Shown one piece after another: positions 1 to 64,000 of a DNA stretch of 64,000 nucleotides; within the stretch, counting starts at the first letter, position 1, and each line of letters begins with the position of its first letter. The translations under genes and the position numbers were made by a program. This DNA is from Lingula anatina (taxonomy: Eukaryota > Animalia > Brachiopoda), in NCBI GenBank assembly GCA_051362555.1, contig CM120645.1, positions 5,456,001-5,520,000 on the forward strand. Reading direction: 5' to 3'. The notes below the pieces were generated by a model. It saw only the letters and a program-made list of their open reading frames with translations. It did no database searches and was not told the DNA's origin.

Positions 1-1029
1 AAGTTTGATCATCTAAGAATTAGTTTTAATAATAGAAGACTGTAGATAATAGATGATTAATCGCCTATTATGCAATAAATATCGGGTGTGCTTTCCCTGG
101 TTTTGAACAACAGTTTCACATTGTCTCCAGCAACTTGCCACCAAATTCTGCCAATCTTGCTTTGAGAGCCGGTTCCATTCTTTATTTACTGCCTGTTGGA
201 TTTCTCTAATGTTTCTAACTAGAGGCTGTCTCTCATTTATTGCCCTGTCAATCATATTCTAAGCATGCTCGATTACACTGAGAATTGGTAAATATGCAGG
301 CCAATCCAAATGTGGGATACCGCGCTGTTGCAGCGCGTCTTGCACGGACCATGCTTTCTGGATGGGCGCATTGTCCTGCACAAAAATGATTTTTCTTTCT
401 GGATTTGCTTGAATGTGTGATTGTATGCACCCCAATGGTATTTCGTCTCTGTATTGTTGACCAGGGCGCCTCCCGTGAATGACGTATGGTGGCAATTTTT
501 GATTGTTTGGCTGAAATGAACTGGTCCTTGTGGCATAATCGAACCAGATATCTTCATCTCTTGCGTCGGTTAATATTGGTCTACCAGAAAGAGGCTTGTC
601 CAATACATGCTGAGTTTGGCGCCTTTTGCTACCAGCTTGGACACTTGACTTGGTGCTGCTTTTTTGTTGCCTTGCAATCTGTCTCTTTGGCACCCCAGCA
701 CGATGGCTTTCCATTATTTGCCATCTGATTACCTCGTTGAGTCCTCTTCTAACCATTGGTTGGTCCAAAATAACAAATTGTGCCCATGAAACAAGCCAAA
801 CTGGAAGCTCCTCATGGCATAGCCAAACTGTGTTTTTCGCAAGTGGCACCCCCATTGCATATTCTATCGTGTCCAACAGTAAATAGTACTCTAATGTCAC
901 GGTCCAGTAAGTCAAAGTAAAAACAAGAGAAATATCTAGCTATTGTAAAAAATTTTGCCTCAATAAAAATTTTGGTTGCTGAGAAATTCGAGAAATAAGA
1001 TAGTGTTGCTTAACTTATGAGCATCAGTG
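1..1029 (-). mobile_element. Decayed Tc1/mariner DNA transposon (transposase pseudogene; one end at 1029, the other at or beyond the window edge)
   Basis: Minus-strand fragments give an HTH-like N-terminus (VRRGLNEVIRWQIMESHRAGVPKRQIARQ) and the Tc1 catalytic C-terminal block (IIFVQDNAP..LDWPAY..SVIEHA*) broken by a stop and frameshifts. The element ends in ...GCATCAGTG followed by TA (1030-1031), a typical Tc1 terminus. Confidence 0.85.
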
Positions 1030-1596
1030 TAGAATCACATGCAGTTAGTGCACTTATACGTCACAGTAAATCGAACGTTGGCCATCATTCGCGGCGCTTA
1101 AGAAAATTTATGAAGGTTATGTAAAAAATGGCTGATATAAACTGTCTATTTAAAGATTCACTCCGTCCAATGCCGAAAATAGGTTTATCCTCAAACTTAT
1201 GTAAACTGTTCAGATATATCAAACTGTAGCTATTGTTTTGGTATTGCTTCTGTTGATTGAATGGGATGTTGAGACACCTTCCGACTTCTCTAACACATTC
1301 ATAACTGCAAGCTCCGTTGCGTTGTGCTTTCCATAAGTGGTAAATTTAATCAAAAAAGATAATGTGATACAAAGATTAATGTATATTAAACCAATACAGT
1401 TTAGTTGTTATTGTGAACAGCTACATAATCTACTATCTGTTATTTTCAAAAGGAGTACAATTTTAGTCTATAATATATTCCCCTTTTAAGCTTTTGCCAA
1501 TCCGAGCTAGGAAAATTTTTTTCTTTAAAATACCCTGGGTTCACTTGTGAGAAGACAGGCTCCATGTCACTGAGAAAAACAGCCAGCTTACATGGG

Positions 1597-1612
1597 ATAA
1601 TAATAATAATAA

Positions 1613-1643
<31 letters not shown>

Positions 1644-1650
1644 AATAATA
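1597..1650. repeat. (AAT)n microsatellite
   Basis: Directly visible; explains the poly-Ile ORF 1446..1655. Confidence 0.95.
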
Positions 1651-1996
1651 GGCAAGTTCTTTGTTAAATCTCACTGAGGTAGTGCCATTTAGGAACACAT
1701 TCAATCCACTAGCAAATGCCTACACACCAAATGTTTAGAGTCTGTGCCACATAATGTGCAGTTATAGTCAAGCTGTGCTTGTCAACAAATAGAGATGTTC
1801 CATGTAATGCTCATCTAATGCTGATCCTAATTTGAGAATTTTCAAAGAATCAAAAATATTTGGCAAAAATGTGGCTAGTATAGTTTCTTTCACAGACCGA
1901 GACGAGTTTTTTCACATCAGCTGTTAAGACTTAGTGATTTAATCTTAACAAATATATACTTGTGCATCCAAAATACACGGAGGGTAAGGAGATACT

Positions 1997-2206
1997 TAGG
2001 CCTGTAGGCTGGGGAATTTGAGGGGGGGGGGGGGGGTTAGGGAGGGGGTCAAAGAACCAACCTTCCTGGTGAAAAAGGTCTGCTCTGAATCAAAATTTGA
2101 TCAGGTTCTATAAAATTTCTCAAGTGGGGCCAACCAAGTGAGTAAAAAGGTCAATTTTTTCAGAATTTAAAGATCCACTGTTTTGAAATTGCTGCCTGCA
2201 GGCCTG
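1997..2206. mobile_element. Short MITE with a poly-G tract, related to 59344-59517
   Basis: Ends TAGGCCTGTAGG...CCTGCAGGCCTG are inverted repeats. The interior resembles the reverse complement of 59344-59517. Confidence 0.55.
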
Positions 2207-2250
2207 ATATCTACATTGTAAGATGAATGTGCAGGGACTATATTCTCAAG

Positions 2251-3926
2251 TCAAGTTTTTGTAGACGCAGGTGCTTTCGATCCACACTGTCCATACTGTA
2301 AATATGTTTTCAGAGGTGAAGGAAGGTGCATATCTTGCACGCAACTTAAACCTTTCAGTCCTAAGCAACGCCGTATGCTAAGTCTACAGATCTGAAGCAG
2401 CGTCTTTGGGTGGCTTTCATACCAGGAAAATACGGCAGCACACTCTTGGAAGTCAGATTTACTAGTTGCAAGCAAGTCCCTAGGCTTCCGCCCTGTGTTG
2501 TTTCTCATGGCTGCGTCAGCGCCATATTCTAGGAGAAGAGAGATAAGTGTGACGTCATTCTTTCTAGCTGCCATGTGTAAGGCTGTTTCGTTAATCTTGG
2601 TGGCGTTAACGTTAGCACCTAAATTGTAATATATGAATATGTTATGACACCCCAGTCTGACACTAAGTGTGGCCTTGTGGACCGGATGGCCTTGTGGTTA
2701 GAGTGTCCGCCTCCGGAGCGGGAGGACGTGGGTTCAAACCCCGTCCGGGGACATACCAGTCCTTTATAAACGGTACCTGCTGTCTCCCCGCTTGGCACTC
2801 AGCACTTTGGGGTTGAAGCAGGGTCCTGGTCAGGCAGAGAACGATATTGTCAGTTTGATAGCACTCAGCGCCTCATACGGCAGCGGGGCTGTATCCTCCC
2901 CAGGGAGGCGAGATCGTGTACACAGTGTGTTATGACCAGTTGTCTATCTGTTATTTGTATGTACATATTTGTAAAGTCTAATGAACATATTTATATGGAG
3001 TTTAGACTCAAAATAAATATATTATTATTATTATTATTATATTAATTACAAATTAAATCTCATTATGAAATAATATAAAGTAATACATATTCTGGGCATG
3101 AATTACCCTGTGTTATGAACAATTGTACAGCACAAAATTCATCAGCACATAATGTTTACGCTTTATGTACATGTACCAGTCAAGAATAATTTGCATACAT
3201 ATTTTTGGATAAAATATGAAAGCCTTTACTGTTACAGTAGCAATGGACAAAAGGTGGAAAATTAAAAGTATACATTAAAAAAGTCTTGTGGAAAATTAAG
3301 CCTCAAAATACTGACCCCAATGGACACACTTGTCTAGATATAATGAAGACTAAATGTTATTGAATTTAGACAGAAAATCTCAACCAAATTCAACCCCAGA
3401 TGGATAAGACAGAAGAAGTGTACCTGAGTTTAATAGAACTTTGACTGAGTTGACATCTCCCAATGAAGCAGCAACATGAAGTGGGGTTCCAAAATGACAG
3501 TCCATTTTCTCTAACTCAGCCCCTGCTGCTATCAGTATTAATGCCACCTCCCAGCGACCTGGAAATAGGATATAATCTTCTATTATAGTATTAGAAAGGA
3601 TACAATTAGTCTTTTTATTTAAACAGCAGAAATATTGAGTTCTATCCAGTCCTAGCTAGTTTCTAGTAGAGGGGGGAATAACAGAAGGTTTTTCAAGGAT
3701 ATTTTAATTTACATTACAAAGACATTGCAAGCCACACATCCAAAGTGAAAATGCTAAAACACTGAATATCTAATGATTAATAATGCAATTCAATTTTTTG
3801 ATTTTCAAAAAAGGTTAATGCTCAAGAGGTGGATTCAGGATTTTGAGAGTGATGGTGGACAGAGGAAGAAAATGGTTTGCTTCAATTATAATGCCTGTAA
3901 ATAAATTATGGGTAAAAAATTGGAAT

Positions 3927-3962
<36 letters not shown>

Positions 3963-4811
3963 GGGAGGTGGGATTGTAGTGTCCCTCATCTTGGATACAC
4001 ATGGTGCATTGTGACAACACCTACCTGCCAGCATAGCTTCATGTAAAGGGGACACATTGACAGCCCAGGGGTTGATACTGGCCCCTCTCTCTAGAAGAAG
4101 TCGTACACAGTCGATACTACCACGGGAACTGGCATCACAGAGCGGGGTGGCTGCATCTATATTTCTGGCATTAACCTTGAGAGGTAGAAGAGAAATTACT
4201 AGACAGCAGTGCTAAAGACAGAATACAGTGTAGATAGAGAGAAAAGTGCTGCTTTTAAGGGGTTAACCTAAAAGGGAAAATTACGTAGAATGAAGCTTTA
4301 TATCTGATCCCTGATGTATAAAATCACACAGAGTTTTCACTCATATTTGTTTTAAACCAAATTGTTTGCTAAAGCATGTTAACTTATAAAATTAGGCCAA
4401 GTCAGTTCTGACTTAAGTGTATCTGAAAGCAGCTATCTCTAATCAAATGTTTGCAAAGAGAAGAAAAAACACAAGACAACATATTATCATAATCAACTTT
4501 ATGTAGTAATGCTGTCACAATTAAAATAAATTCTACTTGTTTTCATATTTTTTTTCAAGTCTGAATAATCATGCATGCTTAATGCTTAATGCTTTAGTCA
4601 ATAACATGATAAATTAACATCTTTACATCTGCTCCTGCAAGCAAGAGGGTGAGCGCACACTCTGTTTGCCCCCATGCACATGCTTCGTGCAGCGGGGTTA
4701 CACCATCGAAGTTGCAAACGTTCACCATTTCCCCCATCGCAACGGCCTCTGCTATCATATCATGTCGACCTAGCCTGGCTGCAACATGAAGCCTGCTGTT
4801 CCCAACACCCA
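2251..4811 (-). CDS. ASB13: Ankyrin repeat and SOCS box protein, ASB13-like; first coding exon unresolved
   Basis: GT-AG exons 4811-4627, 4175-4025, 3558-3424 and 2618-2251 splice in frame. They encode ankyrin repeats (DGVTPLHEAC, NARNIDAATPLCDA, DCHFGTPLHVAA, ANVNATKINETALH) and a C-terminal SOCS box (PKTLLQICRLSIRRCLG..LPSPLKTYL). The DCHFGTPLH motif resembles ASB13 as I recall it; orthology within ASB5/9/11/13 is not proven. Confidence 0.85.
2679..3040 (+). mobile_element. tRNA-derived SINE in the last ASB intron
   Basis: Pol III A box TGGCCTTGTGG (2687-2697), B box GGTTCAAACC (2731-2740), a tRNA-like arm with CCG in the loop, a ~250-bp body and a (TTA)n tail. Confidence 0.85.
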
Positions 4812-6673
4812 CTGGAAAAACATGAAAAATGTGGGATTAATTAAACATTTGCTATACTTTCTTTAAGCTCAAAAGGTGCATTCTGTTGGTTCTCATTTTA
4901 TTATTTTTTGTTTATATCCTTTTTTTGTGTAGATAGACGACTGTATGGTTCCAAGAATTATTAATGTACTGATATTATATACCTCAAATGACTTTACACC
5001 TCACTCAAAAAATGTTAATTGGCAAACAGTGTCATTTAAACATGAATGTATTTTTCTCTAAATTAAATAACAAATATATGGCTATCTGTGCATTAATTTC
5101 AAGTCCCTAATATTATTACGAAAGAAGTGTGAACAGAAAAAAAGGTGAATACATGCATGTATGTGTTTGATGGCGGAAAATGGGAAATTTTGTTACATGA
5201 AAAATGCATGTACTGTGTCTTAATGGCTTAAAAAATTCATCTCCAGACTGACCACATAAAACTTGAAAACGAAATGAATATAAGTCGAATCTCCAGTAAA
5301 AACACACACACTCCTACACACACTCGAACGCACGCACGCACACTGGCACAGTCACACAAACACTGTATGATACAGAAGTACCTTCTGGGACGAGGAGGCG
5401 GTATTCCTGCAGACATTGGAGTGGTTCGTGTTGTAGAATCTCTCCCCCTTCTAATACTGCAGCACTGCTTGCCATCCCTGGTGAACTGAATGGTAAAATT
5501 TACGCCTAATATTGTCGATCATCTAGGGGGTCTACCCCTGCAAAATTGTCAACACAACACATTATAGCCTCCAAACAAAAAAGAGGTAAATTCCGTACAT
5601 TCTGTTAGCACATCTAACACAATTACTGGCGCTGGAATCCATAAATCTGCCTAAATGGGTTAAAGGCAAAAATCAACACCAAATCAAAACATAACTGAAT
5701 TCTCACACCCGTATATTCATCACAAAACTTTATAAACTTACTATCAAAATTTTGTGTTATAAATCAGTAGAATTCACGTCTAAGAAGGCGGTTGCTAAGG
5801 TGTAGGTTGGGGCAAGAAGTCTCAACAGAAAACTCCTTGGTTGGGGCATACCATGGATCAAGCAGATTATCGACAAATCTTTATAAGCTCTTCTGTTAGA
5901 ACTCTTGTTCTTCAAAATTCATTAAGGCTAGATCTACATATGAAATAGCAAAAACACTTTTGTTGGAGAGTTTCTAGATAACAGTAACTCATTTGCCATA
6001 CCATTTACTTTGTTCTCGTGTGTTGGGCACTATACCAAACAGGAATAGGGAAAAAAATTGCTGTTGCAAACAACTAATTTATTTCACCAATTATTAACGT
6101 AACACGTTATCATTAAAACACATGCGCCTTATGGCTAATCCAGATACTAAAGCACATGTTCATGTTATGAGCACCTCTTCATCTATACTTCTTTTTCAAA
6201 TAGATTAAAACAACCCTCTGGAAGTCAGAGAAAATGAAATAAATAGAAAACTTAATAAACAAGCTACAACAAAAATAACTCGACTCTTGTCATTTTATTA
6301 TAAACAATAAAATGTATCAAAAGAAATGGCACTTTCCACTGATTAAAACTGAGGTAAAAGTAAAACTGTAATGATGTAATAACCATTCACCCACAAGCAT
6401 GCATTGCAGATGAATTACAATCTTCAACGTTCTTAATAAATTAAATTAAAGCCATTTTCCATGTGCTTCACATGTACAGTATCATTTCCACTTTTGCAAA
6501 TTCCATGATGAGTCATGTAAAACAGAGATTCAGTCACAGGTTTCAGTTCAAAAGTACTTTCTGATTGTATTGTTTAGTCTTACTCATAAACAATCCAATG
6601 ATAATACTTCGTACATGTAATTATTAAGTAACACTGGCTGCGAAACAAAAAAATTCCAGCAAATAACGACGGT

Positions 6674-6970
<297 letters not shown>

Positions 6971-8974
6971 TCAATAGCTGATTGCAGTGGCAAATTTAGA
7001 GGGGCAATCAAGGAAGGTTCTGACCCCCCCTCCTTTGGTTTCTGAAAAAGAAGCACATTAATATTACTCTCTTAAAATCAGAATTTTGACTAGCTGATTT
7101 ATTGTTCTTAACCTTCCAAATGGCACAGTTTGCCCTCCAAATCACCACCAAAATACATGTATTCTGAGGACATTTTGGGGGGTAGGGGGGAGGATCGGCT
7201 TTGCATCCCCCTCCTTCAAAAAATCCTTGATTAGTCCCTTTATTGCGATGATTGATGAAAATGTCCATATATATATTATTCAGGCAATAGAAAAGAAATA
7301 TGTTTTGTTACAGAATTACAAAAATTTATCTTCATATGAATCACAAGTCTGAACAGAAAAATATGAAAGAATATAATCCCAAAACACAATTTTGATTGAC
7401 AGCTAAAGGACAAAAATCCAATTATTAAGAATTAATATTCGCATCTCAGAGAAAGGTGCTATTTTAATATTTTAATTTCGTTATTTCTTAATTTTCACAT
7501 TGCTTCAAGAGCCTAGAATATGACAGAATCCAGAGCAGAACGTTTTTAGAGCCAAGAGCTCAGATACTCAAAATTTACGATTCTTCTGGTCGACATGTAG
7601 AAAATGAGTCTTTTCTTACCTGTTTTGGTGTTAAATGTATTGTCAGAATAAGTTGACCTTTTGTGCCGTTGCTAGAGGAGGCCGTGCAAGACCTTTCTTT
7701 TTCAGGTTGCCTTCGGAACACAAGCAATGTACAATTAATTACATAACCTACCATTAGAAACCGTTTCATTGGTTGATATTCAGAATTACTTTAATGTGAT
7801 TGGATAATTTTCAGCATCTTACAGAGGCATTTAGCAAGATAGAACCAATTCGAAACATGCGCACGTACGTCTTTGGTTGGAAATGAGAAAAATTAAAAAT
7901 CGTTAATTGTAATAAACATTATGGCAACATTCATACTCTTATCTTTCAACGTTTTTTCCTCGGCAATATTAACTATATAGTCATATGATATAGTCATAGG
8001 GGTAATGGACATTTTTCCTCTAGTGTTTTGCAGGCGCATCAATCTAATTTTAGACTGTTTTACTCTCACCTGCACCTTTCACATTTCGCTGTGGATAGAA
8101 ACAGAGATATGTTTAAAGCAAATTATTTCATCTTTTCTACTATCACTTTCACACGCATTTAAGCATGACGCAATAAATCAAAGCTGTTGGCCTAGTTCCC
8201 GACGTTATCGAGAGAAGGCCAGACGATATTTCACGACTTTCTGTAAACAGGGCCGATATTAGTCGACATTTACTTTTGTTTTTCAGAAAAAAATTAAAAT
8301 ATATGATGTTAAACGAACATAGCAGGTAAATTTAGGATTCATCTGTATTTTATTGTTTTTTTATTTTATTTTATTTTATATTTTTCGTATTTAGCTAATG
8401 AAAATTAGGCCTACTCTGTTCAGACGGATCTGTATACCTGTACCGGCTGTACGTGTACGTTTAAACTTTGTTGTTGTTCCATTACGTGCCAAGCTAGATG
8501 TGGAGGCCTAGGCTACTGATTACTGTCAAATAAAATGAATCTCCCGTTTTTTATTTTTAAAAGGTGCACGCAAATAACTATCTAAAGTAAAAAAAAAAAT
8601 TTGAAATTTAAATTGAATATCTTAGATATTTATCTTATTATTTTATTTTATTTTATTTGTTTGTTTCATAAAGAGTCACTGCAAATCACTATTCAAAAGT
8701 CTTTATTAATAAAAGTTGTAAAAATATAAATAAGACACAAGTCTGACTCGATTTCACTGTCTGCAAGCTTCAATCATTCGAAATAATTCGAATAGCTGAT
8801 TATTTCAAGTCAGTCATCAATTACTGGCACTATTGTCTTCTTTGGTTTCCTGGCATATGTGTAAGTAGTTACAATCTATGTCAAGATAGAAGGTATCCTG
8901 ATGTATGTAGAGGCCTAAAGGCAGGGTCCTTGTTAGTTTCTTATCTAACTATTCAACTGGCTCAACGGGTCTGC

Positions 8975-9310
<336 letters not shown>

Positions 9311-9703
9311 TTACAAGTCTGAAGAGAAAATTACTTGGAAAAAAATGGATGTAATTAACATGCTGTCAAAAGTGAAAAGAAGACACCGTATTAAAAACAT
9401 TGGAACAATCACTGGTTGTACTAATGAGAATGTGTCTCCTTTCATTTTTCATTCTGTTTGGTTATAACGCTATAACAGATATATAGGGCCTACTCATTTT
9501 GAAGTGCTGTCGGCAGGCAACCACGCCGTCTTCCATTTTTAATTATTATGTAATCTGTGCAGGCATGTTAGATAGGCCAAAAAACTGTAGGGCCTACATT
9601 TTCCCACATGTTTCTTACCTGTTTGGGGGCTAGTAGGCCTAGTTTCTCCTTTCTTTCTAGTAAACGTGTGTACTGCCGCTTTGCAATGCCTTCTTTAATT
9701 ACA

Positions 9704-9727
9704 GTTGCTATGAGAAACACCTTTATA
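9704..9727 (-). promoter_or_regulatory. Candidate RFX X-box plus TATA box upstream of LC8 copy 2
   Basis: GTTGCTATGAGAAAC (9704-9718) resembles the X-box consensus. TATAAA lies on the minus strand at 9727-9722. A weaker counterpart, GTTGCCTTCGGAAC, is at 7706-7719 upstream of copy 1. Confidence 0.45.
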
Positions 9728-10431
9728 GGGTCTTATCGTTCACTGATTGGGCAACTTTTAGCATCTTGTAATGGCACTTAGCAAGATAGTACCAATCCAA
9801 AGCTTGCGATCACTTTCGTCTTGATTGCAAAGGAAATAAACATGATGGCCATATATAATTTAAAAAATTGCTTTACTTCTTATTTGCACTTTGTCACACA
9901 TTTAACCATGGCAAGAATAATCAAGATAGCAATTTGACGGGGTTATCAACTTTTGGGCATTTTTTTCACGAAGCACTAGGGCCTACGACTTTTCCTAATT
10001 TATGTTGTATGGGGCAAATTTCTCTTGCTAGCGCTACTCACATTCTTTACACCTGAACTCAATATAGAGGTGCATTTCACAATGGTAAATAATAACTGAC
10101 GAAAAAAAATGTCTCTATAAGTATTTAAAACTGTAACTCATGGGGCTTTGCGTCATGGCTAAAACGTAGGCCCCTATGCGTAACGCATGTTCCCTAGAAA
10201 TATATATGAAAAAAAAAGGGGGGGGGGGGGTTGATACTTGTCCACGCAATTGGTGCAATATGTAGCAGGATTTTCTGCTGTCGACTGAAACATAAATATC
10301 GTTTTTATGTGTAGTTTGACATTTCTGACATAATTTTTGCGTCACGAATTAAAATAATTCATAAAATTCTCTTTCTCACTGTCAGCATGCTGCCTTTTTT
10401 TATAATATTCAGCGACAAAAATATAAATAAA

Positions 10432-10433
<2 letters not shown>

Positions 10434-10486
<53 letters not shown>
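10434..10486. repeat. (AAT)n microsatellite
   Basis: Directly visible. Confidence 0.95.
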
Positions 10487-10487
<1 letters not shown>

Positions 10488-10793
10488 TTTAATCGCTCCA
10501 TGCAGAAGATTTTATGTCTTTTACAACGTTCTACTTGTAAAAAATAAATTAAAGCACAAAACCAGTGCTGATCGAATTTCAAAGTGAGTAAAACGCTACC
10601 GTAGCTGAAAGTTTTCCATTTGTGATAGTAACGCATGTTCCTTTTTGGGGTTAAAAGAACAATTATTTTTATTCTCTAACTTGATACTAATTTTTTCATA
10701 TGGCACTCTAGAATTTATCAAGCATAGTTTCTAATCTGTGCACTAAATATTTTTAAGATGACATTTTAACTTACCCCCGGTATCCCCTATTAA

Positions 10794-10860
10794 GTCCTCA
10801 GACATCAGCATGCATTTGATTACGGTCTTTCTCTCAGATATTGTTCTAAAAATGAAACAA
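10794..10860 (-). pseudogene. 5' relic of a third LC8 dynein light chain copy
   Basis: Minus strand reads TTTTTAG AACA ATA TCT GAG AGA AAG ACC GTA ATC AAA..ATG TCT GAG GAC. This matches the acceptor and first ~16 codons of copy 1 with the start ATG mutated to ATA; the remainder is missing. Confidence 0.8.
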
Positions 10861-12011
10861 TTTTGATATGAATGTCTCACAACTTTTTCTTGACGTGGAC
10901 GGACTCAGCCTTTATGGTCCGACGTGGTAAGCTTTGATCGTTAAAATGCCTTGCAACGTAAGGCCAAGCAAATTTGATTAGTTAGTTACCGATATATACT
11001 AATTTTGAGGATATCAGATTTTTAGCAGCTATCTTTTTAACACACACACAAAGATGCATTGCTATCTTTGTTATACAGTGTAATAAATTTCGTTCACCGA
11101 TCCTGTGAACAGAAAGTACGTAGCCGCTCGTTCACAACTAATTTCGTCTGGCCTAATGGAAGAAAGATTAATAGATTCTCCGTATAAAGATACTATAGAC
11201 ATATTCATGACGAATGTAAATAGAGGCCTTCCTAATCACATGCGCTTTTTACTTGTCATTCCCTGTAGTTTGCAGTGAGAAGAGTTTAATGAAGTACAAC
11301 CTCATTAAAAAATTATTATGTTCTTAAAAGACGATTGTTCATATCTATGTTAAGACGATCACAAAAATGTAAAGTGTGGGACACGGAGGTCAGTGTTTTA
11401 AGACTAGTTTTGGTTTTTCAACAACGCTTTTTTTCCATATTACAAACAAACGTCGCTTTTCAAAAACAATTCTGGCAACCAGAAGCTATTAAAATGATAT
11501 AAAGCCGCTTTTTAATAAATCATATCGTTTCTCCAAAAATCATATTATTATCATCAATTATTCAGACGAGAAGAGCGGCGGAGGGTCACTGGGTTCTGAG
11601 CAGCTGACATGAATTGATCCTGGTTTGTTTGCAATTGACCAAGTCGCTTTGCTGTAGGAAGAGTAAGAGCACCCCTGCCATTTTTTCCGTATTGATAAAT
11701 CAAGCGGCTATAATTAAAAGGTTTATCTTAGTATGTTTTTTATATATTTATTTCACGCCAGTGATATGAGAGATCAGTATAGCTTTTTGCACTTGCATTT
11801 AGAGTGAAGAAGTCAAGCAACCAGAGCATTTTGTTTACACTGATTGAACACAATGCTTTTTAAATGGCTCACCTAAAGGAACAGCAGTTCAACCCATACA
11901 AAATGATAATAGACAAACAGAAGCCTCAAAAGCGCAGTATACTCGTATTCAAAAGCATGTACATGTACTAGCAGTTTTCAAAAACCAGTTTGTTTTAATA
12001 AGAATTTTTAT

Positions 12012-13810
12012 AACAAGGCAGCAAAGCTGTCAAATGTACAGACAAAAAGAAGGAAAAAAACAAAATAGGGTACAGTCAATTCTGATGCAAAAGTACATTA
12101 TGTTAAACTGCAAATTCAACATCAAACTTTAATTATGCTCAACAGGTAATTCCAATGTAAGTAAAATGTGTAACAAGCATAAGGCTTCAGCCCCATAGGA
12201 GTTCAAGTTCACACTCTGAAAATGTATAACTTCCAGAAAAAGAATTCAATTAGACTGCTTTTCTCAGGCTGCATTTTAGTCCTGTATTTCTTTTTTGAAA
12301 GTTTGGCAATCATAAGTAACATGGTTTTCCCATAATGGTTTTAAGGCAGCAGCACCCAAAATTGTGAGTTCTTCTATTCTGATGCAATATTACATAATGG
12401 TTAACAGCATAATGACAATCAATTTTTAATAATAAAATAAAGGTATCATGGATTTTCAGAAAATGTGACTAGCATGGGTCTTCAAGCCTGTGGAACTTCA
12501 AAGTCACACCTTGAAAATGCCGATATGTGAAAAATTAAACTTTCACAAAAAAACTGTTTAACCGGCAGAAAGAATTACCAAACAGATTGCATTGCCTACT
12601 GAAGCTGTATTTAAGTCCCATGTTTCTTTCTGTAAGTTTGAGAACAGTAAATAACATGGTTTTCCTTAAATGGTCATCATGGGAGCAGTGGCCAAAATAG
12701 GTTTATTTTCAAATTTTGATGCAATATTACATAATGTTTAACAGCATAATGATCATCAATTTTTAATAATATCATGTATATTCAGAAAATGTGACTAGCA
12801 AAGGTCTTCATGCCCATGGAACTTCAAAGTGACACCTTGAATATGCCAAAATGTAAACTAGACAGCACTGTGCTGAAATGGGTTTATTTCCATTTTTAAC
12901 ACTTTTTTAATATAAGATGAAATAAACAGTTTACTGCCATTTTTATATGATCAACTAAGAAAATTGATGAGATGGGACAAATATCAATAGAACTGTGTCA
13001 AATGTCCAATTTCCTCCATTCTGACATTCTGAACATAGTAAATGATTGAATCTGACTGATATGAGTTTATTTCCATTTTTGACACTTTATTACACAATAC
13101 ACGATAACAAGTTTACCATCATTTCTACATAATCAACTAACAATGTTGTAAAGATGCAGGAAATGTCAAACAAACACTTTTATGTGTCTTATTAATTAAA
13201 TAATAAGACTGTTAACATGCCTAAGAATTGAATTTGAGGAAAAGTTAAAAAAAACAGCATGACTTCTAAAAAAATGACCCGATTATACTAATTTTCAAAC
13301 TCAACCTGCATTTTAGTAAGATTGACCACTCCTGTGAGTTTAATGACAATTGGTCTATCTGTTTTTCTTATATTGTGTTTACAGTGTTGCATATATGCTA
13401 AAAAGTGAAAAAACAGCATAACTACTAAAATAGTGGCCCGATCATGCCGATTTTCTAACTTGACCTGTGTTTTAGTAAGATTGATTACTCCTGTGAGTTT
13501 CATGACAACAGGCCTATCGGTTCTCCTTAAAATGTGTTAACAGAGTTGCATATATGCTGTAAAGTGAAAAAACAGCATAACTTCTACAATAATGGCCCGA
13601 TCATGCTGATTTTCTAACTTGACCTGCGTTTTATGAATATTCACCAGCTCTGTAAATATAAAGCCAAAAAGTAAAACTGCCCTCCACTTATCGTGTTTAC
13701 GAGGAAAGTGCACGGCATCGGCATCGGCATCGCCATCGCCATCGGCATCGGCGACGACAGACGCAGGTGATGGCAATATGTACAGACACATCTGTGTCTG
13801 TACATAAAAA
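12012..13810 (-). mobile_element. Non-autonomous Helentron/HINE (DINE-1-like) element with internal tandem repeats
   Basis: Left end has hairpin GGCAGC-AAA-GCTGTC then subterminal ATGTACAGAC (12034-12043). Right end has palindrome ATGTACAGACACA-TC-TGTGTCTGTACAT (13778-13805) after a (GGCATC)n microsatellite. Degenerate internal repeats of roughly 300 bp and 165 bp; A/T-rich flanks with no TSD. Confidence 0.75.
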
Positions 13811-14601
13811 TGACCACAAATTAAACTCATGGTTCTCCTGCTTTATATTGTTTTAATAGTGCAACATGTGCCACAGCAGCAGAAAGACATATACAATGAT
13901 ACACCCTGATATATGTGACCACGAGACATTCGTAATGCATTGACTTCTATTACTGAAGTTAGTTATTTTATTATTCATTCAAGTCACGTTCTTGATTCAA
14001 TGGACCAAAAAAAAAAAAAAAAACTTAGGTCTGTTGGGAGTAGACATTGACCACGTAATTTTGTATGCAAAATATGCAAATATACACACATGTAAATACA
14101 ACTCATTGTAATTATAATACAAACTTTGTCACACACCATTATTAACTTACTCAGTGATCAGACCAAAGTGCATATTGAGAAACTGAAAATTCTCCAAGGC
14201 TAGATCTATTTGGCAATGCATTTCAATCAACCTATCCATGTGCAAATACACCTGATTAATCTGTTACACAGATTCTACTACCTACAGGGTAAAACTATAG
14301 ATGCCTTAAATGTACAGTAACAAATTAACCAGATTTCTTACATAACACATACAGCTGCAGTCATCTGCAGTGTATCTATGGGACGCATAAAATAAATAAA
14401 ATAAAATAATAACATGAATAAAAACATTCTGAAGACAGACAAACTTGGGACATGAAGGCAACTATATCTTCCACTTTGGGCTTGGTGAGCTTATATCATA
14501 CCTGGGAGGAGAAAATGGTGAATCTGCCATTAACCCGTGTTCTTTTTTTTTTAAATTTAATACCCTGCTTTTCAGCTGCAATGCACAGCATTCAGCTTTA
14601 A

Positions 14602-14644
<43 letters not shown>

Positions 14645-14731
14645 TAATTTTGTGCCACATGTATAAATGAACTCTCTGAGTTGAAGCACATTTGTTTTTC
14701 TATAGTGTGAAACACTCCCTCTGTTCTGGTG

Positions 14732-17700
14732 TCATACACAGCTGAAGTCCCATAGTTTCACTGTTTTGTCATAGGACCCTGACACTATGACACTGTCATT
14801 AAACTGAAGACACGTCACACCATCTGTGTGGTGCCTCAAAGTCACTAGTCTCTTGCCAGTTTCTAGATTCCACACCTGGAATTGAATGAAATGTTTTCAT
14901 TTAATTATAAGCAAAAGAGCTTTTTTTCATTTAAAAATTATTACAAATGTTATGAATCAATTATATCAAGAAGCCCCCCCCCAAAAAAAAAAAAATAAAA
15001 AAAAATAAATAAATAAATAAATAAATACAATAAAAAAAGGATCTATCTAAACATCCCCAGCATGCAGTTATATTTCAACTTGTTGGACTCTTTTAAAGCT
15101 CTTTTTTATGAAAGAATAAAGAATGATGTGTATAGTATAATATCCAAACTACATATTGGAAGCCAAGTATTTTTCTTAGTGCAAGGTAAAAATTGATTAT
15201 CAATACATTACAAACATCAGTTAAATATTTTTCAATAAAGATCAATCTAGTTTCATCCAATAAATTAAATTCCAAGCACTCTACCTTGAGTGTCCTATCA
15301 TCAGAAGCACTGACCAGTCGCCAGGAGTCCGCCTGCAGACACCTGACCACCCTGGTGTGCCCCTCGGCCGCCTTCCAGTCGATGGTTTTAACACACTGAC
15401 CACTGGTCATATCCCAGAACATGAGGTTACAGTCCAGTGAGCCGCTGATGATACGGTTACTGTCAAACTGCAGACAGGTCACGGCGTCCTGGTGACCTTC
15501 CAAGGTCATCTGACAGCTGCCGTCAAAGGTCCAGATCTAAAAGAAAGTCAAAGCGTTATATTTTTGTCTTTTTTATATACAGCAGAAAAAGCATATCCAA
15601 AATGCTTTAAGACTAAAGTTTACTCAAGTAATGCCAAGACAATACTTACACGATGCTCCTATCTATTTCAACCACAGGAATATCAAATATTTTCACATTA
15701 TAAAAATTTGTTCCAATATATTTGTTTGTGATAAATGTTAATAGAGTTAAAAGGTGACAAATTACATCAAGTCTGTTGTATTGAATATTATCTGTACATA
15801 ATTTATCAAGTTTTCAATTATTTTTGGCTAAAAATGAAATTTAATATCTGCCAACTATAATGCTCAATGATAGTTGGAAAGGTAGAATTTAATGGCCCTC
15901 AGTTTTGAGAAAGAGACAGATTATACCTTGATAGTTTTGTCTGCAGAACCAGAGACAATCTTCCTATTGTCAAACTGTGCACACAGCACAGCAGCATCAT
16001 GGCCTCTGAAATGAAATGAAATAAATAAATAAATAAATAAATAAAGGTCATTGTAAAGCCCACATGTTTTAATCTATATTATGATAACAAAGAAATGAAA
16101 ACTTTGCTCATTTATAGATCATGGATGGAAGTTTAAGTGAACCTTCACCTCAGCTTGTTCTGATGAACACTTATATAATATCTAATTTCCTTGGGTGAAA
16201 AAGAGGAAATTTTCTTATTCCTTGCTCAACCCATCCCTGCATCCTGATTTTATGTTTTGTATCATTTTTAGTTTAAACAGCTTAGTCCCATAGTTATCAT
16301 AAAATTAAAATAATCTAGACCACCATGTCTTCCTGGCATTTCAGAAGAAAATATGGACCTCAAGTACTTTTATTTGAAAGGATTTTAAATCTCTAAGATC
16401 TGATTTGGAAATAGATACAATGCTTTGCAAACTATTTAGACATAAAAATGACTGGGCCATTTTCAAATGTGTTCAGCGTATCTTTTAAGTGTAAAACATT
16501 TTTTGTTCAAACCAACCTTAACATGGCCTATATCTAAACTCAAACTACAACATTAGACACCACAAGACAAAACTTCTCCCACCTGAGTGTCCGCCTGCAC
16601 TGTCCAGTCTTGATGTCCCAGATCTTTAGAGTTTTGTCATATGACCCACTTATCACCTTCTCGTCATCCACCTGAAAAGTCAACCCATTATATAGGATTT
16701 AGTTTTCAGCTTAAATCAGTAATAATTTCACACCATTTCCAGTTTCCTCGGGTAAAAAAGATCAATTTGGATTAAGTCTCCTTTTACAAAAAAATTTACA
16801 GCTCAAAGTATTTTTTCCTGGGATACATGACATTTTTTCACATGCTGTATTATGTGAGGCCTTGGTCCAAAAAATTCATTGAGGACATATGTCAAAGTAT
16901 CTATTTCAAATAAAAATGACTGGAATGAATGCAGTTTTATGTTTTTAATATTAAAAGTCCTAAAATATTTAAAAGACTTACCTGTAAACACCTGACAGTG
17001 TCTGTGTGTCCTATCATGGTCACCTTACAGGCAATACTGGACCAGCTCTGCTGCGTGGACAAATCCCAAACCTACAAGTTCATCATCATCAGCATTACTG
17101 TTGTGATAAATAACAATCATTTCCTAAAATTAAATCCATGTTTTTGCTTTTGGGAGTTATTTGCACAATGAATGTACAATTTTCAAAGATAATATTATAA
17201 ATGGGCCTTTATCTTAAGAACTAAATATTTATACAAATATGATGAAACTCACAAGTCATATCTTTACAGTCATCACACTTAATTACACTGATAGCCAAAA
17301 AAGCATGATTTTACACAATGTCAAACATTTACATAACCAAATACTTACATGTTGTTCCAAGAAATATTTTTCTTTTAAATATTTTCAGGTGCGTGTCTTG
17401 AGTAAACTCCCCCTTCGTCCTTTAATTGCTCCACCCTATAAAAATGGTTTTCCATCTCTCCCTCATAGACCCCCCCTCCCCCAAATCCTACCTTAAAGGT
17501 CTCTCCTCCTTACCTTAATAGTTCTATCAGTTGACCCACTGACCAGTCTGTTCCCATCCAGATGTAGACAGCGGACAGTGCCAGAGTGACCCACCAATGT
17601 CTGAACTGACCAAGGGGTGTTGGTCCTGATGTTCCACACCTTGAAAGACAGACAAAATATTTGTAGAATATATGAGTATACAAAGTGATTTTCCTTGAAG

Positions 17701-20700
17701 AATATTTGAATGAGGTCTGACCAATATAAATAATTGTATAAGTCCATTTTCCCCAGATTTGAAAGAAAGCAACCGACTGTCACTCGTAACTTTTTTTATC
17801 TTCTTTATATCAGAGCCAAAACCCAAGCTCTTTTCTACGTCAAAACCAAATAAAAGTCATTTCCTTGCATCCAGTTGAACTTAATATTGATAATCAATAT
17901 ATTATTAAGTATTTAAAATTAATTTCCCATACTGACACAGATAGTGAGTAAAGAAAACACACTTTGAAATAACGATATCTAACATTTATCACATGGTATC
18001 ATAGGATAACATAATTACTTACCTTGACTGTTTTATCTGAAGATCCACTCACTATTCGAGTGTCATCAAATTGAACACATGATATGCCTACAAGCAAGGA
18101 AAACAACTTTGAATGACAGCACAAAATAGTTATTAAATTAAGCCACAATGTGTACATAGCAAAGCCATCAGTTCTTAATTATAGTTTTTTGTTTTGCTAA
18201 TGGCAGTACCATGAAGGAATATTTGGCTGAATTTATTATTCGGTTGACAGTTCACTTTTTGAATACTCAGATGATAATATTTGCAGTTTCCTCTTGCCAG
18301 AGAGACTCAATTAAACAAAATTTTGTCAAATATTTTAAAATGATTCTACATCAAGGAGGTAAATTCTGCAATCAAATCTGGGGGGCTTTTGACAGCCATT
18401 TTGACCTCACCTTGTGTGTGTCCTTCAAATGTCCGTACATGACAGCGACCTTTGAGCCAGTTATTCCTCAGACGATATCTTTCTGCAAAAACTTTCTTCC
18501 ACTGGAAAAAAAAAAGCCATTTTAACATTTTGATGTGCCTCCAGCCATCTTCCTCAAACACAATGCAATAAAAGTATACTATCTCTTGTGAATAAAAATA
18601 TCTTAGTTTGTAACCAAAGAACATCTGATCATTATTATTTACCAAAATCATGAAACTTTAAACAGCCATTTATTTTAATAAAGCACATCGACGGCTTCAT
18701 TATTTTCCTAACAAAATTTGGAAATCATAGACACCTGACTCCAGTGTTTTTTTCTCTTTAGTCAAGTTAAATACACCATTTAGATCTATACAAATACTTC
18801 ATATGTCTCTTAGAGCGCATTCTCAACGAATTAAGCCAGGCTTTACAAAGCCGGTGACCTAAAAATGGCGGACGTACATGAAAGAAAAACCGCCTAATCT
18901 TTTAATAGTCTCTCCGCCTCTCACACGCCTCCCCACACGTCGTCCCTGCAGGGTACAGTAATTAAATTGCGTCTCCGTTCGCCATGCGGAAGCTACCTGA
19001 GAAATATTAAGTGCGCATGCTCATCAGTTAAACTCATGGTGAAGAAAGCATGGTGGCTGAAGGCGATCGAAGGAAAAAAGCTCTTCTGTTCTATTATCTT
19101 TGAAAACAGAGACGAAAAAGGAATAATTTGGCCCGTAGAGCAGCAATGAATCGACTATCTACGGAGATAATATCACCAGAGATATTCACGGAAATATTAA
19201 TGTTCGGAGCCGAGATTTAATTACTGTACCCCGCAGGGACGACGTGTGGGGAGGCGTGTGAGAGGCGGAGAGACTATTAAAAGATTAGGCGGTTTTTCTT
19301 TCATGTACGTCCGCCATTTTTAGGTCACCGGCTTTGTAAGGCCTGGCTTAATTCATTGAGAATGCGCTCTTACATGAACTGTGCCATCTGGCAGGATATT
19401 ATTGATAAGCTGTTTCTGCTCTCCAGTTGTGGAGAGTCTCCACTGGGGCAGGCTGCAGAAGTGCCTCCAGAGACACAGTTCACTAGACAGCATATACCAC
19501 TTCCTGCACACTTTAGAGGCTTGGCACAGGGTCTCTGGAAAAATAAAGAACAAATCATATATTATTCTATTCTAGCTCATTGCAAACACTGGGCTTTGCA
19601 TCCCAAAAATCTGCGTGATAAGTTGGTCCTAAGTTTAAGGTAAAAATTCACTTAAGTTTAACCCAAGATTAATCAGGGTTAGTTCATTTACAGGAAAACA
19701 TTATATCTTGCTCTCGTTAAAGGTAAGAAATGGCTAATGTTAAGAAAGCAGTGCACAATCATGGTGGATTACATGAAATTATTATCATTTATTTTAAAGT
19801 TTGCCTTCATATAAGTTTTATATATAAAAGCAAGAAAATATTCCTACCTGGGTCTAAAAAAGACATAACATAGAGCGCTAGGTTAGACGGCAACCATGAC
19901 AAGACATCCTGACAGTTGGCTGGACAGCCAGCATGGAGTTTTGGTCCTACTTTCACTGAGAGTAAATGCATCTGGGGCAATCCACAGGATTCCTGCAATT
20001 GTGACAAAAAAGAAAAATATGTAAGTTAATAAATAATCAATTGTTACATGTAATTCATGGAATATTGATTTTGTAACATAGGAGCAATATATATATATAT
20101 ACAAGTTCCTATGACAGTGACAGCCATGACAAAACATAAGAGTTACTGCTAAGGCATAACTGCCCAGAATTGAGAAGGTAATTAAAGTTATTGATTGAAG
20201 TCTGAGATTTCCACATTTCCGATAAAGCACTTAGAGTATTCGATTTCTGATATAATAATTATTTTTTCTAGTCATTACACATCCCAGCTCCCTTTGGCAG
20301 CTCTTCTGGCTGGTTTATTTAAGTTTACAGACTTGTCTAAAATTTCAATTACTCAATGTTGTCAGCTTAGTTATGGATGTCTTTAGAGACTTTAAAAACA
20401 GTTGTTGATCACAATTTTGAAATGAAACTGCACTTTTTACTTTCACATCTTAAACTTCAATGGTTTTACATTTTTTTTGAGACCTCTGACATGACCAATC
20501 CTGTCACAAGAATAATGTCCATTATTTTATTAAGTTACCACAGCTGATTTTTACTGTGCACATATACCAGATCCGTCACAGCAAAAAGTAAAGGATCTGC
20601 CACAACTGAAGAGTAATGTACACACAAATCCAAGTAATTGCTCTCAGAAATTTGACAGCCTGCTCAGCTTGTTCACCAGTTCTAATCAAACCACATTCCA

Positions 20701-23700
20701 CAATAGTCACTGAGAGCAGACTTGCAGTCTGCTGTTAGCAATCAGTGACAAGACGAGCACACACTTAAACCAAAAGATCTGACACATGAATAAGCTGCTG
20801 GAAAAATTAACAGGCAGTTTTCATGACAAGCTGCAGGAAAAATTAACAAGTAGTTTTTATGACTGACCTTTGCAAGTTTATTTGACCTGACAGACTGTTA
20901 ACTTTTTTATGCCAAAAAATGTTTTTCAATTAAAGTACCAGTAATGTATTTAAGAATTTGTTTTTGGTGCAATGAGCAAATTAAGCAAATACAAGTGATT
21001 GAGACTCGTATTAAACAGGAGGAATACCATAATGATACCAGTAAGTCAATTAGTGAGTGGAAATTAGTGAGTGGAAATTAAGCTGATAGAAATTGAAATA
21101 CTGTACTTTACTTTTGTAATCAATTTACCTGAACATATGAAGGAAAACATCATATACAGGATATTCATTAAAAAAAAAAAAATGGCAATGTAATTCACCA
21201 AAATTACATTACATAACAATGAAAAAAATCTCTCTTGTTTTGAATGCATTATAACTCTTAAGGCAACTGCAAAAAAAATTGAAGCAAAAAGGGCAACCCA
21301 GAGTTCAATGTGCTGCATTAAAAAGAAAAGTGCACATGCTGTTGCTGATGGCAAGAACAAATGCAGGCAACTACTTCTAATTCATGCAGGAAAAAGAAAA
21401 AAAAAACATCTGAAAGAAGGGATATTTGATTATATTCACATTCTACAGTCAGATTGATTTCCTTATTAAAATGTAACAAAAACTGAGGCATGACTCAAAG
21501 CTCTGCAGCACATTTAACCAACTTCTCATCAATCATCTTACCAAAATATCTTTTAACATTATGTTCTTTTGTTCATCGCTGAATTCTGCAAACCACACAC
21601 TGATTGTCTGAAATGACAAGAAGACGACACTTATGTAATGTAATTTTACTTGACGATTCTCATAACATTTAGTTCACCACATTTAACACTGCCATATCTC
21701 TAAAATGTACAGTAATGAATGGCACAGAGTAAAAATAACATTTTACATTGTGAAGGTGAAATTTCAGTCAGTAAACACAGTAAATGGCAACGGTCCTGAA
21801 ACATGGAAACCACTGACAGGTGACTTAGGATATGCCACTGCTACAAAACACTCATGTCTGTTTCTATCAAAATCTTTGATCAAGGGTTAGAGTTAACTGC
21901 AGATTTGTGGGTATCAGGTAAGTTAAAGTAAAAATCTTAACGTTTGAACTTTCAACCATGGCCAAAATTATTTCATCTCCCTAAGAGCGTAACAATTCAG
22001 TCATCATTTCTTCCCCTTTCATGACAGTTGCTTAAATATTTTCCAGATTTTTAGACTTGGAATTGAGATCTCAAAAACAGTTGTTTTATAGATTATAATT
22101 TCAACAGCAAATATGTATAGGGTTTCTGTAATTGGTGACAGATGTAATACTGATGCAATTTCCAGGAAATTTATCTCTTTATTCATTTCCTATATAAAGA
22201 TCTAACACACATTATTAAGGGCATTTTCACATAATATCTGGTGGTCAACATGGTGTTACAGTTTTGAGCATGTATATAAACTTATTAATCAATCTCCATC
22301 ACCAACCAATAAAGGCAGCCAAAAAATCAGAAATTATAGGGTGTCTGAGCAATTGCGTGACACAAAACCACCCATATACATACAACATGAATCTTGCCAA
22401 CAACTGATTATTCTTTTACATCAAGAGCAGCCTGTACTTCCAAGAATTCCCGGTCCAGATACCCTGAGGTTCTATCTCATAATGAAAACTAACAACCAAC
22501 GCCCCCTGGTGGCAACCAAAAGATTGCCTGAAATGCCACACAGATAATAAATCGTTGGATAAGTTCAAAAGTTCTCAAATAGCAGAAATAGAGGTTTGAC
22601 TTTTGTCATGCAAGCAAAAAAATGTATTTAAAAAAAAAAAAAAGGCTTTAAGGTTGTTGGTTAAAAGACTTTTTGTGTGATAAAACACCTTATATTTCTA
22701 CTACTTTACTTAGAAGAGATAAAAAATAAAGAGGGGGGCAATTATTTAAAAAGGGTCAAAACAAAATGTGGAATGGCCTTATAAAATATATTTAATGTCA
22801 AACAATTTGGTTTAACACACTCGAACCTAATTCAACAAGTCCCCTTTGGAAAAATGACAGAAGAAACCCACTATAGTCTTAGTATTTACCTGGCTACTGC
22901 ACTGCACCAAGGAAACATAAGAAATGTCTGACAGGCAAACAGCAGATATCTTTGAAGTAATGTTGACTTTGATGTCGGGGCATTTGAAGATTTGTTTGAA
23001 ACAGCGCTAAATCAGGAACCTTATACAACTTGACATTTCCAAATTAACATGTAAAACAAAATGTTTTCACATACTAGTATTCTAAATCAATAGTTCTAAA
23101 GTCAGACATGCAGCACGAGTGTAGGAAATGTCTTTCTGAACTCAAGTTAATTTAAGCCGGTGTCCCTGAGCGTTTCATCTGGGAAGCTTTCACTACTCAT
23201 TTCTACTGAACTTATTTTGGAAGAATTCAACTCTGTAGACTAAACAACGTGCAAGCTAAGGAACTAACATATGCATGTTTACAGCCAACTGAGTGGCTTT
23301 CTATGAAAACATAAAATGACATAAGCCTGGAAATTAAATGGATTTTCAATAGACTCCAGTTACAAAAACCTTTAATTTATACATTTCCTGATTATAATTT
23401 ACAAAACGTGGTGAAAATTAAACGAGGTTTTTCTTTTTCTTTTCCTTAGAATGAAGATGATGGTTTCAGTTAAAATGTATATATCCTTCTTAAAATATCA
23501 ACACATTCAAAATATTTCAATATTTAAATTAACAATCATGATTCTTGTTTTATCTTTTTTTTTCTCCAAATATCATTCAGAATGTGCAATATGTCTCTCA
23601 CCCCTCCTCCAAAAGAATGTCATTCTTTAGTACTAGTACATTAAAGTAACTTCTTTCACTTCTGACTCTTTGCAATGTTTCTTCAGAACAGCAAACAATA

Positions 23701-25036
23701 TGCTACTGACAACAGTCATATATTACTGACACTGTATACTAACTGGGTTTTCAAAAAGTGTACTTACATCTTTCCTCTTTTTAAACTCGAGTGGTCCCAC
23801 TTCTGCCTTTGTCTTAAGTAGGCCTGCCCTGTCCCTGTCAATACTGTTATTATCGATAATGTAACTGCTGCTATCATTGTTACTGCTACTGTCATTGTTA
23901 AAACTGCCACCACTGATACTCCTGGTCAAATCCTCTGTCTCTGCCTCGTCGTCCTGTACTTGGCAGTTACAAACACTGGGCCCAGCTTGGCTGGCCATGT
24001 GGTACAGGTTATCACAAATTCCAAGGTGAGATTTCCCCCCGGGGAGCCGCGCCCATCCCCGACTACTGGAGTAGTTGGGTAAGCTGCTGTACTTTAACGA
24101 GGACAACTCAGGTGACACTGACGGAGTTCTGATATGCATAGTGAGGAGTCCATCAAAGGAAGAGCGCCTGCCAACTTGAGAAAGAGATGGAGGAATGAGT
24201 AGGTGTTCAGTATGCTCAGCACTAGTGGTAGCAGCGGCAGCATTAAGGTCTCTACTGCCTCTGGTTGGCAAGAAGCCACTACTATCACTGTGGGCTGCAA
24301 TGCCTGGTTCAGCCAGAGCCAGATGACCTTTGACATGACCTCTGACATGACCTCTGACCTTTGTTTGGTTGATTGCCCTGTGGGGACATGATATGTTAGA
24401 TTTCTGGTCACATACACACAATAGGTCAGAGGGCACGGAGAAACTCAAAGGTAGACTGGGGTTTTCACTCAGGGCTGATTCTGGATTCAGTCTTTCAGTA
24501 TCAAGACTTTTGGAGATGGACAGTGCCTTTTTCTTCCTGGACCGGACAAACTTGGAGGGCTTGCTGTTCATCTTTGAAGCCTCTAACTGGTGAAACAATG
24601 CCCTTGCGACGCTCGGCTTCAAGCAGCTCTGTTCGTCAATCTCACTGTTTGGATAGAGCTGTGACTTACGCACTCCACTTTGCTCACCAAACTCAAAGAA
24701 TTCATCGCTGGACGAGCTGCTTTCCATCCATCCAGCATGGGATCCATTGCTCAGCCCTAAAATATCGTCTGCTGAATGTAGGGGTGAAAGGTCAACATCC
24801 ATGGGGTCATCCGTTAGGCAGCCTCCCTCTGGCATGGCTCCATCCTCGGACTGAGTCTCCCGACTGCCCTTGGCTTTTCTTGTAAACCACGCCACCTTTT
24901 CCCAGACCTTTGAACGCCCCTTGGCACGTTTTGTAGGAGGTTTTGCACTGTCTGAGTCGCTTGGGCTGAGATACCACTCCCCCAGTGATCCTGCTGCCCC
25001 CGCCCCAGGGGAACTTTCACTGGGGCCACCCTCCAT
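14732..25036 (-). CDS. F-box/WD40 repeat protein (FBXW7/beta-TrCP/Met30-like class), ~858 aa
   Basis: Phase-consistent exons 25036-23768, 21607-21542, 19992-19848, 19534-19374, 18501-18411, 18087-18023, 17639-17514, 17071-16982, 16671-16583, 16005-15927, 15536-15285 and 14875-14732. They encode a disordered N-terminus, a D-domain-like helix (WFAEFSDEQKNIML), an F-box (LPSNLALYVMSFLDPETLCQASKVCRKW) and seven WD40 repeats (GH..V.CLQFD..IVSGS.DKT.K.W). Confidence 0.92.
18813..19369. mobile_element. PIF/Harbinger-type MITE, 557 bp, ~155-bp TIRs, TTA TSD
   Basis: GAGCGCATTCTCAA...TTGAGAATGCGCTC with near-perfect long inverted repeats; TTA at 18810-18812 and 19370-19372. Confidence 0.92.
22499..22514 (-). 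promoter_or_regulatory. CTCF-like motif in an F-box gene intron
   Basis: Reverse complement GCCACCAGGGGGCG fits the CTCF core consensus and stands out in AT-rich surroundings. Confidence 0.5.
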
Positions 25037-25792
25037 ATCAAAATCTAAAATAATAACAATAATAATAATAATAAAATAAAATTTAAATTCTTTCACTTTA
25101 TGACAAGGTTAACTCTGGTGCAATTTCTATTACGATTAATTATCTACATATTAAAGGCATGCTATCCACCTTTGGAAATGTCTTAAATTCAAATTTTCTG
25201 TCTTCAAATCCTACAAAGCTACTTACTGTACTAACTTAATCTTTCCTAATTTATCCCTTTAACACAATAATACCCCTCAAATAACAGGCCTGCTGTCACT
25301 AGCTCATGAAACACATAGGAGGACATGGAATACTAAAGGTAAGGGCAAACAAATAGAACTAAATTTATTACTTGAAAATGGTATAAACATTGAATCTAAG
25401 TGCAGGGACAGACTGAGAAATGATTTGTGAGAGGGAGAAAATTACTTTCTAGATTTTCAAAAGGAAAATTAGATTTGGCAGCAAAAGCCTGGATAGGATA
25501 CCTTAAACAATGATAGACTGCCAAAAAGAAAATATGAAATAAGACTTTTATTAATATATATCTAATTTCCTGTGTTTCAAGAACTTCTGATTGGGATTAT
25601 TATTGAATTATATGATTCAGCCAATCACCAAAATAATGATAATGGTAATAATCAGTTAGGACTATCCCTTTTGCTATTACTATTACTGTAAATAAACAGA
25701 TGGAACTAATATCTGAGCACATCAATTGCAAATAAGCATATATAAGAAATGAATCATTTTGGTTTAAATTTCTCCAGCTATTCTCTTAACTC

Positions 25793-25823
<31 letters not shown>

Positions 25824-28361
25824 AGTAAGTCAATATTGGCAAAACCTGAGATGAAGTCTATTTCAAAATGTCTACAGCTTCATCATGCTAAAAAACCATG
25901 ACTAAAATGTCAATTTAGAAACAATGAACCAGACAAAATGTATAAAGATATTATAAAAGCAATTCATTTCATTCCCTGGGCCTTCTTGTTCATTCAGAAA
26001 CACAATCACAGGGCGATTCAAATCAGCATGCTATAATCTTGTACTGATACATGGGCAAAGCTATGGGGAAAACAGTTCAATTCAGATACAAGCATAAGAC
26101 CATAAATGACATTTGCAGTTCAGTATGATGGGCTTTAATGGCTATGTACTTTGTAAAACTGACCATTATATTGGTATTGTGTCCAATATTCTCTTAACCT
26201 TGACTGAGGATATGAGTGTTAATTAACAGAGGTGAGGGTGTTATTTGCAAAGTTACTGATAAATTCCAAATAATATATAATAATAATTTTTTTCTTTTCT
26301 TTCTTACAATTACAACATTGACCATCATTACCTGCCAACTGTTAACATGCCAATCAAAACTGAAACTAACTTGATTTTGTAACTTTAAAAAATTAATTTA
26401 GCATTGCTGACATAGAAACAATTTTGAAAAAAAATTATAAACTAAGATCATTGATTTTTTTTTTTTTTTGAAAACTGCAATTGAAAGTATGTTCACAATC
26501 GAACAAAAATAATCTGGGCTCTCTTAAAATTAAGAGCTAATATACCTGTATACCTTTCTACAGATGATAAGTTATTCCTCTATTTATTAATTTACAAAGA
26601 ACCTGTCAACTCACAGCACATGTGATTTGGTATTAAATTTTACCTTTGTGAATAATAAAAATGAAACTGCTCTGTCTTCTTTGACAAAACAGTGACTCAT
26701 GCTTCAAGGTGAAAAAGGTTTGAAGCATACCAATCTGTTATTTACACGCATTGCTATGATAAAAGGTATGAATCACCAGATGAGCCATTTGAGAATCCCA
26801 TAGGAGGTGACATACTAGAACACAGAAAACTGATCTGCTTGTTCACAAAAGAAAACTTGGTCAAATGGAAACTTCAGGAAAATAAATTAATAATCATAGC
26901 AGAAAATAAAATAATGAATAACTGGGATTTAAAATATAAATAGAAATAGAAATAAAATTTATAAATAAGTTGCAGTAGCTCCTAAACTTGTTTAAACACA
27001 AATTCTGATTTCTAACATTGACAATTTAATGACTTGGTTTTTGGGGGCAGGTTTGAGGCTCAAAAGCAGTCTGTAAATCCCCATGTCTCCCATCATGTTT
27101 AACCACTAGTTTAAAACCTATAGACAGCAAGGGGATGGGTGGGGCAGGGGGGCAAGGACAGTCACAATCAAGTATCTCTTCCCTAACATTAAAACTTATG
27201 CATTTTTCCTCCTTAAACTGTTTTGAGCAAAGCCCACAGATATGCAAAATCAATATTGCTCACTGATAAATAATGAGCTTGAAATAGGCTATCTGAATAC
27301 ATTAAAAGCCTACCAATCTTGATTGCCATCTGTCTCTCCTTTCTTGGCCAGTCAAACTTGCTTGATAACAAACAGTTCAGGAGGCAATAATCAAATAAAT
27401 CAAGGGTTTGAGAAAGAAATAATTGGTGCAATGCACTCTACAAAATATTTTTTGATCACGTTTTTGATATTTTTCCTCTAATACTCACTGCCAACTTCTC
27501 CCAGTTCATTCAACAGAAAAATGCAACTGCAAAGGTTTCCAGTGAACTGAAATTCATTCCCCCTTCAAAACACATTTTAAACCTTGGTACACTATCACTT
27601 ATTGAGATGTTTTCCAACAACAAAGATTAATTTTTTTTCAATGGTATATCCTAGTAGAGTAACAATCATCAACAATACCAGAAAAAAAGATTATTACAAT
27701 GCTGGGAATAGTCAGTTACTAGGTCTGTTAAAGATGTATGATCCCTTTTAAACATTGAGACCAAAATTTGATAACTTTTGATAGATAAGACATTTGAATA
27801 AGTGGAAAGCTTGCAATGTACATGTAAGTTACTTCTGTTATATATCTTACTGTAGATCAATCAGATCTCGTACATTTCTTCTCCTTGAACTCCAGTGAGA
27901 CATTTAAAATGTCATCTTAGGCATGTGCACACACTGTGAATAATACAACTCCAGTGTCGTGTTTCCAGGCAAGATGAGCTGACTTAACTTAGCAGACCCC
28001 ATGCAAACAGACTATTTACTTATTAACAGACTATTTCATTACATTAAGCTCACCAAAGAAACTAAATCCAAGGGCTGAGCACACCAAATAGTACAGGACT
28101 CTGTTATAATGATGGTGGGCAGGATGATAGGGATAAGTGTTACTCACTGTGACACTCAGGCAGGGGTTGAAGTAATATTTGAACACTGAAGATCCAAATT
28201 GACATCTTTATTCCATGTATACTAACAGCTGATAATTGCAATAAAATCAATTTATAACATATGATCATGTAGTGCATGATATGGATGTGCAATAATAACA
28301 TCCTGCATGAATTGTAGTATGTTACATTTTATAACTAGAGGAACCTTTCAGAGGTTTGTGG

Positions 28362-28530
28362 ATAAAATTATCCTTCAGGAGTTTGTGGATATATCCATCA
28401 GGGGTTTGTGGATATATCCATCAGGGCTTTGTTGATTTGTCCATCAGGGCTTTGTGGATATCCATCAGGCATTTGTGGATTTATCCATTTGGGGTTTATG
28501 GATATCCATCGCGGGTTTGTGGATTTATAC
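28362..28530. repeat. Minisatellite, ~21-23-bp unit (GGTTTGTGGATATATCCATCAGG), about 8 copies
   Basis: Head-to-tail degenerate copies, each containing the palindrome GGATATATCC. Confidence 0.9.
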
Positions 28531-28872
28531 ATAAGAAGCTTTACGGTATATTTGCATATACCCTTTGTAAACCTATTCTCTGATCACAGGGTGCGCTAGT
28601 ACTAAGTCGTCTAGCTGTTACAAAATTACTATTTTGCACTTTGTGCAATGTCAAATAATCACGAGGAACACGTTCCTCACCAGACAGGCATTTTTACACC
28701 TAGGTGCTGAGGAGGGCACATCCCTGTCTATGTTACAAACCATCAAATTGGGTGTTTGAATTTCCACAGGGGCTCATACTCATTTCAGAAGCCTCTGGTA
28801 TCAGGGAGTACTGTAACCCCACCCATCTTTGTCCAAGCTTCTGCCAACTTACATGTAGTAGTACAGTATGTA

Positions 28873-29117
28873 TGGGACCATTTCCAGACCTGTCGTACTA
28901 ACTTTGGATCGATCTATCTCCTAGGGGATTATCGCTAAATTGCAATCAACTTAAGTGGCTTAGATGTCTGTTATGCCTACTGAAGCTGATAGGGGGTAAT
29001 TAACTATCATTTATCAGACATCTAAGCCGCATAAGCTGAAAGCAACTGGAGAAACCACTTGGAGAATGGAGATAGACCGATCCCATTAGATCGATCTAGG
29101 TATGGGAACCCAGTCTA
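28873..29117. mobile_element. Degenerate fold-back MITE, same family as 42184-42398
   Basis: Nested inverted repeats (GATCGATCTATCTCC/GGAGATAGACCGATC; GGCTTAGATGTCTG/CAGACATCTAAGCC). Core GGGGGTAATTAACTA is the reverse complement of TAGTTAATTACCCCC in the 42.2-kb copy. Confidence 0.65.
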
Positions 29118-29879
29118 TGTGTTGAAGACAACTATATCAACAGTATTTAATATAATATATACTATCTAGGGCGTCTGTCTCAGTTTAAAACAATGTACAA
29201 TGACAGTGGCAGTTACAATCAGTATTTCTAGCAATTACTTATAACACTTAATTAGAGACTCGGTGCTGTAAGTTTGTTTATATTGGCATACACTACAGCG
29301 TTCATGAGCATTTTCTATGGCATTTTCTTTCCTCAAGTTTTAAATACTGCGAGAACTTCATTAGATGATGCCGAAACCTATGAAATATCTATAAATTTCT
29401 TCAATATTTCAATATCGTATCAATATCGTGTACAACACACATAAACAGACACTGCAGACACAATTTAAGATCAACTTAATCAAGTTTTGGTCCCTGAGCT
29501 CATCAGGCTACATATTTAACCAGTCCCACAATTATACAAGAAATGAAGCTTGCACAGTAATTGATTACGCTATTTGACACCACACCATGTATATCCTTAC
29601 CTATTCTCTGAACTTTTTAGCACCCACTCCCATTACGAGATAAGTCTGTGATTATTTTTCTAAATTTAGGTCTACCTGGGTTCATTTATACTCTCAACCC
29701 AAACGCAGTATTGGCTTTATGAAAGGGGTGTTAGGGCGATTAGTATTTATTTTAAACACGAATCGGTTGTGATAACTACCATGTGAGGCTATTATATGAC
29801 ACAAATTATAAATTAAAATATGGATATCAAATTTCAGCTAATCTGAATGCTTTTTTCCGCCAGTTTTTAAAACTTTTTG

Positions 29880-29991
29880 TGCAGTCTATACCATGAGAGT
29901 TAGGAAGTAAACTCGTCCATATACGGAAGTCGCTTTTCGCATGCGTCTGACTTAGAGCAATGTGACTTCCTGTTTCCGTACTGAAGTCAAG
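29880..29991. promoter_or_regulatory. LAMTOR5 promoter, candidate bidirectional promoter shared with the F-box gene
   Basis: ETS/GABP cores AGGAAGT (29902), CGGAAGT (29923) and ACTTCCTG (29965), plus NRF1-like CGCATGCG (29938). A minus-strand donor AG|GTAAGG at ~29600 could end a non-coding first exon of the F-box gene. Confidence 0.5.
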
Positions 29992-31585
29992 ATGGAAAAA
30001 GCGTTGGAAAGACAGCTAGATGAAACGTAAGTGACAAGTTAACAAGTCAAATACCAAAGTATATGAAAGTGCTTGCCTGTTCTACAAACGGAAGCCAAGA
30101 TCAACGTAAAGATCGATGCAAACATAAGTTTGTCTGCAATTATAAATCGCCCCTCCCCCTAGCTACTACTACATGTAGTTACTACTGCACATACTTAGCA
30201 TTGGGCTATTATAGTATTAATATTGTTATAGTACTATTAGTAGGAAACCATGGGCCGCCGTAGTGATGGATACATAAATAGCACAACCTCAACAAATGAT
30301 GATCAACAAAATCAACAAGTCATTAAATACGTTTATGAAATTGCTGGTACAACATGAATAATTATTCGAACACAACACAAATTAGTTCAGGCAGTTCTCA
30401 TGAATGAGTTCAGGGGAATAGGGGGTCCACCTTGCCTCTTGTGAGGCTTTGCTGTGTTCAAAGAACAGTGCAATGAAACACTTAAATCATTTAAAAACAA
30501 GCAAGCACCTTAGAAAAAAATCAGTATGCTGGTCAAATTTCATTGATGTCTTTTGGGGGCATTTTAGGGTTTTATTTCAGATGAAGATGACTTTCTTTAT
30601 TCCCTTCTAGGATGAACAACCCAGGAGTTGTTGGAGTGCTGTGTGCAGATAAGCAAGGGCTTTGTTTGGGAGGTAAATGATGTATAAGTATTCAAGATAT
30701 GTGAATAGAAAAATCAACCTTATTGGGTATATATATATTCAGCATGTCATATAGCTGTCATATTTATTCCCAGTTATGAAATAATTTTGCTAGGATATTT
30801 TTATATCAAAATAAACATGGTTAAATGGAATGTCAAATTAATTGTGATATGTATATATATATATATATATATCATATTCAGATTTTAGTATACAATTTTT
30901 TTCTCAGTTGGAAAAGAGTTCCATTAGGGTATGTAGAAAATCAATAAAAAGGGGGGATGGGATGGTCTTTTTAAATTTTTTTCTCCTTATTGATGGTGTT
31001 ATTCTGACTTCCAGCAAGAGGTACTGGTGAGCGTCAGACCTGTGGGTTGATCACCAGCTTGGCAGAGACTGCCCAGAAACTGTACCCAGATGAGTCTTCC
31101 TCCCCAGTCATTAGTATAGAGACAGACAATATGTGAGTTAGTCACTGACTCTTTATATGTGTTTATCTCTACTTTTTACTTCAACACACACACACACAAA
31201 CATACACAGACACACACACACACACACACACACACAGGTTCATCATTTGGACATCTTCTCACTTTGGGCTTTACATGCTTGTTTAAAGAAAAGCGAGTCA
31301 GAATACAGTAAAACTGCTGACATATAAGGAGTAGAAAAACTGCAATATTTTGATGTTTTTCTAGACAGATTCCCTCATTTCCCGATAGAGATGCTCTATA
31401 GTCCGGGATATAGAAACATTGGAAGTATTTAATAATTTAAATACTAAGTGCTGATTGATGAAAAATTACTGCTTTATTGTACTAGTCAGATTTCACATTT
31501 TGTGTTCCTTTCTTTTGGACCTAGGCAAATCCTGATCAAGTCTAAAGAGGGAATAACCACAGCTGTGTATAAGAGCTCAACGTGA
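29992..31585 (+). CDS. LAMTOR5: Ragulator complex protein LAMTOR5 (HBXIP), 91 aa; absent from the ORF track
   Basis: Exons 29992-30026, 30611-30672, 31015-31132 and 31525-31585 total 276 nt and give [35 protein letters not shown]...PVISIETDNMQILIKSKEGITTAVYKSST, recognisably LAMTOR5. Confidence 0.95.
31184..31236. repeat. (CA)n microsatellite
   Basis: Directly visible. Confidence 0.9.
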
Positions 31586-32538
31586 CAACAGCTGAAAAGA
31601 ATGTATTTGAAAAACAATGAGATGACACCAGTAACAATGATATGAAGAACAGTAATGGTCATATCCATTGTTGGGAGTCACGTACCCAAGGAATTATAAA
31701 ATTTCAACAAATTTAGTGAATCAACCAGCTGTGTATGTGCTTTACATGAAATGATGCTTTGTAAAAAGGAGTGTCAGGAACAAATACCATATTGTCATAT
31801 ATTGACAGCATTTGGAAGCTGGAGTCAACGTCTAGAAAAAGTTACTGCATTAACTTTGTTTACAAATAACTGAAGTGACTTTGGCGCAATATGTGGTTGG
31901 GAACTTTATGTAGAGGTTTATCAATTGAAATATTAAATGAAATTGAGGGAAGTTAAATAAAACTTAAAATATTTACTTTGAGGGTTTTCTGTCACTCATT
32001 AGATGTGCATGTTGTATTAAGACCATGTAGATTGCGCTAGTTGTGACAGAACACATCCTTTTGTATTAGAAGTATGCCATAGGTTTCCTAAACATTCCAC
32101 AATAAGAGACAGATGTAATAGGCTTCTTGGAGTTTTACAGAATTAAAAGTCGCATATCAGTCTGTGCATATATGAACATAATTGGCATCATTCTTATATT
32201 TTAAAAATGAAGTGAAACTGATGCTGTACAGAGTAACATTAATGCAATGATAATGCATAAGTGTAGGGAACGAGCCAGAGCTGACTGATAAGTTTCTCTC
32301 AATGCTTTGTATGAAAGCCTGTTGAACTGTTCTAAAGCAGATTACATTTTACAGTAATATGACAACTAATTTCCACATGATCAAAATTAATTGCTTTTTA
32401 CATGGAGTGTAGCCAAGCAAATAAAAAAGTGGTCTTTAACTTTTGTAACTCTGCATCTGTTTAAACAACTGTCCTTGTTCAGGCAATTGGAAAGTAGAAC
32501 CGGTCACAGATTGGTTATTGTTTATAATTCCATGTGTT

Positions 32539-32820
32539 GGATTTCCCCAGGGTTTTCCATTAATTCACTTTCGTTTTCACATATTTTGATTCCTATTAAT
32601 GATTTCAGGAAGCACATGAAATTCAAATACAGTTTTAACTTTAAATTCCTTTCCACTAGAAAAAAAAACATTTGAAATGCTTATTTCTGCATCGCGAAGT
32701 ACTATTTGCCTTTGGCAAAATAAACACAAACTAGAAAATGGAAATGAAAAGTTTCCAAAACGAAGTCTTTCACCTTCTTTCGTCACTCTCTCTCGGCCGC
32801 GTGTGCGCCATCTGGTAGCG
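32539..32820 (+). promoter_or_regulatory. Candidate immune-responsive promoter: tandem kB-like sites, IRF/ISRE-like element and CTCF-like motif
   Basis: GGATTTCCCC (32539-32548) and AGGGTTTTCC (32549-32558) abut TTCACTTTCGTTTTC (reverse complement GAAAACGAAAGTGAA). GGAAATGAAAAGTTTCC is at 32740 and GCGCCATCTGGTAG at ~32805. Confidence 0.5.
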
Positions 32821-32973
32821 ACCTACATTTACCTTCAAAAGGCAAGTAACCTACAACAAATTTGACCTACCCCAGTACCTGTGTTGTTGACAGTATAAGA
32901 CAGCGTCCTTTATCACTTCCCGGAGAATAAATTATCAGCTGGGTTACGGGATGTAGCCCGAAAAGAGATCATA

Positions 32974-35900
32974 ATGAGTCTAACTCTGCATTCAAACGGT
33001 AACAACGATGTGAATCCGAACCGAGGAGGCCACTTTAGTATGTCTGACTCCATCGAAACCTTGGGGTACACGGCTTTGAAGGCAATAGCCAGCAAGTTAG
33101 CCATTAACCCCATCACTGGATCAGGATGGCAGGATTTAGCAGACAAATTGGGATTTTCATATGGAGAAATTTTGCAGCTGGAGAATATGAACTGCGACGC
33201 GGCTACGATGGCGACTAATATGCTAAAAGATTGGTTGAACCGTCGCGGTCGCAGCGCGACTATTGGGGTGTTGGAGCAATACTTGATTCTACTGGGACGC
33301 GAGGACGTTTTACAAGAACTTCATAACAGACTCAGAGGTGAGAGGAAATGAATTTAGCAAAATTTTATAATGTTACACGAGTTTACGAATCTTACACGAA
33401 TTTACGAATCTCTTTTAACGAGGAAGAGAAATGAGTTTGACATAATAATTAGGGTTGCCCTCTTTGATTTATGATTTTAATCATCAATCTGAATAAAAAG
33501 GCCTACCTGTTATGTTATTAATCAGATTGATAATGTTTATTCTACTAGTTTTTTTTTTCTAGTAGGTGTTTACTTTATTGACAATAAATACTTTTGTCAC
33601 TTACAACAGCGTTTGGAATGAGGAACTAGACAGAACTTGCTGATCTTTCAAAAATTTTGAGAAGGGGTCCACGTGATATTTTAATATAATTATATATATC
33701 ATGAATATTTTCTTTCATGTACTGCACGTGAAGGAAAAATGTTTTATTTTTTAAATTGCTTATGGGTAGCAACTGGAAAAAAGCAAACATTGTGAGATTA
33801 TGAAATAATGCCGAACTGATAAATACACTTCTTGTACAACATCAGAACACTAACTGTCAGTTAAAAAAGAAGGGGTCTCCCCTCCCCCCCTTTTTTTTCC
33901 TGGTGAAACTTAAGAATGTGTTGCAATTAAATCAGGAGCATTTACTCTTTATTTATTGACTCAAATCTGACTTTTTCCATTGTAAAGAACATTTTTGTGT
34001 TGGGGCTAATTCCACTTTTTTAAAACCAGGGAATTCAGAGCCCAACTTGCCCTACAATGTCTCATATCCTGTTATGAACATCATAAAACTAGGCTGTAAT
34101 GTTAGTGGTTATAAGCATGCCCCATTCATATAGATATAATTATGTGGTATTTATTTCCTTGTATAAAGTATACCAGTCATCATTGTTTGAATAGAAGGAC
34201 AAGAAGATGAGTTATATGGGCCTTTCAAGTGTGGTCAGTGATATATGACCAGAGCTTTAATGTGCCCACATCAATATTTAGTTTGAATATTTTTAGATAT
34301 TACTAAATGGGCTCTGACTTCATAACTGGCTTTACTTGTTAATATTTTTATTAAGTTACAATAGTTTGTAATAAAAAGGTTCTTAGTTAAATTTGGCTTA
34401 AAGTAAATGGCTGGGCATCAGTGTAATTTCATATGACCCAGACTGTTGTGAAGGACCATATATACTGATATCCTATTCTTTGTTGCTCATAATGTAATCA
34501 GGAATTTCCCATTATGTTCTTCAAATTCTTGAGGAATGATTTATGTATAGTGATTGTGGTTAAGGGATGGGACAGTATTGATACTGATAGTGGTCTCTCA
34601 TGTTTTTAAGCCAGCATTAAAATGTCTTGCTTTGTATCATACTTTTTGTGTGTTTTTAATTTGTTTCAATTAATGGATATAATCTTTTGATACGTGTTAA
34701 TTTTAAATAGCTATTAAGTTACAATAAGAAATCTACTTGTAGTAGATTAAGCAGTCTATGAATTTTGAACTGTGACAGTATTTTCTTTATTTATATTATG
34801 GATATTTCAATTTACATGTACCTAGGCAACATCACTAGGCATCCTGTAATGCTATGTGATGTTTTGGTTTTTTGCTACTATAATATACTTGTAGATATAC
34901 TATAATAACATACAGCATGTTGTCAGTTTGCAAAATGTATTACTTTAATGATTTTGATACATTTAATAATTTTCATTTCAAAGGTGGTTTCATCTAAATT
35001 GTTACAAATATATCATTTTTTGTATCTGATATGGCTCTATGCTACTTTTATATTCAGCATTTAGCTACATATTTAACCTGTGATATGAATCACCAGTTTT
35101 TATTTCTTTTATTAAATAATTTCTCATAAGTTTTTTTTTTTTATCTGTAGCTCCATTCAACTTGTTGATCAAACTTGTGTGGGAGGGTAAACCTGACCTC
35201 AATCTGCGAGCGGAGGCTACCAGTGAGATGAGCCTGGTGGAGGCAGTGCGGGACATGTTGAAGACGCTTGGTCTCTCTTATGAACAAGTGGAATTTAATG
35301 GAAATTGGGAGAGTAAGGCGAGAGAATTTGTGGTGAGTGTCATAGAGGGATATACCATAATTATGATAATTTACTGTCAAACAAAGAGAGTGAGAGCTAT
35401 AGGAAGCAAAATATTAAGTTGATTTTTTTCTAGAGACTTCAAAAATCGTCTACTAATTGCCACGTAATACCTTATCCCAAACCATTAAAAAAATTACAAC
35501 CTATTTAATAGTACGCTCTTAGGTTTTTGAGTTCTAATTTTCAACATATGAGCCTGTACATGGCTCTTATGTAGGTGGGACTTGTGAATTTCACTTGTAA
35601 TAATAGAAAATTTTAACTCAAAGTGTTTTTTAAGTCCAATACAGTTCTTGCTTAATTCTCTCACATACTTTAAGTATTTATCTGAACATTTGTTTCACTC
35701 CACAGGGTAGAGAACTTGTCCTAAAAGTAGTGGGGGACCCTCTTGGTACATCAATGTTACCTAAACAGTCTTCCCAGGATTCAGGCCATGACTCTCAGGG
35801 TGGAGAGTCCCCTCAGCAATCTCCACGTGAAGATATAGAGCAGGTGAGTCAAGGTACAGGGTCACAACTTGATGCTCAGGGTGCCGTGGTGCCTGGGGAA

Positions 35901-38900
35901 ACACAGGGCGCAGGGAGACCATTTGGTTCAGCTCTGACGATGAATCAAGGGGTTGAAGAAACTCAGGACTCTAGTTTCTTGCCAGGCACAAAAAATGTTG
36001 ATTTGGGACTAAATGGTGTGATGAATCTCGGAACAATGGAAGGGGGCACTTCATATAAGTCTCCATTACAAGTGAGCAGTAGCACAAACACCCAGCAGTT
36101 ACAGGGTGCAAGTTTGGATACCGTCTATGGTACAAGTAACAATATATCTCCCACTTCTATGTTCACTCTGACTGCCAGTGTCAACAACAGTGCTGTTCAT
36201 GACACACGGCATGTAACGGGGAAAATGAGTGAAAGTTTTCAGGGTGTTGAACCCATGGAACTGGACATTACGACTCCAAAGACGGAGCAGACATTATTGT
36301 TTCAGAGTGAGATGCAGGACAGGGGTGCTCTTGGTCAAGGGGATCCTGTGTCTGGGGATGGTGAGATCACACCAACAGAGAAAAGCAGAAGTCGCAGTAG
36401 CAGTGTTCAAGTTGAAAGTTTCAGTGAAATATTTCGTGATCAAAGACTGCGAAGTAACAGCGTCCCAGAGATTGAACCAATCAGAATGAATATTCCAGTA
36501 GATGCTTTAAACATTCCTCCTTGCAGCAGAACAGATACATCTTTCAACAATAAATCATCTGTTTCTTCCTTAAACAATGTATCAAACTCTTTAAATAATG
36601 TAGAGATGACCACTTCAGTCAATGTTTTTCCTGCCACGGAGAAAGTGTCATGGAGTTTAGATGAAGAGATGGAGGATGTCCAGACCTTGGTTAAACAAGG
36701 CATCAAAGATCAGCACAACTGTCAATATTGTAAACCATTTGCACAGCATTATAAATCCAAAACTGGGCTGTTCAAGTCTACTCAACAAAGTAGCAGATTC
36801 AGGAGCAACAGCAGCAGCGTCTCGTTTGACAACGACACCATTTACGAAAAATCTGACATTATGCACTCACTAAGTACGCCTGGGTTGAAAGCTGATGGTC
36901 GTGGATCACCTGATGGCAAAGACAAGAGCACCTGCTTAAAAACCTGCCTATGCTATCCAGGCTCAAATTCAGCACATTCATCTCCAGATCCAGAGGGCAG
37001 GGTTCCTTCTTTACCGGCAAGGAGGAAAAGTCCACCTCTGCAGGATAGAGCTGCTGCTGCTCCTTTACCAGTGAAGCAACGGAGCCAGCCTTATGTACCA
37101 GAGAGGAAAAGGAGCCCTCCATTCCTGGAGAAAAAAAGGAGTGCCCCTTTGATGGAAACGGAATTTAGTCCTCCTCTGACTGAGAGAAAAATGACTTCTC
37201 CCAGGAGTGAGCAGTGCATAGCTGGCATGACTGGGGCACATAGGGGAGTAATGAGGACGGACAGTAGACCAAGTGACTCGGAGTCCAACATCATGGCACA
37301 CATGGATCTGGACAATCAGAGTGTTAATTCGGAAATGTTGGAGGATCCGAGTCCGGAGTCTTTGTACATCACTATCCTGCCTGGGTGGCACCCTCTGCTG
37401 GAGAATAATGGGAAAAAGGTGAGATGATTATATAATATTAAAATTTTACTACACTAGGTAATATTGTTAAAATTGAATGAAATTTTTGGTCATTGGACAG
37501 CATGTTAGATAGTTTTGTACCTTTGGTAATTTTATATCAAATACTTGATAAAGAAATACACACAAGCTAAGACAAAGTGAAATGTAGCTGAGTCAGACAA
37601 TTGTTTTTTTACCCTTTTGAAATGTGTGATTATGGTTATTGCATAGTATTCTTATTTTTTCTTTTTTTTTAGTTTCAATTTTGTGTGTTTTTTTTTTTTT
37701 TTTTTAAGCTAAAGAAATGATTGATTGATATGATATGATTGAAAACGAAATGCAATTATTTTGCCAGGTGTTTGCTGTTATGAAGCCATATTTGGGAAAA
37801 GATGGCTACTACATCATTCGGTCTCTTGATCATGGAAAGAAAGGAGTCACAGTGACGTAAGTAAAAAACACTTTTATGACATAATATTTCCATTGATATT
37901 CAGGTTCCCTTTTCTGTCTTTCTCTCTCGCTCCTTTTTCAGATGTTTCAAATGCATGCATAGGATTAAATTGTTACTTTTAGTACTTTGAAATTATTTAA
38001 AATTTGAAAGTTTAAAAACAGATTCAAATTGTAGACTAAGATATTGATAGGCACATGCATTCGGGTTTTGATTTATCTGGGGAGTTGAGTGTCATAAAAA
38101 TCACCTCTGTCAAAAACTGATTGTTAAGAGCCTAAGAGCATGAGGAAATAAATGAGAAACCAGGCACATTAGTTACAGATGCTATCATCTTGGGATTTTC
38201 CTTATCTGCATTTAACAAGTCTTTAAATAATGCATAATTTGTACTATTTTAGTAGAGATGTAGGTTGCTAGTAATTGCTTAGTGTATTTGGACATAGTTG
38301 GCCGAATAACATTTTCCAAACATTCCAGCGAAGAATTTCTTCAGCTGTGTACTTTATTCCTTCATAGTTACAGTTGATAAAATTTTCAAGCAACAGTTAA
38401 AAAATAGTAGTACCAATCCAGTTCAATATTTTACAATTTTTTTCAACTTCTGAATAATTTATGAATAAAGCACGTATGGGTAACTGTACATCCTAACTGG
38501 CATGCATGTTTGTAGTGTGTAATGGCTTCAACGTTAAGTTAATTAATTTATTATGCAGGTATAGGTTGTGTGATATTATTGTTGACAATTTCTTTAACAG
38601 GCACCAGGGACAACTGAAACACTTCAAAATCCACATGACAGAGGAAAGGGGTACGCTGTTCTTCTATTTCTACCGGGATGGTTTCCAAGCCACCTCTATT
38701 CAGGACCTCATCAAGTACTATCACACCCATGACCTAAGTGCGCAGATGACATCCTCCCACCCTGAAGGTGGCGCCACAGATGGCCATGTGGCTTCACTGG
38801 CCACGTTCAGTGATGACTCTGCTGGAGCATCGTCATTATGTGTAGAGGTTTCCATGGCGATGGACTCCCAGTCTGCATCAGCGTCCCAGCCAGTGAGGTA

Positions 38901-38988
38901 CGAAGGGAGTAAACATATCAGGCTGCGAGCACCAGTGGCTCCAGTGCCCATCACAATTAATGATTCTGACATTATGGCTAAGATCTGA
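32974..38988 (+). CDS. Death-domain + Raf-type RBD-like + SH2 adaptor protein, ~911 aa
   Basis: Phase-consistent exons 32974-33337, 35151-35332, 35706-37418, 37768-37856 and 38601-38988 total 2736 nt. Death domain GWQDLADKLGFSYGEILQLE..MLKDW..ATIGVLEQYLILLGREDVLQEL; RBD-like MSLVEAVRDMLKTLGL..NWESKAREFVGRELVL; SH2 PGWH..DGYYIIRS..GQLKHFKI..TSIQDLIKYYHTH. Confidence 0.88.
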
Positions 38989-39489
38989 TTTTCAGATCTA
39001 AAAAATATTTGATTAAGTCTGAACATATATATTGCTCATTGAAAAGAGATTTTGATTTTGTTGTATACTCAGTTAACTGAGACCATATGCTTGCCTATCA
39101 ATCTAAAAATTTTAAAAGATTTTGATAATTTTAACAATCATACAATAGTGGGATTCAAGTGAACTTACCTTACTGTAATAGAGAAAGTGTCAAGATTCAC
39201 CTACCACTCACTGCGTTTTGTATCCTTGTATATGGGTATATTTATAACACATGTACAGAGATATATTATCATGGTAATTTCATAAAACAACAATACATCG
39301 TATAACATTCCATTAAGATAAATGCTTGCAAGGAGATTCATGTCATTTTATATGTTGTTTCTGTACAAAAGTGGTATGTTTCTGTGTATCAATAAGTGTA
39401 TTTTTCTATATCCAAAAAAAAAAAAAAGAAAAGAGGGTAAAAAAATCCAAGCTTCAGACATAAACCCTGGCTCAGCTAAAATTGTACAA

Positions 39490-39492
<3 letters not shown>

Positions 39493-39566
<74 letters not shown>
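39493..39566. repeat. (AT)n microsatellite
   Basis: Directly visible. Confidence 0.97.
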
Positions 39567-39568
<2 letters not shown>

Positions 39569-40564
39569 GCCTAGTGGAGAAATATACAGTACCCCAGTTT
39601 GACCTATCAAATAACAGATTTTTTGTCCTGTGACCTGAAATTTTGAATAGGTTTGTGCACATATCCGGTATCCATTGTGTGGTTATTTTCAAGCTTTTCT
39701 CTACAGAGTAGCCACTCAAAACATATTTTGCCTTTTCTAACAGCGTAATAGGGCATGGGTTTTTCCCCCGAACTTCAGTTTGTTTTGGTTCCTCCAACAG
39801 GAAATTGAAATACTTTTGGCTTGTGTTCTAGGCATAATGGATGGAATTCATTAATGGATTCTTAAAGTATTCTTCGGAAATTTGGTGTTACCTGGGTCAA
39901 GATAAAGCCAAGATCAAGGTTGCCTGAGCACTTGAATGAGAAACTCGAGTATACTGTACTTGCCCATATGTATGAAACTAAAATATGATATCACTTTTCT
40001 CTTACCCGTTAGGTAGGATATTTTCCTGGTCTATTGATATTGTATGTAATTATTATTATTTTTAAAATAAAAGTTTATCTTTTACAGACAAATTTAAGTC
40101 GGACTTCAAATGAGCCATGATGTTATTCAAAAATTAAATCTTAGAGAGCACGATCACAAGTTGATGTCTGCAGGTGTGATATGTTTCAACTGTAGAGTTT
40201 TAATTAGGATATTTTTAACATTCACTATGCATAAAATTTTAATGAAATTGTAATTTATAATAAAATTGTGTACAAATAACAGTTGTACAATAACTGAATA
40301 AGTGCAACTTTAAAATTAAAAATTAAATCTATTATCTGACACAAAATGCACATTTTTACCTTCTGGGTATTGTTTTGGAATCCAAAAGAAGATTTATAAT
40401 CAATTTATTGTCAATTTATCAATTATTTATTATCACTGACACAGAGAGTAAATATCAATGAGAATGATGCTTATAATCATCTCCATTCACTTGTTGATAT
40501 TTATTAAGTTTCTTCACATTTTTGCAGACTTTTTAACATTCCTTGACAAGTGCATCTGTGTTTG

Positions 40565-40567
<3 letters not shown>

Positions 40568-40634
<67 letters not shown>

Positions 40635-40642
40635 ATATATAT
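40568..40642. repeat. (AT)n microsatellite
   Basis: Directly visible. Confidence 0.97.
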
Positions 40643-42183
40643 TTAATTTTCTATCATTCAATGGGACATTTTGACAATATTTTCAGTTTGTTACATAACC
40701 GTAACATTCTGATATTTGCTGCAAGTTTTGACTTTAAGAATTGTTGTCAGCTTGTATAACTGAGCTGTAATATATGTTCAGGTGTGAAAAATAGTTTCAT
40801 TGGATCTCATCTTCGGGCTAGAGGTTTCTACTAAATATCTTTGTTTATTTTCACAATAGTGCAACATTCAGTGTTGAAGAGCCCTATCTGAAAAGCAAGC
40901 CTGCTTTAACCAGCAAATGAAAGTTTGGAGATGTTTATACTGTTCATTTTTTTGTATGCAATAACTTCTGCACAACCAAATTCCATTAACAATATAACCT
41001 ACTGAACTGGCACTAACACCACTATCCTGGTTCTGTTCAAATAAGTTTCTTTTATAATTCACTGATTTTTGGAAGGATCCTGCTTCTAAACAAGACTTTT
41101 ACTAAGAATTCCTCTTTTTACATCGCACACCTTAGTCTACATCTTTCAGGGGTAAACATGTTTCTTATTTTGTTGAGTATCCTTTACTAGGATATCTGGA
41201 ATCCTGTCCGGTAACATTAAATGGTTTATGATATGAATTCATATAGTTTGTCATGTCAAGTGTATTATTATACAGTGAAGAGAAAATACTGTGACTTGAA
41301 CCAATGACAAATTTAGATGCGTTTGAACAATTTGGAATAGAAGTGATGTCATTTCTCCGGTCTGACGTACATCTTTATTTTTGTAACGTGTACAACGTTG
41401 ATGACAGGAGTGTCAAGTTGGCTCAGAAATGAAACACTGGAGATTAACTGGAGGAGATTACCATTGAACTTTAATATTTTTTATTGTGATATTAATAAAA
41501 AAAAGTTGAGGTCTGCAAGGTGATTTAAATTAAAGTTCTTATTGGGCCAAAGTCAACAGTAACTTGAGGATGATGAGAGAATTTATAGCCCCAAAAGTGT
41601 TTTTTAGAAAAGTAATTTCAGAGCTAACAATTTTCCTTTTAAAGTCAGGGATATAACTTCAATAGTAATCAAGTGTACTGCTTCAAGAATCTCACACAGT
41701 GCATAATTATCTTTAATAATTTATCTCTTATAATGTTTTAATCACTATTTTATCCACTTTTGGCAACCATTTTATATGGTTTGTTATATCATTTTTTCAC
41801 GCTATTTCAAGACATTCCAGACTCGATTCATTACAGTATTTATAATCTCATTATTTGTAGTTTGTTTTTTTTTTGTTGTTGTTGTAAATATGTAAGCCAG
41901 TTTATTATTTTAGTGTTATATTGTTGCATGTAACTGCAAATAAAGTATGGAATTAACATTGAGACTCATCTCTTTCATGAAAAACTTTTTCAGTGCTAAG
42001 TGAGATCATCCAATTATAAATAATTATTATATAATTCCTTGGTTAGACACATAGAAGTTGTATTTCCTCTTAAATTGGCTGTAGGCTACATTTTTTTATG
42101 AATAACTTAAGTACTGTGTTTATTGTAATAAGTTCTATGTGCCTGTGGTGTTGGTACACCAATTCAGACTCAGAATAATGTAA

Positions 42184-42398
42184 GAGTGCATTCCCATAGA
42201 TTTAGATTGATCCATCTAGATCGACCTAACTCCCTGGGGGTTCACGCTAAATTGCTGTCAGCCGAGCTCGCACGGTAGTTAATTACCCCCTTACAGCTTT
42301 TAGTAGACAGGACAGACGCTTAAGAAGGCTAAGCTGACAGTAATCTAGTGAGACTCCCCACAGGGATAGATTGATCTAAAATCTGTGGGAATGGGGTT
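42184..42398. mobile_element. Harbinger-like MITE (TAA TSD), related to 28873-29117
   Basis: CATTCCCATAGATTT...AAATCTGTGGGAATG inverted ends; TAA at 42181-42183 and 42399-42401. Confidence 0.7.
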
Positions 42399-45300
42399 TA
42401 AGTCTTTGACACCCAGGAAATATATCAGATACTTGTCACATTCTAACAGCTTGTTAAAAAATCGATTTTGAGGCCCGTTTTATAGCTGTGGGAAATTTTA
42501 CATTGTTGTTTTATTTAAGAGGGGAATGATACGCACATCAGTTGACTTAAATGGTACCCATTTCACACAAAAGAATTCTCACTGTCAGAGCAAAACAAGG
42601 TTACATATAATAGAACAACACAAACTTTTTATTGGTCAATTAAATTCAATAATCAAGCCATGCAGCACATCTTTAATGAAAACCCTAACTGCTACTACTT
42701 AAAGCCGATTCGTAACATTTCTCAAAACCTCAGTAAAAGTATGCATCAAGCAAATTTAATTATGATATCTAAAATCAATTATCATAACAATTATTAGTTA
42801 CTCAGAAATGAAAGCATTTTATATTAACTGTACGTATTGTAAATAAATTTGTTGTCACAACGTGTAATCTGAAAGTTTAACTCCAAGTTTTATTAACTTC
42901 AGGTTTAAGACATTTATTAATAGCAACTTCATCAAAATATCAAATATTCATAATTAAAATCATCAGTAAAAATAGCCAAACTACCCCAGCGTGATGATAC
43001 AATAATATACTAGTATATGAAACAAATTTCAAAAGCTTAAGATTGTTTACACAATTTCAAATAAAAATATTGAAAAATCTTTGTTTAACCAACTCAAGTT
43101 GATATTTTTGATTGGTCCACTGGACAACTCAACTCCAGGTGAATGAGGCATTCTAAAACTTCTTTCCGAGGTCACACTTCTGGCAATGAAAATATTACAC
43201 ATTTTCTAAATATTGGCAGATTTTTGTCATTTACTGATTCAGATTTAGATACACTGTGATTTTCTTAAGGATATCAAGAAAGCTATTTAAAGTAATAGAC
43301 TACTAGATAAGTTATTGAAAATTTCAATTTTTGAAATAATGTTATGTTAAATATGTATTATCCAATCCGGCTCTAATGAGAGTATCTAATTTGTTTTACC
43401 CAACATTGTTGATGCAATAATGATATACGTTAGGCTTTTTCAAAATATTAAGCCACACTTTAGGTAATCAAATATGGAACATATGTACATTTTGATATAA
43501 ATAAGTTTGATAAAATACCGTAATTATATGGGGACCAGCCCCATGTCATCAAATTTTAATAATAATTATATATAATTGTTGAATGAAAAAATAAATAAAT
43601 AAATAAACAGGCTAGCTTAACGCTTCAGAAGAGAATGTTTTTAGCTGATAAATTTCAATATTTTTTTTCTTTTCTTAAATCTATGAATCATAACTGTAAT
43701 ACTGCAAACTAGCTTGAAGTATGGACAAATCACAAAAATATTCCATACTTAAATTTCACCAAAAAAAAGAAAAAAAGCAGGAATCAGCCGTAAATACCTG
43801 TAATACCAGCACAAGGTAAATTACATAAAATTTTGCTTGCTACACAAAAAGCTAAAACTGCAGCTAACTAAGTCTTTATATCAAATTACTTAAGCATAAT
43901 ATACCGTTTAAAGTTTAGCACCTTTTTGGAAGAAATCAAACAAACAAATAAATTGAGAGAAAGTTATAATAGCAATCTCGGCTTCATAAATAGTAACAGT
44001 TGAACAGTTTGGATAAAAAAATTACTAGGTTAAGCATAATATACAGTACAGTAAATACAGTGTTCAATGTTTAGCACCCTTTTGAAAAAAAAGTAAATTT
44101 ACTAAGCAAGAAATGTGTTCATGTGCTCCATTATACTGTAACATCATGACAATTAAAACATTTATAGCAAAAAATCTATTTTTTAATGAAAATTTATTAT
44201 TCCGTGTGCCCAGAATAATTATGCTATGAAAATATACACATGGTGTGTGTAAAATGAATTAACATGAAACATGCCAAAATGATGTTTGCTACAAAGGACA
44301 TTCTTGGAATTAGAATATAAATTATTAATTTACCAAATATCTACCACAAAGCATATTTTAGCCATTGCCTGTGGAGATCTCACAACTGCATGACAACACA
44401 GGCCAAAACTTACATTAAACTAATGCACAATAACATGTAAACAACGCATCTTTCCATGGGTCAGGCACAGCAAAAACACTGCAGCCATGATACTTGAAAA
44501 AAAACTTTCTATTTCCAACAGCACTTCGGCAAACTTCCCCTATTATAATGCATGGCAAGAAGCCAAATGCCACCCTTGCCTTTTGAAGGTGAAAATTTTA
44601 CTTGTTTATGACATTTAAATTGGCACATTCAACATTCTGAAAGATGACAGTCTAAGCGAGTGAAGCTGACCCTTATGTAAGGCCATCCATAAAACATAGA
44701 GTTTATTACAAAGACTATTAGAGATAATAATGCACATTATATCAGACAGCAGTTATTTTAAAATGATATATAGATTATACTTTTAAGTATGATCTTAAAA
44801 ATATACTGCACCTGCTTTTTTTTTCTTTCCAAAAATAAAGATTAGAGGAATGGTCTTCATTTTTAACAATACAGCAACAAGTTCATTTTTCTTTAATTGA
44901 TAATTAAATGTTTTGAAAAAAGCATATTGTAAAAATGCAACTGGAATCATTTCATTTATAAAAATCATATGCTCATTGCTTAGGAATGTGACAATGGAAT
45001 ATAACTGCATACAGATGTTTATGTGGTAATATCCCCATTCCCTAAATATTATAGCAATGTTATTATATCTTAACATTTTAATTAATCAATTTATATGATC
45101 TTTCCATTGCCAGGCATTTTTCAAACCACTCAAAACATTATCTTCATCACAAACACAAACATGTCACCCTGTTGCATTCACTTTTTCAGATCTTAAACAA
45201 ATTAGACATTTTCAGTGGCTATAATTATATAACATCAGTTTCTGTGAGTATTGCTGACTTCTTGATAAGGTCTGTTCAACTTCATGAATACAAGACTATC

Positions 45301-46345
45301 AAAAATTTTGAGATATTAATAGAAAAAATAATTTATATTTCTTTTAAATGTTTCAGTGGCACCTGATAATCAGAAACATCAGTCTTGCAAAACTGTTGCG
45401 CATTATCACAATAATTATCAATATTGCTTTTTCACAAGCCTGGGAAATGTAATTCTAAATTACAGTAACTTCTAAAAGCATATCTTAATTTCTTACAGGC
45501 TTGTGTGGGCACACTTTCAAGAAGTTTTAGTGGAAATCATCCCCAAGTTGCAAGACCAGCTTGTATTTTTAGGTCCCAGGTGGGCCAATTTAAGAGGGGT
45601 ATGCAAAAGGCACCCTTGGATTTTTGATCCACTTCGTCTTGTAAACCATATTTGCTCATATATTCACTTTCGTGTAAAATCTCCTGTACACAATGAACTT
45701 GCTGGGAAGAATTCATAAATATATCTAAAATCCAAAATTCACTCTCACTTTGATCTCAATCTGCTTGTTATCTTTACCTTTTGATCTTATTGTTAATCAA
45801 GTATTCTGCTGCGGGGAAAAATATGGGGGAAGGATACATTGCTTAATGAATAAAACAAGCAAAAACATGATATCTGTTTCTCCCATTATAATTTCAAGGG
45901 CACTGCTTCTCTCATCTGATTTTCTTATTAAAATTTCATGGGTATGTTAGGTCACGCCACCTTCCTCAAGGTCTTGAATGAAAATCTTATTTGTACATCA
46001 ACAGAAGTAGATGCCACCAACACTGAACAGTAACTCTTATTTTTTCCTTCAAGTATTACACATGTCATAGCCATAAGTTCTGTCTCCAGACTTGGACTAA
46101 GGAGTCACCATGTTTCGGTTGAGACACTGAATGCTTCATTGTGTTAGATGAGAGATGTTTCAACACAATGAACCAAACATTCTGCATCAACATGACAAAG
46201 TTCAAGGACTGCTTCCAACAACTGCCTGTCCCGTAGCTGGCATGAGGTAAACAATTAACTCCCGTCTCACTTGTGCTGACAAGCTTCTTGTAATAATATT
46301 TTGTTCATATTATTGGGCTCCTATTACACAGTAATTGTAACTGAC

Positions 46346-49300
46346 CTACGGCATTGTGGCATCTCTTGTGACGCTGACCCACCTGGAAATGAGATTGTAA
46401 TTGACATTACAAGGTATAAAGTATGTCTTAATTTCAGTAAGGAATGTACTCATAGTGTGTGTATGCATGTGTGTGTGCGTGCATGTGTGTGTGCGTGCAT
46501 GTGTGTGCAGTTCCCTTTGGAGTTATTTACACTTTCATACCAACTCACACTTGTAACAAATCATAAACTGACTAGATTCACCAATAATTAAAAACTGCAC
46601 TTTTCTTTTGTACAGTATGTTCTTTTATTATGAGGTCTGTGTACTCACTTGTCTCTGGCAGATGGCGCCTCTGTTCTGAAGGTCATTGGTTGTCTTCCCT
46701 GATGTGTTATTGAGAACAGCAAACTGGGCTCTACACCTTCAAAGTACTGGAAATAATAAAACAAGGAGTGAAACATGTATATATCTATATAACAGAAAGC
46801 TCAATCTTATCCTTAAAGGTACAAGAAAGAGAAGAATGAGAATCATCAAAGAACTGATAATAACTGAACAAGGAGTGGTGCCATAATCTAGATCTACTGA
46901 TACAGACAGTCACTGTATTTATCTTAATATTGTTAGACACATATCGTTTGTCAAATTGTAAACACTATATATAATAAAAAAGAAATCTCTAGTCCTTCAA
47001 ACTACAAACAAAATATAAAAACTGACTGATCAAAATGCAGTTCATTTTTTTAAATTGACAATAAGTTTTGTTTTAAATAGTGCTGCCATTCAAATGGCAA
47101 GTAACTTTGATGTGCAGATTGATAAAATATCAAAGAAAGTTAGTATAGGGCTTTTCTGTAACACCTGTCAAAAGCATATTACCTGCAGTTACAAAAATCT
47201 TTCAGTGGCTTTATCTGCTTTGTCATATGAACACTCCTAAATACCTTAGACTGTAACACTTTATATAAATGTATAATGTGGTTAATGAAACTATGTATGA
47301 AAGTCTGCATTGCAGCTTATCACTCACTGATGGGAATTTGATTGCAGTTTTCTCATGTACCTTATAAACTCATCACAATGTTATGTCTGCAGACAGCATT
47401 AAGGTGCATGATGTTAACTGTGCAGAATCGTGTATTACATGACAATGGCATTTTTATGATTGCTATAACTGTGTTGTGTATGTATTAATATTCCTTGTCT
47501 ACATGAGGTAACCAGGGGCATATAAGAGGAGTATTTAGAGCTGATAAATACCCCATTGGGCAATCCATAAATGGTGGCCACTCCAATTTTCCAAAATAAT
47601 TTGCATATCCAGCTCTCCCCCTCCCCCAAACTTCACAAAAAAGAGAGATAGACCCTCATAACCATGATATAAAAAATTATTTCAATTTCCACAATTATTC
47701 TTTGGCTGTTGGGTTGGCATGGGTAAACATTCCCTCTGAAAACAAACTCATTTTCTTGATATTCTGGATCCACTAGAGAAATTTTACAAATAAAACAGAC
47801 TACAGATTGTTTGAGTGCTCATTTTGTTGCAGTTACTCAAACAGAAATAGTTATGGTCTAAAATGACATACAAAAGAGGGCACTTAATGAAATGTTTGCA
47901 TGATAAACTGCAAAGCTGAGTCTCAGCTGAGTATCAGTTTAAAGGTACATAAATATAAGGTATAAAATTGAAAAAAAAAGATCTTGCTTTCAAATTGTCT
48001 TTTTAATAAGTTGACTAAAATTCATTTTATTTTACAGCCTTCTGCTTTAAGAAAAAACGCTTTCTACAGCAATAGCTTCTTATGTCTCTAAACTGAGATA
48101 AAAATATTGCAAAACAATAAAATTCAGACCATGACTATTCACCTTATGACAAAAACATAAAAACATTAAGAAAAACTAAATCTTCAGATAAATGACATTT
48201 TAAGTTATTAAATTTAAACAAAGAAAAAAACATTAAAACTAATGTACTAATGAGCCCTCGATTTTTCCAAATGCACCCATATAACCCACGTATCAGACAG
48301 GACCTGGTGCGTTTTATGACTGTCCTATGTCTAACAACGATAAATCCAGTTCATAGATCTAGATAGTAAATGACACAAGTAAGGTTCACACCGTACCTCC
48401 TAGTGCCTCCCTGTACTTACAGTATGTCAACACAGAAACATAATCCCATAGAAACCCTCATTTTGTTTTTAATCTTAGACCACATCACACATTGGACTAA
48501 CAGAATAGCAGATTGAATATGGCCGCCCCATGAATGGTTGTAGAGTAATCCCTGCAGGGAATCTATTCAGTGTCTATAAGGGCGCAATGCAGCAAGCTTG
48601 TAAGTGGGTCTCCATATTTAATCTGCCGATCTGTTAATTCGCTGTTGTGAATGTGGCCTTAAGTTCAATATAAAGCACCTGGTCTGATTATGATGTTACC
48701 TATATTATATCTGATCTATGTAAGACTGTTGTGAGTGTGCCTTTCTGTTGTGTAATTATATAATCATTGCTCTTACCTCGGTGGCCTTTTCTACATCATA
48801 ACCCAGGAGTGGGGTGCTCTCTACAGCTGCCATGTCCTGCAACACATACAAAAAACATGCATATATTATATCAGTCAAAAAATTCTCACTCAAAATTTGA
48901 GATCTCTCTCCTAGATTTGCCAAAGAGTATCCAATGTTAAAAAACACTTTTTTTAGAATGAGAACCCTTTAATCCCTAATGGCAAGAAAAACTGATGCAA
49001 TCAGTACAAAATTAATACAATAATTATCTATAATTCTCTTTACTTTTTTGTCAATTTTCTAATCTTTGTCTTTAACTCTCCATCTATCTTAGAGAAACAG
49101 GTCAGATTTAAAGGCACTTTTGAAATTTCCCTTGATGCTTAATGTCATCTTGACATCATACAATTATCTTAAACACGGAATCCAAACGTGCTTTCCTAAT
49201 CCTTTTTTTTTTAAGTTCTGAGTTCCCAATTAAAATTATATCAAATACTGCCTTTCCAAAAAACCTACCCCTAAGGAAATTTACAGGTTAAAGTCAAATT

Positions 49301-52300
49301 TAAATTTTATAAATTTCTTTGCAAAAGCAACATTTACTCTCATTCTATTTTGATAAAGAGGGTCTATTTGCATAATTTTCAAAAGTACAAACATTTCACA
49401 AACCTCACTGGCTTTATATGTGTACAGCACTTTATCCTTAATGACAAACCACAGCTTCTTCCACTTCTTGGCTTTCCATACCTTGAGGTAGCCACTCATT
49501 TCTGAACCCTGGTCATTAGCATGGACCTAAATATAGCAATAAAATTAGGTCAAGGTCAACGACCAAAGGCCAAGGTTAAACATGAACAAATGTTATGGTC
49601 AAGACATTATGGTTACAGTTACACTAAGGGGCCATTCAGAATAGAAGACCCTAGTATCAACTGGTCCAAGGATCAAATATGGCGGACCCTACATGAAAGG
49701 AAGACCACTTAATCCTGTAATGGTGTCTCACACGCTACCAAACATGTCCAGGTGAATGGAGCCCAGATTTAATTACTATGCCCCTGCAGGGACAGTGCGT
49801 GGGGGAGGCATGTGAGAGGCGGAGTTGATACTTGGATTTTCTATTCTGAATGGCCCATAAGGCTGTATTCAGAACAGTGAAAACTTCCCCATGGGGAATG
49901 TATTCAGAGTATATTAGCGATTAGATGGCAAGCTTTATAGTGGGTCGCGGGTTCTACCCGTGGACTAGTTAGTCCACTGTTCTGAATGCAGCACAAGACA
50001 TGTGACATATTCATGAAATGAAAGACAGTTGGACCACATGGCTAGACAGGACTTAGTAACTTAAATCCAACTGTCGAAAGTGTAATAGGAATTCAAAGTA
50101 GTTCAAGGTAACAAATATTCATTTTTAAGATAGCACAGGTAACTACAGTTTCAGTGCTAGCAAATAAAGGTTAAAGTTGCAGTTATCTCTGCTAAGCCAC
50201 TTTTGTATTATCCTCTATTCATGCAGGTTAATTTGCAGGTGTTAAACACTATAAATGCTGGGCAATGCTGGTGAAGAAGACACTGGAAAATGCTAGACAA
50301 GTAAGGCAAAACAAAAAATTCAAATAAAACTTTCAAAGGTGCAAAAAATTCAAATAAAACTTTCAAAGGTAGAAATACTCATGAAAAAATATTTCTTTGG
50401 AAGGAAGGCAACAGCCAAATGTAAACTGACATGTTTAATATCCTAAAGTTTGTTGCACTAATATATTTTACAACTAGAGGATCAGAGAGGCGATACCGCC
50501 TCCGAATATTGTACCACCAGCTGGAGCAAGCGCATTCGTATAGACCCCCACATACACAAAATAAGGGACACAGCCACCAGTTTTGTGCTTGACAAGCTGT
50601 AAAAATGCAATCAACAAGAATTTTTAAACTATTGCAAAAAATATATATGGTACAATCAAATTTAAGTTCTTCGTAAGGTAGGTCAAGGGTCAATTTCAAG
50701 GTCACAGTAAATTGCCAGTATATGACTTCCTATTCAAGTTCAAGAGTAACTATGGACCTATCTCTGTCAAGTTTGAAGTTAAAAGAGAAAGAAATTAGCA
50801 GAGTTTAGTTCATGATAAAAAGTAGGTCAAAGGTCAATTTTAAGGTCACATTTAGATTGCCAGTATATGACTTTCTATTCAAGTTCAATAGTAACTAAGG
50901 ACCTATCTCTGCCAGTTTTGGAGATAAAAGGGAAGCAAAATTTGCAAAGTTCAGTTTATGGTGAAAAGTAGGACAAAGGTCAATTTTAATGTCACATTTA
51001 TAATGCCAGTATATGACTTCCTATTCAAGTTCAATAGTAACTACGGACCTATCTCAGCCAGTTTTGGAGATAAAAGGAAAGCAAAATTTGCAAAATTCAG
51101 TTTATGGTGTAAAGTAGGTCAAAGGTCAATTTTGAGGTCACATTTAGATTGCCAGTATATGACTTCCTTTTCAAGTTCAATAGTAACTATGGACCTATTT
51201 CTGCCAGTTTTGGAGATAAAAGGAAAGCAAAATTTGCAAAGTTCAGTTCATGGTGAAAAGTAGGTCAGAGGTCAATTTCAAGGTCACATTTAGATTGCCA
51301 GTATATGACTTCCTATTCAAGTTCAATAGTAACTATGGACCTATCTCAGCCAGTTTTGGAGATAAAAGGGAAGCAAAATTTGCAAAATTCAGTTCATGGT
51401 GAAAAGTAGGTCAAAGGTCAATTTCAAGGTCACATTTAGATTGCCAGTATATGACTTCCTATTCAAGTTCAATAGTAACTATGGACCTATCTCAGCCAGT
51501 TTTGGAGATAAAAGGGAAGAAAAATTTGCAAAGTTCAGTTCATGGTGAAAAGTAGGTCAAAGGTCACTTTCAAGGTCATAGTAAGATTGCCAGTATATGA
51601 CTTCCTATTCAACTTCAATAGTAACTATGGACCTATCTCTGCCAGTTTTGGAGAAATAAGGGACTAAATGTTATAATTTTGGAGTTACCATAATGTGCCT
51701 TAAATTTCGTACAGAAAAAATTAATTAAAATAAAGAAAATGTCATTTTGGTCAAAATTCTTGAAATAGGAGGTGCTCTGAAGTTTCAGAAGTTCAAATTT
51801 GATGAAATAATGTCATTTTTGAACACAAGTTGTCTGCTTTGCCAAGCCTTATGTTTTATTTTTCCAGAGTTCAAAATTTATTATCCATTACCGTACTGCA
51901 CATTTTGCTTTTACCACCAATATGTACTTTTTGATACAGCGTAACTCGAAAACCGTATGGAATACAAAAAAACCGAGACCACATCCAGTGTTGGGCTTTA
52001 CATGCTCTACAAAATGCAAAAAAGAATGGGTCTCTAGCATTAACGGTTCCCGAATTAGAGACAGTTTTCAGTTTCGGTATCTTATGGCCGCTACTCCCGT
52101 GAAAATGCACCGATTGACCCCAAATTCATGGAGATGAAAGATGACCTGAAGGGTAACACCTTCCAATAATATTATTGGTTAAGTCTGTGTGGTGTCTGAA
52201 TAACAGGGCAAATAATTTTTTTTTCGTAAAAAATTTCATTTTTTTGAAAATTTTGGCCCATTTGACCTTGAAGTAAAGGTCAAAGGTCAAATCCAAGGGT

Positions 52301-55300
52301 ATATTTGAAATCTACACATATGACTTTTGGAAAGCCGTCTATAGAAATTTTTCCCATAACTCCTTCCGTAGGGTAGATAATTAGCATTTAATTTTGCCAT
52401 TTTTAGACAAGGGTGCATTGCAATGAGTGCCACACCCAAACCCCAATACCGACAAAGCCCAAATTTTACGTGGAACGAGTTGAGATTATAGGTGACCTAA
52501 ATCCATGAGATGGGTACGGGGGCCCTTACCGTCTAGGAGGAGAAGCGGTAACGGTAGCCGTCCGGCGGAGCCGGCGGAGCCAACGGAGCCGGCGGAGCCG
52601 GCGGAGCCGGCGGAGCCGGCGGAACGATCCGGACGGGACCGAAACCATGTGTACCGCCAGCGCTAACGCTGGTGGTACAATAAAGCTGCCATCTTTATGA
52701 ATATGTTACACAGTAGTGACATACAAATGTATATCTGGACTTTCTGTACATTCTCTGGCAGTTAAAATATTTTTTGGATGGCCTATTTCCATTGTGACCA
52801 AGCGAAAAATAAAGAAATAAAGAAAACTAGCAAGGATTCGAAATGGGAGATAAAATATTTCATGCACTATGAATACCTCCTTCAAAACCTTTGGTCTTAC
52901 GGTCAACGAACTTCGGTTTTTGAAACTTTTCACAAATTTGCTTTTCAGGCTCGACACTGAAAATAAAAACATTGCAACAATGTATCATTGTTACTGCGTT
53001 ATTGTACTGTCATTACCTCCTGCAGTACCGATGGACGACTTTTCCTTGACCCCAACCACTTGCTGTTTCGGACGCTCTTTGAGAAGCGTTCTTTGATGCT
53101 GACTTTTGATGGGTGAATTGCCAACTGGCCGTCTTGCTCAGCAGCTCCAGATTGAGGGGGTATATACTTTGACACCTCCCCAAATTCTATGTAGTCAAAA
53201 CACAGGTAATTTATATAAATAATCTTTATTATAACTCTACATTATATTATGTAGAATGAATTTATTTATTTATTTATTTTTTTTTTGTAAGGCACTACTA
53301 TATGTGTATCATATGGAAATATGTTATATAATAATGCAAAACAAAATCAGTTTGTTTGCTTGACATTTTCAAATATATCAAAACAGATATCATATTTTGA
53401 GGTTACAGTATTTAATATTGTATGGTCTGAGTAAATCACATTTATTTTATAAAGCTGCTACTAGCAGAACTATCCATTTAACCCATTTTAAACTGGCTAA
53501 TGTTAAATTTTACTAGACTAAGTACAGCCATAACCTAGACATTTTAACTTCTGTTCTAAAGCTACAGTGACCACAGTTTAATGATATAACTTCATACCTT
53601 TTTCAAGTCTCCCAAAGCAGACATCACAAACTCTGGCAGACTTGTTATCCATGTAGCTTAGTGGAGCTTTGTTATCTGAGCAGTTGGAGCACACAATCTG
53701 AAAACAGACCAATTATTTTGAATTTAACAAAAATAAAATGATAAATATATAAAAAAATGTAAACATCTCCTGTTAAATAACCATTACCTCACTGAAGAAT
53801 TTTGAATTTCTTTTTTTTTAATAAAAAATCTGCCATTAAAGCTATAATCAAAAATTATCATAACTTGTCAAAATAATTACAAAATGGAAAAGTTTCAAAA
53901 AGATAAGAATACAAGCAACTGTTCAAATGTAAGAAATATCTGAAGTTGCTGAGGGGATCATTACATCAAAGAAAAAAAATCCACTAAATCAAATGTGGGT
54001 GCCTTCTCAGCTACATGCATTACTGTGGTGCCTCCCAAATGTAAACATGAATTGTGACACACAGGGTGAAAATGCTCACCCTGTAGTCACACCACCTACC
54101 TTCCCACAGGCTCTACAGTGATGTCTCCTGAATGTCACAGTGAACTCTGTGGTACACAGGGCGCACATGCTCACCCTGGAGTCTGGGATCCACACGGGTG
54201 CTGTAGACCCCAAGATGAAATCTTTGTCATAGGACGTCTGCAAGGCACAATATTAAATATTATATGCATGTATTACTGTAAGAATGATGGTCTTTAAGAC
54301 CGTCATCATTATATACCCTTTAAGTCACACAATTGAATCAAACGGTTAAAAAAGATAAGAGGCAACATTCTTTTCAAAAGTTATAGAAAATGATTTTTGT
54401 GTGCAAAACAAAAATGTTACAGCAGTGGTAAGAATTCCCCCTAGAATCAAATGTCTTAATTGCTGGTCAGTGCCCTACCTCTTTTAATAGCATTTGGACA
54501 TCAAAACTTTTCTTCTTAGACATCACATCAGAAATGGCTGTCTGCAGTGCCTTCAGCCACTCATCCCTTTCATCAGATGTGCTAATGTAAATATCAAGAC
54601 AATATTTCATGATCAAAAGCAATAAACACCTTAAACAATGCATGCCACTTGTTTAAACTGACTGATTCAATAAACGTAAGTGTGAACTTGAACCCATTAT
54701 AGTAGTGGTAGTAGTAGTTACTGTAGTATATTTATTCAGATTCTTAAATCATACATCATACATTGGCCCAAGGAGAAAATTTTAAAAAGAATGGATGCAA
54801 AATTCATTTTAAAAAAAGAAATACAATTATGATTTTAAATCACATCAATTAAATATAAATATCTAGTATCCAGACTTGTTACTCATTGAGGCACCAACTC
54901 ATTTGGACTAGTTTTACCTTTTTAAATATTATATCAAATTCTTGTAAATATCATTTATGTGTCCTATCTTGTATAAAAGCACCACCTACCTGGCAGACAC
55001 AGTGACAGACCTATGAACTGAAATGATGCTGAACTCATTTTGGAAGTCATCTTGGGCTGGCTGAGACACCTAGGAAGCAAGGAAACATAAGAGTTGGGTA
55101 TATTCTTATGGCAATTAATCTATTGGTGTAGAGTTTATCTCAGTAAATCAAATATGAGACACATGCTTTAACATAGATGTACCATTTTTTGCACTGATTT
55201 TGCCTCTAAACAGAGTTCCACTGAATAGCAGCCTAAGGCAAACATGCTTCTGTAGCTCTATAGAACATAAAACTGAACTTTTTATTCCTATGCCTTTCCC

Positions 55301-58300
55301 AACAATAAGGTGATAAATGAGAGCATGCACAGAATTTATGAAGGCTTTCCAACTGAACTTAACACACCCGTCTACAAATTCCAGTGTGTACTAGTAGAAA
55401 GGCCAAGTATCAAGAAAAATTACTGGTGAACTTCTACAGCTCATTTCTCTTTAAAATTTTCTTTGTTCTGTTAATCACTAAGACTAGTGACAATGTTGCC
55501 AGCTGTTGACTGAACAGCAAGTGAAGTTATTTACAAAAGGCCAAGCAGTGTTTATTTATTACAGTTACTGACAAATCTTCAAAAGAACACAAAATTGAGT
55601 TGTGATAATGATCTAGTTAATCATTACCTTCATCCCTGTGAGTGGTAAGACATGGTTAAGTCTAAAACTCCCAGTAGAAGTAGGGGTGGTATACAGAAGC
55701 ACGTCATTGAACAGAAAGAACATCCTGGGCTGCAACACTTTCCGTGAAAGTTTTTCCAGGGTTCCTTGTTTTAGTAGCACCCGACCTGGTTTGATGACCT
55801 CAAATCCACCAACCAGGTTGCTTTGAACTTCCAGCATTTTTTGGAACTGGTCCTGGAATTAAATGATGGCTAAAAAATAGTAAGTGTGTCCTTCTGAAGT
55901 CAAATTATCATATTTGAATAAATTCCATAACTGCCCTATATCCCAATATTCAAGCTATCTTTAATGTAAGTTATAATTTCAAGCCAACAACTTAGAAGCA
56001 TCAATAAGGGTAATAATTATTATCTTCAGTTTAGTTCAGCTCATTTATTCATTCATTTATTTATTTATTTATTTGAAATAAAGCATCATGCAACTGCATT
56101 ATTATAGATAATACTCTTGTGAAAATAAGAAACTTACAAATTTCAAACACTTCACTTATTCCATTAGCAGGATACATTTCAATAAGAAGGGTGTGACTGA
56201 ATTGCGAAATACACCGCAATACAGCGCAACACAGCACAATACACTTGAAAAAAAAACAAGTCCAGTCACAAGTAAACACGGGAAAGGGTGAGTTTAAACA
56301 AAATTGGTTGATATGAAAGCAAAATATATCAATAAGTAATAAATATTGCTGATGCACCGCAAGAGATTGACACAATTTTTTCAATGTTGGGTCAGCCGCC
56401 ATGTTGGCAAGTGGCTCTTCTTGGCCAGTAATATATCCAAGAAGAGCTACTTACCAATATGGCTGCTGACCCAACAATATAAAAGTCTCACCGATTTGTT
56501 AAGTTTTATCTACGATATTACTTAAATAGTAATGTAGTTTGCTTTTATATCACCATACTTTGTTGGAAATGGCCGTTTCTTTTGTGTGTCTGCAACTGAA
56601 CTTGTTTTTTCAAGTGTATTGCGCTGTGTTGTGCTGTATTGCAGTGTATTGCGCATTTCAGTCACACCGCAATAAGAATGTCAACTTCACCCAACACTCA
56701 CCCCTTGTCTCATGGCTTCATTAGCATGATCTGCCACTGCACTCACTATCTCAAGAGCAACTGGAAAATTATGACATATATTACATTTTACAATTTTGGT
56801 AGGTATCATGTCATCAAATGCTCCCACAATAGACCTTAAATTACGCTGTGCAAAAGCTTTCCCTACCTGGCCTTAATATCTCAATTATAAATACAGTGTA
56901 TTTTAATAATAATTAATAAAACATGTTTCACATAGAAGTCACAAACAATATTTGTCCCTTACCTTCAGTATCCTTCAAGTCTTGTGAATCTTCAGGCAGA
57001 TGTTTCTTGTAATCTAGAATTTGCAGAAAAATATATTAATAATAATAATAATAATAATAATAAGACGAAATGCAACCGCTAAAACAACTACAGTCTCTGC
57101 ATTTTCCTATGCAAGAAATTATTCACAGTTGCTCACAAATGAACAGACATTATATGGGAATCCTCCGAGCAGGTTTTTAAAATAACCACCAATGCTTGCA
57201 AATGTGCAGACATTCAAAATGCCCTACCATTCAACAGAAGCCTGTACTGTGGTATCCTCTGTATTGGTTTCAGCATGTATGCTTTGAGGTTTAAGCTGGC
57301 ACAACAGTCTTTGGCCTGGAAATTGAAGAGTTTTATGTAGCAACCATGATTTTATACTGTCAATTACCGTAACAAATAATTGACTTCTTAATTTTTTTTC
57401 AGAATCTTCCTATCAGTGCTTCATCCCCATGGTATCAAACAGCTTCATGAAACAATTCACATGAAGATAATTGGATTCATTTTTACAGTTTCCATATGGG
57501 TATATTTTATCTAAAACATTAAAAGAGAGAAATAAATTGTGACACTCTTTTACTTAATAATAATGTCTTTTTTCAATAATAAAATTAGTGTTCCACAAGA
57601 AAATACCTACAGGCTACAGCATTTTAACACCAGATTTGGCCAAACATTTTTTTAATAGCAAAGAAATACTAAATCCTTTTATTACCTCAAATTTTTTTAC
57701 AGCCTCTGCAAACAAGGGGTACTCCTTGCAGGCCTCATCAAAGCGTTTCGATGTGTGCTCATATTCCCGAATATAGGTGGTGTACAACTTCAAGAAAGGC
57801 CCCTTCTTCACAAATATGTCTGCTATCCTGGGGTCCTCATCCCTGGAAGTAACACCAGTATCCACCAATAAGCAAGGTTCATATCAGTTTCAACTAAAAG
57901 CTACCCAAAATCAGCCTGCTTAGATTATAGTTTAAAAGACTAAAAACTGATAAATTTGCCTTATTACATAACTCTTATATCCCGTTTCACAAAAGACCTG
58001 CAATTTAGCCCAAAAATTTGTCTTAACTTTTAGACCAAAGTTTTGTCTACTTTAACCTATAGACAGACAAATCAGCAGTAGTCACCAAGCTGCAATTTGA
58101 CTCTGGAATTTTTTTTCCTGTGATATCTAAATTTCTTCACTTTTATCAGCTCTTGTGAATTCCAAGTCTTACTTCAAAAGAAGTAGACAGCACGCTGCAA
58201 TCTTACTTTGATTTTTTTTCTTTGTTTCTCTGATATATCAGTATTTTTTCATTTTTATCAGCTCCTATAATTTCAAGTTATACTCACCAGTTCTCAACTC

Positions 58301-61300
58301 TGCTTGTCAGATCTTTCAGCAGGTCTTCATTGAAATCCTCAAGCTGTGGCAGGTAGTTCAATAGTTGACAAAGAAGAGGATTTGGTATCACTGTCCTATT
58401 CATTTCTGTGGTCATCTCTGTTATAAAGTTTCTGAATTCCTACAACAGAGGCAACTTAAAATCAAATCCCCAGGCTGATAACTCAAATGGTGACAACCAC
58501 CATGTGTATAAACTGTTTTAATTATTTTTTCAAAGTTTCAAGCATATCAGTGAGGATTTTAGGAGGGATACAATGTATCAATCATGACATTTTCTACTTT
58601 AATGCATGATTCTTGCATAATAGAAACAAATGTCAGGGTCAGACAGAAGCCATCTTTCTGAAAGACTGGAAGACGGTCAGAATTTTTCAAATTTACTTTG
58701 AGGGGCGTCTAATTTTTACTGTCAGGAGATGGTTAAAAATGGAGGATGGATAAAAATAGATAATTTGGAAGACTGTCTGAAAAAAACCTCTGGATCTGCC
58801 CTGAATGTGATGCTTTTTGCTCCTCTTAATGGTATGTCTAAATTGTTGGTAAAATACTGTAGGGAATGACCAAATAGATGAGTCCATAGCATACTTACAA
58901 CATTAAGTAGTTTTAAGACCTCCACAAAGACCTTTTCTGATGTCATCATCTCCTTGGCGATGTAATAAATTTTACTTCTCTTGGGCTGGCCCTGAATAGG
59001 GAAAAAATTCACTTTAAAACTTTTTCATATTAATTCAACAATTTATAGAATGTTTTAAATACATTTCCTTACAGGAAATTTCAGCACCTCCCCCTTAATG
59101 TCCAAGTTATACCAAACCCAAAACACTACCAGTTCACTGAATTATGATCCATAATCCCATTTGCGAATGTTAAGTTTCTAACTTTTTATTCACTCTTGTA
59201 AAAGACATCTGAGAAATTGGTGAATTTCAGTAGGATTTGGAACTTTGAAATCATAAATCAGATTTGGAAAGTTTTTTCCTCATTTGCTTTATAAAGGTTT
59301 AATGTACATTGTTTGCTTTCCAAGTATTTGCAGTGTGTCACTACAGCCCTGTAGCCATCAATTTCAAAAAGGGGGTTCTTTTTTCTGAAAAAGTGGACCT
59401 TTTGCAATGAAACTTAAGTGTACCAGTACCTAGATCATATTTTACCCAGAATGGATTTTTTCCCCGGCAAAAAGGGCGGTTCTTTTGAACCCCCCCCCCC
59501 CCCTGGATACGGACCTGCACTGTCATGAGAATACACTAGTCCAAGTACAGTTTTAAAAACATTTAAGACTATTTTAAGCGGGAGGGTAACTGTAGTTGTT
59601 TCTCCACCCCCCACTCTCCTTAAAAATCCTCATCTCCATCTCTAATTTATTATGATTTATCATTACAAGTAAAAGGACATTTGCAGGTTTTTGTTCACTC
59701 TTCATCTTATTGTTCTTTCCACTATCCACCACACATTATAGCTGCCCTATCTCCATGACCCAGAGAGATAACCTGATAGTGTTTAGTTACCCACTGTTAT
59801 AACATTGTAATATTTAACTCACTGCTGATAACCTATGGTAATTACTCATTAAATCTGTACAAAATAAATTAATAACATTCTTTCATATTCACTATAATTG
59901 TAAATAATATATATTTTATGGAAATGTTGATTCCAAAATTCTGAAAACTTGGTTTCATGTCAGAAAAGGCAAATGCCTTAAAATGATAAAAGAGAGATGT
60001 TGGTCCAGGGACAAGCAATGCGTTTGAAATTACCAAATATTTGCCATAGCATTATCATAGTAACTGTCATATTATCTATGGCATACAGTGCTCAGTTAAT
60101 AGTACATCAATATAGATCACTCATAAATACCAAAGTTCTTAAAATAAGGAATAGTTCCCTGTCCTTATCAATGACAGTAATGGGTATAAGCAAAGAAGAA
60201 ATGACATGTTATAACATAACTGCTAATTAATGATCTACTCATTTTCAAATATCTTACTAGTAGAAAGAAAAATTTTGAAAATTATTAATGATACTAAAAC
60301 ACAATGACAGTGCTGTACATGACCTCGTTACAATAATAGACAGAAACTTCATAATAATTGTCCATTTGTTAAACATGACTGTTGTATCTCCTTCACTGAG
60401 ATGGCAATATGTGTTTGGACAGATGTGTAAATCAACTACTTCCCTATCAGTTTATGACTATATCATAATAAATGACTGGGTCTGTGCTAATATGATAAAA
60501 TATGTATGGCAAACAAATAGCTACATTATCTACAGAGTCACAGATAAACTGGTGAAAATCATCAAATATTTTCCTTGTCATATCACTTCTATTTTAATCT
60601 AAATTAAATATTTTTGAGACACAGGCAAAATAATTTTCCTGGTCAAATGAACATAAAGCCATAAAAAAGTACAGCAGTCATTTAAAGCATACTAAATATC
60701 AAGATAAAATACCAATTACAGGGGCGGATGCAGAGCTATTTTCTGACAGTCTTCCAAATTATCTTTATTGATTTATCCTCCAATTTTGACCGTCTTCCAA
60801 CACAAAAAATTAGATACCTTTTAATGTAAACTTGAAAATCTGACCGTCTTCTGGAAGACCCAGAAGATGGCCTAAATCCGCCCCTGAATTACTTTTCACT
60901 CAAAATATGCCATACTGTTGCTACTAACACCTACCTCATTCTGTGATCCATCACTATGCTCACTGTATATGGACTCAGCATAGGAATCTGGTCTGGAGGG
61001 TTCAGCATGGAGCCTCATGGTAACAGGGTGACGTCCTGGACCAATGCTCTCCTCCGTGCCATCCTCATCAACAGTGGACAGTGGGCGGGGACCCCCAAAA
61101 CTAGAGTCCGAGTCCGAGAATGAATTTGTGGGGCTTTCTGACCCCGCTCGGTAGTTGCTGTAGTCATTGTGGTCATCCCCAGCGTCTCTGAATACTGACA
61201 TATCTGAGTACTCCATGTCCTCCAATACTGCATTATTATCAGAACTTACATCATGTGACAGGTCAGAGGTCACTGGAGACCTTGAAACTCCACTCATATC

Positions 61301-64000
61301 AAAGTACTCATCCTCTGTGATAAGGGCAGCAGATGGAGACTGAGGTGGCATGTTTACATATGGCTTGATACCAGTAGTGCAGTGCCCCTGAACAGAAGGG
61401 GGTGGGGGTAAAAAATTAGCACATGATATGGCTCGAGTACCGTGTGATGGGAAGGACTGACCCTGGGGATTTGGGGTAGGGTCAGGGAGTGGCTTCTGTC
61501 CCTGCATATCAAAATACTCTTCTCCTGTGTCATCTTGATGAGAGTCTCCACCTGTTGGAAGGACCTTTTTGTAAGCTGTCATGTCAAAATATTCCTCTTC
61601 GTTATTATTTTCCAGCAGGGCTGTTTCAGATTTTAATCCTTGCATGTCAAAGTATTCTTCCCCTTCAAGATTGTCTTGTTTGGCAGCAATGCCCCTCATA
61701 TCAAAATATTCTTCACCCTCCAGAGAGTCCTGGGATTGCTGAGTCACAACAATAGATGGCACTGCTGTCTGACCTTGATCTTGACCTGATTCCACAAATA
61801 CATTGCCCACTTCCACAGTCTGTCTCTTTCTCCTTGGTGGTCGTGCTGGAGGGATATCACAGGCTTGTAGAGACTGGGAATGCTTCAGGTTTGTTGTTTT
61901 CGGAGGTGGGGGTGCAACAAACGCGGGAGGGGATAAGGGAGGAGTACATGATGGAGGCTCTACAAACTCATAGCCTGGAGGCTTAGATGCAGCTTTGACA
62001 ACAGGTTCCACATACTCATATGATGCTCTACGCGATTTATGCGTTTTTATTGGTTCTAAATACTCTTCCGCCTCATCAGACCCAACACTAGAAGTCTCCA
62101 CATGGTTAGAGCTGCTTGGGTGATTTATGCCTTCTACCTGCTCATATAAATTGCTGCCATCACTAACAGTGGTATCGCTACGAGACTTGATAAGTTCATA
62201 ATCATCATCATCTAGGTAAGAGTAAATGTGCTCACTGCTAGTCTGGGAAATATCTCCAATAGAGTGTCTCCTTGGAGATACTAGTCCTTCGGCCTGCATT
62301 CTCTCCAATGTCGTCCTCTTATTTCCTGGGGATGATGGTGTATTTGGAATGTCTCCACAAGGGGGTAGCACATGTGAAGCCTCCTTGTCTTGCAGGTTGC
62401 CGGGCAACTTCTTGGGAACAGGAGGAGCTGGTCTTGCTGGTACTAACTTTGGCTTATCTTGGCTGGTGCTTCCACTTGGTGCTTGAAGCCTACTCTTCAT
62501 GACCTGTGACAACATATGTTGAGCTTGACTAAATTTACTCTGATTCAAACCAGTTACCACTGATTCATCTTTTTTACCCTCTTTATTTCCTTCTTCTTTT
62601 TCTTCTTCTACAGAACTAACGGAACCAGATGCACTTGCTGTTCGGGACTTTGGTAATGGGGATTCAACAAAAAACTGGCTTCTACTGTTACTTCGCCCCC
62701 TCTCACTTTTGTGCGAGCCAACACTACTCTGACTAGATGTACGCTCTTTTTTCGAAAAGCTCAGCCTTTCTAGCACACTCATATTGTCTGACTTTCTTGT
62801 TTCTTTTTCAGTTTTGGTCACCTGTTGCTTAGCTTTTTTCGCTGGATTGTCTACTTGATTGCCTTTTTCTGGATCCTCTTGTCTGGGAGGTTTTCCTTCC
62901 TTAGCCCCATCATTTAGAACGTCCAGAAGGGTCCCCACTGATCTGCTGCGACGACACCTTCGACCATCTTCAACTTTTGAGGAAACATTACTCTCACCAT
63001 CTGGTGCACTCTCATATGAATGTCTTTTCTTGCTGTCTGGTTTTGGAGGACATGGCGGAGGAATCTTAAGTTTACCTTCATTTCCTACAATGTTTGTATC
63101 CTTCTTTTCACATGAATTTGTAGGCAAGATGGGCAATTTTGGTGGAATAGGCTTGAATTCTGCTACATTTTCACCAGAATGTTTAGAAGTTTCTCTACCA
63201 GTCTGATCCAACATATCCTCTTCTTTAGAATCTATGTTCTCCAATGGTGAAGTTTTGTTAGTTGTTGCATCCTGCAGTTTGGTAGCTTTTCTAGATCTTG
63301 GAGGCCTGGAAGGGGAACTGCCATCTTCTGCTGGAGAGTGGTCCTCTTTTAAATCTGAAGATGAAAACATTTTAAGGATGTTCGAAAAATTTGAAGGGCT
63401 CTCTTCTGAAGATTCTGGTTTAACAGTTACTTTTTCCGTTGCATTTGGTGAAGACATTTGACTCTCATTTCCATCTGACTGTTTTGAAACCAAATCATTC
63501 TCCTCATTTCTAATGCCAACACCAGAGGAACTTTTAGGTAAGGATGATGAATCAGTTGTTTCTACTACAGCAGAGTCACTGACATTCAAATTGGGAGGTG
63601 TCTCAGCTAGAAAATCTGGGACAGTTTCCCCCAATTTTGTGTCACCACGTTTCCTTGGCACTGGCCGTGGCTTTAATGCAGGAGACTTGCCACTTGTGCT
63701 GCCATCTGGTGTTCTTACTGCTGGTTTTCCGAGTTGGCTGCCTCCTGTCTCTTTATCCTTCGCTGAACCAAATTCAATGTGAGGTACAGATTGCACTACT
63801 TTTGATATCCTTGGTCTTGGCTTTGGTGTTGGTGAATTTCTGCCCATTGGCACTGGAGAACTACTCCCCGAAGACAATGGCGAATTTAGACCTGATAGTA
63901 CAGGTGATATCCTGCCTGTTGGTATAGGCGAGTTCCTACCTGCTGGTACAGGCGAGTTCTGGACTGTTGGTACAGGGTTAGACTTAAAATGGTGTTCATT
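46346..64000 (-). CDS. FGD6: FYVE, RhoGEF and PH domain-containing protein (FGD5/FGD6-like Cdc42 GEF), 5'-partial
   Basis: Exons >64000-60935, 58991-58899, 58439-58288, 57842-57686, 57315-57228, 57013-56963, 56760-56702, 55852-55628, 55069-54990, 54581-54479, 54237-54100, 53697-53598, (53186-53017 or 52956-52877), 49526-49404, 48836-48777, 46746-46649 and 46382-46346. DH (IAKEMMTSEKVFV, MLKPIQRIPQYRLLL), PH (LKQGTLEKLSRK..FFLFNDVLLY), FYVE (WIPD..RRHHCRACGK..RVCDVCF) and a second PH (MSGYL..WKKLWFVIKDKVLYTY). The symbol is the nearest family member, not proven orthology. Confidence 0.93.
48478..48658. mobile_element. Harbinger-like MITE (TTA TSD)
   Basis: GACCACATCACA...TGTGAATGTGGCC ends, inner inverted repeat GCAGATTGAATATGG/CCATATTTAATCTGC, and TTA on both sides. 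Confidence 0.75.
49628..49857. mobile_element. Harbinger-like MITE (TAA TSD) sharing interior sequence with 18813-19369
   Basis: GGGCCATTCAGAATAGAA/TTCTATTCTGAATGGCCC TIRs with TAA flanks. Interior ATTTAATTACT..GCAGGGAC..GGGGAGGC.TGTGAGAGGCGGAG matches the 19.2-kb element. Confidence 0.85.
49861..49993. mobile_element. Second Harbinger-like MITE abutting the previous one
   Basis: GCTGTATTCAGAACAGTG/CACTGTTCTGAATGCAGC TIRs; TAA on the left, CAA on the right. Confidence 0.7.
50472..52682 (-). mobile_element. Non-autonomous Helentron/HINE element carrying a 146-bp satellite array
   Basis: AACTAG end with hairpin GAGGCG-ATAC-CGCCTC. Subterminal inverted repeats TTGTACCACCAGC (~50509) and GCTGGTGGTACAA (52668-52680). 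Terminal palindrome GTACCGCCAGCG-CTAA-CGCTGGTGGTAC; (GCCGGCGGA)n minisatellite at ~52557-52625. Confidence 0.85.
50674..51662. repeat. 146-bp tandem repeat, about 7 copies
   Basis: The AGTAGG anchor recurs at 50821, 50967, 51113, 51259, 51405 and 51551, a period of 146. Confidence 0.95.
54010..54088 (-). pseudogene. Degenerate intronic duplicate of the adjacent FYVE exon
   Basis: Minus strand reads DYRVSIFTLCVT/FMFTFGRHHSNACS with one frameshift, versus DSRVSMCALCTTEFTVTFRRHHCRACG in the real exon. Confidence 0.7.
56189..56669. mobile_element. Fully palindromic fold-back MITE, 9-bp TSD (Mutator/MULE-like)
   Basis: CAATAAGAA at 56180-56188 and 56670-56678. The arms pair from GGTGTGACTGAA/TTCAGTCACACC inward to CTCTTCTTGG/CCAAGAAGAG around a 12-nt loop. 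Confidence 0.88.
58634..58803. mobile_element. CAG-ended MITE, 5-bp TSD AATGT; same family as 60719-60886, inverted
   Basis: CAGGGTCAGA...GATCTGCCCTG with AATGT on both sides. The interior is the reverse complement of the 60.7-kb copy. Confidence 0.8.
59344..59517. mobile_element. CAG-ended MITE with a poly-C tract
   Basis: CAGCCCTGTAGCCA...TGGATACGGACCTG with flanks CACTA/CACTG (imperfect 5-bp TSD). Confidence 0.65.
60719..60886. mobile_element. CAG-ended MITE, 5-bp TSD AATTA
   Basis: CAGGGGCGGAT...ATCCGCCCCTG perfect 11-bp TIR, with AATTA on both sides. Confidence 0.85.

What the first reader, a model, noticed from the sequence alone, without database searches (positions are those of the whole stretch)
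32974..38988. Unusual adaptor architecture: MyD88-like death domain + Raf-type Ras-binding-like domain + disordered linker + SH2, with no TIR and no kinase
Seen: five phase-consistent exons giving ~911 aa. Exon 1 matches the MyD88/IRAK/Tube death-domain pattern (W..LA..LGF.Y.EI.QLE..L..W..A.+G.L...L..LGR.DVL.EL) and exons 4-5 an SH2 with the phosphotyrosine-binding Arg retained (GYYIIRS). Established: death domains assemble Myddosome-type complexes, RBDs bind GTP-loaded Ras-family GTPases, and SH2 domains bind pTyr. I know no characterised protein with this combination. Inference: it could recruit IRAK/Pelle-type kinases to tyrosine-phosphorylated receptors and Ras/Rap instead of to TLR TIR domains, which would be an alternative entry into NF-kB signalling.
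Basis: partly seen in the sequence, partly recalled or inferred. Interest (0 to 1): 0.9.

Follow-up and report, generated by a model that had tools for sequence, protein, structure and literature searches.

The report
Undescribed invertebrate Death-RBD-SH2 adaptor family
This is a real, spliced and expressed lamp-shell gene from an old invertebrate family that joins a MyD88-type death domain, a Raf-like module lacking the Ras-binding arginine and an SH2 domain, and it likely lets tyrosine phosphorylation tune innate-immune signalling without the usual TIR link.

Summary
Five GT-AG exons give a 911-residue frame, RNA reads support all four joints, and the product matches an uncharacterised Lingula anatina protein at 909 of 911 residues. 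It is no orphan: 14 of 38 scanned relatives (amphioxus, acorn worms, a scallop, unnamed assemblies) carry Death then SH2, with a conserved segment behind the death domain whose profile retrieves Raf and RGS14 Ras-binding domains. A 25-sequence model folds all three domains. The Ras-contact arginine (Raf R89) is absent in 15 of 15 members and is leucine here, the change that abolishes Raf-Ras binding. MyD88's IRAK4-recruiting K95 is basic in 1 of 16, and the intermediate domain is missing. The SH2 phosphotyrosine arginine is kept here but in only 8 of 15. Other MyD88 marks (acidic E52, R98, a YxxI site) and a kappaB-plus-IRF-type cluster upstream point to immunity. Best reading, untested: a phosphotyrosine-gated adaptor that docks on MyD88-type assemblies and more likely dampens than drives NF-kB. 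p75NTR/NRADD-type partners remain a serious rival. I found no paper describing the family.

The parts
32974..33337 (+). Coding exon 1 (residues 1-121): death domain; ends in a phase-1 intron 13 codons after R109
33160..33171 (+). Y63-x-x-I66, aligned with the MyD88 Y58 hemi-ITAM (YxxI); Tyr kept in only 2 of 15 members
   Evidence: PMC13344425 section 8
35151..35332 (+). Coding exon 2 (residues 122-182): most of the Raf-type RBD-like beta-grasp domain
35267..35269 (+). Leu161, the position of Raf R89 (Ras contact); a variant seen in two divergent RNA runs is synonymous
35706..37418 (+). Coding exon 3 (residues 183-753): last RBD strand, about 535-residue Ser/Thr/Pro-rich linker predicted disordered (35748-37349), start of SH2
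37768..37856 (+). Coding exon 4 (residues 754-782): SH2 betaB strand with Arg771 (37819-37821)
38601..38988 (+). Coding exon 5 (residues 783-911): SH2 His790 and Lys792, helix B, a 53-residue low-confidence insert, the closing strand (residues 886-897), stop
32539..32578 (.). Upstream cluster in an untranscribed gap: two kappaB/Dorsal-type 9-mers (32539-32547 minus, 32550-32558 plus) and an IRF-type GAAANNGAAANNGAA (32564-32578 minus); function untested, pattern chosen after seeing it
32890..32973 (+). Approximate 5' untranslated region (RNA cover begins near 32890; no cover 32446-32855)
38989..40200 (+). Probable 3' untranslated region; + strand reads continue with gaps at repeats, possibly beyond 41500; end not fixed

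Best explanation
The gene encodes a cytosolic Death-RBD-like-linker-SH2 protein of a family shared by brachiopods, amphioxus, acorn worms and molluscs, and it likely works as a phosphotyrosine-gated adaptor that docks on MyD88-type death-domain assemblies and would more probably dampen or redirect NF-kB signalling than drive it. Shown: the gene, the three folds, the family, the residue pattern. Inferred, step by step: (1) NF-kB and IRF factors raise its expression after challenge; (2) the SH2 domain (Arg771, His790, Lys792) binds a phosphotyrosine on a receptor tail or on MyD88's own YxxI site, which a Src kinase phosphorylates and SYK's SH2 domains read in amphioxus; (3) the death domain, brought near on a long flexible tether, co-assembles with MyD88/IRAK death domains through the kept MyD88-type residues; (4) lacking K95 and the intermediate domain, and with a beta-grasp domain fixed where that region would lie, it passes poorly to IRAK4 and caps or diverts the assembly, somewhat like the short MyD88 splice form; (5) the RBD-like domain is Raf-related but has probably lost canonical Ras binding and serves as a rigid extension or a surface for another partner.
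For: MyD88-type marks: acid at the E52 column in 14 of 16 family domains, 4 of 4 MyD88 domains, 1 of 28 other death domains; Arg at the R98 column in 16 of 16, 4 of 4, and basic in 5 of 28. In a 48-row tree the family and MyD88 domains fall on one side of a 93/91 branch. A phase-1 intron closes the domain at R+13 in Lingula and a mollusc-type member and at R+12 in jellyfish MyD88, read from read-through products. K95 column basic in 1 of 16 against 3 of 4 MyD88; K95 is tied to IRAK4 recruitment and E52/Y58 to IRAK1 (PMC2852602, figure legend). The spacing from R109 to the RBD tryptophan is 65-76 residues in 15 of 15, with helix 6 running straight into strand 1 in the model. SH2 pocket residues vary together: betaD6 basic in 6 of 8 members with the betaB5 arginine and 1 of 7 without. 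The best SH2 profile matches are PLC-gamma and SYK. Amphioxus SYK binds MyD88's phosphorylated hemi-ITAM and inhibits NF-kB (PMC13344425, abstract and section 8). An IRF core with two kappaB-type sites within 50 bases occurs in 0 of 300 block shuffles; both kappaB-type 9-mers are unchanged in a divergent DNA run while 3 neighbouring bases differ. Of the 24 coding variants displayed, 2 of 16 in folded domains and 5 of 8 outside them change the residue.
Against: NRADD (67 bits) outranks MyD88 (54) and p75NTR (51.5) in the profile search, and by fold RAIDD, ankyrin and MyD88 are tied at Z 11.1, 10.9 and 10.8. The tree holds no p75NTR, NRADD, IRAK or Tube rows, has 93 columns for 48 rows, its 93/91 branch is below the tool's star, and its four MyD88 rows were themselves found by likeness to this protein. 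One of the four is an unnamed record grouped by its near identity to a named MyD88. Seven of 15 members lack the phosphotyrosine arginine (Trp in 4, His or Tyr in 3), so step 2 cannot hold family-wide. The intron differs from MyD88's by one codon and phase-1 ends may be common. The promoter patterns were picked after seeing the site; a single kappaB-type site beside an IRF core arose in 29 of 300 shuffles, real IRF cores (16) far exceed the shuffled mean (5.9), and the third GAA of the IRF-type site is changed in the divergent run. The variant table showed 40 of 346 rows. The direction (dampening) rests on one residue and an analogy.
Confidence: 0.42

Rival explanations
1. The death domain partners p75NTR/NRADD-type or RIPK/RAIDD-type death domains, so the protein links a receptor tyrosine kinase (for example Trk, at its PLC-gamma site) to neurotrophin, TNF-receptor or cell-death signalling, not to the Toll pathway.
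For: NRADD is the top solved match for both the single domain (E 1.5e-9) and the family profile (E 1.5e-17; p75NTR 7e-13; RIPK1 9e-12). The SH2 domain is closest to PLC-gamma SH2. Trk with a PLC docking tyrosine and p75NTR exist in molluscs and annelids (PMC2772990, passages). Engineered DED-SH2 chimeras redirect tyrosine-kinase signals to apoptosis (as cited in PMC2575513, passage).
Against: The NRADD row has glycine at the E52 column where the family is acidic. The MyD88 match extends over more of the profile (positions 26-136 against 30-121). The kappaB/IRF-type cluster fits immunity better, though it does not exclude cell-death roles.
Confidence: 0.25
2. One reading: an activating three-way scaffold that binds GTP-Ras/Rap, phosphotyrosine receptors and IRAK4/Pelle, giving a TIR-free route into NF-kB.
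For: The RBD fold has been kept in 15 of 15 members across protostomes and deuterostomes. Three members have histidine at the R89 column, as the second RBD of RGS14 does (H406 named a key residue in PMC3689692, passage). MyD88-type marks are present and the Lingula SH2 pocket is intact.
Against: No arginine at the R89 column in 15 of 15, leucine in Lingula, and a basic residue at the K84 column in 1 of 15; the Ras interface depends on basic residues there (PMC7895934, passages). Net charge of the segment is zero or negative in 13 of 15. K95 is not kept. H406A had no effect in the assay of PMC3689692.
Confidence: 0.15
3. The SH2 domain works without phosphotyrosine (a folded peptide-binding or structural module, as in TYK2, RIN2 or SH2D5), so the family is a constitutive scaffold and the arginine in Lingula is a remnant.
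For: Two well-supported clades (100/99 and 100/100) have replaced the arginine yet keep the fold and the invariant His, Gly and Leu. Histidine and tryptophan are the same replacements seen in the three human exceptions (PMC7530234, passage).
Against: Arg and a basic betaD6 persist together in 6 of 8 members spread over brachiopod, amphioxus and acorn-worm lineages, which chance retention would hardly give.
Confidence: 0.13
4. The architecture is an artefact: two neighbouring genes joined by a gene model.
For: No single read spans both ends.
Against: All joints are read in RNA, exon 3 is one 571-codon open frame that holds the end of the RBD and the start of the SH2 domain, and 14 relatives have the same order, two with linkers of 29 and 33 residues.
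Confidence: 0.01

Closest known systems
MyD88 (death domain - intermediate domain - TIR) and its inhibitory short splice form
   Same: N-terminal death domain with acidic E52 column, GR.D motif, YxxI at Y58 (in Lingula), closed by a phase-1 intron; no enzyme domain.
   Different: No TIR, no intermediate domain, K95 not kept; an RBD-like domain, a long linker and an SH2 domain instead. [quoted passage not shown]
NRADD / p75NTR death domains
   Same: Highest profile score among solved death domains.
   Different: Those are membrane proteins; no transmembrane or receptor domain was detected here, and they carry neither SH2 nor RBD.
Raf and RGS12/14 Ras-binding domains (Pfam PF02196)
   Same: Same strand-strand-helix-strand-helix-strand fold; keeps Raf's Trp and Gly near the end.
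   Different: Lacks R89 and K84; under the Pfam cut-off; no C1, kinase, RGS or GoLoco domain.
Grb7/10/14 and RIN adaptors (Ras-association plus SH2)
   Same: A ubiquitin-like Ras-module fold and an SH2 domain in one enzyme-free chain; Grb7 SH2 tops the Foldseek list.
   Different: Their module is of the RA type with PH/BPS or VPS9 domains (and recall); none has a death domain.
Death-like + TRADD-N + variable C-terminus proteins of Amphimedon
   Same: Death-superfamily domain in front, SH2 among the possible C-terminal domains (PMC8195603, section 10).
   Different: Middle domain there is TRADD-N, a lineage-specific sponge expansion; here it is RBD-like, and Pfam TRADD-like_N matched none of the 15 segments.
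Amphioxus SYK acting on MyD88
   Same: An SH2-based link from phosphotyrosine to the MyD88 death domain that lowers NF-kB (PMC13344425).
   Different: SYK is a kinase with two SH2 domains and no death domain.

Membership tests
MyD88 | N-terminal death domain | tested here: met
   Pfam Death 55.4 bits, cut-off 22.6; model residues 26-121 at pLDDT about 90
MyD88 | C-terminal TIR domain | tested here: not met
   No TIR in P0001 nor in the 14 relatives with Death and SH2
MyD88 | Intermediate domain after the death domain | tested here: not met
   RBD strand 1 follows helix 6 within 3 residues; constant spacing in 15 of 15
MyD88 | Death domain of the MyD88 subtype rather than p75NTR/NRADD or IRAK | tested here: inconclusive
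   Residues and tree favour MyD88; profile ranks NRADD first; folds tied; no p75NTR or IRAK rows in the tree
MyD88 | Recruits IRAK4 | not testable with these tools
   Only a residue proxy: K95 column basic in 1 of 16
Raf-type RBD (PF02196) | Beta-grasp fold homologous to Raf/RGS14 RBD | tested here: met
   37 of 43 rows, and all of the first 37, are Raf or RGS14 chains, best E 1.8e-5; Foldseek RGS14 RBD E 1.6e-4; Lingula scores 23.6 bits on a profile built without it, best of 500 shuffles 5.0
Raf-type RBD (PF02196) | Pfam gathering score | tested here: not met
   No hit for P0001; 3 of 38 relatives hit under the cut-off; 5 of 15 segments match, best E 2.5e-5
Ras effector RBD | Basic Ras-contact residues (Raf R89, K84) | tested here: not met
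   Arg in 0 of 15 at R89 (Leu161 here), basic in 1 of 15 at K84; five rows align poorly at this place
Ras effector RBD | GTP-dependent binding to a Ras-family GTPase | not testable with these tools
   Needs a pull-down
SH2 domain | SH2 fold | tested here: met
   Z 13.8, rmsd 2.0 over 108 residues to PLC-gamma1; Foldseek E 3e-6
SH2 domain | betaB5 arginine plus a basic alphaA2 or betaD6 | tested here: met
   Arg771, His790, Lys792 in Lingula; family-wide only 8 of 15 keep the arginine
SH2 domain | Binds phosphotyrosine peptides | not testable with these tools
   Needs a binding assay
Grb7/10/14 | RA-PH-BPS-SH2 order | tested here: not met
   No PH, BPS or RA match on P0001; a death domain stands in front
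IRAK/Pelle/Tube kinases | Kinase or pseudokinase domain behind the death domain | tested here: not met
   None found
Death-like + TRADD-N proteins | TRADD-N domain after the death domain | tested here: not met
   Segment matches RBD, not TRADD-like_N, in Pfam and folds as a beta-grasp

The most novel reading that the evidence does not exclude
The last common ancestor of protostomes and deuterostomes had a TIR-free adaptor that wired tyrosine-kinase signalling directly onto the Myddosome, reading phosphotyrosine with an SH2 domain and co-assembling through a MyD88-type death domain fused to a disarmed Raf module; brachiopods, amphioxus, acorn worms and molluscs keep it, some lineages have switched off its phosphotyrosine sensing, and vertebrates and insects appear to lack it.
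Probability: 0.35. Interest if true: 0.82.

Novelty: new variant of a known kind. Interest (0 to 1): 0.64.

Why it matters
Known MyD88-type adaptors are reached through TIR domains, and among the proteins and papers I could search no natural protein joins a death domain, a Raf-type module and an SH2 domain. This family has kept that order from brachiopods to amphioxus, with several copies in acorn worms and amphioxus, yet every named record is 'uncharacterized' or named by one domain only. If it acts on the Myddosome it adds an ancestral layer of control to Toll signalling that flies and mammals do not show, and amphioxus already offers the reagents to test it. The family also gives a natural series of SH2 domains with and without the phosphotyrosine arginine and of RBD folds without the Ras arginine.

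Tried and rejected
Single-sequence structure prediction was useless (mean pLDDT 33); the 25-row alignment rescued it. Word-index protein searches returned only the protein itself or 3 known members, so they give no census. The ESM Atlas gave no feature hit; its structure rows were all under its naming bar. No genome is held, so paralogues and a same-species MyD88, IRAK4 or Ras were not available. The complex predictor was not available, so a planned test of the SH2 domain docking back on the Death-RBD unit was not run; nothing is claimed from it. The linker has no significant match to 16 relatives (1 hit, E 0.62). A TRAF6-type motif (PREDIE, residue 222) occurs, but such motifs were found in 7 of 18 sequences at unrelated places, so I give it no weight. 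The Pfam TcpQ hit on exon 2 (E 0.012, under cut-off) and a PDB hit at E 0.16 were rejected as chance. The alternative acceptor row at 38602 is one changed letter in divergent animals, not a second splice form. The spliced + strand transcript just upstream is a separate gene: it has its own stop and a gap in cover. No indexed holder was on record as RNA; that blank is no evidence. Vertebrate, insect, nematode or cnidarian members with the full order were not among the named hits, but only 45 representatives were returned, 5 full-length members are unnamed, and 6 of the 44 hits were not scanned with Pfam, so absence is not shown. IRAK4 is not among the 60 of 187 rows shown; that is not a test against it. 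Literature: searches listed nothing describing the family (0 papers for six joined terms such as death-SH2); the supplements of PMC2575513 hold no SH2 or RBD entry (5 files). The survey of Lingula immunity (PMID 29278680) and two further papers sought by recalled ids were not held, and bioRxiv supplements were closed; any of these could list the architecture. Earlier findings of this scan gave nothing on this family.


Full report
Gene model. Four RNA runs from three studies show all four joints: 1813 bases skipped (3 of 4 runs), 373 (4 of 4), 349 (4 of 4) and 744 (3 of 4, with a second row from one changed letter at the acceptor). Two more runs read from exon 1 into exon 2, and cover starts near 32890 after an empty gap. 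Exon 1 is identical to the start of P0001, named by NCBI as uncharacterized protein LOC106162389 of Lingula anatina; the whole product differs from it at 2 of 911 residues. Of the 24 coding variants among the 40 rows displayed (346 in all), 2 of 16 in folded domains and 5 of 8 outside change the residue.

Domains. Death is clear (Pfam E 7e-15). SH2 falls just under Pfam's cut-off (20.8 of 21 bits) but matches PLC-gamma SH2 at E 5e-6. The middle domain gives no RBD hit on its own. A model from a 25-row alignment has pLDDT near 90 for residues 21-195 and 731-832, a confident closing strand at about 886-897 after a low-confidence insert, and under 50 for 197-730. Fold searches give SH2 (Z 13.8, rmsd 2.0, 108 residues, PLC-gamma1), RGS14 RBD (E 1.6e-4) and death domains (RAIDD 11.1, ankyrin 10.9, MyD88 10.8).

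Family. A search of 1.84 billion representatives returned 45 proteins at E up to 0.001, the query included. Of 38 scanned with Pfam, 14 have Death followed by SH2: three from Branchiostoma, two from Glandiceps, two from Ptychodera, one from Saccoglossus, one from the scallop Argopecten and five unnamed assemblies. A further Ptychodera protein has two RBD-like segments and a partial death domain; Biomphalaria has RBD and SH2 with a weak death domain; Bulinus, Pomacea, Candidula and Lamellibrachia records are partial (these local profiles were built from 15 members and score those members by construction). Named records are 'uncharacterized', 'hypothetical' or named by one domain. The linker runs from 29 to 704 residues while the Death-RBD spacing stays within 65-76. 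A phase-1 intron 13 codons after the GR.D arginine is shared by Lingula and a mollusc-type member, judged from a read-through product, which supports common descent.

The Raf-type module. A profile of the 15 segments behind the death domain retrieves 43 solved sequences at E up to 10; the first 37 are all Raf or RGS14 chains (best E 1.8e-5, an engineered c-Raf RBD; wild type 0.003). Pfam RBD matches 5 of the 15 segments, and Lingula scores 23.6 bits on a profile built without it against at most 5.0 for 500 shuffles. But the alignment to c-Raf, numbered from the full-length chain, puts Leu161 at R89 and Asp156 at K84; the R89 column reads Arg in 0 of 15 and His in 3 (five rows align poorly there). 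R89L almost abolishes KRAS binding and the interface relies on basic residues of strand 2 and helix 1 (PMC7895934, passages). RGS14's second RBD has His at this place, and its mutation was without effect in one assay (PMC3689692, passages). I infer that canonical Ras binding is unlikely, not excluded.

The death domain. By profile NRADD ranks first (67 bits), then MyD88 (54), p75NTR (51.5) and RIPK1 (48). By residues the family looks like MyD88: acid at E52 in 14 of 16, 4 of 4 MyD88 rows and 1 of 28 others; Arg at R98 in 16 of 16 and 4 of 4, basic in 5 of 28 (numbering from the MyD88 row and the L93 primer in PMC6304784, passage). A tree groups family and MyD88 domains at 93/91 and neither shows nor rejects the family as one clade (p-AU 0.225); it lacks p75NTR, NRADD and IRAK rows. 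E52 and Y58 are tied to IRAK1 and K95 to IRAK4 (PMC2852602, figure legend). K95 is basic in 1 of 16 family rows and 3 of 4 MyD88 rows, though it is also acidic in many unrelated death domains. Lingula keeps Y63-x-x-I at MyD88's Y58, but only 2 of 15 members do. In amphioxus this YxxI site of MyD88 is phosphorylated by SRC and bound by the SH2 domains of SYK, which lowers NF-kB (PMC13344425, abstract and section 8). [quoted passage not shown]

The SH2 domain. Lingula has Arg771, His790 and Lys792, the SAP-like pattern (PMC7530234, passages). The arginine is kept in 8 of 15, replaced by Trp in a four-member clade that includes the scallop and by His or Tyr in a three-member acorn-worm clade; two changes explain this on the tree, and betaD6 is basic in 6 of 8 against 1 of 7. 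The pocket thus looks intact in the Lingula-type members and lost twice.

Upstream DNA. About 310-350 bases before the start of RNA cover lie two kappaB/Dorsal-type 9-mers and the window's only GAAANNGAAANNGAA (consensus patterns recalled). Each pattern alone is unremarkable or marginal (5 found, 5.04 expected; 1 found, reached in 8 of 100 shuffles). An IRF core with two such sites within 50 bases arose in 0 of 300 block shuffles and with one site in 29 of 300; the test is post hoc and the shuffles under-produce IRF cores. A divergent DNA run keeps both 9-mers and changes 3 neighbouring bases, one in the third GAA. This is a hint of immune induction only.

Mechanism. Shown: an expressed enzyme-free chain with a tightly spaced Death-RBD unit, a floppy tether and an SH2 domain. 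Inferred: the SH2 domain reads a phosphotyrosine on a receptor or on MyD88, the death domain joins a MyD88-type assembly, and without K95 or an intermediate domain it caps or diverts it (0.42).

Comparison and novelty. It fails membership of MyD88 (no TIR), IRAK (no kinase), Grb7 (no RA-PH-BPS) and the sponge Death-TRADD-N proteins, among which SH2 is one listed C-terminal domain (PMC8195603, section 10). Engineered DED-SH2 adaptors that reroute kinase signals are cited in PMC2575513 (passage). Six searches of the open literature listed no description of the family; I read passages with SH2 terms in PMC5978004 and PMC8662601 and found none there either. The Lingula immune survey was not held and domain databases may list the Death-SH2 pair automatically. 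Verdict: a real, conserved, apparently undescribed adaptor family built from known domains; new variant of a known kind; interest 0.64.

Noticed in passing
window 31008-32445 (+): A separate spliced, expressed gene ends just upstream (joint 31132 to 31525, stop soon after); a short Cys/His-rich frame at 30422-30607 may belong to it but had no Pfam hit.
   Followed up: partly
window 6677-6970 and 8978-9310 (-): Two tandem dynein light chain genes with identical coding frames over the Pfam domain.
   Followed up: no
window 2254-4836 (-): Ankyrin-repeat and SOCS-box gene.
   Followed up: no
window 15096-25108 (-): F-box and WD40 gene, with a long low-complexity frame at 23726-25108 that may be its first exon.
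   Followed up: no
window about 45500-64000 (-): RhoGEF and PH exons behind a 1034-codon low-complexity frame, probably an FGD-type exchange factor (type recalled).
   Followed up: no
window 262-939 (-): DDE_3 transposase remnant.
   Followed up: no
proteins P0003/P0046, P0007/P0015, P0005/P0011: Family members in amphioxus and acorn worms have consecutive accession numbers or share a contig length, suggesting tandem or linked paralogues; P0015 has two RBD-like segments.
   Followed up: partly
RNA runs X18-X20, DNA run X10: Animals under the same species label differ from the window by roughly 5 in 100 letters, which may mark a cryptic species.
   Followed up: no
proteins P0030 and P0045: A sponge two-SH2 protein and an unnamed protein with an N-terminal SH2 carry SH2 domains similar to the family's but no death domain; possible source lineage of this SH2.
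   Followed up: partly
ESM Atlas row 8: A chordate cluster with CARD, death, SH2 and SOCS-box domains; probably joined models of neighbouring CRADD and SOCS2 genes (recalled, not tested).
   Followed up: no
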